Source: Patescibacteria group bacterium
Lineage (GTDB): Bacteria > Patescibacteriota > UBA1384 > XYA2-FULL-43-10
Direction of reading: 5' to 3'
Assembly (NCBI GenBank): GCA_041674405.1
Contig: JBAYVT010000006.1
Location: 25,153 to 57,152 of the forward strand
Length of the DNA: 32,000 nucleotides
Shown here: positions 1 through 32,000 of the stretch, piece by piece
Position numbering within the stretch: position 1 is the stretch's first letter
Layout: every line of letters begins with the position of its first letter
The notes under the pieces: generated by a model
What the model was told of the DNA's origin: nothing
What the model saw: the letters and a program-made list of their open reading frames with translations, nothing else
Database searches by the model: none
Translations under genes and position numbers: made by a program

Positions 1-791
1 GCATTGCCATCTGAATCTGTGTCAACTTCGCTTTCCCAGCCCTCGAGTATCGCTAGAGAGCCGCCTAGTTGGTCAATATTATTAACTCTTTGCCCTTCTT
101 CATCAATTAGGATACCAGACGTTAGAAATGGCTCCATTATGCCTCTATGCGATATATGGAATAAATCTATTTCCGAACCAGAATATAATTTTGAAGCCAT
201 TCGATTATGCCTTCGGTTAAAAAGTTGTGCAAAATTATATGCTGCCATTTCAGGAGACTGAAGTTGTGATAAATCCGTTTGACCCGATAGCCATTCTGCC
301 AAAATAGGTTCCTCTGCTTTCTCTGCTATTTTTTCTTGCTCATCAGGAGGTAAACTCTTAAAATTGTCTGGGTCTAGGCCCATTTCTTGCATCAGTTTGG
401 CTCGACTTTCGGTAAACTTTTTATCATATAATTCAAGAAATTCTTTCGGAAAATTAAGGGTTAGTTGTTCCCTTATGGCTATATTTCTTATTGGAACATC
501 TGGGTTTGATTCCTGGTAACCATTAAGAATGCTTTCTGCTGTCTCTCGTGTTCTTGGTGATTCACTGACGTAAGCTTTTGCACCGTGTTGGGAAGCTTCA
601 ATTCCTCCGCCAAGCTCTTTTGCTTTGGAGGCTCCTTGTTCTGAGATGCTACTTTTACTTAATGCTCCAGCAACAATAACTTCACCGCTCTGTTTTTGAG
701 CGTGTCTATTCCAATAATTTCTTATTTTAACATCTGAACCGTATTTGCGTAGAGTCTCATTTTCTGCATTAAAGTTTGGTATTTCACTCAT
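1..791 (-). CDS. Histidine phosphatase superfamily (PGAM/SixA-like) protein; C-terminus cut by window edge
   Basis: Open-ended, so absent from the ORF track. My translation from ATG (791-789) reads MSEIPNFNAENETLRKYGSDVKIRNYWNRHAQKQSGE...YVSESPRTRETAESIL...DLFHISHRGIMEPFL... and stays open to nt 1. RHA, SPRTRETAE and SHRG resemble the RHG / SPxxRAxxTA / sHG motifs of branch-1 histidine phosphatases. Its ATG overlaps the upstream gene's TGA (ATGA at 788-791). The listed + ORF 4..261 is antisense to it. Confidence 0.55.
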   Translation of the reverse strand, partial: MSEIPNFNAENETLRKYGSDVKIRNYWNRHAQKQSGEVIVAGALSKSSISEQGASKAKELGGGIEASQHGAKAYVSESPRTRETAESILNGYQESNPDVPIRNIAIREQLTLNFPKEFLELYDKKFTESRAKLMQEMGLDPDNFKSLPPDEQEKIAEKAEEPILAEWLSGQTDLSQLQSPEMAAYNFAQLFNRRHNRMASKLYSGSEIDLFHISHRGIMEPFLTSGILIDEEGQRVNNIDQLGGSLAILEGWESEVDTDSDGN

Positions 792-2290
792 AACTTTCCT
801 TTTTGAATTATTCTTACCTCACCTTTATCAGCATCAACTTCAATAATATCGCCATCTTTAATTACTTCGGTGGCAATCTTGGTTCCGATAATACAAGGAA
901 TATTTAATTCTCTTGAAACGATTGCAGCGTGCGAGTTTATTCCACCTTCGTTGGTCACTATGGCACTAGCTTTTTTAACTGCGAGGATTAACTCTGGGCC
1001 AGTGGTTTCAGTAACAAGAATTTGTCCGTTTTCCATATTGGCGATTTCTTCCTGTATTACCTGAACTTTAGTCGTTAATCTGATAAGTTTTGCCTTACCT
1101 TTTGCAAAACCAAAATTGGCCGTATTGCCTCTGAAAGCATGCAAATCACTCTCAATAACTGGTTTGACTAACCTGATTATTCCTTTTGCTTTTTCACCAG
1201 TAGCTAATTGATATGTACCACCCTCAGGAATATAAGCAAAGCTCTCTTGTCTATCTATGATTTCTTTCAGGGGAAAATTTCCTGTTTGAAAAAGTTCCTC
1301 AATTTCTTCCACAGCCATAAATTCTAACTGGTTCATTGCAATATAAAAGCGTTTGCTGATTTCTCTGAAAAGAAGAGAGATAATGCTTTCATCGCCAAAA
1401 AATGATTTATTTAAAAGTATTCGGAGCTCAAATTTCTTCTCTTGCATCTGCCTTACCACGTTCCCAAGCCAAACTATTTCAGGGGGCAGTTCCTTTTCCA
1501 GCTTCTTTTGTTCTTCTGTTAATTTAGCAGATTGGTTCACAATATCTTTAATGAAAGATTCTGATTTATCTGTATTCTGCAAATCTTCGGAGAAAAGCTC
1601 GAGCACTTCTTCAACCGTCTGGTATTTTTTGCCATCCTTGTAATTCAGAAAGCCCCACTTTTCAGCATGCGCTTTTACGAGAGAAAAACTCTTACTTTTT
1701 CTTAGTTCATCGCAGTTTTTATTAAGTATAAGCTGTTTGGTAAACCTATCATCGTTAAGTTTTAATGCGATTTTTGACCTATCGATTTTTTCTTCAGTTA
1801 ACAGATTATTTTCAGGCGGAGATGATAATAAAGCAGTCAATATGTTTGGCAAGTCTTTAGTATCAAATTTCTTTTCCAAAGCTTCGTTAATTTTTTCTTC
1901 GATTGAATCGAAAAAGAAATACTCGGTTAAGTAATAGTAATCAAGATATTCAACAATAAGAGAAATTTGCTGAGAGAAAACCTTTAAGAATTCACCCTCA
2001 GATAAAGAGCCCAAATCTAAGTTGTCAAAATCTCGAGTTAATGAAATTATCCTTTTGGTCAAGCCATCAATCTTTGCAAAAAGTTCATCTGTTTTTTCTT
2101 TGTCTGAATAGAGCTCTAGCCCTTTTTGATTTAGCTTATGTTCGTCTTCTGGTTTAGCATAATTTTCCCATACGCCATCTTGATAAATGAAGACAAAGTT
2201 GGCTTTGCCATAATCACTTTTTGCAACAAGGTCAGTGAAAGTAATGCCTGGACCAGGTGCAAATTTAAAAATAGAATTGTATTTGTTCAT
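788..2290 (-). CDS. PEP-utilising-enzyme mobile (swivel phospho-His) domain protein with a long helical N-terminal region and no ATP-grasp domain
   Basis: C-terminal ~90 aa contain ...ILVTETTGPELILAVKKASAIVTNEGGINSHAAIVSRELNIPCIIGT..., the GGxxSHAAIvaRelgIP phospho-His swivel signature of PPDK, PEP synthase, Enzyme I and rifampin phosphotransferase. The track ORF runs to 2401 but would overlap the receiver gene, so I prefer the ATG at 2290 (MNKYNSIF...), which leaves a 46-nt spacer. Confidence 0.8.
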   Translation of the reverse strand: MNKYNSIFKFAPGPGITFTDLVAKSDYGKANFVFIYQDGVWENYAKPEDEHKLNQKGLELYSDKEKTDELFAKIDGLTKRIISLTRDFDNLDLGSLSEGEFLKVFSQQISLIVEYLDYYYLTEYFFFDSIEEKINEALEKKFDTKDLPNILTALLSSPPENNLLTEEKIDRSKIALKLNDDRFTKQLILNKNCDELRKSKSFSLVKAHAEKWGFLNYKDGKKYQTVEEVLELFSEDLQNTDKSESFIKDIVNQSAKLTEEQKKLEKELPPEIVWLGNVVRQMQEKKFELRILLNKSFFGDESIISLLFREISKRFYIAMNQLEFMAVEEIEELFQTGNFPLKEIIDRQESFAYIPEGGTYQLATGEKAKGIIRLVKPVIESDLHAFRGNTANFGFAKGKAKLIRLTTKVQVIQEEIANMENGQILVTETTGPELILAVKKASAIVTNEGGINSHAAIVSRELNIPCIIGTKIATEVIKDGDIIEVDADKGEVRIIQKGKL

Positions 2291-2336
2291 GATTGATCGT
2301 TTGTTCTTGCTCAAATTTTCTTTTGTGAAATTAATA

Positions 2337-2699
2337 TCAGTTCTCAAGCACTTCGCTAACCTTAGAGGCGAGTTTTTCCGGTTCGAATTGGGCTTTGACA
2401 AAATACTCTTTAGCGCCGAGAGATCGGGCTTTGTCGGCTGAAGCCTCCTCTGGAAGATTTGTGAGCATCATTACCGGAATTGAAGATGTTTCTTTGTTGT
2501 CTTTCAGTTTTTCTAGCACGTCGAGACCGTTTTCTTGGGGCATAATTATATCAAGAAGAATTAAATCCGGCATTTCTTTCTCCGCCGCCTCTAGTGCTTC
2601 GATGCCATTTCCCGCGGTTATTACTTCGTGTCCAGTCAGCGCTTCCCCATACATTCGAAGGATTGGTTCTTCGTCATCAACTATTAAGATCTTTGCCAT
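2337..2699 (-). CDS. Receiver-only (CheY-like) response regulator
   Basis: 120 aa. Has ILIVDDEE, phospho-acceptor context DLILLDIIMP, MMLTNL and a conserved Lys (EYFVKA). No output domain. Start overlaps the kinase stop by 23 nt. Confidence 0.9.
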   Translation of the reverse strand: MAKILIVDDEEPILRMYGEALTGHEVITAGNGIEALEAAEKEMPDLILLDIIMPQENGLDVLEKLKDNKETSSIPVMMLTNLPEEASADKARSLGAKEYFVKAQFEPEKLASKVSEVLEN

Positions 2700-4008
2700 T
2701 AGTCTCCTTTGTCCTTTTAGGAATATTGATTAAAATTTTGGTGCCTTTTTTGGGCTTACTTTCGATATTTAATGTGCCGCCGTGTTTTTCAATGATGGTC
2801 TTGGCAATATAAACGCCAAGGCCCGTACCTTTGTTATCGATATTTATTGCTTCTTGTGTCCGGTAAAATTTTTCCCCGATTTTAAGAAGCGCATCTTGCG
2901 GAATGCCAATTCCATTATCAGAAACGATTATATCAACTGAAATTTTCTTGTCGATAACTTCGACTGAAACTTTGCCACCCGGGGCGTATTTGATCGCATT
3001 ATCCATGAAGTTAATAATTGCCTGGCCCAATTTTTCGCCATCAGCAAAAATAATTAAATTTTTATCAATTTCAGAAAGGGTAAGGGTAACTTTCGATTCT
3101 TCCGCCTTAGATTCTAAATCTTTGATGATTTTATGCATCAAGTCTGACATATTAACATCTTCAAGGTTTAATTTGATCTTCTCTTGCTCGATTCTTGAAA
3201 TGGACAAAAGGTTATTGGTCAGTAAAACCATTTTTTCGGTCGAACTATGAATTTCTTTTATAAATTCCGCTTGTTTTGTGCTGAGTTTCCCTTCTTTGCC
3301 AGAAATTAATAGAGAGGAGTAACCGCGGATTATTGAAAGAGGAGTATTTAGCTGGTGAGAAGTTACAGCAATAAATTCTTTATCTCTTTCAGTGAGCGCT
3401 TTTTCATATGAAACATCACGGATAACGGCAAGCGATTTTACTTTTCCGTCATTTTCGCGAATCAACGCGAAGCTTGCCTCAATGTCCGCATTTTCGCCAT
3501 CTTTTGTCACGATTCTATTTTTCACGTAAGGATCGGTTCTTTTAACTTGTGGGCTTGTGAACATCAAATCTGGCAAAAGTGAGCTATTTTTTTCAGCATG
3601 AAATTTCAGAAGATTTTGGGCGAGATGCCCAAGCGCTTCTTCTTTTTTGTAGCCGGTGATTTTCTCCATGCCCGGAGAAAAATCCTCTATTCGTTGTTCA
3701 TCGTCAAGCACCAATATTCCATCAGCAGAATTGTTAAATACGAGGTCGAGTGTTTTTTGGCGATTATTAATTTCTCGTTGTTTTTCGATAAGTTCCTCAG
3801 TTTTTCTCTGAGATTCTTCATAAAGAGAACGATTGTTGAGGTAGAAGAACACGGCAGCAAGTGTACCACCGATCAAAACGTATTGAAGCAAAGAAGATGC
3901 CCTGAATGCATCAAAGCGCATAAGTATATAAATCGTCGACAGAATAAATAAAACCCAAAAAATGGCTTCTATCGAACGTAAGAAATTATGCTTTCGTTTT
4001 TTTGGCAT
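2677..4008 (-). CDS. Sensor histidine kinase (2 TM helices, PAS, HisKA, HATPase_c)
   Basis: Two N-terminal hydrophobic helices with almost no external loop; PAS-like NSADGILVLDDEQRIEDFSPGMEKITGY; H-box FIAVTSHQLNTPLSII; N-box FMDNAIKY; G-boxes DNGIGIP and GTGLGVYI. Confidence 0.9.
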   Translation of the reverse strand: MPKKRKHNFLRSIEAIFWVLFILSTIYILMRFDAFRASSLLQYVLIGGTLAAVFFYLNNRSLYEESQRKTEELIEKQREINNRQKTLDLVFNNSADGILVLDDEQRIEDFSPGMEKITGYKKEEALGHLAQNLLKFHAEKNSSLLPDLMFTSPQVKRTDPYVKNRIVTKDGENADIEASFALIRENDGKVKSLAVIRDVSYEKALTERDKEFIAVTSHQLNTPLSIIRGYSSLLISGKEGKLSTKQAEFIKEIHSSTEKMVLLTNNLLSISRIEQEKIKLNLEDVNMSDLMHKIIKDLESKAEESKVTLTLSEIDKNLIIFADGEKLGQAIINFMDNAIKYAPGGKVSVEVIDKKISVDIIVSDNGIGIPQDALLKIGEKFYRTQEAINIDNKGTGLGVYIAKTIIEKHGGTLNIESKPKKGTKILINIPKRTKETNGKDLNS

Positions 4009-4036
4009 TTCCCTCCATAAGTATTATAATAAAATT

Positions 4037-4078
4037 AGTCCATAAAGTCGAAAGTCTATAAAGTTTGTAAAGTCAAAC
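4037..4078. repeat. AAAGTC short-period (7-9 nt) oligo-repeat module in the kinase/pilX-like spacer
   Basis: agtccataaagtcgaaagtctataaagtttgtaaagtc. The 16 nt at 4037-4052 are identical to 28820-28835 inside metG. Same word family as 26555-26590 (rsmI tail) and 15903-15925. Confidence 0.7.
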
Positions 4079-4095
4079 CGGAGAACAAATGGCTG

Positions 4096-5145
4096 ATGAA
4101 GAGGGTTAAGCAAGGAGCCAACGTGAAGTTGAGTGGTTTACTTCGAGTAAAATCGAGAGGATCTGCAATTATCATTGCGTTCTTTCTGATGGCGGCGATA
4201 GGCGGTATTGCTTTTGCTATAGGCAGGATTTTTATTCTTGATACTTCTATTTCATCTTTGTATGAAAATGGAACAGTTGCTTACTATGCTGCTGAATCTG
4301 GAATTGAGGAAGGTATGTTGCGTTACCGTTACAACATGAACTATCAAGTGCCTGATGGGACGTCGAATGTTCGAAGATACAATCTAAGCAATGCAAGATT
4401 GAATAAATTAAGTACCGATCCTGTAGCGACATTAATCCCAAACAGCGAAAAGAAATTTTATGATTTGAATGCGATTTACAAGGCAAAATTCTATGGTGAT
4501 ACTGACAGAGAGGACGGTTCTTTTAATCTGCAGTTTTTCGAAAGTGACCAGTATGGTAAAAATGGCGATGCAAAGGTTTTCCGAATCCCACGCGATGAAA
4601 GCATAAAAATTGATATCAGTAATTTTGTCGGTTCCGGAAGCAATGATATGGACATGTATCTAAAAATGGATAATTTTGACGGACAGGATAATGGAAATTC
4701 TGATCCAGCGGACAAAACGCTGATAGAAGTGAAGGTGACCGGCACTTTTGGATCTGAACAAACAAAAACTTTTCTTGAGCGTAAAAAAGCGCTTGTTACT
4801 CCGACTACTGCTATTCCGATAGCGGATACCACCTCGAGGGTTATGCTTGCGCCAATGTTGTCACCAGTATGTAGGTATTGCTACTCTAAGGCTAACATTA
4901 TTTCATCGGTAGCAGAATCTTCACTTGCAGTTAGTAACAAGGCAGAATTATCAATCAAGCCGGTTGGCTCCGACATTTATATCGCGCTAATACCAAGAAA
5001 TAGTAGAAAAATGGCTTCACCCTGGACGACTGTAAAATCAACCGGATATTTTGGTAACGCGGCCAGAACTCTCACGGCAAATATTGACCGCCAAAGTGGT
5101 ACCGTTTATGATTTATTTGACTTCGTGGTCTACAAACACAATTAG
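4096..5145 (+). CDS. PilX_N-like putative type IV pilus-associated protein (N-terminal anchor helix plus AAESGIE motif)
   Basis: SRGSAIIIAFFLMAAIGGIAFAIGRIF...AYYAAESGIEEGMLRY resembles the PilX N-terminal domain pattern (RGxALiiaL...hydrophobic...A..aAEaGle). The remaining ~270 aa are unrecognised. In-frame GTG at 4123 has a better SD (AAGGAG at 4112-4117) than ATG 4096. Confidence 0.55.
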   Translation: MKRVKQGANVKLSGLLRVKSRGSAIIIAFFLMAAIGGIAFAIGRIFILDTSISSLYENGTVAYYAAESGIEEGMLRYRYNMNYQVPDGTSNVRRYNLSNARLNKLSTDPVATLIPNSEKKFYDLNAIYKAKFYGDTDREDGSFNLQFFESDQYGKNGDAKVFRIPRDESIKIDISNFVGSGSNDMDMYLKMDNFDGQDNGNSDPADKTLIEVKVTGTFGSEQTKTFLERKKALVTPTTAIPIADTTSRVMLAPMLSPVCRYCYSKANIISSVAESSLAVSNKAELSIKPVGSDIYIALIPRNSRKMASPWTTVKSTGYFGNAARTLTANIDRQSGTVYDLFDFVVYKHN

Positions 5146-5196
5146 TGTATAATATTAACCAATAACTAATAACTTAAATTTGTTTGTGGAGGAGAT

Positions 5197-5604
5197 ATGC
5201 CGGAGAGTAAAACAATAATGGTGGTTGATGATGATTTAACTCTTCGTGAAATGTACGAAGAGAGATTAAAGGCAGAAGGATTTGTCGTTACTGGCGCTGC
5301 CGATGGCGAGGAGGCTTACAAAAAAGCGCAAGAGGAACATCCAAGCTTAATTATTCTTGACATTATGATGCCAAAATTAAATGGCATAGATACTTTGAAA
5401 AAGCTTCGAGCAGACGACAAAACTCAAGATATTCCTGTAATTATTTTAACTGCGCTGGTACAAGAGATAGACAAAATCAAGGAAATGATGCGCCCAAATG
5501 ATTCATACCTTGTAAAATCCGAAGAAATGCCAAAAGATGTCGTCTCTAAAGTCTATATGGCTTTAAATGAAGGCGAAGCAAAAAAAGAAGAGGAAAAAGA
5601 ATAG
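5197..5604 (+). CDS. Receiver-only (CheY-like) response regulator with short K/E tail
   Basis: IMVVDDD, SLIILDIMMP, VIILTAL, SYLVKS; GGAGG SD 5 nt upstream of the ATG. Confidence 0.9.
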   Translation: MPESKTIMVVDDDLTLREMYEERLKAEGFVVTGAADGEEAYKKAQEEHPSLIILDIMMPKLNGIDTLKKLRADDKTQDIPVIILTALVQEIDKIKEMMRPNDSYLVKSEEMPKDVVSKVYMALNEGEAKKEEEKE

Positions 5605-5650
5605 CACTACCACGATTTAGTCCACAGATTAACACAGATAATTCATATGA

Positions 5651-5677
5651 AAAATCAGCCCTCGAGGGCTGATTTTT
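5651..5677. terminator. Bidirectional intrinsic terminator between convergent genes
   Basis: aaaaatcagccctc/gagggctgattttt: GC-rich stem with an A-tract 5' and a T-tract 3', placed between the + receiver gene and the end of the - pilus operon. Confidence 0.65.
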
Positions 5678-5720
5678 CTTTCTACAGACTAAGGACTACC
5701 AAATACGAACTAATCACTAA

Positions 5721-5978
5721 TCACTGAACAGGGACAAATGGATTATCGCGCCCATATCCGGCTTCGGTTGCGGTAACCTTCTGTCCATAATCTTTAATTT
5801 CCGTGAGTGATTTGAATTGATCGGTTTTAAGTTCAACATCTTCATTATTGCTTGTTGTCGCGGTATCACTATTTTTCATTAGGCTGGAATAGACAAAATA
5901 GCCCAATACAATACCGGCTAGCACTACGATGCAAACTGCGTATACTGATATTTTCTTTCCATCAAAACTATTTGCCAT
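5721..5978 (-). CDS. Small single-pass membrane protein, last gene of the pilMNO operon (possible PilP-like accessory)
   Basis: 85 aa with one TM helix (VYAVCIVVLAGIVLGYFVY) and C-terminal GYGRDNPFVPVQ, reminiscent of the R(S/D)PF segment in PilP-type proteins. Overlaps the pilO stop by 11 nt. Confidence 0.5.
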   Translation of the reverse strand: MANSFDGKKISVYAVCIVVLAGIVLGYFVYSSLMKNSDTATTSNNEDVELKTDQFKSLTEIKDYGQKVTATEAGYGRDNPFVPVQ

Positions 5979-6600
5979 AATAAATGTTTCCTTTCAAATC
6001 AAATTGAAGCGTGCCGGCATCAACTGAATAACCGGAAATATTTACTGAGCTTAATGATGTGAACCGGGGAAATGATGCAATTTTCTGTAAAAAAGTTTTA
6101 AATCCTGGATAGGTTGTTTTAAAGGACGTAGAAAAGGGGATTCCGGTGCCAGAGTTCTTGGCTGTTGAGGTTGCTGCGGATGGTGTGGAACTAGTGCTTT
6201 CGGAGCTAGTTTTGTTTGCACTTGTGGTTTTTTCGTCCTCTTGGACCGGAGTAGCTTTTTTGGCTACTGGCTCGGTGATAGTGAGGGTGGGAAAAACAAT
6301 TGATAAATCGGTACCGAGAGCCTCCATTTGCACAACGAAATCGCTTGAATTTTGAGTATCTGGCAATAGATTCTTAACTGTTTTTTCTACGCTATCGAGA
6401 TCAGTTTTGTTTTTACTGTATTTACTTAGGTTTGAAATTGCCTCTTCATCTTTGGCAAGCTTGGCATTATTTTGTTCCAAGGCAATACGATTGCTTTTGA
6501 GCTCGTTAATTTTGGGTATGATACCAAAAATAATCACAGCTGCAATTAACAACACATATATTGAAAGAACATAATAGGATTTTGGAATTGAAAATTTCAT
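5968..6600 (-). CDS. pilO: PilO-like type IV pilus alignment protein
   Basis: N-terminal TM helix, then coiled-coil (INELKSNRIALEQNNAKLAKDEE), then an S/T-rich linker and a C-terminal alpha/beta region. Lies right after pilN with an ATGA overlap (6597-6600). Confidence 0.65.
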   Translation of the reverse strand: MKFSIPKSYYVLSIYVLLIAAVIIFGIIPKINELKSNRIALEQNNAKLAKDEEAISNLSKYSKNKTDLDSVEKTVKNLLPDTQNSSDFVVQMEALGTDLSIVFPTLTITEPVAKKATPVQEDEKTTSANKTSSESTSSTPSAATSTAKNSGTGIPFSTSFKTTYPGFKTFLQKIASFPRFTSLSSVNISGYSVDAGTLQFDLKGNIYYGK

Positions 6601-7136
6601 TTTTTGAATACTCCGGTAAGTGAAAAAGTGAATGTGTTAGCAGTACTATCAAGAACGGAGGAGCCAAAAGCCACATTGGAGAAATAGTCGGAATCTTCAA
6701 GCTTGGTTTGCAACATTACTATTTCTCTTCTTGAAGGGGCAATGCCCGAAAGCGTAAGCTTTGTAGAAGCGCTATCTGTTTGCAGGGAGGTGATTTGAAT
6801 TTTCTCAGGGACTGCCGCATCGAATTTTTGAAGAACATCAGTCCAATCAGTGCTCTGGGTTTTTAAAGTATTAAGCCTCGCTAATTTACTATTTATGGAT
6901 GTAATCCGGTCCTCGATATCTTTGTAAGATTTTAGTTTAAATTCAGCATCAGCAACGCTTTGGTTTGAGATGGCCAGTTCGTTCCTCATAAAATTATCTG
7001 TAGCCCAAATAGCGCCATATACTATAAGAAGCATGACTAGAACTGCAAAAAGGGAAGTCGAGATAAGACTAACGACTCTTTTTGTCTGTTGGTTTTTTTT
7101 GATTCTGGGTGGTATGAGATTGATCGTCGCCATCAT
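6597..7136 (-). CDS. pilN: PilN type IV pilus alignment protein
   Basis: N-terminal INLIPP (the INLLP PilM-binding motif), then TM helix and coiled-coil. ATGA overlap with the pilM stop. Confidence 0.8.
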   Translation of the reverse strand: MMATINLIPPRIKKNQQTKRVVSLISTSLFAVLVMLLIVYGAIWATDNFMRNELAISNQSVADAEFKLKSYKDIEDRITSINSKLARLNTLKTQSTDWTDVLQKFDAAVPEKIQITSLQTDSASTKLTLSGIAPSRREIVMLQTKLEDSDYFSNVAFGSSVLDSTANTFTFSLTGVFKK

Positions 7137-8134
7137 ACGCTCCTTATTGCTAAACCAAATGCGGTGATAAACCGGGGTGTTATCTCGATGTTTGTCTTAA
7201 ATTTTGGTTTAGCAATCACGGCTTTTATTTTTATGGCATCAGAAAAATATTTCTCGATGTCTTTAATTTCAGAGCCGCTACCGGAGAGTTTAATCTCGGA
7301 AATATCACCTGGCTTATAATCTCGATTTTGGTGATATTTTATTGCTTCAAAAATTTCATCAATGACTTCTCCAAAAATAGAGTCAAGAATTGGTTTTGTT
7401 TCCGCATTAATATTTATCTCAGATATATTTTTTAACCCCGGTATTGTTCCAGACATTGTCTCTAGTATCTTGTTCTTGCCGAGGGAGGCGGTGGTAGCAA
7501 GCCTGATTTCGCCCCTGTCCCAGACAGAAATACGTGATACTTCGGAACCGATACACACGATCACAAATGCTTGATTGGATTTGTCGGGAATAACTGCTCT
7601 GCCGATTGCAATCGGTTTGGTTTCAAGTGCAGCCAGCTCTAGATTGGCCATTTTTGCCATTTCCACGTAATCATCAACCAGTTTTTTAGGCGCAGCAGCC
7701 ACAAGAACATCCGTGATAGGTTCATCCGGATGATCAATTAGGATTTGATAATCAATGTAAACTTCAGATATTGGAATTGGCAGATACTGGGCTGCTTCAT
7801 TTGGGATCGCAACGGCAAGTTCGCGGTCAGGCATTTTTGGCAGCTGAATAGTTTTTGAAAACACGAATGTTTCCGGGAGGGTGGAGACAATTCGAGTTGC
7901 TTTGATTTCATGAGGTTTGGCTTTGCGGCGAGCTTCCTTGATCATATTGGCTGCCGCCGTTTTGTCTTTGATCCTGTCTTTTTCGAGAATTCTCTCTGTT
8001 AGAGGATATTCACAAGTACCAACAACCTTGACATTGTTTCCATGCCTCACAATTTCGCATAAATTTAAAGTTTCGTAACCGATGTCGAGGCCAAATACCC
8101 TGCCGAAATCGCCACCGGAAAAAAATCCAGCCAC
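7133..8134 (-). CDS. pilM: PilM actin-like ATPase of the type IV pilus platform
   Basis: FGLDIGYETLNL phosphate-1-like motif, ~330 aa, directly upstream of pilN. The track start at 8140 overlaps the SD; GTG 8134 sits 5 nt after AAGGAG. Confidence 0.85.
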   Translation of the reverse strand: MAGFFSGGDFGRVFGLDIGYETLNLCEIVRHGNNVKVVGTCEYPLTERILEKDRIKDKTAAANMIKEARRKAKPHEIKATRIVSTLPETFVFSKTIQLPKMPDRELAVAIPNEAAQYLPIPISEVYIDYQILIDHPDEPITDVLVAAAPKKLVDDYVEMAKMANLELAALETKPIAIGRAVIPDKSNQAFVIVCIGSEVSRISVWDRGEIRLATTASLGKNKILETMSGTIPGLKNISEININAETKPILDSIFGEVIDEIFEAIKYHQNRDYKPGDISEIKLSGSGSEIKDIEKYFSDAIKIKAVIAKPKFKTNIEITPRFITAFGLAIRSV

Positions 8135-8140
8135 GCCCAC

Positions 8141-8225
8141 TCCTTTTTTAGTCCGTAGTCAGTAGTTTGTCTATAGGGCAATCCACTAAGGACTAAGGAC
8201 TACTTGCTACTGACTATTTTTAATT
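8141..8225. repeat. Imperfect inverted-repeat spacer (GTCCGTAGTCAGTAG ... CTAAGGACTAAGGACTAC..CTACTGACTA) between pilC and pilM
   Basis: tagtcagtag and ctactgacta are exact reverse complements; gtccgtagtc versus gactaaggac is imperfect. The ACTAAGGACTAC word recurs at 5683-5700. Confidence 0.55.
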
Positions 8226-9425
8226 TTACATCACATTCACTAAGCCGTAAATCGGCTGCAGAACCGACATGATTATTAAGCCGATACCAGCACCCATTAC
8301 AATCATCAAAATCGGCTCTAGCAAAGTGGAAAGGTTATTGGTGATATTTTCTACATCTTTATCAAAGAAATTAGCCATGCTTTCGAATACTTTATCCATG
8401 CTGCCGGATTTCTCGCCGACGGAGGCAAGCTGGCCAATGATAGCGGGGAATAGCTTGGATTCTTTAAGTACTTTTGAAACCGATTGTCCAACTTCAACTT
8501 TTTTGATCATTCGATCCAGCTCTTCTTCATAGAGCACATTACCGATTACTCTTTTCGATGTCTCAAAAATATCAAGCAGGGGAAGGCCGGCGGAAGTTAA
8601 TCCAGCAAACGTTCGCGTGAATTTGGCCATATATGTTTTTTTGAATAAATTACCAAGAACCGGAATATGCAACTTCATGCTGTCAAAAAGATGCCGACCC
8701 TCTTTGGTTTTTGCAAAATAACTTATAAGAACCGATAATATCGCGATACCAATGACGATCCAAATAATGTTGTTTTTGAGAAAAAAGGATATGGCAACGA
8801 TAGCTCTTGTGAGAGCGGGCAAGGGAGCCCCGGCATCATCGAAAATTAGTTTTAACTGGGGTATGATTACAATCAAAATTACTGCCATTACAACAATCAA
8901 GGTAATCATTACGAAGATGGGATAAACCATCGCCCCGCGTAACTTGGATGAAATTTCATAATCCTTTTCAAGCTGCACTGTTAAGCCATCTAAGACTGAG
9001 TCAAGTTTGCCTGATTTTTCACCTGATTTGACGGTATTGACGTAAACTTCGGAAAAAGAGTCCGGAAATTTTGCCATCGCATCTGAAAGCTGGGTGCCCC
9101 CTTTGACATCGTTGATAATTTCGCCAATTTCTTTTGCAAATTTCTTATTCGATACCTCTCCTTTCAGTGCGTCAAGGGCATCAACGACAGAGAGGCCGGA
9201 CTTTATCATTACGGCAAGCTGCTGCGTTAAAATGATTTTGTCCTTAAGGCTGGTTTTGCCTGATAAGAATGAAAAGACCGATTTTCTGCCATTTTCGGAG
9301 TCTATTTTTGAAATGAACAAGCCGTTATCGCGAAGTGCTAAAATCGCCCCGGCCTCATCTGCCGATTCGATTTCCCCCTTAACTATTTCTCCTTCGCCAT
9401 TTCTGGCCTGATATTTGAAACGCAT
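8226..9425 (-). CDS. pilC: PilC / GspF-family type IV pilus platform protein
   Basis: ~400 aa with two T2SSF repeats (LTQQLAVMIKSGLSVVDAL...; FTRTFAGLTSAGLPLLDIF...), 3 TM segments and a C-terminal GAGIGLIIMSVLQPIY. ATG 9425 is preceded by GGAGA; the track start (TTG 9440) is less likely. Confidence 0.9.
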   Translation of the reverse strand: MRFKYQARNGEGEIVKGEIESADEAGAILALRDNGLFISKIDSENGRKSVFSFLSGKTSLKDKIILTQQLAVMIKSGLSVVDALDALKGEVSNKKFAKEIGEIINDVKGGTQLSDAMAKFPDSFSEVYVNTVKSGEKSGKLDSVLDGLTVQLEKDYEISSKLRGAMVYPIFVMITLIVVMAVILIVIIPQLKLIFDDAGAPLPALTRAIVAISFFLKNNIIWIVIGIAILSVLISYFAKTKEGRHLFDSMKLHIPVLGNLFKKTYMAKFTRTFAGLTSAGLPLLDIFETSKRVIGNVLYEEELDRMIKKVEVGQSVSKVLKESKLFPAIIGQLASVGEKSGSMDKVFESMANFFDKDVENITNNLSTLLEPILMIVMGAGIGLIIMSVLQPIYGLVNVM

Positions 9426-9440
9426 TTGGTCTCCGGCCAA

Positions 9441-9563
9441 TATAATCTGAAATTACTTCACAGAATCTTTACACAGAATGGTACAGAATTAATTACCAGA
9501 ATTTTTATTTAATAACGCAGAATTTATTTCTGTGATTTTCTGTGGGCTATTCTTCTGTGACCG
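9441..9563. repeat. CACAGAAT direct-then-inverted oligo-repeat module in the pilB-pilC spacer
   Basis: cacagaat, acacagaat, tacagaat, accagaat, gcagaat, followed by the inverted words ttctgtga, ttctgtgg, ttctgtga. Same layout as 12418-12520. Confidence 0.6.
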
Positions 9564-12092
9564 TCAATCTTTTGTTACTCTCCAGACTTCTTCCATTGAG
9601 GTTAAACCATCGAATGCTTTTAAGATTCCGTCTTGAATCATGGTCACCATTCCGTCTTTGACTGCTTGGTCGCAAATTTTACTCGACTGAACCCGTTCCA
9701 GAATTAATCCTTTGACTTCAGCATTTATATTCAATGCCTCGAAAAGGCCAATTCTGCCTTTGTAACCTGTGTTGTCGCAATTTTTGCATCCTTTTCCTTT
9801 AAAAAATTTCATTTCTTTTTTCTCAACAGCAGTTTTTTCGGCTGCTGGCATTTTGCTGATTTCTTCTTTGATTTTTGCTATCTCTTCGGCAGAAATTTTT
9901 ATTTCTTCTTTGCAATTCTCGCAGATTTTTCTTGCTAGTCGCTGGCCGATCACGCAGTTTAGGGAAGAGGTAAGAAGAAATGGTTCGACTCCCATATCAA
10001 TCATGCGTGGAGCAGCGCCTGAGGCATCATTCGTATGAAGGGTCGACAAAACTATATGTCCGGTGAGTGCCGCATGCACTGCCATGTCTGCAGTCTCAGC
10101 GTCGCGAATTTCACCGATCATTACGATATCCGGATCCTGCCGCAGGATAGACCGCAGCCCATTGGCAAATGTATAGCCGATGTCTGAATTGACTTGGCTT
10201 TGGTTAATGCCGGTCATTTGATACTCTATCGGGTCTTCGAGCGTAACGATATTGGTACTTTCGCTGTAAAGCTCATCGATCATGGCATAAAGCGATGTGG
10301 TTTTTCCTGAACCAGTCGGTCCGGTGACCAAGATCATGCCGTGACTCTTTTTCAAATTGTCGGTGAGAGTATCAAGACCGGATCCTCGCAGGCCGAGTTG
10401 CTCAATGGTGAGAATCCCGGTCTCTTTATCCAAAATTCTCATCACGATTTTTTCACCAAATGCCACCGGCATGGTTGAGACGCGGAAATCTACACGTCGA
10501 TTATCAACCGTAATATTGAATCTGCCGTCCTGGGGTAATCTTTGCTCGTCTATTTTCAAATTGGATAGAATTTTGATCCTTGAAATAACCGATGACTGAA
10601 TGTCTTTGGGCAAATCCACCTTCTTCTTAAGCACTCCGTCCAGCCTAAATCTCACCTCAACTTCCTTTTCTGTTGGTTCGATATGTATGTCAGATGCCTT
10701 ATCGCGAATTGCCCGTTTTAGAAGTGAGGCGACAATTCTAGCAGCCGGAGCATCATCAGCGGCAGCATCTTCTTCCAGATTTGAAGATTTCCTGTCAATG
10801 ACTTTTTTAGAACCTTCTTCGTCATCCTCAACTGATTCAATGGCCTGGGATACTTCGGATTCAAGCCCCTGATATTGCGAAAGAATATTGTTTATATCAG
10901 ATTCTGTAGCTAAAGTAATTTCAATATTTGCGCCCAAAATTCTCTTCAAAATTTCTTTTGCTTCGATATCTTCGGGGTCAACCATCGAAACAATAACTTT
11001 GCCATCTTGCTCTTCGATTGGCACGGCTTTGTATTTTCTGGCGATATTTTCTGGAATTCTTCCCAAAATTTCCTTGGGGACAGTTGTTTTGGACAAATCT
11101 TTATATTTGATGTCGGCTTTTTGTGTCAGCCTTGTATTCAAAATAGGGGTGCTTTTTGGGGGCAATGCGCTCTCGTGTGCTTTTTCGGCTATCAAATCTT
11201 GTGCATTGGTTTCTTGAAGCTCGCCCTTAACTTTATCAATTTTTTGCTCAGCAAGTTTTCCAATAAGGGGTTTTGCTCCGAGATCTGTTCCGCCTGCCGC
11301 AGCATCGAATATTCCGCCCTCTTTTAGATTGATATGTTCAGAATCTTTTTGGGGTGCTGGCGCTTCAGAGACCTTATCTTCTGTTTTTTTGCCAAAACCA
11401 AATTTTTCTTTGAGAATCGAAAATGGGCCTTGTGCCGGTTCTGCTTTCTCTGATTTTTTTTCTGTTTCTCCTCGATGAACTCGAATGGCGTCTTTGAATG
11501 TCGAGATTTCGTGCGTGCCGTCTTTCATAATCTCATCGTAAACATTCGAATTATTCGGTTTCGGTTTCTCGGTTGTACCTTGTTGTGCATGCTTGGCCTG
11601 GTCGTATGCCTCGATGTCATCAATATCCTCAAGATTAGCTTGTTTGCTGGCATCGGTGGTGGTTTGCTTTATAACCGGAAGAGGTTTTGCTGCGTTTTTT
11701 AAGGCAGGAGAAACTACGTTTGCCGGTGTTTTCTCGTCAGAATCTTTTATTGGAACAAATTTTTCTTTAGCTTTTGTTGCTTTGTGCATTGTTGGGTTAT
11801 CCAGAAGCTCAGATCCGTTCGCCAAAGCTTTAATGTTGCCAGAGGGCAGCCATTTGGCAACATTGGTCGGAAGCATCACCATTCGTTTGGAAGCACCGAA
11901 TTTGGGATGGTTTATTACTTTGGAAGGATAATGCACCGTATAAAAAGTGCCGAAGTTGGAGTATACGATCTTCTCGTCGCGCTCGAGGACATCTGTTACG
12001 ACAGCGCCAAAAGCAATAACCAGATTCTCTGCCTGGCGCATAGAAAGCTTAGTTCTTTTAGCAATTTCCTTTGCCAAAGATTTGCGTGTCAT
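9564..12092 (-). CDS. pilB: Type IV pilus extension ATPase PilB (GspE family) with N-terminal HU/IHF-like DNA-binding domain and ~240-aa low-complexity linker
   Basis: aa 1-90 match the HU pattern (see finding). aa ~335-408 form a GspE-N domain (IPENIARKYKAVPIEEQDGKVIVSMVDPEDIEAKEIL). The ATPase core has Walker A GPTGSGKTT, Asp box TLEDPIEY, Walker B DPDIVMIGEIRD, His box LSTLHTNDA and a tetracysteine motif CENC...CKNC. GGAGGGG SD lies before ATG 12092. Confidence 0.9.
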   Translation of the reverse strand: MTRKSLAKEIAKRTKLSMRQAENLVIAFGAVVTDVLERDEKIVYSNFGTFYTVHYPSKVINHPKFGASKRMVMLPTNVAKWLPSGNIKALANGSELLDNPTMHKATKAKEKFVPIKDSDEKTPANVVSPALKNAAKPLPVIKQTTTDASKQANLEDIDDIEAYDQAKHAQQGTTEKPKPNNSNVYDEIMKDGTHEISTFKDAIRVHRGETEKKSEKAEPAQGPFSILKEKFGFGKKTEDKVSEAPAPQKDSEHINLKEGGIFDAAAGGTDLGAKPLIGKLAEQKIDKVKGELQETNAQDLIAEKAHESALPPKSTPILNTRLTQKADIKYKDLSKTTVPKEILGRIPENIARKYKAVPIEEQDGKVIVSMVDPEDIEAKEILKRILGANIEITLATESDINNILSQYQGLESEVSQAIESVEDDEEGSKKVIDRKSSNLEEDAAADDAPAARIVASLLKRAIRDKASDIHIEPTEKEVEVRFRLDGVLKKKVDLPKDIQSSVISRIKILSNLKIDEQRLPQDGRFNITVDNRRVDFRVSTMPVAFGEKIVMRILDKETGILTIEQLGLRGSGLDTLTDNLKKSHGMILVTGPTGSGKTTSLYAMIDELYSESTNIVTLEDPIEYQMTGINQSQVNSDIGYTFANGLRSILRQDPDIVMIGEIRDAETADMAVHAALTGHIVLSTLHTNDASGAAPRMIDMGVEPFLLTSSLNCVIGQRLARKICENCKEEIKISAEEIAKIKEEISKMPAAEKTAVEKKEMKFFKGKGCKNCDNTGYKGRIGLFEALNINAEVKGLILERVQSSKICDQAVKDGMVTMIQDGILKAFDGLTSMEEVWRVTKD

Positions 12093-12114
12093 TGCCCCTC
12101 CGAATTACAAAAAT

Positions 12115-12143
12115 ATTCTATCATTAGCGGATTTATTTATCAA
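12115..12143 (-). promoter_or_regulatory. Sigma70-like promoter for pilB (TTGATA-17-TAGAAT on the minus strand)
   Basis: The reverse complement reads ttgata aataaatccgctaatga tagaat, about 25 nt upstream of the pilB start. Confidence 0.45.
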
Positions 12144-12417
12144 GCGTTTTTATGGGAAAAAAGGACATATTTGTAAATTTACTAGTGCTGTAGCTTATTC
12201 AACAACCAAAACTACTATTAGACAATTGCTTAGCAATAAAGCGACTAGCTATAGTGTTGATTAACTATTGAGCAATCCACAATCTGTTCACAACTCTGGG
12301 GAGAAGCTGGGGATAAAACCCCAGTTTTTAGTTGTTAGTTTTTAGTTATTCGTTATGGGAGCACTCATTTATACTCTAGTTTTCGTCATATGGGGGAGAC
12401 ATCTATAATGAATTTAC

Positions 12418-12520
12418 ATCCACGGAAAATCTACACAGAAAATCACGGAAAGCATTCGCGGAAAGCTAAAAAATCCAGGAGAGTTAGTTCTGTGTAATTC
12501 TGCGTGAAAATTCTGTGGGA
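12418..12520. repeat. CAC(A/G)GAAA direct-then-inverted oligo-repeat module upstream of dnaX
   Basis: cacggaaaa, cacagaaaa, cacggaaag, cgcggaaag, then the inverted words ttctgtgt, ttctgcgtg, ttctgtggg. Same word family and layout as 9441-9563. Confidence 0.6.
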
Positions 12521-12551
12521 TAATTTCAAATTATAAATGGAGCGTAGCGAA

Positions 12552-14297
12552 ATGTCTTTGTATCGAAAATACAGGCCGCAGAAATTCAATGATCTTGTTG
12601 GGCAAGATCATATTCGTGATACTCTGCTTCAAGCAGTAAAAGATAACCAGATTTCACATGCCTATCTTTTCACTGGGCCACGCGGAACCGGCAAAACCAC
12701 AGCTGCAAGGCTGATTGCCAAAGTTGCAAATTGCCACGAGATTCTTGAATCAATAAAAAGCGGGAAGACATCTTCTGGTGAGCCATGCAATAATTGCGAA
12801 TCTTGCAAAGACATACTTTCAAATAAATCAATCGACATCATAGAAATTGATGCTGCATCGAACAGGGGAATAGACGAGATAAGAGAGCTTCGCGAGAATG
12901 TTAAATTCACGCCGGCGAAATCAAAATACAAGGTTTATATCATAGATGAAGTTCATATGTTGACCAAAGAAGCTTTCAATGCGCTTTTGAAAACTCTGGA
13001 GGAACCGCCTGCGCATGCGATTTTCATCTTGGCGACGACCGAAGCGCACAAAGTGCCGGCAACGATTGTTTCCCGTACCCAGCGTTTTGATTTTCACCGC
13101 ATCGGCAAAGATGATCTTAAAAAGAACCTTGAAAAGATCGCCAAAGCGGAAAAAATCGATATCGAACCCGAAGCAATTTCTTTGATAATTTCGGCAGCCG
13201 AAGGCGGACACCGCGATGCGATTTCGCTTCTCGACCAGGTGTCGGGAATCGAAAAAAAAGTAAGTGCAGAATCGGTCAGAAATATATTGGGACTTGTCCC
13301 AAGCGAAGAAGTGTTTGCACTTCTGGGGGCGATTTTTAATACCAATCCGGAGGAGGGATTAAAAATCGCCCATCGCTTGTTTGAAACCGGCCACGACATG
13401 GCAAACTTGAACAAGCAGATTATCGAAACACTGCGCCGGATTCTCCTTTTTTTGATGTCGGAAAAATTTCTTTTTGAAGATACAAAAGAGAATGAAATAG
13501 CTATCAAAAAAACCTGTGAAGAGTTGAACGAAAGTGGCGGTTCAACCGCCAAAATCACAGCCCTGATTGATGTTTTTATTGAATCGGGCAAGCTTCTCAA
13601 GGATGTCAACATGCCGATACTGCCAATCGAGATAGCGATTGTTGAGGGAAGCGTTCTCTTCGAGAAAATGCCAAAAGACAAATTGCAAATGACAAATAAA
13701 ATATCAAATCCGAATGTCCAAGATCCAAAAACGGATAGTCATTCCGACCAATCCGCCAGCTGGCGGAGAGCGGAGGAATCTCCAAAAGAACCTGACCGCA
13801 ATAATTTTCAAAAGATCTCTCCATCCCACTCCGCCGAGGTTTCGAGAGACAAGCAAAATCTAGATGACAAGAAAGAAGAATTAGAAAACCGAAATGAAAA
13901 AATCGAGATGGGAGAGGAGAAAAAAACCACATCTCACAACTCACATCCCGCAAAACCAGCCGAAGTAACTTCGGCCCCTGTTATTGAGATGACTCTGGAT
14001 AGTTGGCAGAAAATTATTGCCGAGATCAAAAATGAAAACACATCGCTTGCGGCGCTTCTGCGAGATTCGAAACCAGTGGCACTCGAGGGCGAAAAGATGA
14101 TTCTGGGCGTCAAATTTCCATTTCATAAAGACAAAATCTCCGAGCCGAAAAATATCCAGATCATCGAGGAAACGATCAAAAAATTGACCGGCAAAACCTA
14201 TATTGTAGAAGTTAAAATTGCTGATCTGCGAGCAAAACCGAAAGAGAAAGCATCGGACGACGAACTGCAGAAAGCAGCAGAAGAGATTTTCTCATAA
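12552..14297 (+). CDS. dnaX: DNA polymerase III subunit gamma/tau
   Basis: MSLYRKYRPQKFNDLVGQDHI, Walker A GPRGTGKTT, Zn module CNNCESC, DEVHML, SRTQRF, and a C-terminal DnaX domain (SWQKIIAEIKNENTSLAALLRDSKPV...). ATG 12552 follows GGAGC; the track start at 12537 has no SD. Confidence 0.92.
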   Translation: MSLYRKYRPQKFNDLVGQDHIRDTLLQAVKDNQISHAYLFTGPRGTGKTTAARLIAKVANCHEILESIKSGKTSSGEPCNNCESCKDILSNKSIDIIEIDAASNRGIDEIRELRENVKFTPAKSKYKVYIIDEVHMLTKEAFNALLKTLEEPPAHAIFILATTEAHKVPATIVSRTQRFDFHRIGKDDLKKNLEKIAKAEKIDIEPEAISLIISAAEGGHRDAISLLDQVSGIEKKVSAESVRNILGLVPSEEVFALLGAIFNTNPEEGLKIAHRLFETGHDMANLNKQIIETLRRILLFLMSEKFLFEDTKENEIAIKKTCEELNESGGSTAKITALIDVFIESGKLLKDVNMPILPIEIAIVEGSVLFEKMPKDKLQMTNKISNPNVQDPKTDSHSDQSASWRRAEESPKEPDRNNFQKISPSHSAEVSRDKQNLDDKKEELENRNEKIEMGEEKKTTSHNSHPAKPAEVTSAPVIEMTLDSWQKIIAEIKNENTSLAALLRDSKPVALEGEKMILGVKFPFHKDKISEPKNIQIIEETIKKLTGKTYIVEVKIADLRAKPKEKASDDELQKAAEEIFS

Positions 14298-14389
14298 TGT
14301 CAAAATCCGAATGTCGAATGTCAAACAAAAATATTAAATTTCCAATTTATTTGTAATTTGAAATTTGTAATTCATGTGTTGGAGGGTCT

Positions 14390-15823
14390 GTGCCTCGTGA
14401 TAATGAAAAAAAACAGAATAATGAACGCAAAAAGAAGGTCGTCATTCCTTCCGGAGTTCGGATTCCGCCGCAAAATGTCGATGCCGAACGCTCAGTTTTG
14501 GGTGCTATTCTTATTGATAAGGATGCAATTATCAAAGTAGCCGATATCGTCCGTCCGGAAGATTTCTACGAGTTTCGCCACGAGACGATTTTTTCGGCGA
14601 TGCTCGAACTTTTTGATAAGCGCCAACCGATTGATATAATCACGCTTTCCGAAACATTAGAAGCAATGGAAAAGCTTAAGGAAATTGGAGGCTCGAGTTA
14701 TCTTGCGGATATTGTAAATTCTACACCCTCTGCTTCCAACATCGTTTACTATGCGCAAATTGTCCGCGACAAGGCGGTTTTGCGCCGGCTTATTGAATCG
14801 TCGGGAAACATCAATCAGCTTGGTTATGATGAAGATGCCGATATTTCCGATACGCTGGACAAAGCGGAACAGCTTCTTTTTGCCGTCTCGCAGAAATTCA
14901 TGAAAGAGAAATTTACGGCGGTTAAAGATGTGCTTACAGAAGCTTTCGATCGTATCGACAAGATTCATAAGGATAAGGATAAGGGGGCAATCCGCGGCGT
15001 GCCATCCGGTTTTCGTGATCTTGACAACATCACTGCCGGCTTTCAGAATAGCGACCTTCTGATTCTTGCTGCCAGGCCTTCCATGGGTAAAACTTCCTTC
15101 GCCTTAAACCTTGCCGAACACGCGGCGATCGAGGAAAAAATTCCGGTCGGAATTTTTTCCTTGGAAATGAGCAAAGAGCAGCTCGTCGACAGGCTTCTTG
15201 CATCGCAGGCCGGGGTGGATTCCTGGAAGCTGAGAACGGGAAATTTATCAGACGAAGATTTTCCAAAAATTGGTTATGCGATGGGAGTCTTGTCGGAAGC
15301 GCCGCTCTTCATCGACGACACGCCGGGGGCAAATGTGATGGAAATTCGTGCCAAGGCTCGCCGCCTGCAGATGGAGCATGGGCTTGGGCTGGTAATCATC
15401 GACTACCTTCAGCTTATGGAAGGAAAATCCCATTCCGGTGACTCAAATCGAGTGCAGGAAATATCGGAAATATCCCGCTCACTCAAGGGCTTGGCGCGTG
15501 AGCTTAAAGTTCCGGTGATCGCACTATCACAGCTCTCCCGTGCAGTCGAGCACCGGCCTGACAAGCGACCGCAATTATCCGACTTGCGTGAATCTGGTTC
15601 TATCGAGCAAGATGCCGATATCGTGATGTTCCTTTATCGCGAAGAGTATTATGAGCCGGAAACCTCGAAGAAGGGAATTACTGAAGTCTTGATCAAGAAG
15701 CATAGAAATGGCCCGACGGGCGGGATGGAGCTCTTCTTCCAGCCTGAGCAGATGCGCTTCCGCGATCTCGAACGCGCCCGCTCCGCCGATATTTCTCCTA
15801 AAGATTTGGAACCAGTGGACTGA
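14390..15823 (+). CDS. dnaB: Replicative DNA helicase DnaB
   Basis: PPQNVDAERSVLGAIL, Walker A ARPSMGKTSFAL, IIDYLQLM, SQLSR, RESGSIEQDAD. GTG start 4 nt after GGAGGG. Confidence 0.95.
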   Translation: MPRDNEKKQNNERKKKVVIPSGVRIPPQNVDAERSVLGAILIDKDAIIKVADIVRPEDFYEFRHETIFSAMLELFDKRQPIDIITLSETLEAMEKLKEIGGSSYLADIVNSTPSASNIVYYAQIVRDKAVLRRLIESSGNINQLGYDEDADISDTLDKAEQLLFAVSQKFMKEKFTAVKDVLTEAFDRIDKIHKDKDKGAIRGVPSGFRDLDNITAGFQNSDLLILAARPSMGKTSFALNLAEHAAIEEKIPVGIFSLEMSKEQLVDRLLASQAGVDSWKLRTGNLSDEDFPKIGYAMGVLSEAPLFIDDTPGANVMEIRAKARRLQMEHGLGLVIIDYLQLMEGKSHSGDSNRVQEISEISRSLKGLARELKVPVIALSQLSRAVEHRPDKRPQLSDLRESGSIEQDADIVMFLYREEYYEPETSKKGITEVLIKKHRNGPTGGMELFFQPEQMRFRDLERARSADISPKDLEPVD

Positions 15824-16061
15824 GTCCCAAGGGGATGAAACACTGCTTGTCCCGCGTAGCTTCAGCGAAGTGGGGAGCGCTTTCGAAGGGCCAGTATATT
15901 GAGTTCATAAAGTTCATAAGGCATGCCCCATAGTGAAATAGCAGTTTCTGCTACTGGGATCCAAAATGTCTGTAAAGTCTATCATGCTGCGATGTTGACT
16001 ATTTTTGTGTTTTGATCTAATTTAGCCACGAGTAAACCATACTGCTTCGGAGGTGATTTCC

Positions 16062-16280
16062 GTGGCTCATCGCGGGAAGGGGGTGTTCAGGCGCAGGACC
16101 TGGGAGCCAAGGCGTCCGGTGTACATCACGCCGGAAGTAGTGGGAGGAAAGATTGCACGTGGAAAATGCCAGTGCGGCGAGCTGGTACCGACTCCGGAGA
16201 ACAGCGAGTTAGCGATTTTTTGCCCGGGATGCGGGCGGAGAATTGCTGGCAGCAATCGTTTCGCCGAGCTTTCGCATTGA
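16062..16280 (+). CDS. Small (72 aa) basic CxC...CxxC zinc-ribbon-like orphan protein in a GC-rich islet
   Basis: GGAGG (16049-16053), 8-nt spacer, GTG 16062. Sequence ...RGKCQCGELVPTPENSELAIFCPGCGRRI... A perfect 10-bp hairpin follows the stop directly. Local GC is clearly above the flanks. The opposite-strand ORF 16067..16294 has no SD. Confidence 0.5.
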   Translation: MAHRGKGVFRRRTWEPRRPVYITPEVVGGKIARGKCQCGELVPTPENSELAIFCPGCGRRIAGSNRFAELSH

Positions 16281-16307
16281 GTCCCGCCCTTCACCAGAGG
16301 GCGGGAC
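16281..16307 (+). terminator. Perfect 10-bp GC hairpin directly after the small ORF stop (weak T-tract)
   Basis: gtcccgccct tcaccag agggcgggac. Confidence 0.5.
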
Positions 16308-16385
16308 TTCGACCATTAATATAAAAAAACTTGCAACAGGACATGAAAAATATCTGGCGTGTTTTTTGGCGGGGCATATTAATGG

Positions 16386-16414
16386 TTGACATCATTAAGT
16401 ACAAAATATATAAT
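16386..16414 (+). promoter_or_regulatory. Perfect consensus sigma70 promoter TTGACA-17-TATAAT (plus a second extended -10, TGtTATAAT, at 16414-16422)
   Basis: ttgaca (16386-16391), 17-nt spacer, tataat (16409-16414). No protein gene follows. Confidence 0.55.
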
Positions 16415-16421
16415 GTTATAA

Positions 16422-16520
16422 TCACTTTAAAAATTGAATAGTGTTAGTGCCGGAGGGGCACGATAGAATCTCAAATATCAAATATCAAAGATATGATGCG
16501 CCTCCGAACGGCGCATTTTT
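16422..16520 (+). ncRNA. Candidate ~95-nt small RNA or leader (promoter to intrinsic terminator)
   Basis: Bounded by the consensus promoter and the terminator atgcgcc-tccgaac-ggcgcat-ttttgttt (16496-16524). Internal hairpin gtgcc-GGAGG-ggcac (16447-16461). No family recognised. Confidence 0.35.
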
Positions 16521-16524
16521 GTTT
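16496..16524 (+). terminator. Intrinsic terminator (7-bp GC stem, CCTCC-containing loop, T-tract)
   Basis: atgcgcc tccgaac ggcgcat ttttgttt. Confidence 0.65.
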
Positions 16525-16637
16525 GCATGAGTGAGATGGGAATTGAGAAAGGTTCGCTCCCGCCTTTCTCTCCAAGGGATTAAACATCAATCGATAAAAC
16601 AAGCGGTTATATTTAATCCCTCCCAGCTCATTCCTGC

Positions 16638-16735
16638 AAAAACAAAAAAGAAAAACAAAGAAAATCAGAAACGGAAGAAATGGAAAAAACAAAAGAACAT
16701 TAAAAAAAGCAGGAAAAAATCCAAACGAGGATAGG
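16638..16735 (+). other. 98-nt polypurine, A-rich tract
   Basis: By my count 65 A, 17 G and only 16 pyrimidines in 98 nt. It reads largely as consecutive A-R-N triplets. Both overlapping track ORFs (K-rich on +, F-rich on -) look like products of this composition. Confidence 0.8.
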
Positions 16736-16862
16736 TCAAAGCGTCTTTTGTTCGACAATAAGTCGAGTAAGGGATGCCACAACGACTTAAAATGCCATTG
16801 CGGCACGCCTCATGGGTGTGAGTTGAATCGACCGGGCAATAATTTAAAATATTTGTTCCCGA

Positions 16863-16939
16863 TAAGCTCGAATATCACTTGCACCCAATCAAAAGAGTTC
16901 ATCAATACGATGAGCTTTTTTGTTTAATTTGGCTTGAAT
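16863..16939 (+). repeat. 77-bp direct repeat, copy 1 (contains terminator-like hairpin plus T-tract)
   Basis: taagctcgaatatcacttgcacccaatcaaaagagttcatcAATACgatgagcttttttgtttaatttggcttgaat. Flanked by the 9-mer tgttcccga at 16854-16862 and 16947-16955. Confidence 0.9.
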
Positions 16940-17024
16940 CGGGAACTGTTCCCGACCCACACATCATTCAGGTTCGTCTCGAGTCTTGCAGTCTCGCAGT
17001 CGAAACTTCATTACGCGGGGCAGG

Positions 17025-17101
17025 TAAGCTCGAATATCACTTGCACCCAATCAAAAGAGTTCATCTACAAGATGAGCTTTTTTGTTTAATTTGGCTTGAA
17101 T
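17025..17101 (+). repeat. 77-bp direct repeat, copy 2
   Basis: Starts exactly 162 nt after copy 1. 73/77 positions are identical and all 4 differences lie inside the 5-nt hairpin loop (TACAA versus AATAC). Confidence 0.9.
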
Positions 17102-17208
17102 AATGTATTACTTTGCCCGTGAAGACACTCCAAAATTTAGTTGTTTCACTCCTGCAGTTTCGGGCTCTTCACTGAGAAAAGCTACTATTTTAGAATTAGA
17201 TTTTTTGA

Positions 17209-17237
17209 TTGACAATTTGTTGGATGAAAAATATAAT
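17209..17237 (+). promoter_or_regulatory. Second perfect consensus sigma70 promoter TTGACA-17-TATAAT, upstream of the large secreted protein
   Basis: ttgaca (17209-17214), 17-nt spacer, tataat (17232-17237), about 38 nt before the TTG start at 17275. Confidence 0.55.
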
Positions 17238-17274
17238 TAACTCCAGAAGCTAAAAAATTTGAAAACGAGGGGAT

Positions 17275-19908
17275 TTGAAAACTATTTTATCAGAGGGATC
17301 TCGGAAATTATTTTATCTTGCCACAATAATTTTGGTATTGTTCTCAACAATCTTTGGTTATCAAATTCCCAAAAAAGCTTTTGCGGCCAGTTTTTATTGG
17401 AAGGGCGGTGCGGCAGGAGATGCCAACAACTGGAGCAACGCCGATAACTGGTCAGCTACTTCAGGCGGAGCCGGTGGAGCCGGTGTTCCGGGGGCGGGAG
17501 ATGCGGTTATCTTCAACGCGGCGACTAGTGCTGTCAATTGCAGTTTAACTTCATCGGTTGAGGTTGGTTCAATTACAAATATAAACACCGGCGGTTATAA
17601 TGGAACTCTGGCTATTTCTAGCTACGCATTAACGATAAATGGAAATCTAGACTGGGAAAGGGGATCTTTAACTGCGACAACTGGCGCTTTGAATGTGGGC
17701 GGGGACTTCCTAACATATAGTTACACCGCCGGGACTAGCACCGTAACTTTGAGTGGCGAAAATAAACTTCTCACCCCGGGCTGTAGAACATACTACAACT
17801 TAGTCGTAGCTGGTAATATGTCCGGTTCGGGCTGCTTTACGGTCACCCATAACCTTACAATTAATTCAGGCAAAACTTTAACAACGACCAGTAGCAATGC
17901 AAGTGTGATTAGTAAAGACGCAACGCTTGTTATTGACGGAACTATGGATGGTATCGGGCTTTTGGAATTTGACGATTCTACTTCAAGTACAATTTCCGGT
18001 TCGGGAAATATAAATCTGTCGGTTGATTTTAGGCCAGTGACTGGAAATATTGTAATTCCGGCCAGAACCTATGGCGGCCGGGTACAAGTAGTTAATTATT
18101 CCAATACTGACTATTCAGCTACCTTGGGAAGTGCGGCAGGGCAGACCATCACTTGCGATGGTTTTTCGGTCACTAATCGTTACGATCCTTATCGCCAAGG
18201 TGCCGGAGATATCACAGTTCTGGGAGATACTTATAATCCAAATATGGTCATAAATGGTAGCTTGACGATGAGTGGCACGGGCACGGGCACCAGGACTCTT
18301 TCAATGGGTAGTGGCGACTGGACGGTTAGCGGAAGCGTCAATGTTGCCGGTGGCACTTTGACTAATGCTAATGGCAAGATCACCTTGGATGGGAACAACA
18401 CTTATGACTGGAATGCTTTGGGCACCGGCATCGATAGCAATGTTTATTCGATGGTGGTCTGGGATAATAAGCTGGTTATTGGAACCGACTGGATGACAAC
18501 TGCCGGCGGGGTGTCGGCCAATGGTGTGGCAGTCTGGGATGGATATAGTTGGAGTGCACTTGGCGATGGCATCGATGGTTACGTTTACTCTTTGGCAGTT
18601 TATAACGGCGATTTAATCGCTGCCGGCTATATCGAAGGGTCTGGAAGCACAACTATGTACGGACCGCTTAGGTGGACCGGAACTAACTGGGTCGAGCTTG
18701 GAACCTGGACCGATCCGTATGATTTCAGTGCAATGATCGTATATAATGGCAATTTGATAGTTGGTGGTGATTTTACTGATGCCGCAGGGGTTCCTGCCGA
18801 TGGCGTTGCCTCATGGAACGGAACATCCTGGTCGAGCGTTGGCACTGGCTTGGTTACAAGTCCATGGGATGATATTGTCAATGCACTTGCAATCTACGAT
18901 GGCCATCTTGTGGCCGCTGGATCATTTGACACAGATCACGGCTCGGTAGCCGACTGGATCGCCTATTTCGATGGAGCAAATTGGCAGAATATGGGTAACT
19001 TAGTTCCTGGTTTTTTCTCAAACTGGAGCACAATTTTCTCCCTCCTTGTAAAAGGTGGCAATTTATATATTGGCGGTGTGCTCGGGAAAACCGATTATCT
19101 TTCCGAATCCCAGCCTGTCGGAGTTTGGGACGGAGATAATTGGTCAATTTTAGGCGATGGCCAAACATATGGAGTAGGATTTTCGCTTTTGGATTTTAAC
19201 GATGAAATATATGCAACGAGCGTAGTTTCAGCCCCAAGTGGCACTCCTGGAATCGGAGGAATAAGCAGGTGGAATGGCACAAGCTGGCTGCCAGTTGGTG
19301 AGGATACTGATTATTCTATGACCACTTTTTCTGCATTGGCCGAATACAACGATGAGCTCTACACTGGTGGTCCATACGCAAGAATCGGTTCGGGGAGCGC
19401 ATATTATATCGCCCGTTATTCGCATCCATATTTTGTCGCTGGTTCCAACTCATTCAACGATATCACAATCTCGAGTGATTCAACTGCGCCCATAACTTTT
19501 TCAGATTCTTTAAGTATTGACGGGACATTTGCTGATAATACAGCAGGTTCAATACTTAAGTTTCACAATGGATCAACCTTTGAATTTCCAGAAGTTGATC
19601 TGGATGGTTCTTCCGGCCATCTTATTATCCTTCAAAGTACAGATAGCGGGGAGAGCTGGTTTTTAAATGTAAGCAATCCTTCTCCAAGTGTCTCATATAT
19701 TGATGTCTCGGATTCAGATGCTTCCGGCGGTAGTGAAATACTGGCAACGAATAGTACCGGTGATGGCAACCAGAACTGGAATTTTGGTGAATCTGATCCG
19801 CCACAAGACGATGAACAGGTTCCGGGCGATCAAACCAATCCGATAAATAATGTTGGTGGGACAGCTATTATTTCTATTCTGCCCCAAACTGGCTGCGACT
19901 TGTATTAG
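17275..19908 (+). CDS. Large secreted protein: signal peptide, beta-helix-like N-terminal region, ~7-blade WxGxxW beta-propeller, C-terminal domain
   Basis: Signal peptide ...LATIILVLFSTIFGYQIPKKAFA/AS. FYWKGGAAGDANNWSNADNWS...VPGAGDAVIFN resembles autotransporter-associated beta-strand (PATR-like) openings. Repeated blades: VWDGYSWSALG, RWTGTNWVELG, SWNGTSWSSVG, YFDGANWQNMG, VWDGDNWSILG, RWNGTSWLPVG. The TTG start is inferred (only a short spacing after GAGGGG). Confidence 0.85.
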   Translation: MKTILSEGSRKLFYLATIILVLFSTIFGYQIPKKAFAASFYWKGGAAGDANNWSNADNWSATSGGAGGAGVPGAGDAVIFNAATSAVNCSLTSSVEVGSITNINTGGYNGTLAISSYALTINGNLDWERGSLTATTGALNVGGDFLTYSYTAGTSTVTLSGENKLLTPGCRTYYNLVVAGNMSGSGCFTVTHNLTINSGKTLTTTSSNASVISKDATLVIDGTMDGIGLLEFDDSTSSTISGSGNINLSVDFRPVTGNIVIPARTYGGRVQVVNYSNTDYSATLGSAAGQTITCDGFSVTNRYDPYRQGAGDITVLGDTYNPNMVINGSLTMSGTGTGTRTLSMGSGDWTVSGSVNVAGGTLTNANGKITLDGNNTYDWNALGTGIDSNVYSMVVWDNKLVIGTDWMTTAGGVSANGVAVWDGYSWSALGDGIDGYVYSLAVYNGDLIAAGYIEGSGSTTMYGPLRWTGTNWVELGTWTDPYDFSAMIVYNGNLIVGGDFTDAAGVPADGVASWNGTSWSSVGTGLVTSPWDDIVNALAIYDGHLVAAGSFDTDHGSVADWIAYFDGANWQNMGNLVPGFFSNWSTIFSLLVKGGNLYIGGVLGKTDYLSESQPVGVWDGDNWSILGDGQTYGVGFSLLDFNDEIYATSVVSAPSGTPGIGGISRWNGTSWLPVGEDTDYSMTTFSALAEYNDELYTGGPYARIGSGSAYYIARYSHPYFVAGSNSFNDITISSDSTAPITFSDSLSIDGTFADNTAGSILKFHNGSTFEFPEVDLDGSSGHLIILQSTDSGESWFLNVSNPSPSVSYIDVSDSDASGGSEILATNSTGDGNQNWNFGESDPPQDDEQVPGDQTNPINNVGGTAIISILPQTGCDLY

Positions 19909-19928
19909 ATTTTGACTTGGTAATCATT

Positions 19929-19951
19929 ATCACCTTTCGAGGTGATTTTTT
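19929..19951 (+). terminator. Intrinsic terminator after the secreted-protein gene
   Basis: atcacct ttcg aggtgat ttttt. Confidence 0.65.
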
Positions 19952-19990
19952 GATTGATGAATAATGCCGATCGCGATATAATAAGATCTC

Positions 19991-21931
19991 ATGGAAGATT
20001 TATTTTCAGGATTAAATTCGATGCAAAAGGAAGCGGTCCTTGCGACAGAAGGACCAGTTTTGGTATTGGCGGGTGCGGGTAGTGGAAAGACCAAAACCTT
20101 GACGCACAGGATTGCATATCTCATACGTGAAAAAAATGTTTCGCCGTACAATATTCTTTCGGTAACATTTACAAATAAGGCGGCTGGCGAAATGTCTGAA
20201 CGAGTGGGTAATTTACTACTGACCACAGACCATCGGCTACAGACTAACAGATTACCTTGGATGGGAACTTTTCACTCAATTTGCGTGCGAATATTGCGGC
20301 GGGAGGCGGAACATATCGGGATGAGCCGGAATTTTACCATTTATGACGATGGCGATCAGCTTTCAATCATCAAATCCTGTATGAAAGAATTAAATATCGA
20401 CCCGAAAGAATTCAATCCACGATCGATCCAGTATTTTATTTCCGGTGCAAAAAATGAGCTCATGGGTCCGGAAGAATACAAAAAATATATCAATTCGCCT
20501 TTTGAGAAGATGACCTCGCAGGTTTATGACAAGTATCAAAAATATTTACGAGAGGCAAATGCTTTCGATTTCGATGACCTAATCATGCAATGCGTGGTTC
20601 TATTTCAGAAGAATCCGCAAATACTCGAGCGATATCAGGCCCAGTTCAAATATATTCTTATCGATGAGTATCAGGACACGAATCAGGCGCAGTATATGTG
20701 GGCGAAGCTTCTCTCCGCCAAGCACAAAAACATCATGGTTGTTGGTGATGATTATCAGGCGATCTACTCTTGGCGAGGAGCGAATTTCAAGAACATTTTG
20801 AATTTTGAGAAAGATTACAAGAATGCCAAAGTAGTGAAACTTGAACAGAATTATCGCTCTACCGGAACGATCCTTGAGGCGGGGAATGAAGTTATTAAAT
20901 ACAATCGCAACAAGACTGACAAAAAGCTATGGACAGAAAATGATGCCGGACGGCTAATCACCGTCTACGAAGCACTAAACGAGAAGGATGAGGCGGAATT
21001 TATTGCCTGCGAACTAAGATCTTTGTGTAAAGACGGCCATTTGTCGGATTACGCAGTTTTATACCGGACAAATGCCCAGTCGCGAGCGGTGGAGGAAATC
21101 TTCATGCGTTTTGCTATTCCATACAGAGTGGTTGGAGGAGTGCGCTTTTACGAGCGAAAAGAAATCAAGGACATGATCGCATATCTGCGCTTGGTCGCGA
21201 ATCCCAATGATTTTGAAGCTTTGAAACGAGTTGTTGTCGCTCCGCCGCGAGGGATTGGGGAAAAAACGCTGAGTCAGGTATCACCTGCAGGAGGGGGTAT
21301 CACGTATCAGGCGGGGGAGGCAGAACTCACAAAATTACCGAAAAAAATTCAGGAATTCTATCAGATTCTTGCCGAAATCAAAAAGGCTGCTCGGGACATG
21401 GATCTTGCCGATCTTATCGAACACATCGCAATTAAAGCCGGATTTAAAAATTTCCTACTCGATGGCACCCCAGAGGGGGAGGGCAGATGGGAAAATGTGG
21501 AAGAACTTATGGGCGTTGCCGCTGACAGAGATAAAAACGAAATTGATGAAATCGATCTTGACGATTCTGAATCCGGCATGTCAAAGCTCGATAAATTTCT
21601 TGAGCGGGTGGCACTGATTCAGGACATGGACACATATGATCCAAATGCAGAATCCGTAACTTTGATGACTTTGCATTCAGCTAAGGGACTAGAATTTGAG
21701 ACAGTTTTTATCATAGGAATGGAGGAGGGGATTTTTCCACATTCACGATCAACGATGGACGAGGCAGAAATGGAAGAGGAGCGAAGGCTTTGCTATGTGG
21801 GCATCACCCGGGCAAAAAAGCGGCTTTATTTACTATATGCCAATGAGCGAAATATCTATGGCAGATTCCAAAGCAACCCAAAATCGAGGTTTATTGAAAA
21901 TATACCTGAGCACTTGCTCGATACGATTTAG
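19991..21931 (+). CDS. uvrD: UvrD/PcrA-family ATP-dependent DNA helicase (short form, no C-terminal extension)
   Basis: LNSMQKEAV, GAGSGKT, TFTNKAA, DEYQDTN, VGDDYQAIYSWRGA, LEQNYRS, LHSAKGLEF, YVGITRAKKRL. Ends ~30 aa after motif VI (...SRFIENIPEHLLDTI). Confidence 0.92.
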   Translation: MEDLFSGLNSMQKEAVLATEGPVLVLAGAGSGKTKTLTHRIAYLIREKNVSPYNILSVTFTNKAAGEMSERVGNLLLTTDHRLQTNRLPWMGTFHSICVRILRREAEHIGMSRNFTIYDDGDQLSIIKSCMKELNIDPKEFNPRSIQYFISGAKNELMGPEEYKKYINSPFEKMTSQVYDKYQKYLREANAFDFDDLIMQCVVLFQKNPQILERYQAQFKYILIDEYQDTNQAQYMWAKLLSAKHKNIMVVGDDYQAIYSWRGANFKNILNFEKDYKNAKVVKLEQNYRSTGTILEAGNEVIKYNRNKTDKKLWTENDAGRLITVYEALNEKDEAEFIACELRSLCKDGHLSDYAVLYRTNAQSRAVEEIFMRFAIPYRVVGGVRFYERKEIKDMIAYLRLVANPNDFEALKRVVVAPPRGIGEKTLSQVSPAGGGITYQAGEAELTKLPKKIQEFYQILAEIKKAARDMDLADLIEHIAIKAGFKNFLLDGTPEGEGRWENVEELMGVAADRDKNEIDEIDLDDSESGMSKLDKFLERVALIQDMDTYDPNAESVTLMTLHSAKGLEFETVFIIGMEEGIFPHSRSTMDEAEMEEERRLCYVGITRAKKRLYLLYANERNIYGRFQSNPKSRFIENIPEHLLDTI

Positions 21932-21991
21932 ATACATCTTGCTCAAAAATCGGTTCTAAAATACAATAGAAGGTGCATCCCTGATGCGATT

Positions 21992-22981
21992 ATGAACCTA
22001 ATTATGAAATGGATTGCGCTTATCATCGGCCCGGTGGCGATGGCGGCGGGATCCACAAATATAAATAATCTCCCGGTGGAAACTACGAGCACAAAATATG
22101 CCCAGTCATATTTTGTTGAGGAGCATTTACCGAACGGATCAGTCGGTCAAACATTTTCTGGTAAAAGCAGCGCAAAAGAGATATTTTCGGCGGTGAAAGA
22201 CATCGGCGCAGCGCCATATCCCGAAGATAAACTTGAACCATTCTTCTCCAAAGATTTTGTCCTTGGAAGCTATGTGAAAATGTATCGCGCACCATCTTAT
22301 GAGGTTTTTGATGGTAAAAAACATGCCACATATCGATCGTGGACAACAAATGTGGGAGAGTTGTTATCGGAAAAACATATTGAACTAGGTAAAGACGATA
22401 AGATAAATTTTGCTGCCGACTTTCCGATTGAAGAAGGGATGACGATTAGAATCACAAGGGTGGCGCACACCCAAGTTGTTGAGAATCAAGATATCGATTT
22501 TTCTGTCATCAAAAAAGATGATCCGAATTTAGATCAGGGAAAAACCACCATTAGGCAAGCTGGTAAAAAAGGTCAACGAGCCTTGACGTATGCAGTAACG
22601 CGTGAAGACGGGGTTGAAGTGGCGAGAGTTTTGATCAGCAATGAAGTTATGTCAGAACCTATTGACGAAATATTGATGATTGGAACGCGGCCGGTTATCA
22701 CAACTGCCTGCAGACACAATGATACGGTGATTGCAGCCAGTATAAAATATGGCACTAAGCCAAATGAATTATGCTATCGGATGATGGCGGAAAGCCATGG
22801 CAATTCGCTGTCGGACGGAGGGGCGTACAAAGGATTATTTCAATACACCCCGTCCCTATGGGAACAGATTTCTCCGAAAGCCGGCTATTCCGGTGCGAGC
22901 ATTTGGGATGCCGCAGCACAGATCTATACCACCGCTTGGGCCTGGACTCACGGATACCGCGGCCGCTGGCCGAGCCCGTAA
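21992..22981 (+). CDS. RpfB-like secreted cell-wall hydrolase (DUF348-like, G5, Rpf/transglycosylase-like domain)
   Basis: Signal peptide; G5-like DIDFSVIKKDDPNLDQGKTTIRQAGKKGQRALTYAV...; C-terminal MMAESHGNSLSDGGAYKGLFQYTPSLW...W resembles the Rpf catalytic pattern (CESGGN...YGGLQFsqsTW). Confidence 0.7.
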   Translation: MNLIMKWIALIIGPVAMAAGSTNINNLPVETTSTKYAQSYFVEEHLPNGSVGQTFSGKSSAKEIFSAVKDIGAAPYPEDKLEPFFSKDFVLGSYVKMYRAPSYEVFDGKKHATYRSWTTNVGELLSEKHIELGKDDKINFAADFPIEEGMTIRITRVAHTQVVENQDIDFSVIKKDDPNLDQGKTTIRQAGKKGQRALTYAVTREDGVEVARVLISNEVMSEPIDEILMIGTRPVITTACRHNDTVIAASIKYGTKPNELCYRMMAESHGNSLSDGGAYKGLFQYTPSLWEQISPKAGYSGASIWDAAAQIYTTAWAWTHGYRGRWPSP

Positions 22982-23049
22982 TTTTAACGAAAAGCCACTA
23001 AGTGGCCCCTTTGGGGTTAATAACTAAAAACTAATAACCAATTGAAAAA

Positions 23050-23907
23050 ATGTTTGAATCAAAAGAAAAACTGATCCAGTATCTCAAAGAAAATCACCTC
23101 TACACCAACAAATTGCTGGGGCAGAATTTTTTGGTGGATGAAAACGCTCTGACTAAAATTATTGAAGCGGGTGATATTGAACCTGCAGATACCATTATCG
23201 AAATCGGACCTGGGTTGGGGGTACTGACGGAGAGGCTAGTAGAAAAGGCCAACAAGGTAATTTCCATTGAACTGGATCAAAAACTCGCAGAGCTTTTATC
23301 TCAAAATTCAAATCTCAAATCTCAAATTGAAATCTCAAAACTTGAAATCTTGAATGCTAATGCATTAGATTTTGATCTATCTAAGCTGCAAGCTGAAAGC
23401 TACAAGCTAATAGCTAACATTCCTTATTACATCACTTCGAAAATTCTGGAGAAATTTTTGACAGCGGAAAAAAAGCCGAAAACTATCGTTCTTCTCGTTC
23501 AGAAAGAGGTGGCGGAGAGAATTTGCGCACCGTCCGGCGCAATGTCGGTTTTATCCGTTGCGGTACAGGCATACGGAGAACCGGAAATAGTTGACATCGT
23601 TTCGGCAGCATCATTCTTTCCGGCACCGAAGGTTGACTCAGCGATCTTGAAAGTGAAAGGTATAAATTGGAAAGTGAAAAGTATTACGGAAAAAGATTTC
23701 TTTCAGGTGGTCAAGATCGGGTTTGCGGCACGGAGGAAAACGCTTCTCAATAATTTATCGGCGGCCTTAAGGCTTGACAAGGGTACTATCCTAAACATTT
23801 TAAAATCTGTAAAATTAAATGAGAATGTGCGTGCACAGGAGCTGTCGATCGCGGAGTGGCAAACACTCGCGATCAATGTCAAATTAAAAATTTCAAATGA
23901 CAAATAA
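23050..23907 (+). CDS. rsmA: 16S rRNA (adenine1518/1519-N6)-dimethyltransferase RsmA/KsgA
   Basis: LGQNFLVDENALTKII, SAM motif IIEIGPGLGVLT, NIPYYITS, FFPAPKVDS. Carries an in-frame oligo-repeat insertion at 23299-23354. Confidence 0.92.
   Translation: MFESKEKLIQYLKENHLYTNKLLGQNFLVDENALTKIIEAGDIEPADTIIEIGPGLGVLTERLVEKANKVISIELDQKLAELLSQNSNLKSQIEISKLEILNANALDFDLSKLQAESYKLIANIPYYITSKILEKFLTAEKKPKTIVLLVQKEVAERICAPSGAMSVLSVAVQAYGEPEIVDIVSAASFFPAPKVDSAILKVKGINWKVKSITEKDFFQVVKIGFAARRKTLLNNLSAALRLDKGTILNILKSVKLNENVRAQELSIAEWQTLAINVKLKISNDK
23299..23354. repeat. ~7-nt periodic TCAAATC-type repeat inside rsmA
   Basis: tctcaaaattcaaatctcaaatctcaaattgaaatctcaaaacttgaaatcttgaat, translated in frame as SQNSNLKSQIEISKLEILN. 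A related word, atctcaaatatcaaatatcaaag, occurs at 16469-16491. Confidence 0.7.
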
Positions 23908-23995
23908 AATGACGAACTTTGGTCAGAATGTATCCATTGGAAATTTCATTTGAAATTAGATATTCGGATTTAGTCATTCACGCCGGAGGTGTGTT

Positions 23996-25375
23996 GTGAG
24001 GGGCAAGGACATTTTAGAAAAAGTAGTCGAGTCACCAGCAAAGGCGCTGGATGAAACGATTAAGGGTGGTGAGGCAGTTATCAGTGCTGTCGAGAAACAA
24101 GCGCCCGTGAAAAAGGCTGGAGAATTTTGGAATATTTTGGGTCCCGGTCTCACAACTGGTGCATCAGACGATGATCCTTCGGGTATTGCGACTTACTCGC
24201 AAACAGGCGCTAAGTATGGCTTTCAGCTTTTGTGGCTGGCGCCACTCACATTTCCGCTAATGGCGGTTGTTCAGGAAACTTGCGCTCGTATCGGTTTGGT
24301 GACCGGTCGCGGATTAGCAGCGAATATCCGCCAGCATTTTCCACGCTGGGTTCTTTACACTGCGACAATTTTGCTTTTTATTGCCAATACGTTCAATATT
24401 GGCGCCGATCTAGGCGCTCTGGCTGAGGCAGCAAGACTTTTCGTTCCAGATCTAAATTACTCATTGATTCTAATTGCTTTCGCGCTTTTCATTGTGCTTT
24501 TGCAAATATTCTCGACTTACAAAAAATATGCAACCTATCTAAAGTGGCTGGCACTGCTACTATTGTCATACGTTTTTTCGACCTTGATGATCAGGGGTCT
24601 TGATTGGAAGCAAATCGGCTTAAGCACTGTCGTGCCAAATCTTTCCCTTGGCCGTGAACAAATCATACTGATCTGCGGGATTCTGGGTACGACAATTTCG
24701 CCATATCTCTTCTTTTGGCAAACATCTCAAGAAGTCGAACAGGACATCTCTGACGGTAGGACGACGATTGCCGCGAGGCAGGCTTGCGCTGATCCGAAAC
24801 AAATATCCGATATGAGAATCGATGTCTGGTCGGGTATGTTTCTCTCGAACATGGTAATGTTTTTCATTGTCACTGCTTGTGCTGCAACCCTAAATGTTCA
24901 AGGAATCACGGAAATAGGCACTGCGGCCCAGGCGGCAGAAGCCCTGCGGCCACTTGCGGGAGACGCGGCTTATCTGCTTTTTGCGATCGGAATTTTTGGC
25001 ACAGGTCTCCTTGGGATTCCAGTTCTTGCCGGTTCGGCGGCTTATGCTATTTCTGAGAGTTATGGCTGGCGCTCAGGCTTAAACTATAAACTACGCCAAG
25101 CCTCGGCATTTTATGGAGTCCTGATCATCTCAATTATGATCGGCGTCGGCCTTAATTTCATCGGCCTTGACCCGATTCGGGCGCTCATTTATTCTGCTGT
25201 TGCTAATGGCTTAGTCGCGCCGGTCGTACTGGTTCTCATAGTTCTCCTTGCATCAAGCAAAAAAATCATGGGTCGTTGGGTTTCCGGGCCGGTAACAAGA
25301 GTTATCGGCTGGATTGCAACTTCTCTCATGATTATTGCAGGACTCGCAACTATTTACTCGATATTTTGGGGGTAG
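23996..25375 (+). CDS. Nramp (SLC11)-family divalent cation transporter with a non-canonical metal-site motif
   Basis: GPGLTTGASDDDPSGIATYSQTGAKYGFQLLWL aligns with Nramp TM1 (GPGxLvs.gy.DPGNiatd..aGa.fgy.LLW). Multiple (~11) hydrophobic segments. GTG start after GGAGG. Confidence 0.85.
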   Translation: MRGKDILEKVVESPAKALDETIKGGEAVISAVEKQAPVKKAGEFWNILGPGLTTGASDDDPSGIATYSQTGAKYGFQLLWLAPLTFPLMAVVQETCARIGLVTGRGLAANIRQHFPRWVLYTATILLFIANTFNIGADLGALAEAARLFVPDLNYSLILIAFALFIVLLQIFSTYKKYATYLKWLALLLLSYVFSTLMIRGLDWKQIGLSTVVPNLSLGREQIILICGILGTTISPYLFFWQTSQEVEQDISDGRTTIAARQACADPKQISDMRIDVWSGMFLSNMVMFFIVTACAATLNVQGITEIGTAAQAAEALRPLAGDAAYLLFAIGIFGTGLLGIPVLAGSAAYAISESYGWRSGLNYKLRQASAFYGVLIISIMIGVGLNFIGLDPIRALIYSAVANGLVAPVVLVLIVLLASSKKIMGRWVSGPVTRVIGWIATSLMIIAGLATIYSIFWG

Positions 25376-25380
25376 GGGGT

Positions 25381-25429
25381 GTAGACCGGACTGCAAGCGC
25401 TGTGCGCGATGCTTTTGTGTCCGGTCTAC
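25381..25429. terminator. 11-bp perfect inverted repeat between convergent genes
   Basis: gtagaccggac (25381-25391) and gtccggtctac (25419-25429), 27-nt loop with an inner gcgc-tgt-gcgc hairpin. No clear T-tract. Confidence 0.4.
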
Positions 25430-25719
25430 GGGTCTGCGCTCAGTATTGCTGCGTTTAGATCTCGCAGCTGAAGTTGTGCTGGCTTGCCTTCCGGTGTTTG
25501 GGCCGGTAGGCTTATAGCGTATCTTCCGGGGTCAAAGGTTGCTCCGTGAAACGGGTTGTGCCCTTGTCCCTTGATGCCCTCTCCATTTCTGATGAAGCCG
25601 AGAAACCTGACAATTGTGGCCGGGTTCGCCATGTTACCGTCCCAATCGACCTCAAAAACGATTTTGGGGTCGGACGGTCCGGACGGAACGAGTCGAGCCG
25701 CGATCATATAGATTGCCAT
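25426..25719 (-). CDS. Orphan 97-aa protein in a GC-rich islet
   Basis: AAAGGGGG SD 5 nt before ATG 25719. MAIYMIAARLVPSGPSDPKIVFEVDWDGNMANPATIVRF... No motif recognised. GC is clearly above the flanks. Confidence 0.5.
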   Translation of the reverse strand: MAIYMIAARLVPSGPSDPKIVFEVDWDGNMANPATIVRFLGFIRNGEGIKGQGHNPFHGATFDPGRYAISLPAQTPEGKPAQLQLRDLNAAILSADP

Positions 25720-25865
25720 ACTGACCCCCTTTCTTCTGAGCGCGGCTTGATAATAGCACTAAAATAAAAAATGTGCTATACTTTTAAATTAATTCAAAAG
25801 TCAATCCGCCAGCTGGCGGACAAACGTCAAAATTGCAACTCAAAATTAATCAATTTTTTGGGTAA

Positions 25866-26600
25866 ATGGACATCGCAGATCAAAAATTCGGAACATTATA
25901 TATCGTCGCAACACCAATCGGGAATATGGGCGATATCACTTTGCGTGCGATCGAAACGCTGAAATCGGTCGATTTGATCGCTTGCGAAGATACGCGGGTA
26001 TCGAAAAAGCTTCTCGATCATCTTGGCATCCAGAAAAAAATGATTTCACTGCACCAACATTCCGGCGAAGACAAATTTAATTTGATTCTTCGGGCTCTTA
26101 CGAGGGGAGTTAATGTCGCGTACATCACCGATGGTGGCACCCCAGGAATTTCTGATCCGGGGCAAGAATTAGCTAAGAACTTAAAACTAAAAACTAATAA
26201 CTTAGTGAAGGTAATTCCAATACCGGGACCGTCAGCTGTTGTTGCAGCGATTTCTGTCTCAGGAATGGTCGAAAAAGAATTCTACTTTGTCGGATTTTTG
26301 CCGAAGAAAAAAGGCAGGCAAACCACGTTCAAATTTTTTGAATCGTTGAATTGTCCAATTGTTATTTACGAATCAGCGATCCGGCTTCAGAAGACATTAG
26401 AAGACGTCAAGAACTATCTCGGAGGGGATACCGAAGTCTTCATTGCGCGCGAGATGACAAAAATGTTCGAGGAATATTGGGGAGGCAATATCGAACATGT
26501 CATTTCTGAACTAAAAAACCACACGCTAAAAGGGGAGATAGTGCTAATAGTCAGAAAGTCCGTAAAGTCCGTAAAGTCAATAAAGTCGAATGACAACTAA
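25866..26600 (+). CDS. rsmI: 16S rRNA (cytidine1402-2'-O)-methyltransferase RsmI
   Basis: GTLYIVATPIGNMGDITLRAIETLKSVDLIACEDTR, DGGTPGISDPG, IPGPSA, FIAREMTKMFEE. Repeat-derived internal segment at 26185-26201 and repeat-derived tail at 26555-26590. Confidence 0.92.
   Translation: MDIADQKFGTLYIVATPIGNMGDITLRAIETLKSVDLIACEDTRVSKKLLDHLGIQKKMISLHQHSGEDKFNLILRALTRGVNVAYITDGGTPGISDPGQELAKNLKLKTNNLVKVIPIPGPSAVVAAISVSGMVEKEFYFVGFLPKKKGRQTTFKFFESLNCPIVIYESAIRLQKTLEDVKNYLGGDTEVFIAREMTKMFEEYWGGNIEHVISELKNHTLKGEIVLIVRKSVKSVKSIKSNDN
26555..26590. repeat. Four tandem 9-bp AAAGTCNNN units forming the RsmI C-terminal tail and supplying the GNAT start codon
   Basis: aaagtccgt aaagtccgt aaagtcaat aaagtcgaa, then tg. 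Read in frame as KSVKSVKSIKSNDN*. The ATG at 26590 begins the next gene. Confidence 0.85.
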
Positions 26601-27177
26601 AAATTCAAAAAATGAGGGAATAAAAATCGTAGAACCGATCACAGAGCAAGACTTTTTGGATTCTATCGAGCTGGTCAGAAAAACTTTGTTCTGGGAAAAA
26701 GGGCTTCTAAATGAATTTAAGAGTTTGTCATCAGGCGAACTACTGATTGCAAAGGATAAAAATAAAATTGTGGGTGTTTTATCACAACGCAGGCCTGGGA
26801 AAATTTTTACAGATTGGCCGGAAGAATATTTTGATCTTGAAAATATTAAAAGCTCTAAAGAAGACATTGGCTATATTGCAATCATTGCCGTTGATAAAAA
26901 ATCTCAGGGAAAAGGCGTCGGCAAAAAAATGATTGCGAGCGCGCTGAAATTACAAGAAGAGTTTGGATCAAAAGCAATCGCAGTTCATGTTTCACAAAAT
27001 TCTCCGGGTGGAGCATCGGAGAAACTTTTTAGATCATTCGGTTTTGAGCCGGTTAAATTGTACGAAAAGCCGTGGGAAGAAATCTCGAAGGAAAAGGGGT
27101 TGGAAGGTTTTGTTTGCGCTTTTTGTGGCAATCCCTGCGTTTGCGACGAACTTGAGATGATCAAATATCTTAAATAA
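26590..27177 (+). CDS. GNAT-family N-acetyltransferase with C-terminal Cys cluster
   Basis: Motif A: IAIIAVDKKSQGKGVGKKMIASAL...FRSFGFEP. Tail: FVCAFCGNPCVCDE. 11-nt overlap with rsmI. Confidence 0.75.
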   Translation: MTTKNSKNEGIKIVEPITEQDFLDSIELVRKTLFWEKGLLNEFKSLSSGELLIAKDKNKIVGVLSQRRPGKIFTDWPEEYFDLENIKSSKEDIGYIAIIAVDKKSQGKGVGKKMIASALKLQEEFGSKAIAVHVSQNSPGGASEKLFRSFGFEPVKLYEKPWEEISKEKGLEGFVCAFCGNPCVCDELEMIKYLK

Positions 27178-27184
27178 CAAACAA

Positions 27185-27280
27185 CCCCGAAGGGGCCCCG
27201 TTGGGGCTAATAACCCCGAGCCAAAGGAGCCAATGGCTACCCGTTGGGTCTTCCCTTCGGAAAAGGGGTCCCTTTGGGAC
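27185..27280. repeat. Cluster of mini GC hairpins of the CCC(C)-N3-5-GGG(G) type
   Basis: ccccgaagggg, ccccgttgggg, cccgttggg, ccctt-cggaa-aaggg, gtccctttgggac. Similar gccactaagtggc-cccctttgggg at 22994-23016 and ggggataaaacccc near 12310. Confidence 0.6.
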
Positions 27281-27305
27281 TTAGAACTAATAGCTATAAG
27301 TGTTG

Positions 27306-27347
27306 ATTGAAAAAACGGACCGCCCACCCCGGAACTTCGGGTGGGCG
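27306..27347 (-). terminator. Strong intrinsic terminator of the small minus-strand ORF
   Basis: Minus strand reads ccgcccaccc gaagttccg gggtgggcgg tccgtttttt: 10-bp GC stem plus T-tract. Confidence 0.7.
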
Positions 27348-27362
27348 GCGGTGCGTCGCGGC

Positions 27363-27533
27363 CTAGCTGTCGTCGGTAGATTGAGTCTCGTCCTTGGGTT
27401 CTTTGAGTTCGCCATCGCAAGGGTCCCCGCCGTGCCCATGCTCAGGCAGAACATAGCAGGCCTGGCCCTGTGAGTCTCGGCCCTTGATGAGAGTCGCTTC
27501 GTATCCACAAATGCTGCATTTTCCCGACGGCAT
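27363..27533 (-). CDS. Small (56 aa) Cys-containing orphan protein in a GC-rich islet (below the track's size cut-off)
   Basis: AGGAGG, then 9 nt, then ATG at 27533. MPSGKCSICGYEATLIKGRDSQGQACYVLPEHGHGGDPCDGELKEPKDETQSTDDS*. Followed by the terminator above. The two longer track ORFs on this strand (27287..27580 and 27034..27420) have no SD and run through the terminator. Confidence 0.5.
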   Translation of the reverse strand: MPSGKCSICGYEATLIKGRDSQGQACYVLPEHGHGGDPCDGELKEPKDETQSTDDS

Positions 27534-27674
27534 CCATGATACCTCCTGTGTGTGTGCTTACGACTTGGATATGTTAGCACTTTTGAGTGATCCGGTCAAC
27601 GATACCGGCTTCATATTGTGGAATTTATTTAGCTTTGATAAGATCAAGTAAACTCAAGTTAGGAGATGTTTTTT

Positions 27675-29144
27675 ATGTCCGAGAAAAAAGTTTTTGTGAC
27701 AACAGCAATCGATTATGTAAATGCTAAGCCGCATATTGGCCATGCTTTGGAAAAGATTCAAGCCGATGTTCTTGTTCGCTGGAATCGTGATTCTCTTCGC
27801 AACAGCACTTATTTTCTGTCTGGAACCGATGAAAATGGGCTCAAGAACGTCCAAACTGCAAAAGCCGAAAATATGCCGGTGAAGAAATATGTTGATAGAA
27901 ATTCAACTTATTTTACTGCGCTTAAGTCGATGCTAAATCTTACATATGATCAGTTTATTCGTACAACAGAGGCAAAACATTTTGAAGGATCACAAAAATT
28001 GTGGAAAGCGTTCAAGCCGGAGGACATCTGCAAGAAAAAGTATAAAGGCTTATATTGTGTAGGTTGTGAGGAATTTAAGACAGAGAAGGATCTTGTCGAT
28101 GGCAAGTGCCCCGAGCACAATTGCCCGCCCGAAGCTGTGGAAGAGGAAAATTACTTTTTTAAGTTATCGAATTACCAAGAGCAAATTCTTGATCTGATTA
28201 GGACTGATAAAGTAAAAATTTTGCCGGAATACAGGAAAAATGAGGTTATCAACTTCATCGAATCGGGATTAAACGATCTTTCAATCTCCCGATCTGCCGA
28301 GCGGGTAGAAAATTGGGGCGTTCCAGTGCCCGGTGACGATTCCCAAATCATGTATGTCTGGATCGATGCGCTCGCCAATTACATTACGGCGCTCGATTAC
28401 GACAAAAACGGCGAACTGTTTGAAAAATACTGGTTAAATGGCAATGAGCGAATTCATATAGTAGGCAAGGGGATTCTACGTTTTCATGCAATTTATTGGA
28501 TCGCGATGTTGCTCTCGGCTGGTCTGCCGTTGCCAACGGCTGTGCTATCACATGAATATTTGACGATCAATGGCAAGAAAATTTCCAAGTCTCTTGGCAA
28601 TGTCATTAATCCGGAGGAAGTGGTTGAAAAATATGGCGTCGACGGTGCGCGTTACGTTCTTCTGACATCACTTCCATGGAGCAAGGATGGCGATATAACC
28701 TGGGAGAGGATGAGCGAGAAATATGCTTCCGATCTTTCAAACAACATCGGAAATCTGGTTCAGCGAACGATTGCGATGATCAAGAAATACGATGTGAAAG
28801 TCGAAAGTCCCGAGTCGAAAGTCCATAAAGTCGAAGGTGAGGACAATAACTTTTTTAATGAGTCAGAATTCAAAGAAGAGATCGAATCGTTGAAGATGGA
28901 GTTGGCTCTGAAGCGAGTTATTGCTTCTGCCCAATCGCTAAACCAATACATCGATGAAAATAAGCCCTGGTCCCTTGCAAAAACCGACATGGAAAAGTGT
29001 ACCGAGGTTTTAAATAATGTCCGAGATAATCTAATTTATCTTTCAGATTTTATAATGCCATTTATGCCTGAAGCAGGGAAAGGGATGAAAAAGCAGCTCG
29101 AAACTTTGGAACCAGAGCCGCTATTTCCGCGCATCGAGAAATAA
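27675..29144 (+). CDS. metG: Methionine--tRNA ligase
   Basis: HIGH (PHIGHALE), Zn knuckles CVGCEEF...CPEHNC, KISKSLGN (KMSKS). ATG 27675 is spaced properly from AGGAG (27660-27664); ATG 27666 is too close. Repeat-derived in-frame segment at 28797-28835. Confidence 0.92.
   Translation: MSEKKVFVTTAIDYVNAKPHIGHALEKIQADVLVRWNRDSLRNSTYFLSGTDENGLKNVQTAKAENMPVKKYVDRNSTYFTALKSMLNLTYDQFIRTTEAKHFEGSQKLWKAFKPEDICKKKYKGLYCVGCEEFKTEKDLVDGKCPEHNCPPEAVEEENYFFKLSNYQEQILDLIRTDKVKILPEYRKNEVINFIESGLNDLSISRSAERVENWGVPVPGDDSQIMYVWIDALANYITALDYDKNGELFEKYWLNGNERIHIVGKGILRFHAIYWIAMLLSAGLPLPTAVLSHEYLTINGKKISKSLGNVINPEEVVEKYGVDGARYVLLTSLPWSKDGDITWERMSEKYASDLSNNIGNLVQRTIAMIKKYDVKVESPESKVHKVEGEDNNFFNESEFKEEIESLKMELALKRVIASAQSLNQYIDENKPWSLAKTDMEKCTEVLNNVRDNLIYLSDFIMPFMPEAGKGMKKQLETLEPEPLFPRIEK
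28797..28835. repeat. AAAGTC oligo-repeat segment inside metG
   Basis: aaagtcgaaagtcccgagtcgaaagtccataaagtcgaa, read in frame as KVESPESKVHKVE. 28820-28835 is identical to 4037-4052. Confidence 0.75.
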
Positions 29145-29224
29145 ATTGAGTGTTCCCCCTTCGCCCTTTGGGCTTCGGAGGGACGAAACAAACTATTATA
29201 TAATCAATGTGTTTCGGAGGGTTA

Positions 29225-30073
29225 ATGCTCGAAGCAGTTATCGCTTCAATTGGATATGCGGGGGGAGTCGTTGCAGATAAAATCATTTTGTGCCGGCACA
29301 GAGTTCCGGTACTCCGATTCATTCCGTTGCTTTTCATTTGGCTTGCAATTATTTCCGCAATATTCTTACCGCTTTATGGATCGATCAATTGGAATGGCCT
29401 TTTGACTGCACAATATATTATTCTCTTTATCTTGCTCATTGTGGTTGCGGTGACCTGGAATATTTTTTATTACAAAGGAATTCAAAAAGAGGAGATTCAC
29501 GAGTTTGAACTCATTATGCTCTTATCTCCGCTGGTTACGATTCTTCTTGCCACGATATTTTTGCCAAAGGAGCGCGATTGGACAATATTCGTCGCCGCGG
29601 TTGTCGCTTCGGGAGCTCTTCTTGCTACGAGATTTCGCCATCACCATATGAAAATAGGCCGGACGGCTTGGCAAACAATGTTGGCAATGGTGCTCATGTC
29701 GGCAGAATCAATATTTATCAAGGAAATGCTTGCGGTGATGTCACCAGTTACCCTCTATTTCATCCGGACTGCAATAGTCGGGTTGGTTTTCTTGATCGCA
29801 TACCGGCCAAAATTGTTCTCAATGCCGAGAACCGCTTACGGGCTGACGATAATCTCAGCGATTTTTGGCGTGGTCCAAATGGTCTTGAAATTTTACGGAT
29901 TCGATTCGCTCGGAGTTGTCGAGACGACCATGATTTTGGTTCTTGGCCCATTTCTTGTGTATTTTGCTTCATCCTATTATTTCAAAGAGCAGCTTTATAA
30001 ACGCGATATTTTTGCTGCAGTAATCGTGATACTTTGCATCTTATTTGTGACATTCAAAAACAGCTTTTTGTAA
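29225..30073 (+). CDS. EamA/DMT-superfamily-like permease (about 10 TM)
   Basis: Two 5-TM halves, each ending in a motif like LLSPLVTILLATIFLPKE / ILVLGPFLVYFASSYYFKEQ. ATG 29225 follows GGAGGG; the track start 29207 precedes the SD. Confidence 0.6.
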   Translation: MLEAVIASIGYAGGVVADKIILCRHRVPVLRFIPLLFIWLAIISAIFLPLYGSINWNGLLTAQYIILFILLIVVAVTWNIFYYKGIQKEEIHEFELIMLLSPLVTILLATIFLPKERDWTIFVAAVVASGALLATRFRHHHMKIGRTAWQTMLAMVLMSAESIFIKEMLAVMSPVTLYFIRTAIVGLVFLIAYRPKLFSMPRTAYGLTIISAIFGVVQMVLKFYGFDSLGVVETTMILVLGPFLVYFASSYYFKEQLYKRDIFAAVIVILCILFVTFKNSFL

Positions 30074-30111
30074 AAAACGGAGCTATCAGTTATTAACTTT
30101 TGAGTTAAATT

Positions 30112-30900
30112 ATGTATATCGACACGCATGCACATTTGGATTTTCCAGAATATAAGGCCGAAGTCACTGCTGTTTTGGGCAGGGCGAAAGAGTCGGGAGT
30201 CGGGAAAATAATAAATGTTGGAGTAGATTTTGCTACGAGCAAAAAATCGGTCGAAATCGCACGACAGAATCCGGAGGTTTATGCGGCAATCGGCCTGCAT
30301 CCGGATTCGGCAGGGGATCTGGATATGGAAACAAGATCACTTCTAACTACGCTTGCCGGACAGAAAAAAGTCGTAGCAATCGGCGAGATCGGGCTTGATT
30401 ATTATTATTTGAAACGTGCTTCGAGATTTGCCAAATATCCCAAAAGAGAAGAGCAGATTTTTTGTTTCGAACAAATGCTGGATCTGGCAATTGAACTACG
30501 CCTTCCGGTAATCGTTCATTCCCGTGAGTCCGAAGCTGATACTATTTCGATACTCAAAAGTTACAAAGATAGCATTCGGGCAGTGATGCATTGTTTTTCG
30601 GGCGATTATGAGTATGCCGCGAAGATTTTAGATATGGGTTTTCTTATATCTTTTACGGGAAATATAACTTTCAATAAAAATACGCAAGCGGCCGATGTGA
30701 TAAAAAAGATTCCGCTTGGCTCAATAATGATCGAGACAGATAGCCCCTTCCTTGCGCCAGAACCTCACCGGGGAGATAGAAACGAGCCTGCATTTGTGGT
30801 AGAAGTTGCAAGGAAAATCTCTGAGATAAAAGACCTCCCGCTAGCTGAGGTTGAGAGGTCTACTACAAAGCGTGCTGAAAGTTTCTTTCGGCTTACCTAA
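30112..30900 (+). CDS. tatD: TatD-family metal-dependent hydrolase/DNase
   Basis: MYIDTHAHLDF, GEIGLDYYY, VIVHSRES, HCFSG, ETDSPFLAP. Confidence 0.9.
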   Translation: MYIDTHAHLDFPEYKAEVTAVLGRAKESGVGKIINVGVDFATSKKSVEIARQNPEVYAAIGLHPDSAGDLDMETRSLLTTLAGQKKVVAIGEIGLDYYYLKRASRFAKYPKREEQIFCFEQMLDLAIELRLPVIVHSRESEADTISILKSYKDSIRAVMHCFSGDYEYAAKILDMGFLISFTGNITFNKNTQAADVIKKIPLGSIMIETDSPFLAPEPHRGDRNEPAFVVEVARKISEIKDLPLAEVERSTTKRAESFFRLT

Positions 30901-31088
30901 TTAGATGCTCCTGTTCTATATTTCTTATTCAATTTCTTTTGTCCCGGAAGCTCTCCCTGTGGTACAATTAGATTGACATTTTGATAGTCCCACTCTGGGG
31001 AGGGGAAATGATTGAGAAAAAGCAACGTTCGCGTTACTTATTCTGCCTCTTTTGGTAGTATTTTTTGATATTAATTTTAATCATTGGA

Positions 31089-32000
31089 ATGACAACTGTG
31101 GAGCTTGACAGGGAAATAATGAACGTACAAAAAAGCACGAGAACCACATTCTCCCGATTTTCTCCATGGCACAATGCTCTGCGGATGAAATCCCGTTGGT
31201 ATTATCGTTGGCACCTGAATAATATCGCTTCGCCAATCCATTGGGGAATATTGGTTCTATATGTTGCGATAGTTGCTAGCTTTGGATTCATGATAGTTCG
31301 TCCGTCAGATATCATAAATCCTAAATCAGCTCGTGCCGCTGATAGTTATTCAATGGCGGGATTGGTCGAGCATTCAGCCTATAATGGAACATGGGTGGAT
31401 AGCGGCAACACTTATAATAGCTCGCCTTATTATGAAAATGGTTCACTATATGTTTTTAGAATGGAATGGGGAAATTGGTATGCCGGGTCCTCATTAGGTG
31501 ACACTTCAGTTCTTATTGGGCCTAGCTCTGCTAGCCCTGACGGCAGTTATACCTATATGTCGGAAACAGGCGTTCTTTCTTTGGTTCCTTCCACCATAAC
31601 TATCTCCGGAACTTGCAAACAATATGACGAAGCAACAAATTGCTCTGATGGGGAGACAATCAAAATAGCAGTCAATGGAACTATCCAAACTCAAACCGGA
31701 ACTACAACCAGCGGAACATGGTCCGTGGCAGATGTACCAACCAATTCAGGGGATATGATTACTGCTTTTGTCCATAACGTTCCCGATGCCAACGAAGCTA
31801 ATGCTGTAACCAAATATGACGGCACAGGCGATATCACCGGCATCAATTTGTATGAAAAACACTTATCTATCGGTTCTGATGATAATCAAACTATATCTAA
31901 CGCTGATCTGTCTAATTATGATAGCTCTGTTTCGCAGAATGAAGACATCTTCTTTGATGTCGATGCTTCGAATAATCTGACTTTGCCGGCAACCGGAACC
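31089..32000 (+). CDS. Large secreted/surface protein, N-terminal part (runs off the window)
   Basis: Open-ended, so not in the track. In-frame ATGs at 31089 and 31119; ...MNVQKSTRTTFSRF...IHWGILVLYVAIVASFGFMIV (signal anchor), then S/T/N/G-rich beta-type sequence, open to nt 32000. Confidence 0.6.
   Translation, partial: MTTVELDREIMNVQKSTRTTFSRFSPWHNALRMKSRWYYRWHLNNIASPIHWGILVLYVAIVASFGFMIVRPSDIINPKSARAADSYSMAGLVEHSAYNGTWVDSGNTYNSSPYYENGSLYVFRMEWGNWYAGSSLGDTSVLIGPSSASPDGSYTYMSETGVLSLVPSTITISGTCKQYDEATNCSDGETIKIAVNGTIQTQTGTTTSGTWSVADVPTNSGDMITAFVHNVPDANEANAVTKYDGTGDITGINLYEKHLSIGSDDNQTISNADLSNYDSSVSQNEDIFFDVDASNNLTLPATGT

What the first reader, a model, noticed from the sequence alone, without database searches (positions are those of the whole stretch)
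9564..12092. HU/IHF-fold DNA-binding domain fused to the type IV pilus extension ATPase PilB
This is one uninterrupted 842-codon ORF. aa 1-~90 (nt ~11823-12092) read MTRKSLAKEIAKRTKLSMRQAENLVIAFGAVVTDVLERDEKIVYSNFGTFYTVHYPSKVINHPKFGASKRMVMLPTNVAKWLPSGNIKA. That follows the HU/IHF pattern as I remember it: M-k-eL-IA-k-gLs-a---v-af---i---L--g-kV-l-gFGtF-v-----r-g-NP-tg--i-ip----v-Fk-g--lk. A ~240-aa K/E/P/A/T-rich linker follows, then a GspE-N domain and a complete PilB core (Walker A/B, Asp and His boxes, tetracysteine). Characterised PilB/GspE N-termini are MshEN or GspE-N modules, and I know of no characterised motor ATPase carrying a nucleoid-protein fold. The SD (GGAGGGG) and a TTGATA-17-TAGAAT promoter sit directly upstream of the HU start, so the fusion is not a start-codon artefact. 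In a lineage thought to rely on pili for DNA uptake, a DNA-binding module tethered to the pilus motor could link pilus dynamics to incoming DNA or the nucleoid, or could autoregulate the operon.
Basis: partly seen in the sequence, partly recalled or inferred. Interest (0 to 1): 0.75.

Follow-up and report, generated by a model that had tools for sequence, protein, structure and literature searches.

The report
HU DNA-binding module fused to pilus motor
A type IV pilus assembly ATPase (PilB) in a lineage of ultra-small Patescibacteria really does carry a conserved HU-type nucleoid-protein module on a long flexible tether, and relatives that have lost motor activity still keep the HU module, which suggests an undescribed link between the pilus machine and DNA.

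Summary
Window 9564-12092 (-) is one 842-codon ORF. It holds an HU/IHF module (aa 1-92), a disordered ~230-aa linker, an MshEN/GspE-N domain (aa 327-412) and a catalytically complete PilB core (aa 444-838). It heads a pilB-pilC-pilM-pilN-pilO operon.

The fusion is not an assembly or start-codon artefact. More than 100 protein clusters from independent metagenomes and 27 GTDB species (titled Berkelbacteria, "Saccharibacteria" or Patescibacteria) have it. The apparently split or HU-less relatives I checked were truncated gene calls or a homopolymer frameshift.

New findings:
- The HU arm is as conserved as the ATPase core and the module is unusually basic (+8), but the canonical arm arginines are replaced (YTVHYPSK..HPKLG).
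- The linker carries three conserved short motifs.
- At the same dnaB-dnaX-adjacent locus, relatives form a series: PilB without HU; short- and long-linker HU-PilB; HU-"PilB" with dead catalytic motifs and no pilC; and ~250-aa HU + N2-subdomain mini-proteins. The HU module is kept after the motor decays.
- A conserved T-tract element sits just upstream of the promoter.

Best reading: a dimeric DNA-binding module tethers the motor hexamer to DNA. This is inferred, not shown. I found no description in the searchable literature. It is a new variant of a known kind.

The parts
9564..12092 (-). HU-PilB gene: one 842-codon ORF including the stop
   Evidence: ORF; three Pfam domains; 100% identical to P0001, named by NCBI only as 'ATPase, T2SS/T4P/T4SS family [Patescibacteria group bacterium]'
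11817..12092 (-). HU/IHF-fold module, aa 1-92. Family signature VYSNFGTFYTVHYPSK.I.HPKLG..KKM.MLPTN..KWMPS; arm-tip Pro63 invariant; net charge +9
   Evidence: sequence membership; pLDDT 83, and all Foldseek PDB hits with E<1e-3 are HU/IHF; conservation and charge
11118..11816 (-). Disordered linker, aa 93-325. Length varies from 133 to 313 aa among the 95 aligned long-type homologs and it is acidic on average
   Evidence: low conservation, charge; pLDDT <50 over 104-158, 171-221, 233-279 and 297-325
11772..11792 (-). Linker motif M1, aa 101-107, T.H[KG][AS][KR]K, directly after the HU module
   Evidence: alignment of 95 homologs
11475..11546 (-). Linker motif M2, aa 183-206, N[IV]YEE.[LM].DGS.E.STF..AI[RK]VH[KR]
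   Evidence: conservation island, 0.58 against 0.15-0.3 in the flanks; also detected in some degenerate forms
11385..11426 (-). Linker motif M3, aa 223-236, [SG]F[FLW]..[IL]F..K[KD]; predicted as a short helix
   Evidence: (helix 223-230, pLDDT about 61)
10857..11114 (-). MshEN/GspE-N (N1E-like) domain, aa 327-412, without the c-di-GMP-binding motif
   Evidence: 65.9 bits; solved PilBs align only from their residue ~63 onward; motif absent in all 120 homologs; the motif was recalled from memory
9579..10763 (-). PilB/GspE ATPase core (N2 + CTD), aa 444-838, with intact Walker A, Asp box, Walker B, His box and tetracysteine
12095..12101 (-). Shine-Dalgarno-like GGAGGGG; its GGAGG core ends 4 nt before the ATG
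   Evidence: sequence; similar GGAGG(G/T)G strings precede the HU start in most related loci
12115..12143 (-). Sigma-70-like promoter pattern TTGATA-17-TAGAAT with an extended TG
   Evidence: 10 of 12 matches; a pattern match only
12148..12171 (-). Conserved promoter-proximal element AATATGTCCTTTTTTCCCATAAAA (family consensus WATWTCCGCTTTTTTCGG.A..AAA); candidate operator or UP-like element
   Evidence: 12 hits within 160 nt upstream of the HU start against 0.17 expected, all in one orientation; PWM: window 15.7 bits at -79; 8 of 15 non-training loci reach 10 bits against 0.45 expected; occurs once in the 32-kb window
8226..9440 (-). pilC (platform protein, T2SSF), next gene in the operon
   Evidence: synteny
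5968..8140 (-). pilM (7133-8140), pilN (6597-7136) and pilO (5968-6600), the alignment subcomplex
   Evidence: synteny
4096..5145 (+). Gene with a pilin-like (PilX-like) N-terminus and no Pfam hit. Its homolog is the gene overlapping the HU-N2 mini-protein gene by 4 nt in L030 and L031
   Evidence: sequence; 'PilX-like' is judged by eye only; 30% identity to the L030 gene
12537..15823 (+). dnaX (12537-14297) and dnaB (14390-15823), divergent from HU-pilB. This arrangement is conserved in every related locus that has enough upstream flank

Best explanation
The gene encodes a working type IV pilus extension ATPase whose N-terminus has acquired an HU-family module joined by a ~230-aa disordered, motif-bearing tether.

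Proposed mechanism:
- HU folds only as an intertwined dimer and PilB works as a hexamer, so each motor should display up to three HU dimers on flexible leashes (inferred).
- The module is strongly basic and keeps the arm-tip proline. I propose that it binds DNA, most likely the cell's own chromosome with little sequence specificity. This would attach the cytoplasmic base of the pilus machine to the nucleoid, or equivalently make the hexamer a multivalent DNA-bridging scaffold (inferred).
- The three linker motifs probably dock onto partner proteins or onto the ATPase itself (inferred).
- The DNA/adaptor role appears to be selected independently of ATP-driven pilus extension. At the orthologous locus, related species keep the HU module, and at least the PilB N2 subdomain, after the catalytic motifs and the neighbouring pilC/pilMNO genes have decayed (shown comparatively).

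Shown: the fusion, the fold family, its conservation, its charge, the locus series and the promoter element.
Not shown: dimerisation, DNA binding and any cellular role.
For: - HU membership: Pfam 49.5/53.9 bits against a cutoff of 22.4; PDB profile hits to HU/IHF at E 1e-10; own free-HU HMM 84 bits; model pLDDT 83 with the HU order of helices and strands; all 25 Foldseek hits with E<1e-3 are HU/IHF, many of them DNA complexes.
- Genuine fusion: more than 100 clusters at 90% identity carry PF00216+PF05157+PF00437, and 25 of 27 GTDB loci have complete read-through ORFs. The 'HU-less' P0090 and P0085 are truncated gene calls. The 'split' L028 is a CCCC/CCC frameshift whose intact twin, P0112, is seen on 15 contigs.
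- The arm is functionally constrained: aa 41-80 conservation is 0.89/0.75, equal to the ATPase core. S45, N46, F47, G48, F50, Y55, P56, S57, P63, T76 and K80 are invariant in 67 sequences.
- Polyanion-binding character: HU module mean net charge +8 and pI 9.9 against +4 and 9.5 for E. coli and Bacillus HU; arm +3.7 against +1; the linker (-9.5) and the rest of the protein (-11) are acidic. A sister subgroup (P0107) has a canonical arginine-rich arm.
- Independence from motor activity: 7 GTDB species and 15 of 16 long-type representatives at 50% identity have lost the His-box His, and most have lost the Walker B Glu and/or Walker A, yet they keep the HU arm and Cys4. pilC is missing from those loci.
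- Mini-proteins: ~250-aa HU + N2-only proteins (35 clusters, Berkelbacteria) occupy the same dnaB-dnaX-adjacent slot.
- Active motor in the window: all catalytic motifs are intact and pilC-pilM-pilN-pilO follow.
Against: - Most canonical HU DNA contacts are replaced: R53V, R55Y, R61 variable, K80N, K83M and K86G/x. Only K58, P63, R3 and K88 are retained.
- The near-invariance of an aromatic and hydrophobic arm (YTVHYPS) is more typical of a specific partner than of non-specific DNA binding.
- Foldseek TM-scores are only 0.45-0.5. I attribute this to comparing a monomer model with an obligate-dimer fold.
- No dimer, hexamer or DNA complex could be modelled.
- I could not see whole genomes. I therefore do not know whether these organisms also have a free-standing HU or a second PilB, or whether the species with the degenerate forms still make pili.
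- The conserved dnaX synteny may simply reflect shared ancestry within a narrow lineage (DnaB is 74-83% identical across loci).
Confidence: 0.5

Rival explanations
1. The HU module hands off incoming DNA. Sitting at the cytoplasmic face of the pilus and competence machine, the tethered HU dimers capture transforming DNA (single-stranded or partly duplex) as it emerges from the ComEC channel. This would couple pilus activity to DNA uptake.
For: The lineage is Patescibacteria, where type IV pili and ComEC are enriched and linked to DNA uptake (PMC6744442). The module is basic, keeps the arm-tip proline and has conserved aromatic residues (Y51, H54, Y55, H62, W81) that could stack on bases. The long flexible tether would give it reach.
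Against: The pseudo-ATPase and N2-only descendants keep the HU module although pilC/pilMNO are gone from the locus. That is hard to reconcile with a role tied to an active uptake pilus, unless another pilus system exists elsewhere in those genomes. No competence genes (comEC, comEA, dprA) were seen in the window or in the loci I examined.
Confidence: 0.15
2. The HU fold has been repurposed as a protein-protein module. It would act as a dimerisation or regulatory domain that pairs PilB N-termini, cross-links hexamers, or binds PilM, PilC or the acidic linker or ATPase (autoinhibition). It would have no DNA role.
For: Canonical arm arginines and body lysines are replaced by Y, P, S, V and M. The arm is nearly invariant, as expected for a specific interface. 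A +8 module next to a -9.5 linker and a -11 core could bind within the same protein. The mini-proteins pair the HU module with the PilB N2 subdomain, which in solved PilB hexamers packs against a neighbouring subunit (the packing is from established structural knowledge).
Against: The module is more basic than genuine HUs, not less. The intercalating proline and glycine of the arm tip are invariant. A sister subgroup has a textbook arginine-rich arm (P0107). To my knowledge no HU/IHF-family member has been shown to lack nucleic-acid binding.
Confidence: 0.2
3. The module is an IHF-like, site-specific autoregulator. It would bind the conserved T-tract element just upstream of the HU-pilB promoter and tune transcription of the pil operon and/or the divergent dnaX-dnaB genes.
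For: The element WATWTCCGCTTTTTTCGG.A..AAA lies immediately upstream of the -35 hexamer. It occurs once in the 32-kb window and is enriched about 70-fold at this position across loci, always in one orientation. It is also present in the pseudo-ATPase loci L009, L017, L023 and L025. Near-invariant arms would fit sequence-specific recognition.
Against: The element is weak or absent in several loci whose HU arm is unchanged (L004, L013, L019), and absent from the short-linker and mini-protein loci (L028, L030, L031). Any other regulator could bind it, for example the conserved adjacent response regulator (window 5197-5604). Tethering a transcription factor to a membrane-associated hexameric motor would be an odd design.
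Confidence: 0.1
4. The fusion is an artefact: a chimeric assembly join, a frameshift that hides a stop, or a miscalled start that joins a separate hup gene to pilB.
For: None for this window. The only split case I found (L028) looks like a long-read homopolymer error.
Against: The same uninterrupted architecture occurs in more than 100 clusters from NCBI, JGI, ENA and Logan assemblies, down to 49% identity, and in 25 of 27 GTDB species loci. The linker contains motifs conserved at the protein level. SD and promoter patterns precede the HU start codon.
Confidence: 0.01

Closest known systems
Type IVa pilus extension ATPase PilB (Geobacter 5TSG/5ZFR/6OLJ, Myxococcus 3JC8) and T2SS GspE (4PHT, 4KSS)
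   Same: aa 314-842 align end to end with these solved proteins (E 1e-115 to 1e-129). All catalytic motifs and the zinc-type tetracysteine are present. pilC and pilMNO are in the same operon.
   Different: The first ~60 residues of the classical N-domain are replaced by an HU module plus a ~230-aa disordered, motif-bearing linker. Those residues carry the c-di-GMP-binding MshEN motif in MshE and in some PilBs. The motif is absent in all 120 closest homologs. The protein scores below NCBIfam's equivalog cutoffs for PilB and GspE (567.8 against 675.65, and 579.2 against 630.25).
Thermus thermophilus PilF (6F8L, 5IT5)
   Same: A PilB-family motor with a long, multi-domain N-terminal extension; it is the best-known example of N-terminal elaboration in this family. 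The ATPase core aligns at E 1e-111.
   Different: PilF's extension consists of three GSPII/MshEN-like domains, not a nucleoid-protein fold. This is from my own knowledge; only the alignment was tested here.
HU/IHF family (E. coli HU and IHF, Bacillus HU, Anabaena HU-DNA 1P71)
   Same: Sequence family, predicted order of secondary-structure elements, arm-tip Pro-x-x-Gly and the hydrophobic core FG.F.
   Different: The module is fused to an ATPase. Arm arginines R53, R55 and R61 and body lysines K80, K83 and K86 are replaced. The arm is 2 residues longer after the tip. Net charge is about twice as high.
HU proteins with low-complexity extensions (mycobacterial HupB/MDP1) and HU fusion clades HU-HIG and HU-CCDC81 (Burroughs et al. 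2017, PMC5499826)
   Same: An HU module followed by a long low-complexity region. There are weak co-hits to PF18291 and PF18175.
   Different: The HupB tail is basic and binds DNA itself (my own knowledge), whereas this linker is on average acidic. The 2017 survey mentions no fusion to pilus or secretion ATPases.
Bacillus subtilis ComGA (competence PilB-like ATPase)
   Same: A PilB-family ATPase of a monoderm DNA-uptake machine. NCBIfam ComGA matches at 265.7 bits, below its cutoff of 300. ComGA is reported to influence nucleoid- and growth-related processes in competent cells (my own knowledge, not tested here).
   Different: ComGA has no DNA-binding domain. The window protein sits in a pilC-pilMNO operon rather than a comG operon.
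FtsK/SpoIIIE (functional analogy only)
   Same: A hexameric P-loop motor joined by a long low-complexity linker to another module, and carrying a small dedicated DNA-binding domain.
   Different: It belongs to a different ATPase family, the DNA-binding domain is a winged helix at the C-terminus, and the motor translocates DNA itself. No homology is implied.

Membership tests
HU/IHF (Pfam PF00216, Bac_DNA_binding) | Sequence match above the curated family threshold | tested here: met
   49.5 bits in the full protein and 53.9 bits for aa 1-100, against a cutoff of 22.4; PDB profile search E 1.3e-10 to HU; own free-HU HMM 84 bits. NCBIfam equivalog models for IHF-alpha and HU-alpha are far below their cutoffs (30.7 against 111), so it is not an ortholog of any named subunit.
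HU/IHF (Pfam PF00216, Bac_DNA_binding) | Fold: two helices, a beta-sheet with an extended beta-ribbon arm, and a C-terminal helix | tested here: met
HU/IHF (Pfam PF00216, Bac_DNA_binding) | Intercalating proline at the arm tip (R-N-P-x-T-G) | tested here: met
   H62-P63-K-L-G66; P63 is invariant and H62 and G66 are invariant or nearly so across the family
HU/IHF (Pfam PF00216, Bac_DNA_binding) | Arm arginines (R55, R58, R61 in Bacillus HU numbering) that contact DNA | tested here: not met
   They align to Y55 (invariant), K58 (nearly invariant) and position 61 (variable Y/F/N). R53 aligns to V53. Other basic residues appear instead (K64, K69, K70, K80).
HU/IHF (Pfam PF00216, Bac_DNA_binding) | Obligate intertwined dimer that binds and bends DNA | not testable with these tools
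Net charge of +8 is compatible with DNA binding.
PilB/GspE secretion ATPases (Pfam PF00437, T2SSE) | Walker A, Asp box, Walker B with catalytic Glu, and His box | tested here: met
   GPTGSGKT, LEDPIE, DPDIVMIGEIRD and TGHIVLSTLHTN; PF00437 at 442.7 bits over the whole model
PilB/GspE secretion ATPases (Pfam PF00437, T2SSE) | Tetracysteine (zinc-binding) motif of the extension-ATPase subfamily | tested here: met
   C724-x2-C727 and C769-x2-C772, invariant across the family
PilB/GspE secretion ATPases (Pfam PF00437, T2SSE) | Equivalog-level match to type IV-A PilB (TIGR02538) or GspE (TIGR02533) | tested here: not met
   567.8 against a cutoff of 675.65, and 579.2 against 630.25. It is a divergent lineage-specific member, so the subfamily assignment rests on context.
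PilB/GspE secretion ATPases (Pfam PF00437, T2SSE) | Operon context with the platform protein PilC and the PilM/N/O alignment proteins | tested here: met
   pilC 8226-9440, pilM 7133-8140, pilN 6597-7136 and pilO 5968-6600 on the same strand; conserved in relatives
MshEN c-di-GMP receptor domain (Pfam PF05157) | Pfam match | tested here: met
   65.9 bits at aa 327-412
MshEN c-di-GMP receptor domain (Pfam PF05157) | 24-residue c-di-GMP-binding motif RLGxx(L/V/I)(L/V/I)xxG(L/V/I)(L/V/I)xxxxLxxxLxxQ | tested here: not met
   There was no strict or loose match in any of the 120 closest homologs. Solved PilBs align only from their residue ~63. The motif was recalled from memory and no positive control was run.

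The most novel reading that the evidence does not exclude
In one Patescibacteria lineage, the pilus extension motor has been turned into a DNA-attached machine. HU dimers on long leashes would physically couple the type IV pilus base to the chromosome or to incoming DNA. The HU + PilB-N2 unit would have become a new kind of nucleoid-associated adaptor that survives as a pseudo-ATPase or a 250-aa mini-protein after pilus-motor function is lost. This would be the first case of a nucleoid protein derived from, and built into, a secretion-superfamily ATPase.
Probability: 0.3. Interest if true: 0.85.

Novelty: new variant of a known kind. Interest (0 to 1): 0.68.

Why it matters
Patescibacteria (CPR) are ultra-small, mostly uncultured episymbionts. 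Type IV pili are among their few conserved surface machines, and are implicated in host attachment, motility and DNA uptake. How the cytoplasmic side of that machine connects to the rest of the cell is unknown.

A motor that carries its own nucleoid-protein module is a concrete, testable link between pilus dynamics and DNA. It comes with natural "experiments" in the form of catalytically dead and truncated descendants at the same locus. The isolated 100-aa module is small enough for immediate biochemistry.

If DNA binding is confirmed, the result adds a new regulatory or anchoring principle to the well-studied PilB/GspE family and a new architecture to the HU superfamily. If the arms bind a protein instead, it would, to my knowledge, be the first HU-fold module shown to have lost nucleic-acid binding.

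Tried and rejected
1. Rosetta-stone split genes. The 'HU-less' close relatives P0090 and P0085 turned out to be truncated gene calls of fused ORFs of 852 and 770 aa. The adjacent HU and PilB genes in L028 result from one extra C in a CCCC run, and the intact twin is P0112. P0110 starts 58 nt from a contig end, so it is uninformative. Only L032 (P0116) truly lacks HU.

2. Replication origin in the dnaX/HU-pilB intergenic region. This was suggested by the switch in gene orientation. GC skew left of 12 kb is mixed, and DnaA-box-like 9-mers are not enriched (6 found against 7.5 expected). Not supported.

3. A known small RNA, such as SRP RNA, in the 444-bp intergenic region. There were no Rfam hits at gathering score in the window or in 11 related loci. 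The only hit was a 16.8-bit FuFi-1 match at E 0.19. Rejected.

4. The 'YPS[RK]' arm as a general feature of free-standing HUs in this lineage. The one free-standing example (P0150) has only one relative in 5.8 billion sequences. Uninformative.

5. An internal start that would give an HU-less isoform. There is no Met between M189 and M370 and no conserved Met near the MshEN boundary (sequence). Not pursued.

6. Single or multiple origin of the fusion. A rough NJ tree of the ATPase domain places the HU-less forms among HU-bearing clades. It has no support values, long-branch problems and one misplaced sequence. Unresolved.

8. A free-standing HU gene nearby. There is none in the 32-kb window or in any held locus. 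Whole genomes could not be examined.


Full report
OBSERVATION.
- Window 9564-12092 (-) is a single 842-codon ORF.
- Pfam places three domains on it, all above the curated cutoffs:
  - Bac_DNA_binding (HU/IHF) at aa 1-88: 49.5 bits against a cutoff of 22.4, and 53.9 bits when aa 1-100 is scanned alone.
  - MshEN/GspE-N at aa 327-412: 65.9 bits.
  - T2SSE at aa 444-838: 442.7 bits.
- A profile of the N-terminal module finds solved HU and IHF chains down to E 1.3e-10.
- An HMM I built from free-standing and canonical HU/IHF proteins scores the ORF at 84 bits.
- The AlphaFold model of aa 1-100 has pLDDT 83 and the HU order of elements: two helices, a beta-ribbon arm and a C-terminal helix.
- All 25 Foldseek hits in the PDB with E<1e-3 are HU/IHF proteins. 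TM-scores are moderate (0.45-0.5). I attribute this to comparing a monomer model with an obligate-dimer fold.
- The ATPase part has intact Walker A, Asp box, Walker B, His box and tetracysteine. It aligns over aa 314-842 with solved PilB, GspE and PilF.

IS THE FUSION REAL? Yes.
- The exact protein is in public databases, named only 'ATPase, T2SS/T4P/T4SS family [Patescibacteria group bacterium]'.
- More than 100 clusters at 90% identity, from NCBI, JGI, ENA and Logan assemblies and down to 49% identity, carry the same three Pfam domains.
- A scan of 185,579 GTDB species representatives with two HU-arm peptides found 27 species, titled Berkelbacteria, 'Saccharibacteria' or Patescibacteria. In 25 of them the HU start reads straight through to a stop, giving ORFs of 632-915 aa (one of 376 aa); the other two run off the contig end.
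- Every apparent exception that I could resolve dissolved. P0090 and P0085 are truncated gene calls. The separate HU and PilB genes of L028 differ from the intact P0112 by one extra C in a homopolymer.

- Across 95 full-length homologs the HU arm (aa 41-80) is as conserved as the ATPase core: 0.89/0.75 against 0.8-0.9.
- Its signature is VYSNFGTFYTVHYPSK.I.HPKLG..KKM.MLPTN..KWMPS. The tip proline and glycine are kept, but the canonical arm arginines are replaced (R53V, R55Y, R61 variable) and only K58 remains. The body lysines K80, K83 and K86 are also lost.
- Even so, the module is about twice as basic as E. coli or Bacillus HU: mean net charge +8 and pI 9.9, against +4 and 9.5. The linker (-9.5) and the rest of the protein (-11) are acidic.
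- The linker (aa 93-325) is predicted disordered and varies from 133 to 313 aa. It contains three conserved short motifs:
  - M1, T.H[KG][AS][KR]K, aa 101-107.
  - M2, N[IV]YEE.[LM].DGS.E.STF..AI[RK]VH[KR], aa 183-206.
  - M3, [SG]F[FLW]..[IL]F..K[KD], aa 223-236.
- The c-di-GMP motif of MshEN-type N-domains is absent in all 120 closest homologs (the motif was recalled from memory).

COMPARATIVE SERIES AT ONE LOCUS. This is the most informative result.
- dnaB and dnaX lie divergently upstream of the HU gene in every locus with enough flank.
- In that fixed slot I found five states:
  - (a) PilB without HU, followed by pilC: L032, with dnaX only 127 nt away.
  - (b) HU-PilB with a ~15-aa linker: P0108, P0111, P0112, P0114 and L028.
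  - (c) Long-linker HU-PilB with M1-M3 and pilC-pilM-pilN-pilO: the window and most GTDB loci.
  - (d) HU-'PilB' whose ATPase is only 31-47% identical. The His box is lost in all of them, the Walker B glutamate in most and Walker A in some. pilC is missing from the locus, yet the HU arm and Cys4 are essentially unchanged. This covers 7 GTDB species and 15 of 16 long-type representatives at 50% identity.
  - (e) ~250-aa proteins made of an HU module, an acidic linker and only the N2 subdomain of PilB (hhalign probability 87.5%, E 3.6e-6). There are 35 clusters, labelled Berkelbacteria. Their gene overlaps by 4 nt the start of a homolog of window orf4096, which has a pilin-like N-terminus.
- The HU module is therefore kept through loss of catalysis and even loss of the whole ATPase domain. 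A rough NJ tree does not resolve whether HU was gained once.

CIS ELEMENT.
- A 24-nt element, consensus WATWTCCGCTTTTTTCGG.A..AAA, lies just upstream of the -35 hexamer. The window copy is AATATGTCCTTTTTTCCCATAAAA at 12148-12171 (-).
- A simple pattern gives 12 hits within 160 nt upstream of the HU start against 0.17 expected, all in one orientation.
- With a PWM, 8 of the 15 loci not used for training reach 10 bits, against 0.45 expected.
- It occurs once in the 32-kb window. It is absent from the short-linker and mini-protein loci. What binds it is unknown.

MECHANISM.
- Shown: a catalytically complete PilB in a pilus operon, carrying a conserved, very basic HU-family module on a disordered tether, and retention of that module after the motor decays.
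- Inferred from established knowledge of the two families: HU folds as an intertwined dimer and PilB works as a hexamer, so a motor would present up to three HU dimers.
- My best explanation (confidence 0.5) is that these dimers bind DNA, most likely the chromosome with low specificity. This would tether the pilus base to the nucleoid or turn the hexamer into a multivalent DNA-bridging scaffold, with the linker motifs docking partners.
- Rivals:
  - Capture of incoming transforming DNA (0.15). This is weakened by forms (d) and (e).
  - A repurposed protein-protein or autoinhibitory module (0.2). It is supported by the replaced arginines and the near-invariant aromatic arm, and weakened by the high positive charge, the retained tip proline and a sister subgroup with a canonical arginine-rich arm.
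  - IHF-like autoregulation through the promoter element (0.1).
  - Artefact (0.01).

COMPARISON AND NOVELTY.
- The protein works like, and is a member of, the PilB/GspE family. It falls below NCBIfam equivalog cutoffs.
- Its N-module is a member of the HU/IHF family by sequence and fold, but it fails the arginine-arm feature.
- No solved PilB, GspE or PilF has anything matching aa 1-313.
- The 2017 survey of HU-superfamily architectures does not mention pili, secretion or ATPases. CPR pilus papers treat PilB as conventional. Other full-text searches returned nothing relevant.
- The Pfam hits are precomputed in public resources, so the architecture is visible in databases, but it appears to be undescribed. 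I rate it a new variant of a known kind, with interest 0.68.

LIMITS.
- No dimer, hexamer or DNA modelling was possible and there is no biochemistry.
- No whole genomes were examined. The presence of a free-standing HU, a second PilB, or pili in the species with degenerate forms is therefore unknown.
- Taxon labels come only from record titles.
- The synteny may reflect a narrow lineage (DnaB is 74-83% identical).

Noticed in passing
L009, L010, L011, L017, L023, L024, L025 (HU gene starts at 4258, 6001, 1043, 6001, 6001, 93, 6001); also P0123-P0140: Orthologous HU-'PilB' proteins with degenerate catalytic motifs. The His box is lost in all, the Walker B Glu in most and Walker A in some. The HU arm and tetracysteine are conserved. 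pilC, and usually pilMNO, are missing from the locus. They are likely pseudo-ATPases.
   Followed up: partly
L030 7001-7765; L031 7001-7759; P0144 family (35 clusters): ~250-aa proteins made of an HU module, an acidic linker and only the PilB N2 subdomain. They sit in the same dnaB-dnaX-adjacent slot, and their gene overlaps by 4 nt the start of a homolog of window orf4096. NCBI and JGI name them only as 'HU family DNA-binding protein' or 'nucleoid DNA-binding protein'.
   Followed up: partly
window 12148-12171 (-): A conserved T-tract element (WATWTCCGCTTTTTTCGG.A..AAA) lies immediately upstream of the -35 hexamer of the HU-pilB promoter. It is about 70-fold enriched at this position across related loci and occurs once in the window. 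What binds it is unknown.
   Followed up: partly
P0096, P0098-P0100, P0102-P0104 (1004-1011 aa): PilB-like proteins of about 1006 aa with two tandem complete T2SSE ATPase domains in one polypeptide and no HU module. They appeared among the hits to the window protein; one is named 'Type II secretion system protein E [Parcubacteria group bacterium]'.
   Followed up: no
window 4096-5145 (+): A 349-aa ORF with no Pfam hit. Its N-terminus (RGSAIIIAFFLMAAIGGIAFAIG...YYAAESGIEEG) looks like a PilX-type minor pilin, judged by eye. Homologs stay next to the HU gene in the pseudo-ATPase and mini-protein loci.
   Followed up: partly
window 5197-5604 (+); also 2337-2699 (-) and 2677-4008 (-): A stand-alone response-regulator receiver (5197-5604) flanks the pil operon and is conserved next to it in relatives (53-66% identical in L004, L005, L009-L011, L015, L017, L021-L025). 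A PAS histidine kinase and a second receiver lie nearby. They may control the pilus.
   Followed up: no
window 16863-16939 and 17025-17101 (+): Two copies (96% identical, 162 nt apart) of a 77-nt direct repeat, each ending in a hairpin plus T-run. They lie in a ~1.4-kb stretch (15.8-17.25 kb) with no convincing ORF, upstream of the 877-aa gene. There is no Rfam match in the window.
   Followed up: no
window 17275-19908 (+): An 877-aa ORF with an N-terminal hydrophobic segment, rich in G, S, T and N, with repeated '...W(D/N)G..W..(L/V)G...' units and no Pfam hit. It may be a large beta-propeller-like surface protein.
   Followed up: no
window 12302-12329 (+): A terminator-like hairpin (11 bp, followed by TTTTT) lies inside the dnaX/HU-pilB intergenic region on the dnaX strand, with no upstream gene to terminate. 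The only Rfam signal is a non-significant FuFi-1 match at 12187-12333 (16.8 bits, E 0.19).
   Followed up: partly
L028 4000-4035: A public 542-kb contig (ERZ25039512 contig_69030) carries a one-base homopolymer insertion (CCCC for CCC) that splits a short-linker HU-PilB into two called genes. The same kind of error may hide other fusions in long-read assemblies.
   Followed up: yes

Follow-up and report, generated by a model that had tools for sequence, protein, structure and literature searches.

REP/REPIN elements are short, GC-rich imperfect palindromes that are extragenic, occur in tens to hundreds of copies per genome and are tied to Y1 transposases; in REP systems the gene for the presumed mobilising enzyme lies between such palindromes. 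The parS sites are conserved in sequence, in their origin-proximal position and in their presence across species. Rickettsia palindromic elements (RPEs; Ogata et al. 2000 Science, 2002 Genome Res) are, according to PMC10969869, about 100-150 bp long, form several families and are confined to Rickettsia. Heptanucleotide long simple-sequence repeats (LSSRs) of prokaryotes (Mrazek, Guo & Shah 2007) and the TAACTGA repeats of Beggiatoaceae are both described in PMC4679880.

The locus studied here lies in the dnaX gene of a tiny uncultured Patescibacteria (CPR) bacterium with a 929-kb assembly (G000), from which a window of 32,000 nucleotides (the whole stretch of DNA that was analysed) was taken. 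An earlier note had reported three exact matches, (a), (b) and (c), between the inter-domain linker of dnaX and other places in the window. We consider it probable that this unconstrained linker accumulated a spacer-type array of 7-nt words together with a hairpin element carrying a dispersed, fast-turnover 16-nt palindrome, here called PAL. The features concerned are:

12537 to 14297, plus strand: dnaX, DNA polymerase III tau-type clamp-loader subunit, an intact ORF of 586 aa (ORF list, translation, Pfam)
13647 to 13997, plus strand: dnaX inter-domain linker, aa 371-487, between the Pfam gamma3 end and the DnaX_C start
13666 to 13731, plus strand: A-rich heptamer word array (AAATGAC-type) holding (a) and (b), read as KMPKDKLQMTNKISNPNVQDPK
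13738 to 13868, plus strand: hairpin-type repeat element of 131 nt with bounds GTCATTCCGA … CTAGATGAC, read as SHSD…LDD
13752 to 13767, no strand assigned: PAL, TCCGCCAGCTGGCGGA, a 16-nt perfect palindrome with a 6-bp stem and an AGCT loop, read as (Q)SASWR
14298 to 14372, plus strand: dnaX post-stop trailer with heptamer words (tgtcaaaatccgaatgtcgaatgtcaaac), then inverted words; partner of (b)
23875 to 23975, plus strand: rsmA 3' end and trailer with the partner of (a), the rsmA stop codon and an inverted (b) copy
25805 to 25820, no strand assigned: second PAL copy in the window; the rsmI-like start follows 45 nt downstream, and the word repeats caaaagtcaa / caaacgtcaa stand on either side

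PAL is RPE-like in behaviour, yet no RPE member. Like RPEs, it is a dispersed hairpin family whose copies occupy spacers and with unusual frequency also stand in frame within unrelated, intact housekeeping genes, where it appears as an insertion when compared with orthologues and adds a short peptide without breaking the gene; its host also has a small reduced genome. PAL differs from RPEs in its length of 16 nt, in its typical gain of exactly 4 codons, in a sequence that is identical throughout the phylum and outside it, and in its frequent nesting within other small elements, while the outer element in dnaX (131 nt) has no sequence relationship to RPEs and the host belongs to Patescibacteria, not Rickettsia. 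As at REP/RAYT loci, PAL brackets a small nuclease gene at one Wolfebacteria locus, but the candidate partner would be a GIY-YIG protein, not a Y1 transposase. A RAYT/IS200 link was rejected: PF01797 (Y1_Tnp) gave 0 matches in G000 and was present in 10 of 20 PAL-positive versus 15 of 21 PAL-negative relatives. With the 16-bp or 14-bp perfect palindromes of ParB-parS and Noc-NBS, PAL shares a number of few to tens per chromosome and a frequent location in coding sequence; unlike parS it is patchy even inside genera and without conserved positions, and a parS-type partition site was discarded because PAL is too patchy in presence and position among relatives. The dnaX element, 56-131 nt long, resembles a MITE in its imperfect terminal inverted repeats (GTCATTCYGA…CWRGATGAC), its lack of own coding capacity and its variable interior. 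Neither a target-site duplication nor a related autonomous transposase was found for it, and its dispersed copies suggest that it may be mobile. Matches (a) and (b), for their part, resemble heptanucleotide LSSRs in being short tandem 7-nt units, mostly intergenic beside gene ends and presumably due to polymerase slippage; they differ from LSSRs in that one word family occupies many loci, starts at stop codons, forms paired inverted arrays and is also translated in genes.

Repeat content of the dnaX linker

All three matches were found where the earlier note had placed them. Match (a), 17 nt at 13686-13702, recurs at 23894-23910, match (b), 13 nt at 13706-13718, at 14303-14315, and match (c), 19 nt at 13749-13767, at 25802-25820, the last with the 16-nt perfect palindrome inside it (13752-13767 and 25805-25820). 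The gene names hold too, with dnaX at 12537-14297, dnaB at 14390-15823, RrnaAD (rsmA/ksgA) at 23050-23907 and TP_methylase (rsmI-like) at 25866-26600. As had been read, the 17-mer (a) provides the rsmA stop (…tca aat gac aaa TAA); the dnaX frame over the same letters is a different one (caa atg aca aat aaa ata). That the matches exceed chance was borne out by 100 dinucleotide-preserving shuffles per word, every one of which gave 0 matches for each of (a), (b) and (c). Expected counts from a composition model were 0.0005 for (a), 0.04 for (b) and 0.0001 for the 16-nt palindrome; the exact counts across the 929-kb assembly were 3 for (a), 2 for (b), 3 for (c) and 5 for the palindrome.

Pfam places DNA_pol3_delta2, the lid and gamma3 up to aa 370 of dnaX and DnaX_C from aa 488. 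The linker between them is hypervariable in length and sequence and without conservation across 15 aligned dnaX orthologues. The C-terminal domain and its tail ...ELQKAAEEIFS are conserved among orthologues, and the reading frame is therefore maintained across the linker. The linker appears to be an unconstrained tether, and that it is translated may be gathered from its unbroken frame and from the conservation of the domain after it. When 24,186 coding windows are ranked by the 11-mers that they have in common with intergenic DNA, that of the linker belongs to the top 0.12%. The linker would have gathered two spacer-type repeat kinds, the 7-nt word array and a small hairpin element. Since the repeat element occupies a tether without conserved sequence, its consequence for dnaX itself is probably nil, and no effect of the PAL read-through on the clamp loader is expected.

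The earlier note had counted three modules in this linker. The repeats themselves stand, but their number comes down to two, as (a) and (b) are parts of one array of 7-nt period with the words AATGAC/AATGTC/AATCCG. TRF gave a period of 7 with 4.6 copies at 13666-13697, and as tandem 7-nt units the array is longer than expected by chance, as is required of a heptanucleotide LSSR. Similar period-7 arrays are frequent in spacers and genes of the window (TRF). Although (b) alone has just two exact copies genome-wide, (a) and (b) occur together at no fewer than six loci, mostly trailers after stop codons. In this genome at least five genes, rsmA and dnaX among them, are followed from the stop codon on by a trailer made of the word array, and the repeat family of the dnaX array matches the trailers at 14296-14331 and 23875-23910. 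TRF units in the dnaX trailer are CGAATGT at 14308-14322 and ATTTGTA at 14349-14372; the inverted (b) copy in the rsmA trailer has 1 mismatch (aaatccgaatatc on the minus strand). Within dnaX, rsmA, rsmI and MetRS the word family is read as protein. An array of AATGAC/AATGTC/AATCCG words would be slippage-prone.

Match (c) forms the apex of the 131-nt element bounded by GTCAT…ATGAC. Bounds GTCATTCTGA…CAGGATGAC are present in the same codon phase in the orthologues P0003 (80 nt) and P0005 (56 nt), both of which are without PAL, and the word array is common to the three closest dnaX orthologues, P0003, P0004 and P0005; in P0005 the homologous array word caaatgacaaacaaaat stands in a different frame from that of this dnaX. 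Terminal inverted repeats of the MITE kind are formed by GTCATTCCGA…CTAGATGAC in G000, by GTCATTCTGA…CAGGATGAC in P0003 and P0005 and by GTCATCCCGA…CGGGATGAC in intergenic copies. The first 46 nt of the element match a 73-nt intergenic element of G027 and of two groundwater contigs, the non-palindrome flanks being identical to it at 23 of 30 positions by manual count. A gapped pattern scan of metagenome contigs revealed no strain-level empty site for the dnaX copy, and a second scan of such contigs gave only two intergenic copies of the 73-nt element. No target-site duplication was visible at coding copies, and the direct repeats adjoining PAL in G000 are accounted for by the surrounding word arrays. 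An extended covarying outer stem around PAL in dnaX was considered, ATTCC/GGAAT versus ATCCC/GGGAT seeming compensatory, and was rejected for its weak fold (z = -1.8).

Because the closest dnaX orthologues (67-72% identity) have both the word array and the outer element at this place, neither is a recent insertion. Of the repeats in this linker, the 16-nt palindrome alone is specific to the lineage. The converse idea, that the repeats were seeded from the dnaX coding sequence, found no support, copies in spacers and other genes being far more numerous. The core of the earlier reading, namely that spacer-type repeats and a palindrome are translated within the dnaX linker, is supported by the top 0.12% spacer-likeness, the recurrence of (a) with (b) and the dispersed palindrome family. 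It is to be refined to old spacer-type repeats in an unconstrained linker, with PAL only in this lineage.

PAL within and across genomes

G000 contains 5 exact and 7 near copies of PAL (near meaning ≤2 mismatches; 0.24 expected by chance). Mismatches of the near copies lie mostly within the 4 central bases, the stem being kept while the loop varies, and CCGCC-N4-GGCGG occurs 14 times in G000 versus 0-5 times for composition-matched stems. The copies are not clustered; three of the five exact ones lie 1-45 nt upstream of gene starts. PAL is in frame in four genes of this genome, dnaX, a glycosyltransferase gene, RecG and a radical-SAM gene. Over PAL, dnaX reads …SHSDQSASWRRAEE… with the spanning peptide …TDSHSDQSASWR…, RecG has …NINPPAGGQISK… and the glycosyltransferase …SQSASWR…. 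An Rfam gathering search returned no family anywhere in the window and, at eight PAL loci, nothing but tRNAs. A role as intrinsic terminator was rejected: a T-tail is missing from PAL, and on either strand it is flanked by A-rich or T-rich words.

PAL was detected in 20 of 41 relatives (maximum 22 copies; reversed control 0/41) and in 51 of 301 sampled Patescibacteria genomes (maximum 33 copies; reversed control 1/301). Beyond Patescibacteria it was found in Bacteroidota and a few other phyla (Elusimicrobia, Cloacimonadota). About 26 of the 63 inspected contexts (~40%) lie within long ORFs of more than 15 gene families, among them AtpA, GroEL, ComM, Hsp20, LeuRS, DnaG, enolase, GlyRS, GyrB, GltX, MetRS, IscS, RpsF, RpsA and the DnaX of genome G015, whose palindrome is located in the C-terminal tail, not in the linker. 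The frames used by these copies are PPAGG (20), SASWR (4) and RQLA (2). When compared with orthologues, the carriers are longer by 4 aa in nine families (ComM, Hsp20, LeuRS, DnaG, Eno, GlyRS, GT, RecG and the G015 DnaX) and by 6 aa in two. Two further matches, a UvrD copy (G012) and an Elusimicrobiota GroEL match, showed no length change and have native RQLA(D/E) motifs; they are probably coding coincidences and were not retained as element copies.

Congener pairs differ by +12 nt three times, in Hsp20, GyrB and GatC. The presence of PAL varies within genera as well, with 10 copies in G033 and 0 in its congener G035, which argues for turnover and against a conserved host site. G063 and G160, also of one genus, have no exact-PAL site in common among 15 loci. 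Both congener pairs are just 70-87% identical, which is too distant for base-level junctions, and the closest filled and empty pairs, at ~70-87% nucleotide identity, do not prove where exactly the junctions lie or whether PAL was gained or lost.

Proposed history of PAL and rival explanations

We propose that PAL, rather than having a function, is selfish or neutral and is translated where it stands in frame, and that it may have spread via some templated copy or patch mechanism. It settles in spacers and, within housekeeping proteins, in loops, linkers and tails, and it usually alters gene length by exactly +12 nt, 16 nt replacing about 4. Genes tolerate it because all six of its frames are free of stop codons, because the length change is usually exactly +12 nt and because the encoded peptides (PPAGG, SASWR, RQLA) are short and flexible. 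No transposase or other mobilising gene tied to PAL was found. Selection on the PAL sequence itself could underlie the identity of the 16-mer across phyla, and the five lineages with PAL at one specific place beside a GIY-YIG gene hint at a function there; the small GIY-YIG nuclease cassettes are a weak lead to how it spreads. Under the proposed history, part of the change in protein length in ultra-small bacteria would stem from a recognisable, datable DNA process and not from ordinary indels: loops, linkers and tails of essential enzymes would have received a 16-nt palindrome and 7-nt word arrays time and again. The process affects annotation, where it gives rise to spurious "insertions", to split contigs and to low-complexity peptides (PPAGG or SHSE…QDD, for example), and it affects protein-family alignments of CPR genomes as well. 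PAL-type repeats may serve as strain-level markers, and they raise the question of which enzyme moves so small an element across phyla.

One answer would refine the proposed accumulation of a selfish or neutral PAL and is compatible with it: PAL may be the cognate DNA site (for binding or cleavage, or as a by-product) of small GIY-YIG nucleases in a repeat-plus-nuclease system comparable to REP/RAYT, solitary copies, that of dnaX among them, being spread or maintained by the enzyme. We regard this as rather unlikely. In G023, G039, G016, G160 and a Wolfebacteria MAG, PAL occupies the D-loop position of a 5'-partial tRNA-Asn copy that lies directly upstream of a GIY-YIG ORF of ~85 aa, which is followed by the intact tRNA-Asn. 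The gene is bracketed by two PAL-bearing pseudo-copies in the Wolfebacteria MAG, and a PAL copy of Mucilaginibacter (Bacteroidota) precedes a GIY-YIG ORF by 142 nt. In the tRNA-Asn copies 3-4 bases of the D-loop give way to PAL, which agrees with the +12 rule. Although 7 of 10 profile hits in 1.6 Mb of PAL-bearing loci are ≤162 nt from PAL, five of these seven are profile seeds and four of those represent one orthologous cassette. Most PAL copies, moreover, are without a GIY-YIG gene nearby and most GIY-YIG genes without PAL; the cassettes of G015 (22 copies), G033 (10) and G000 contain no PAL, G000 having another hairpin there, and gene counts track PAL counts weakly. We are just as doubtful that PAL is a minimal mobile 16-bp unit that replaces ~4 bp, always adds 4 codons, is common to phyla and is propagated or maintained by tRNA-Asn-linked small GIY-YIG nucleases, at the border of whose cassette PAL stands. 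If true, repeat and enzyme would form a counterpart of REP/RAYT with a nuclease of another fold, routinely remodelling essential proteins.

A selected host site (a non-canonical parS or Noc-type site, an operator or an RNA hairpin signal), with a functional copy in dnaX, would fit the exact 16-mer in very divergent genomes, the three of five G000 copies just upstream of gene starts, the kept stem and variable loop of near copies and the absence from G000 of canonical parS with ≤2 mismatches. It is improbable all the same, given that 250 of the 301 phylum genomes, and likewise one member of a congener pair (10 versus 0 copies), showed no PAL, that exact-copy positions differ between congeners and are unclustered, that the hairpin without T-tail makes no intrinsic terminator, and that ~40% of copies are 4-codon additions in ORFs at non-homologous places. 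In E. coli and Thermus, a short gamma-type dnaX product arises by frameshift. The present linker could accordingly be imagined as a gene end, either a fossil one, dnaX having formerly ended after domain III (gamma-like), or a working one, a fraction of the ribosomes or polymerases changing frame in the linker and stopping, with a short gamma-type product as the outcome. Its sequence ataaaatatcaaatccgaatgtc closely matches real post-stop trailers (tctaatatcaaaatccgaatgac), and both alternative frames of (a) have stops (TGA, TAA) just after domain III, though such stops are expected in AT-rich DNA. An inspection by eye found no X XXY YYZ heptamer 5-10 nt upstream of PAL or another hairpin, and the sole candidate slippery heptamer (CCA AAA G) lies ~85 nt upstream of PAL, so that no canonical one adjoins a stimulatory structure. 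Without exception, the 15 orthologues in the alignment are encoded by one ORF that includes the C-terminal domain, the homologous word of P0005 is in another frame, as expected of unconstrained DNA, and the G015 palindrome sits in the C-terminal tail; we therefore hold a gene end to be very improbable. Least credible of all is that the matches reflect a coincidence of low-complexity A-rich sequence or an assembly artefact. Matches (a) and (b) are indeed A-rich and low in complexity, and (b) has its two exact copies only, but the shuffles yielded none for any word, (a) and (b) recur together at six loci or more, and PAL is GC-rich with 5 exact copies versus 0.0001 expected. The same elements are found in independent assemblies of many studies, an isolate genome included, and every carrier gene stays in frame.

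Heptamer words in the dnaX linker

Pfam hits to the protein of the dnaX ORF (12537-14297) cover aa 23-370 with the clamp-loader module and aa 488-569 with DnaX_C, which leaves aa 371-487 as the linker. The earlier note had described three linker words with exact matches elsewhere in the window. All three were found again, and for each of them 0 of 100 dinucleotide-preserving shuffles gave a match:

(a) 13686-13702, identical to 23894-23910 (17 nt)
(b) 13706-13718, identical to 14303-14315 (13 nt)
(c) 13749-13767, identical to 25802-25820 (19 nt)

The neighbouring genes had also been named correctly: besides dnaB, they are of the rsmA/ksgA type and of the rsmI methylase type. The stop codon of rsmA does fall within 17-mer (a) (aat gac aaa TAA); the dnaX frame through this 17-mer is shifted from that of rsmA by one base (caa atg aca aat aaa ata). 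The wider proposal, that repeats of a spacer type have a place in the dnaX coding sequence, was supported in a refined form: there are two modules rather than three, with an array and an outer element that are ancestral and a palindrome that is optional.

Modules (a) and (b) together form a single heptamer word array, one of a family of trailers. Tandem Repeats Finder delimited a period-7 array at 13666-13697 (4.6 copies, consensus AAATGAC) and detected arrays of this type in most spacers of the window. The source genome, G000, has 929 kb in 7 contigs (GC ~42%); names of related proteins put it in Patescibacteria, Berkelbacteria type, and the window is C6:25153-57152 there. In G000, (a) and (b) occur together with up to two mismatches at at least six loci:

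dnaX linker
dnaX-dnaB spacer
rsmA 3' end and spacer
C4:147151-147179
C4:23224-23262
C1:69253-69319

Five of these loci have an array that sets in at a stop codon or shortly after it, on the strand of the gene concerned, as in the trailers TAAtatcaaaatccgaatgacaaatgacaaataaaatgac behind the gene ending at C4:147195 and TAAtgtcaaaatccgaatgtcgaatgtcaaac behind the dnaX stop; inverted copies of the same words come next at several loci. Since (a)+(b) arrays start at stops elsewhere, the linker stretch ataaaatatcaaatccgaatgtc is a near copy of a genuine post-stop trailer. When 24,186 coding windows were ranked by the 11-mers they have in common with intergenic DNA, the 120-nt window of this stretch came within the top 0.12%. 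Across 15 orthologues the linker is hypervariable and the C-terminal domain and tail beyond it are conserved, which argues that the repeat region is read through. A gamma/tau-type frameshift at the trailer-like module finds support in neither a slippery site nor a nearby structure.

Heptamer arrays in G000 showed both stop-anchored and in-frame behaviour, the latter within the window also in rsmA, rsmI and MetRS. The rsmA/ksgA arrays at 23298-23354 (ATCTCAA x6) and 23383-23416 (AAGCTGC x3.7) translate as LSQNSNLKSQIEISKLEILN and KLQAESYKLIAN, the rsmI array as AKNLKLKTNNL and the MetRS array (GAAAGTC x4) as VKVESPESKV. The C-terminal tail of rsmI, RKSVKSVKSIKSNDN followed by the stop, consists of AAAGTCCGT repeats that continue into the following ORF. 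These rsmI and MetRS arrays, of heptamers or nonamers, lie at 26173-26202, 26555-26587 and 28796-28823. A 77-nt direct repeat at 16863-16939 and 17025-17101 (162 nt apart, 96% identity) closes with a hairpin and T-run, within a 1.45-kb stretch (15824-17274) without a long ORF.

The outer element in dnaX orthologues

The closest dnaX orthologues found, P0003 (72% identity), P0004 and P0005 (67% each), are all on metagenome contigs. Their linkers all open with an A-rich word array of the same kind, and caaatgacaaacaaaat of P0005 is identical to module (a) at 16 of 17 positions and read in a different frame. P0003 and P0005 also have an element, of 80 and 56 nt respectively, whose boundaries are GTCATTCTGA…CAGGATGAC and whose codon phase is the same (AGT CAT TCY GA, read SHS[DE]). 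The outer element of G000 has the same boundaries (13738 GTCATTCCGA … CTAGATGAC 13868) and a 131-nt interior, which opens with the 16-nt perfect palindrome at the core of module (c), TCCGCCAGCTGGCGGA. Because the closest orthologues carry both kinds at the linker (the outer element in P0003 and P0005), word array and outer element are ancestral to this small clade. The palindrome is an optional internal module, present in G000; either it is a nested gain there, or the sisters have lost it.

Over its first 46 nt the G000 outer element matches a 73-nt intergenic element, GTCATCCCGActga-palindrome-gaacggaGGGATCCCTCGG…CGGGATRAC, seen in genome G027 and in two Hainich groundwater contigs (23 of 30 positions outside the palindrome identical by manual count). 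The SHSE…QDD peptide signature recurs in other CPR proteins, for example in IscS of the relative G033 beside another copy of the palindrome. G000 genes also contain further in-frame hairpin elements of the GTCAT…ATGAC type, at C4:23715-23790 and C3:9878; one such element has 72 nt and perfect 11-bp ends (GTCATTGCGAG…CTCGCAATGAC) and is read …VIARNEMTKQSIKKIAAPSGLAMTG… in a 435-aa ORF. Finally, the 444-nt spacer upstream of dnaX differs among the contigs of G000, P0003, P0004 and P0005 except for two blocks, 12284-12313 and 12370-12411 (ctgttcacaacYctggggagaagctgggga and tatactcYagttttcg…ctataatg). They gave no match in Rfam and may represent a promoter or small RNA.

Copies of the palindrome and their position in genes

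G000 has five exact copies of the palindrome against 0.0001 expected; near copies (1-2 mismatches) number seven, with 0.24 expected. As 9 of their 11 mismatches are in the central bases, it is the stem TCCGCC/GGCGGA that persists; CCGCC-N4-GGCGG occurs 14 times versus 0-5 for composition-matched stems. The hairpin has a 6-bp stem and no T-tail. The distribution is patchy: exact copies were present in 20 of 41 same-order relatives (up to 22 per genome) and in 51 of 301 genomes drawn evenly across the phylum (up to 33 per genome), the reversed control in one of the 301. Of the congeners G033 and G035, the former has 10 copies versus none, and the same-genus genomes G063 (11 copies) and G160 (7) had no exact-copy position in common among 15 loci compared, with a one-mismatch variant at one orthologous site. 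Among the 80 stretches listed as GTDB matches, ~33 were from Patescibacteria and ~20 from Bacteroidota, and Elusimicrobia and Cloacimonadota were also represented; 55 viral contigs carry the palindrome as well. Multi-copy Bacteroidota loci were found in a Cyclobacteriaceae MAG (L103:5000-7650) and the isolate Mucilaginibacter flavidus (L141:4200-7200), with the palindrome at the apex of their own larger repeats. At one locus a ~150-nt element is present four times within 2.5 kb, at the other gtcattgcgaggaacga-palindrome-ctacgcatgc three times around a region for a GIY-YIG protein, an AAA-type ATPase and a primase-like protein.

About 26 of the 63 contexts inspected lie in long ORFs. The palindrome is stop-free in every frame, and was read as PPAGG in 20 cases, SASWR in 4 and RQLA in 2. 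Four genes of G000 itself carry a copy:

dnaX, read QSASWR
GT4 glycosyltransferase, C4:130580, read SQSASWR
RecG, loop variant, NPPAGG
radical-SAM gene, loop variant, SANRR

AtpA (same position), the GroEL tail, ComM and Hsp20 (two codons apart) carry it in two genomes each, LeuRS between the zinc-knuckle cysteines and DnaX of the relative G015 in the C-terminal tail; other carriers are DnaG, enolase, GlyRS, GyrB, GltX, MetRS, IscS, RpsF and RpsA. Relative to orthologues lacking the palindrome, ComM, Hsp20 (G033), LeuRS, DnaG, Eno, GlyRS, GT, RecG and DnaX (G015) are exactly four residues longer, Hsp20 (G039) and GltX six. Same-genus pairs differed by +12 nt with the palindrome in Hsp20, GyrB and GatC and by +3 nt in the GroEL tail. 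The usual outcome, judged from filled and empty pairs no closer than 70-87% identity and from the orthologues, is 16 nt replacing ~4 nt, which explains the preserved reading frame. In G033 (L063), GyrB has both the palindrome and, within its Toprim region, a sequence resembling an intein (…CFSGDTKIALTDGR…VFVHNS…). Searching G000 by tblastn with AtpA of two relatives gave no match at E <= 1e-5, so the alpha subunit of the F-type ATP synthase may be missing from this genome or from its assembly alone.

Known systems and possible origins

Rickettsia palindromic elements, described in PMC10969869 as dispersed palindromes in frame within housekeeping genes, are functionally closest, being likewise dispersed and in frame in such genes; size, sequence and host all differ, however, which places the present palindrome outside that family. 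The heptamer arrays belong to a known class, heptanucleotide simple-sequence repeats, for which polymerase slippage is given as the cause (Mrazek et al. 2007, summarised in PMC4679880). A full-text literature search of incomplete coverage gave no paper on such in-frame palindromes in Patescibacteria. What is added here is the palindrome's extreme brevity and exact identity across phyla, its four-codon rule, its nesting within a GTCAT…ATGAC element and the finding that the A-rich part of the dnaX linker copies the stop-codon trailer of the genome.

The dnaX-linker repeats are best read as selfish or neutral, and as tolerated in an unconstrained translated tether. A conserved host function of the palindrome is difficult to reconcile with its patchiness within genera, the lack of common positions and its scatter over unrelated genes. 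As to an enzyme, no Y1 transposase was found in G000 nor any association of one with the palindrome in relatives, and Rfam gave no family match in the window and tRNAs alone in eight palindrome loci. A GIY-YIG nuclease is an improbable candidate, to be taken as a lead only. In G023, G039, G016, G160 and a Wolfebacteria MAG, a 5'-partial copy of tRNA-Asn has the palindrome in place of 3-4 bases of the D-loop; a ~85-aa GIY-YIG gene comes immediately after this copy, and the intact tRNA-Asn after that. The Wolfebacteria MAG has one such pseudo-copy on either side of the gene, and in Mucilaginibacter a GIY-YIG gene lies 142 nt downstream of a palindrome. However, the G000 cassette (C3:86844-87053 and tRNA-Asn) has a different hairpin at this place, G015 and G033 have many palindromes but none in the cassette, and most palindromes and most GIY-YIG genes are non-adjacent, all of which weakens the lead. 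The tRNA-Asn/GIY-YIG cassette itself recurs across classes of Patescibacteria, in six or more lineages (L011, L055, L073 and L288, around position 1500; L148:2094-2524; G000 C3:86440-87200). Its pseudo-copy tracks the tRNA sequence of its own genome, with the palindrome or, in G000, the other hairpin at the D-loop position.
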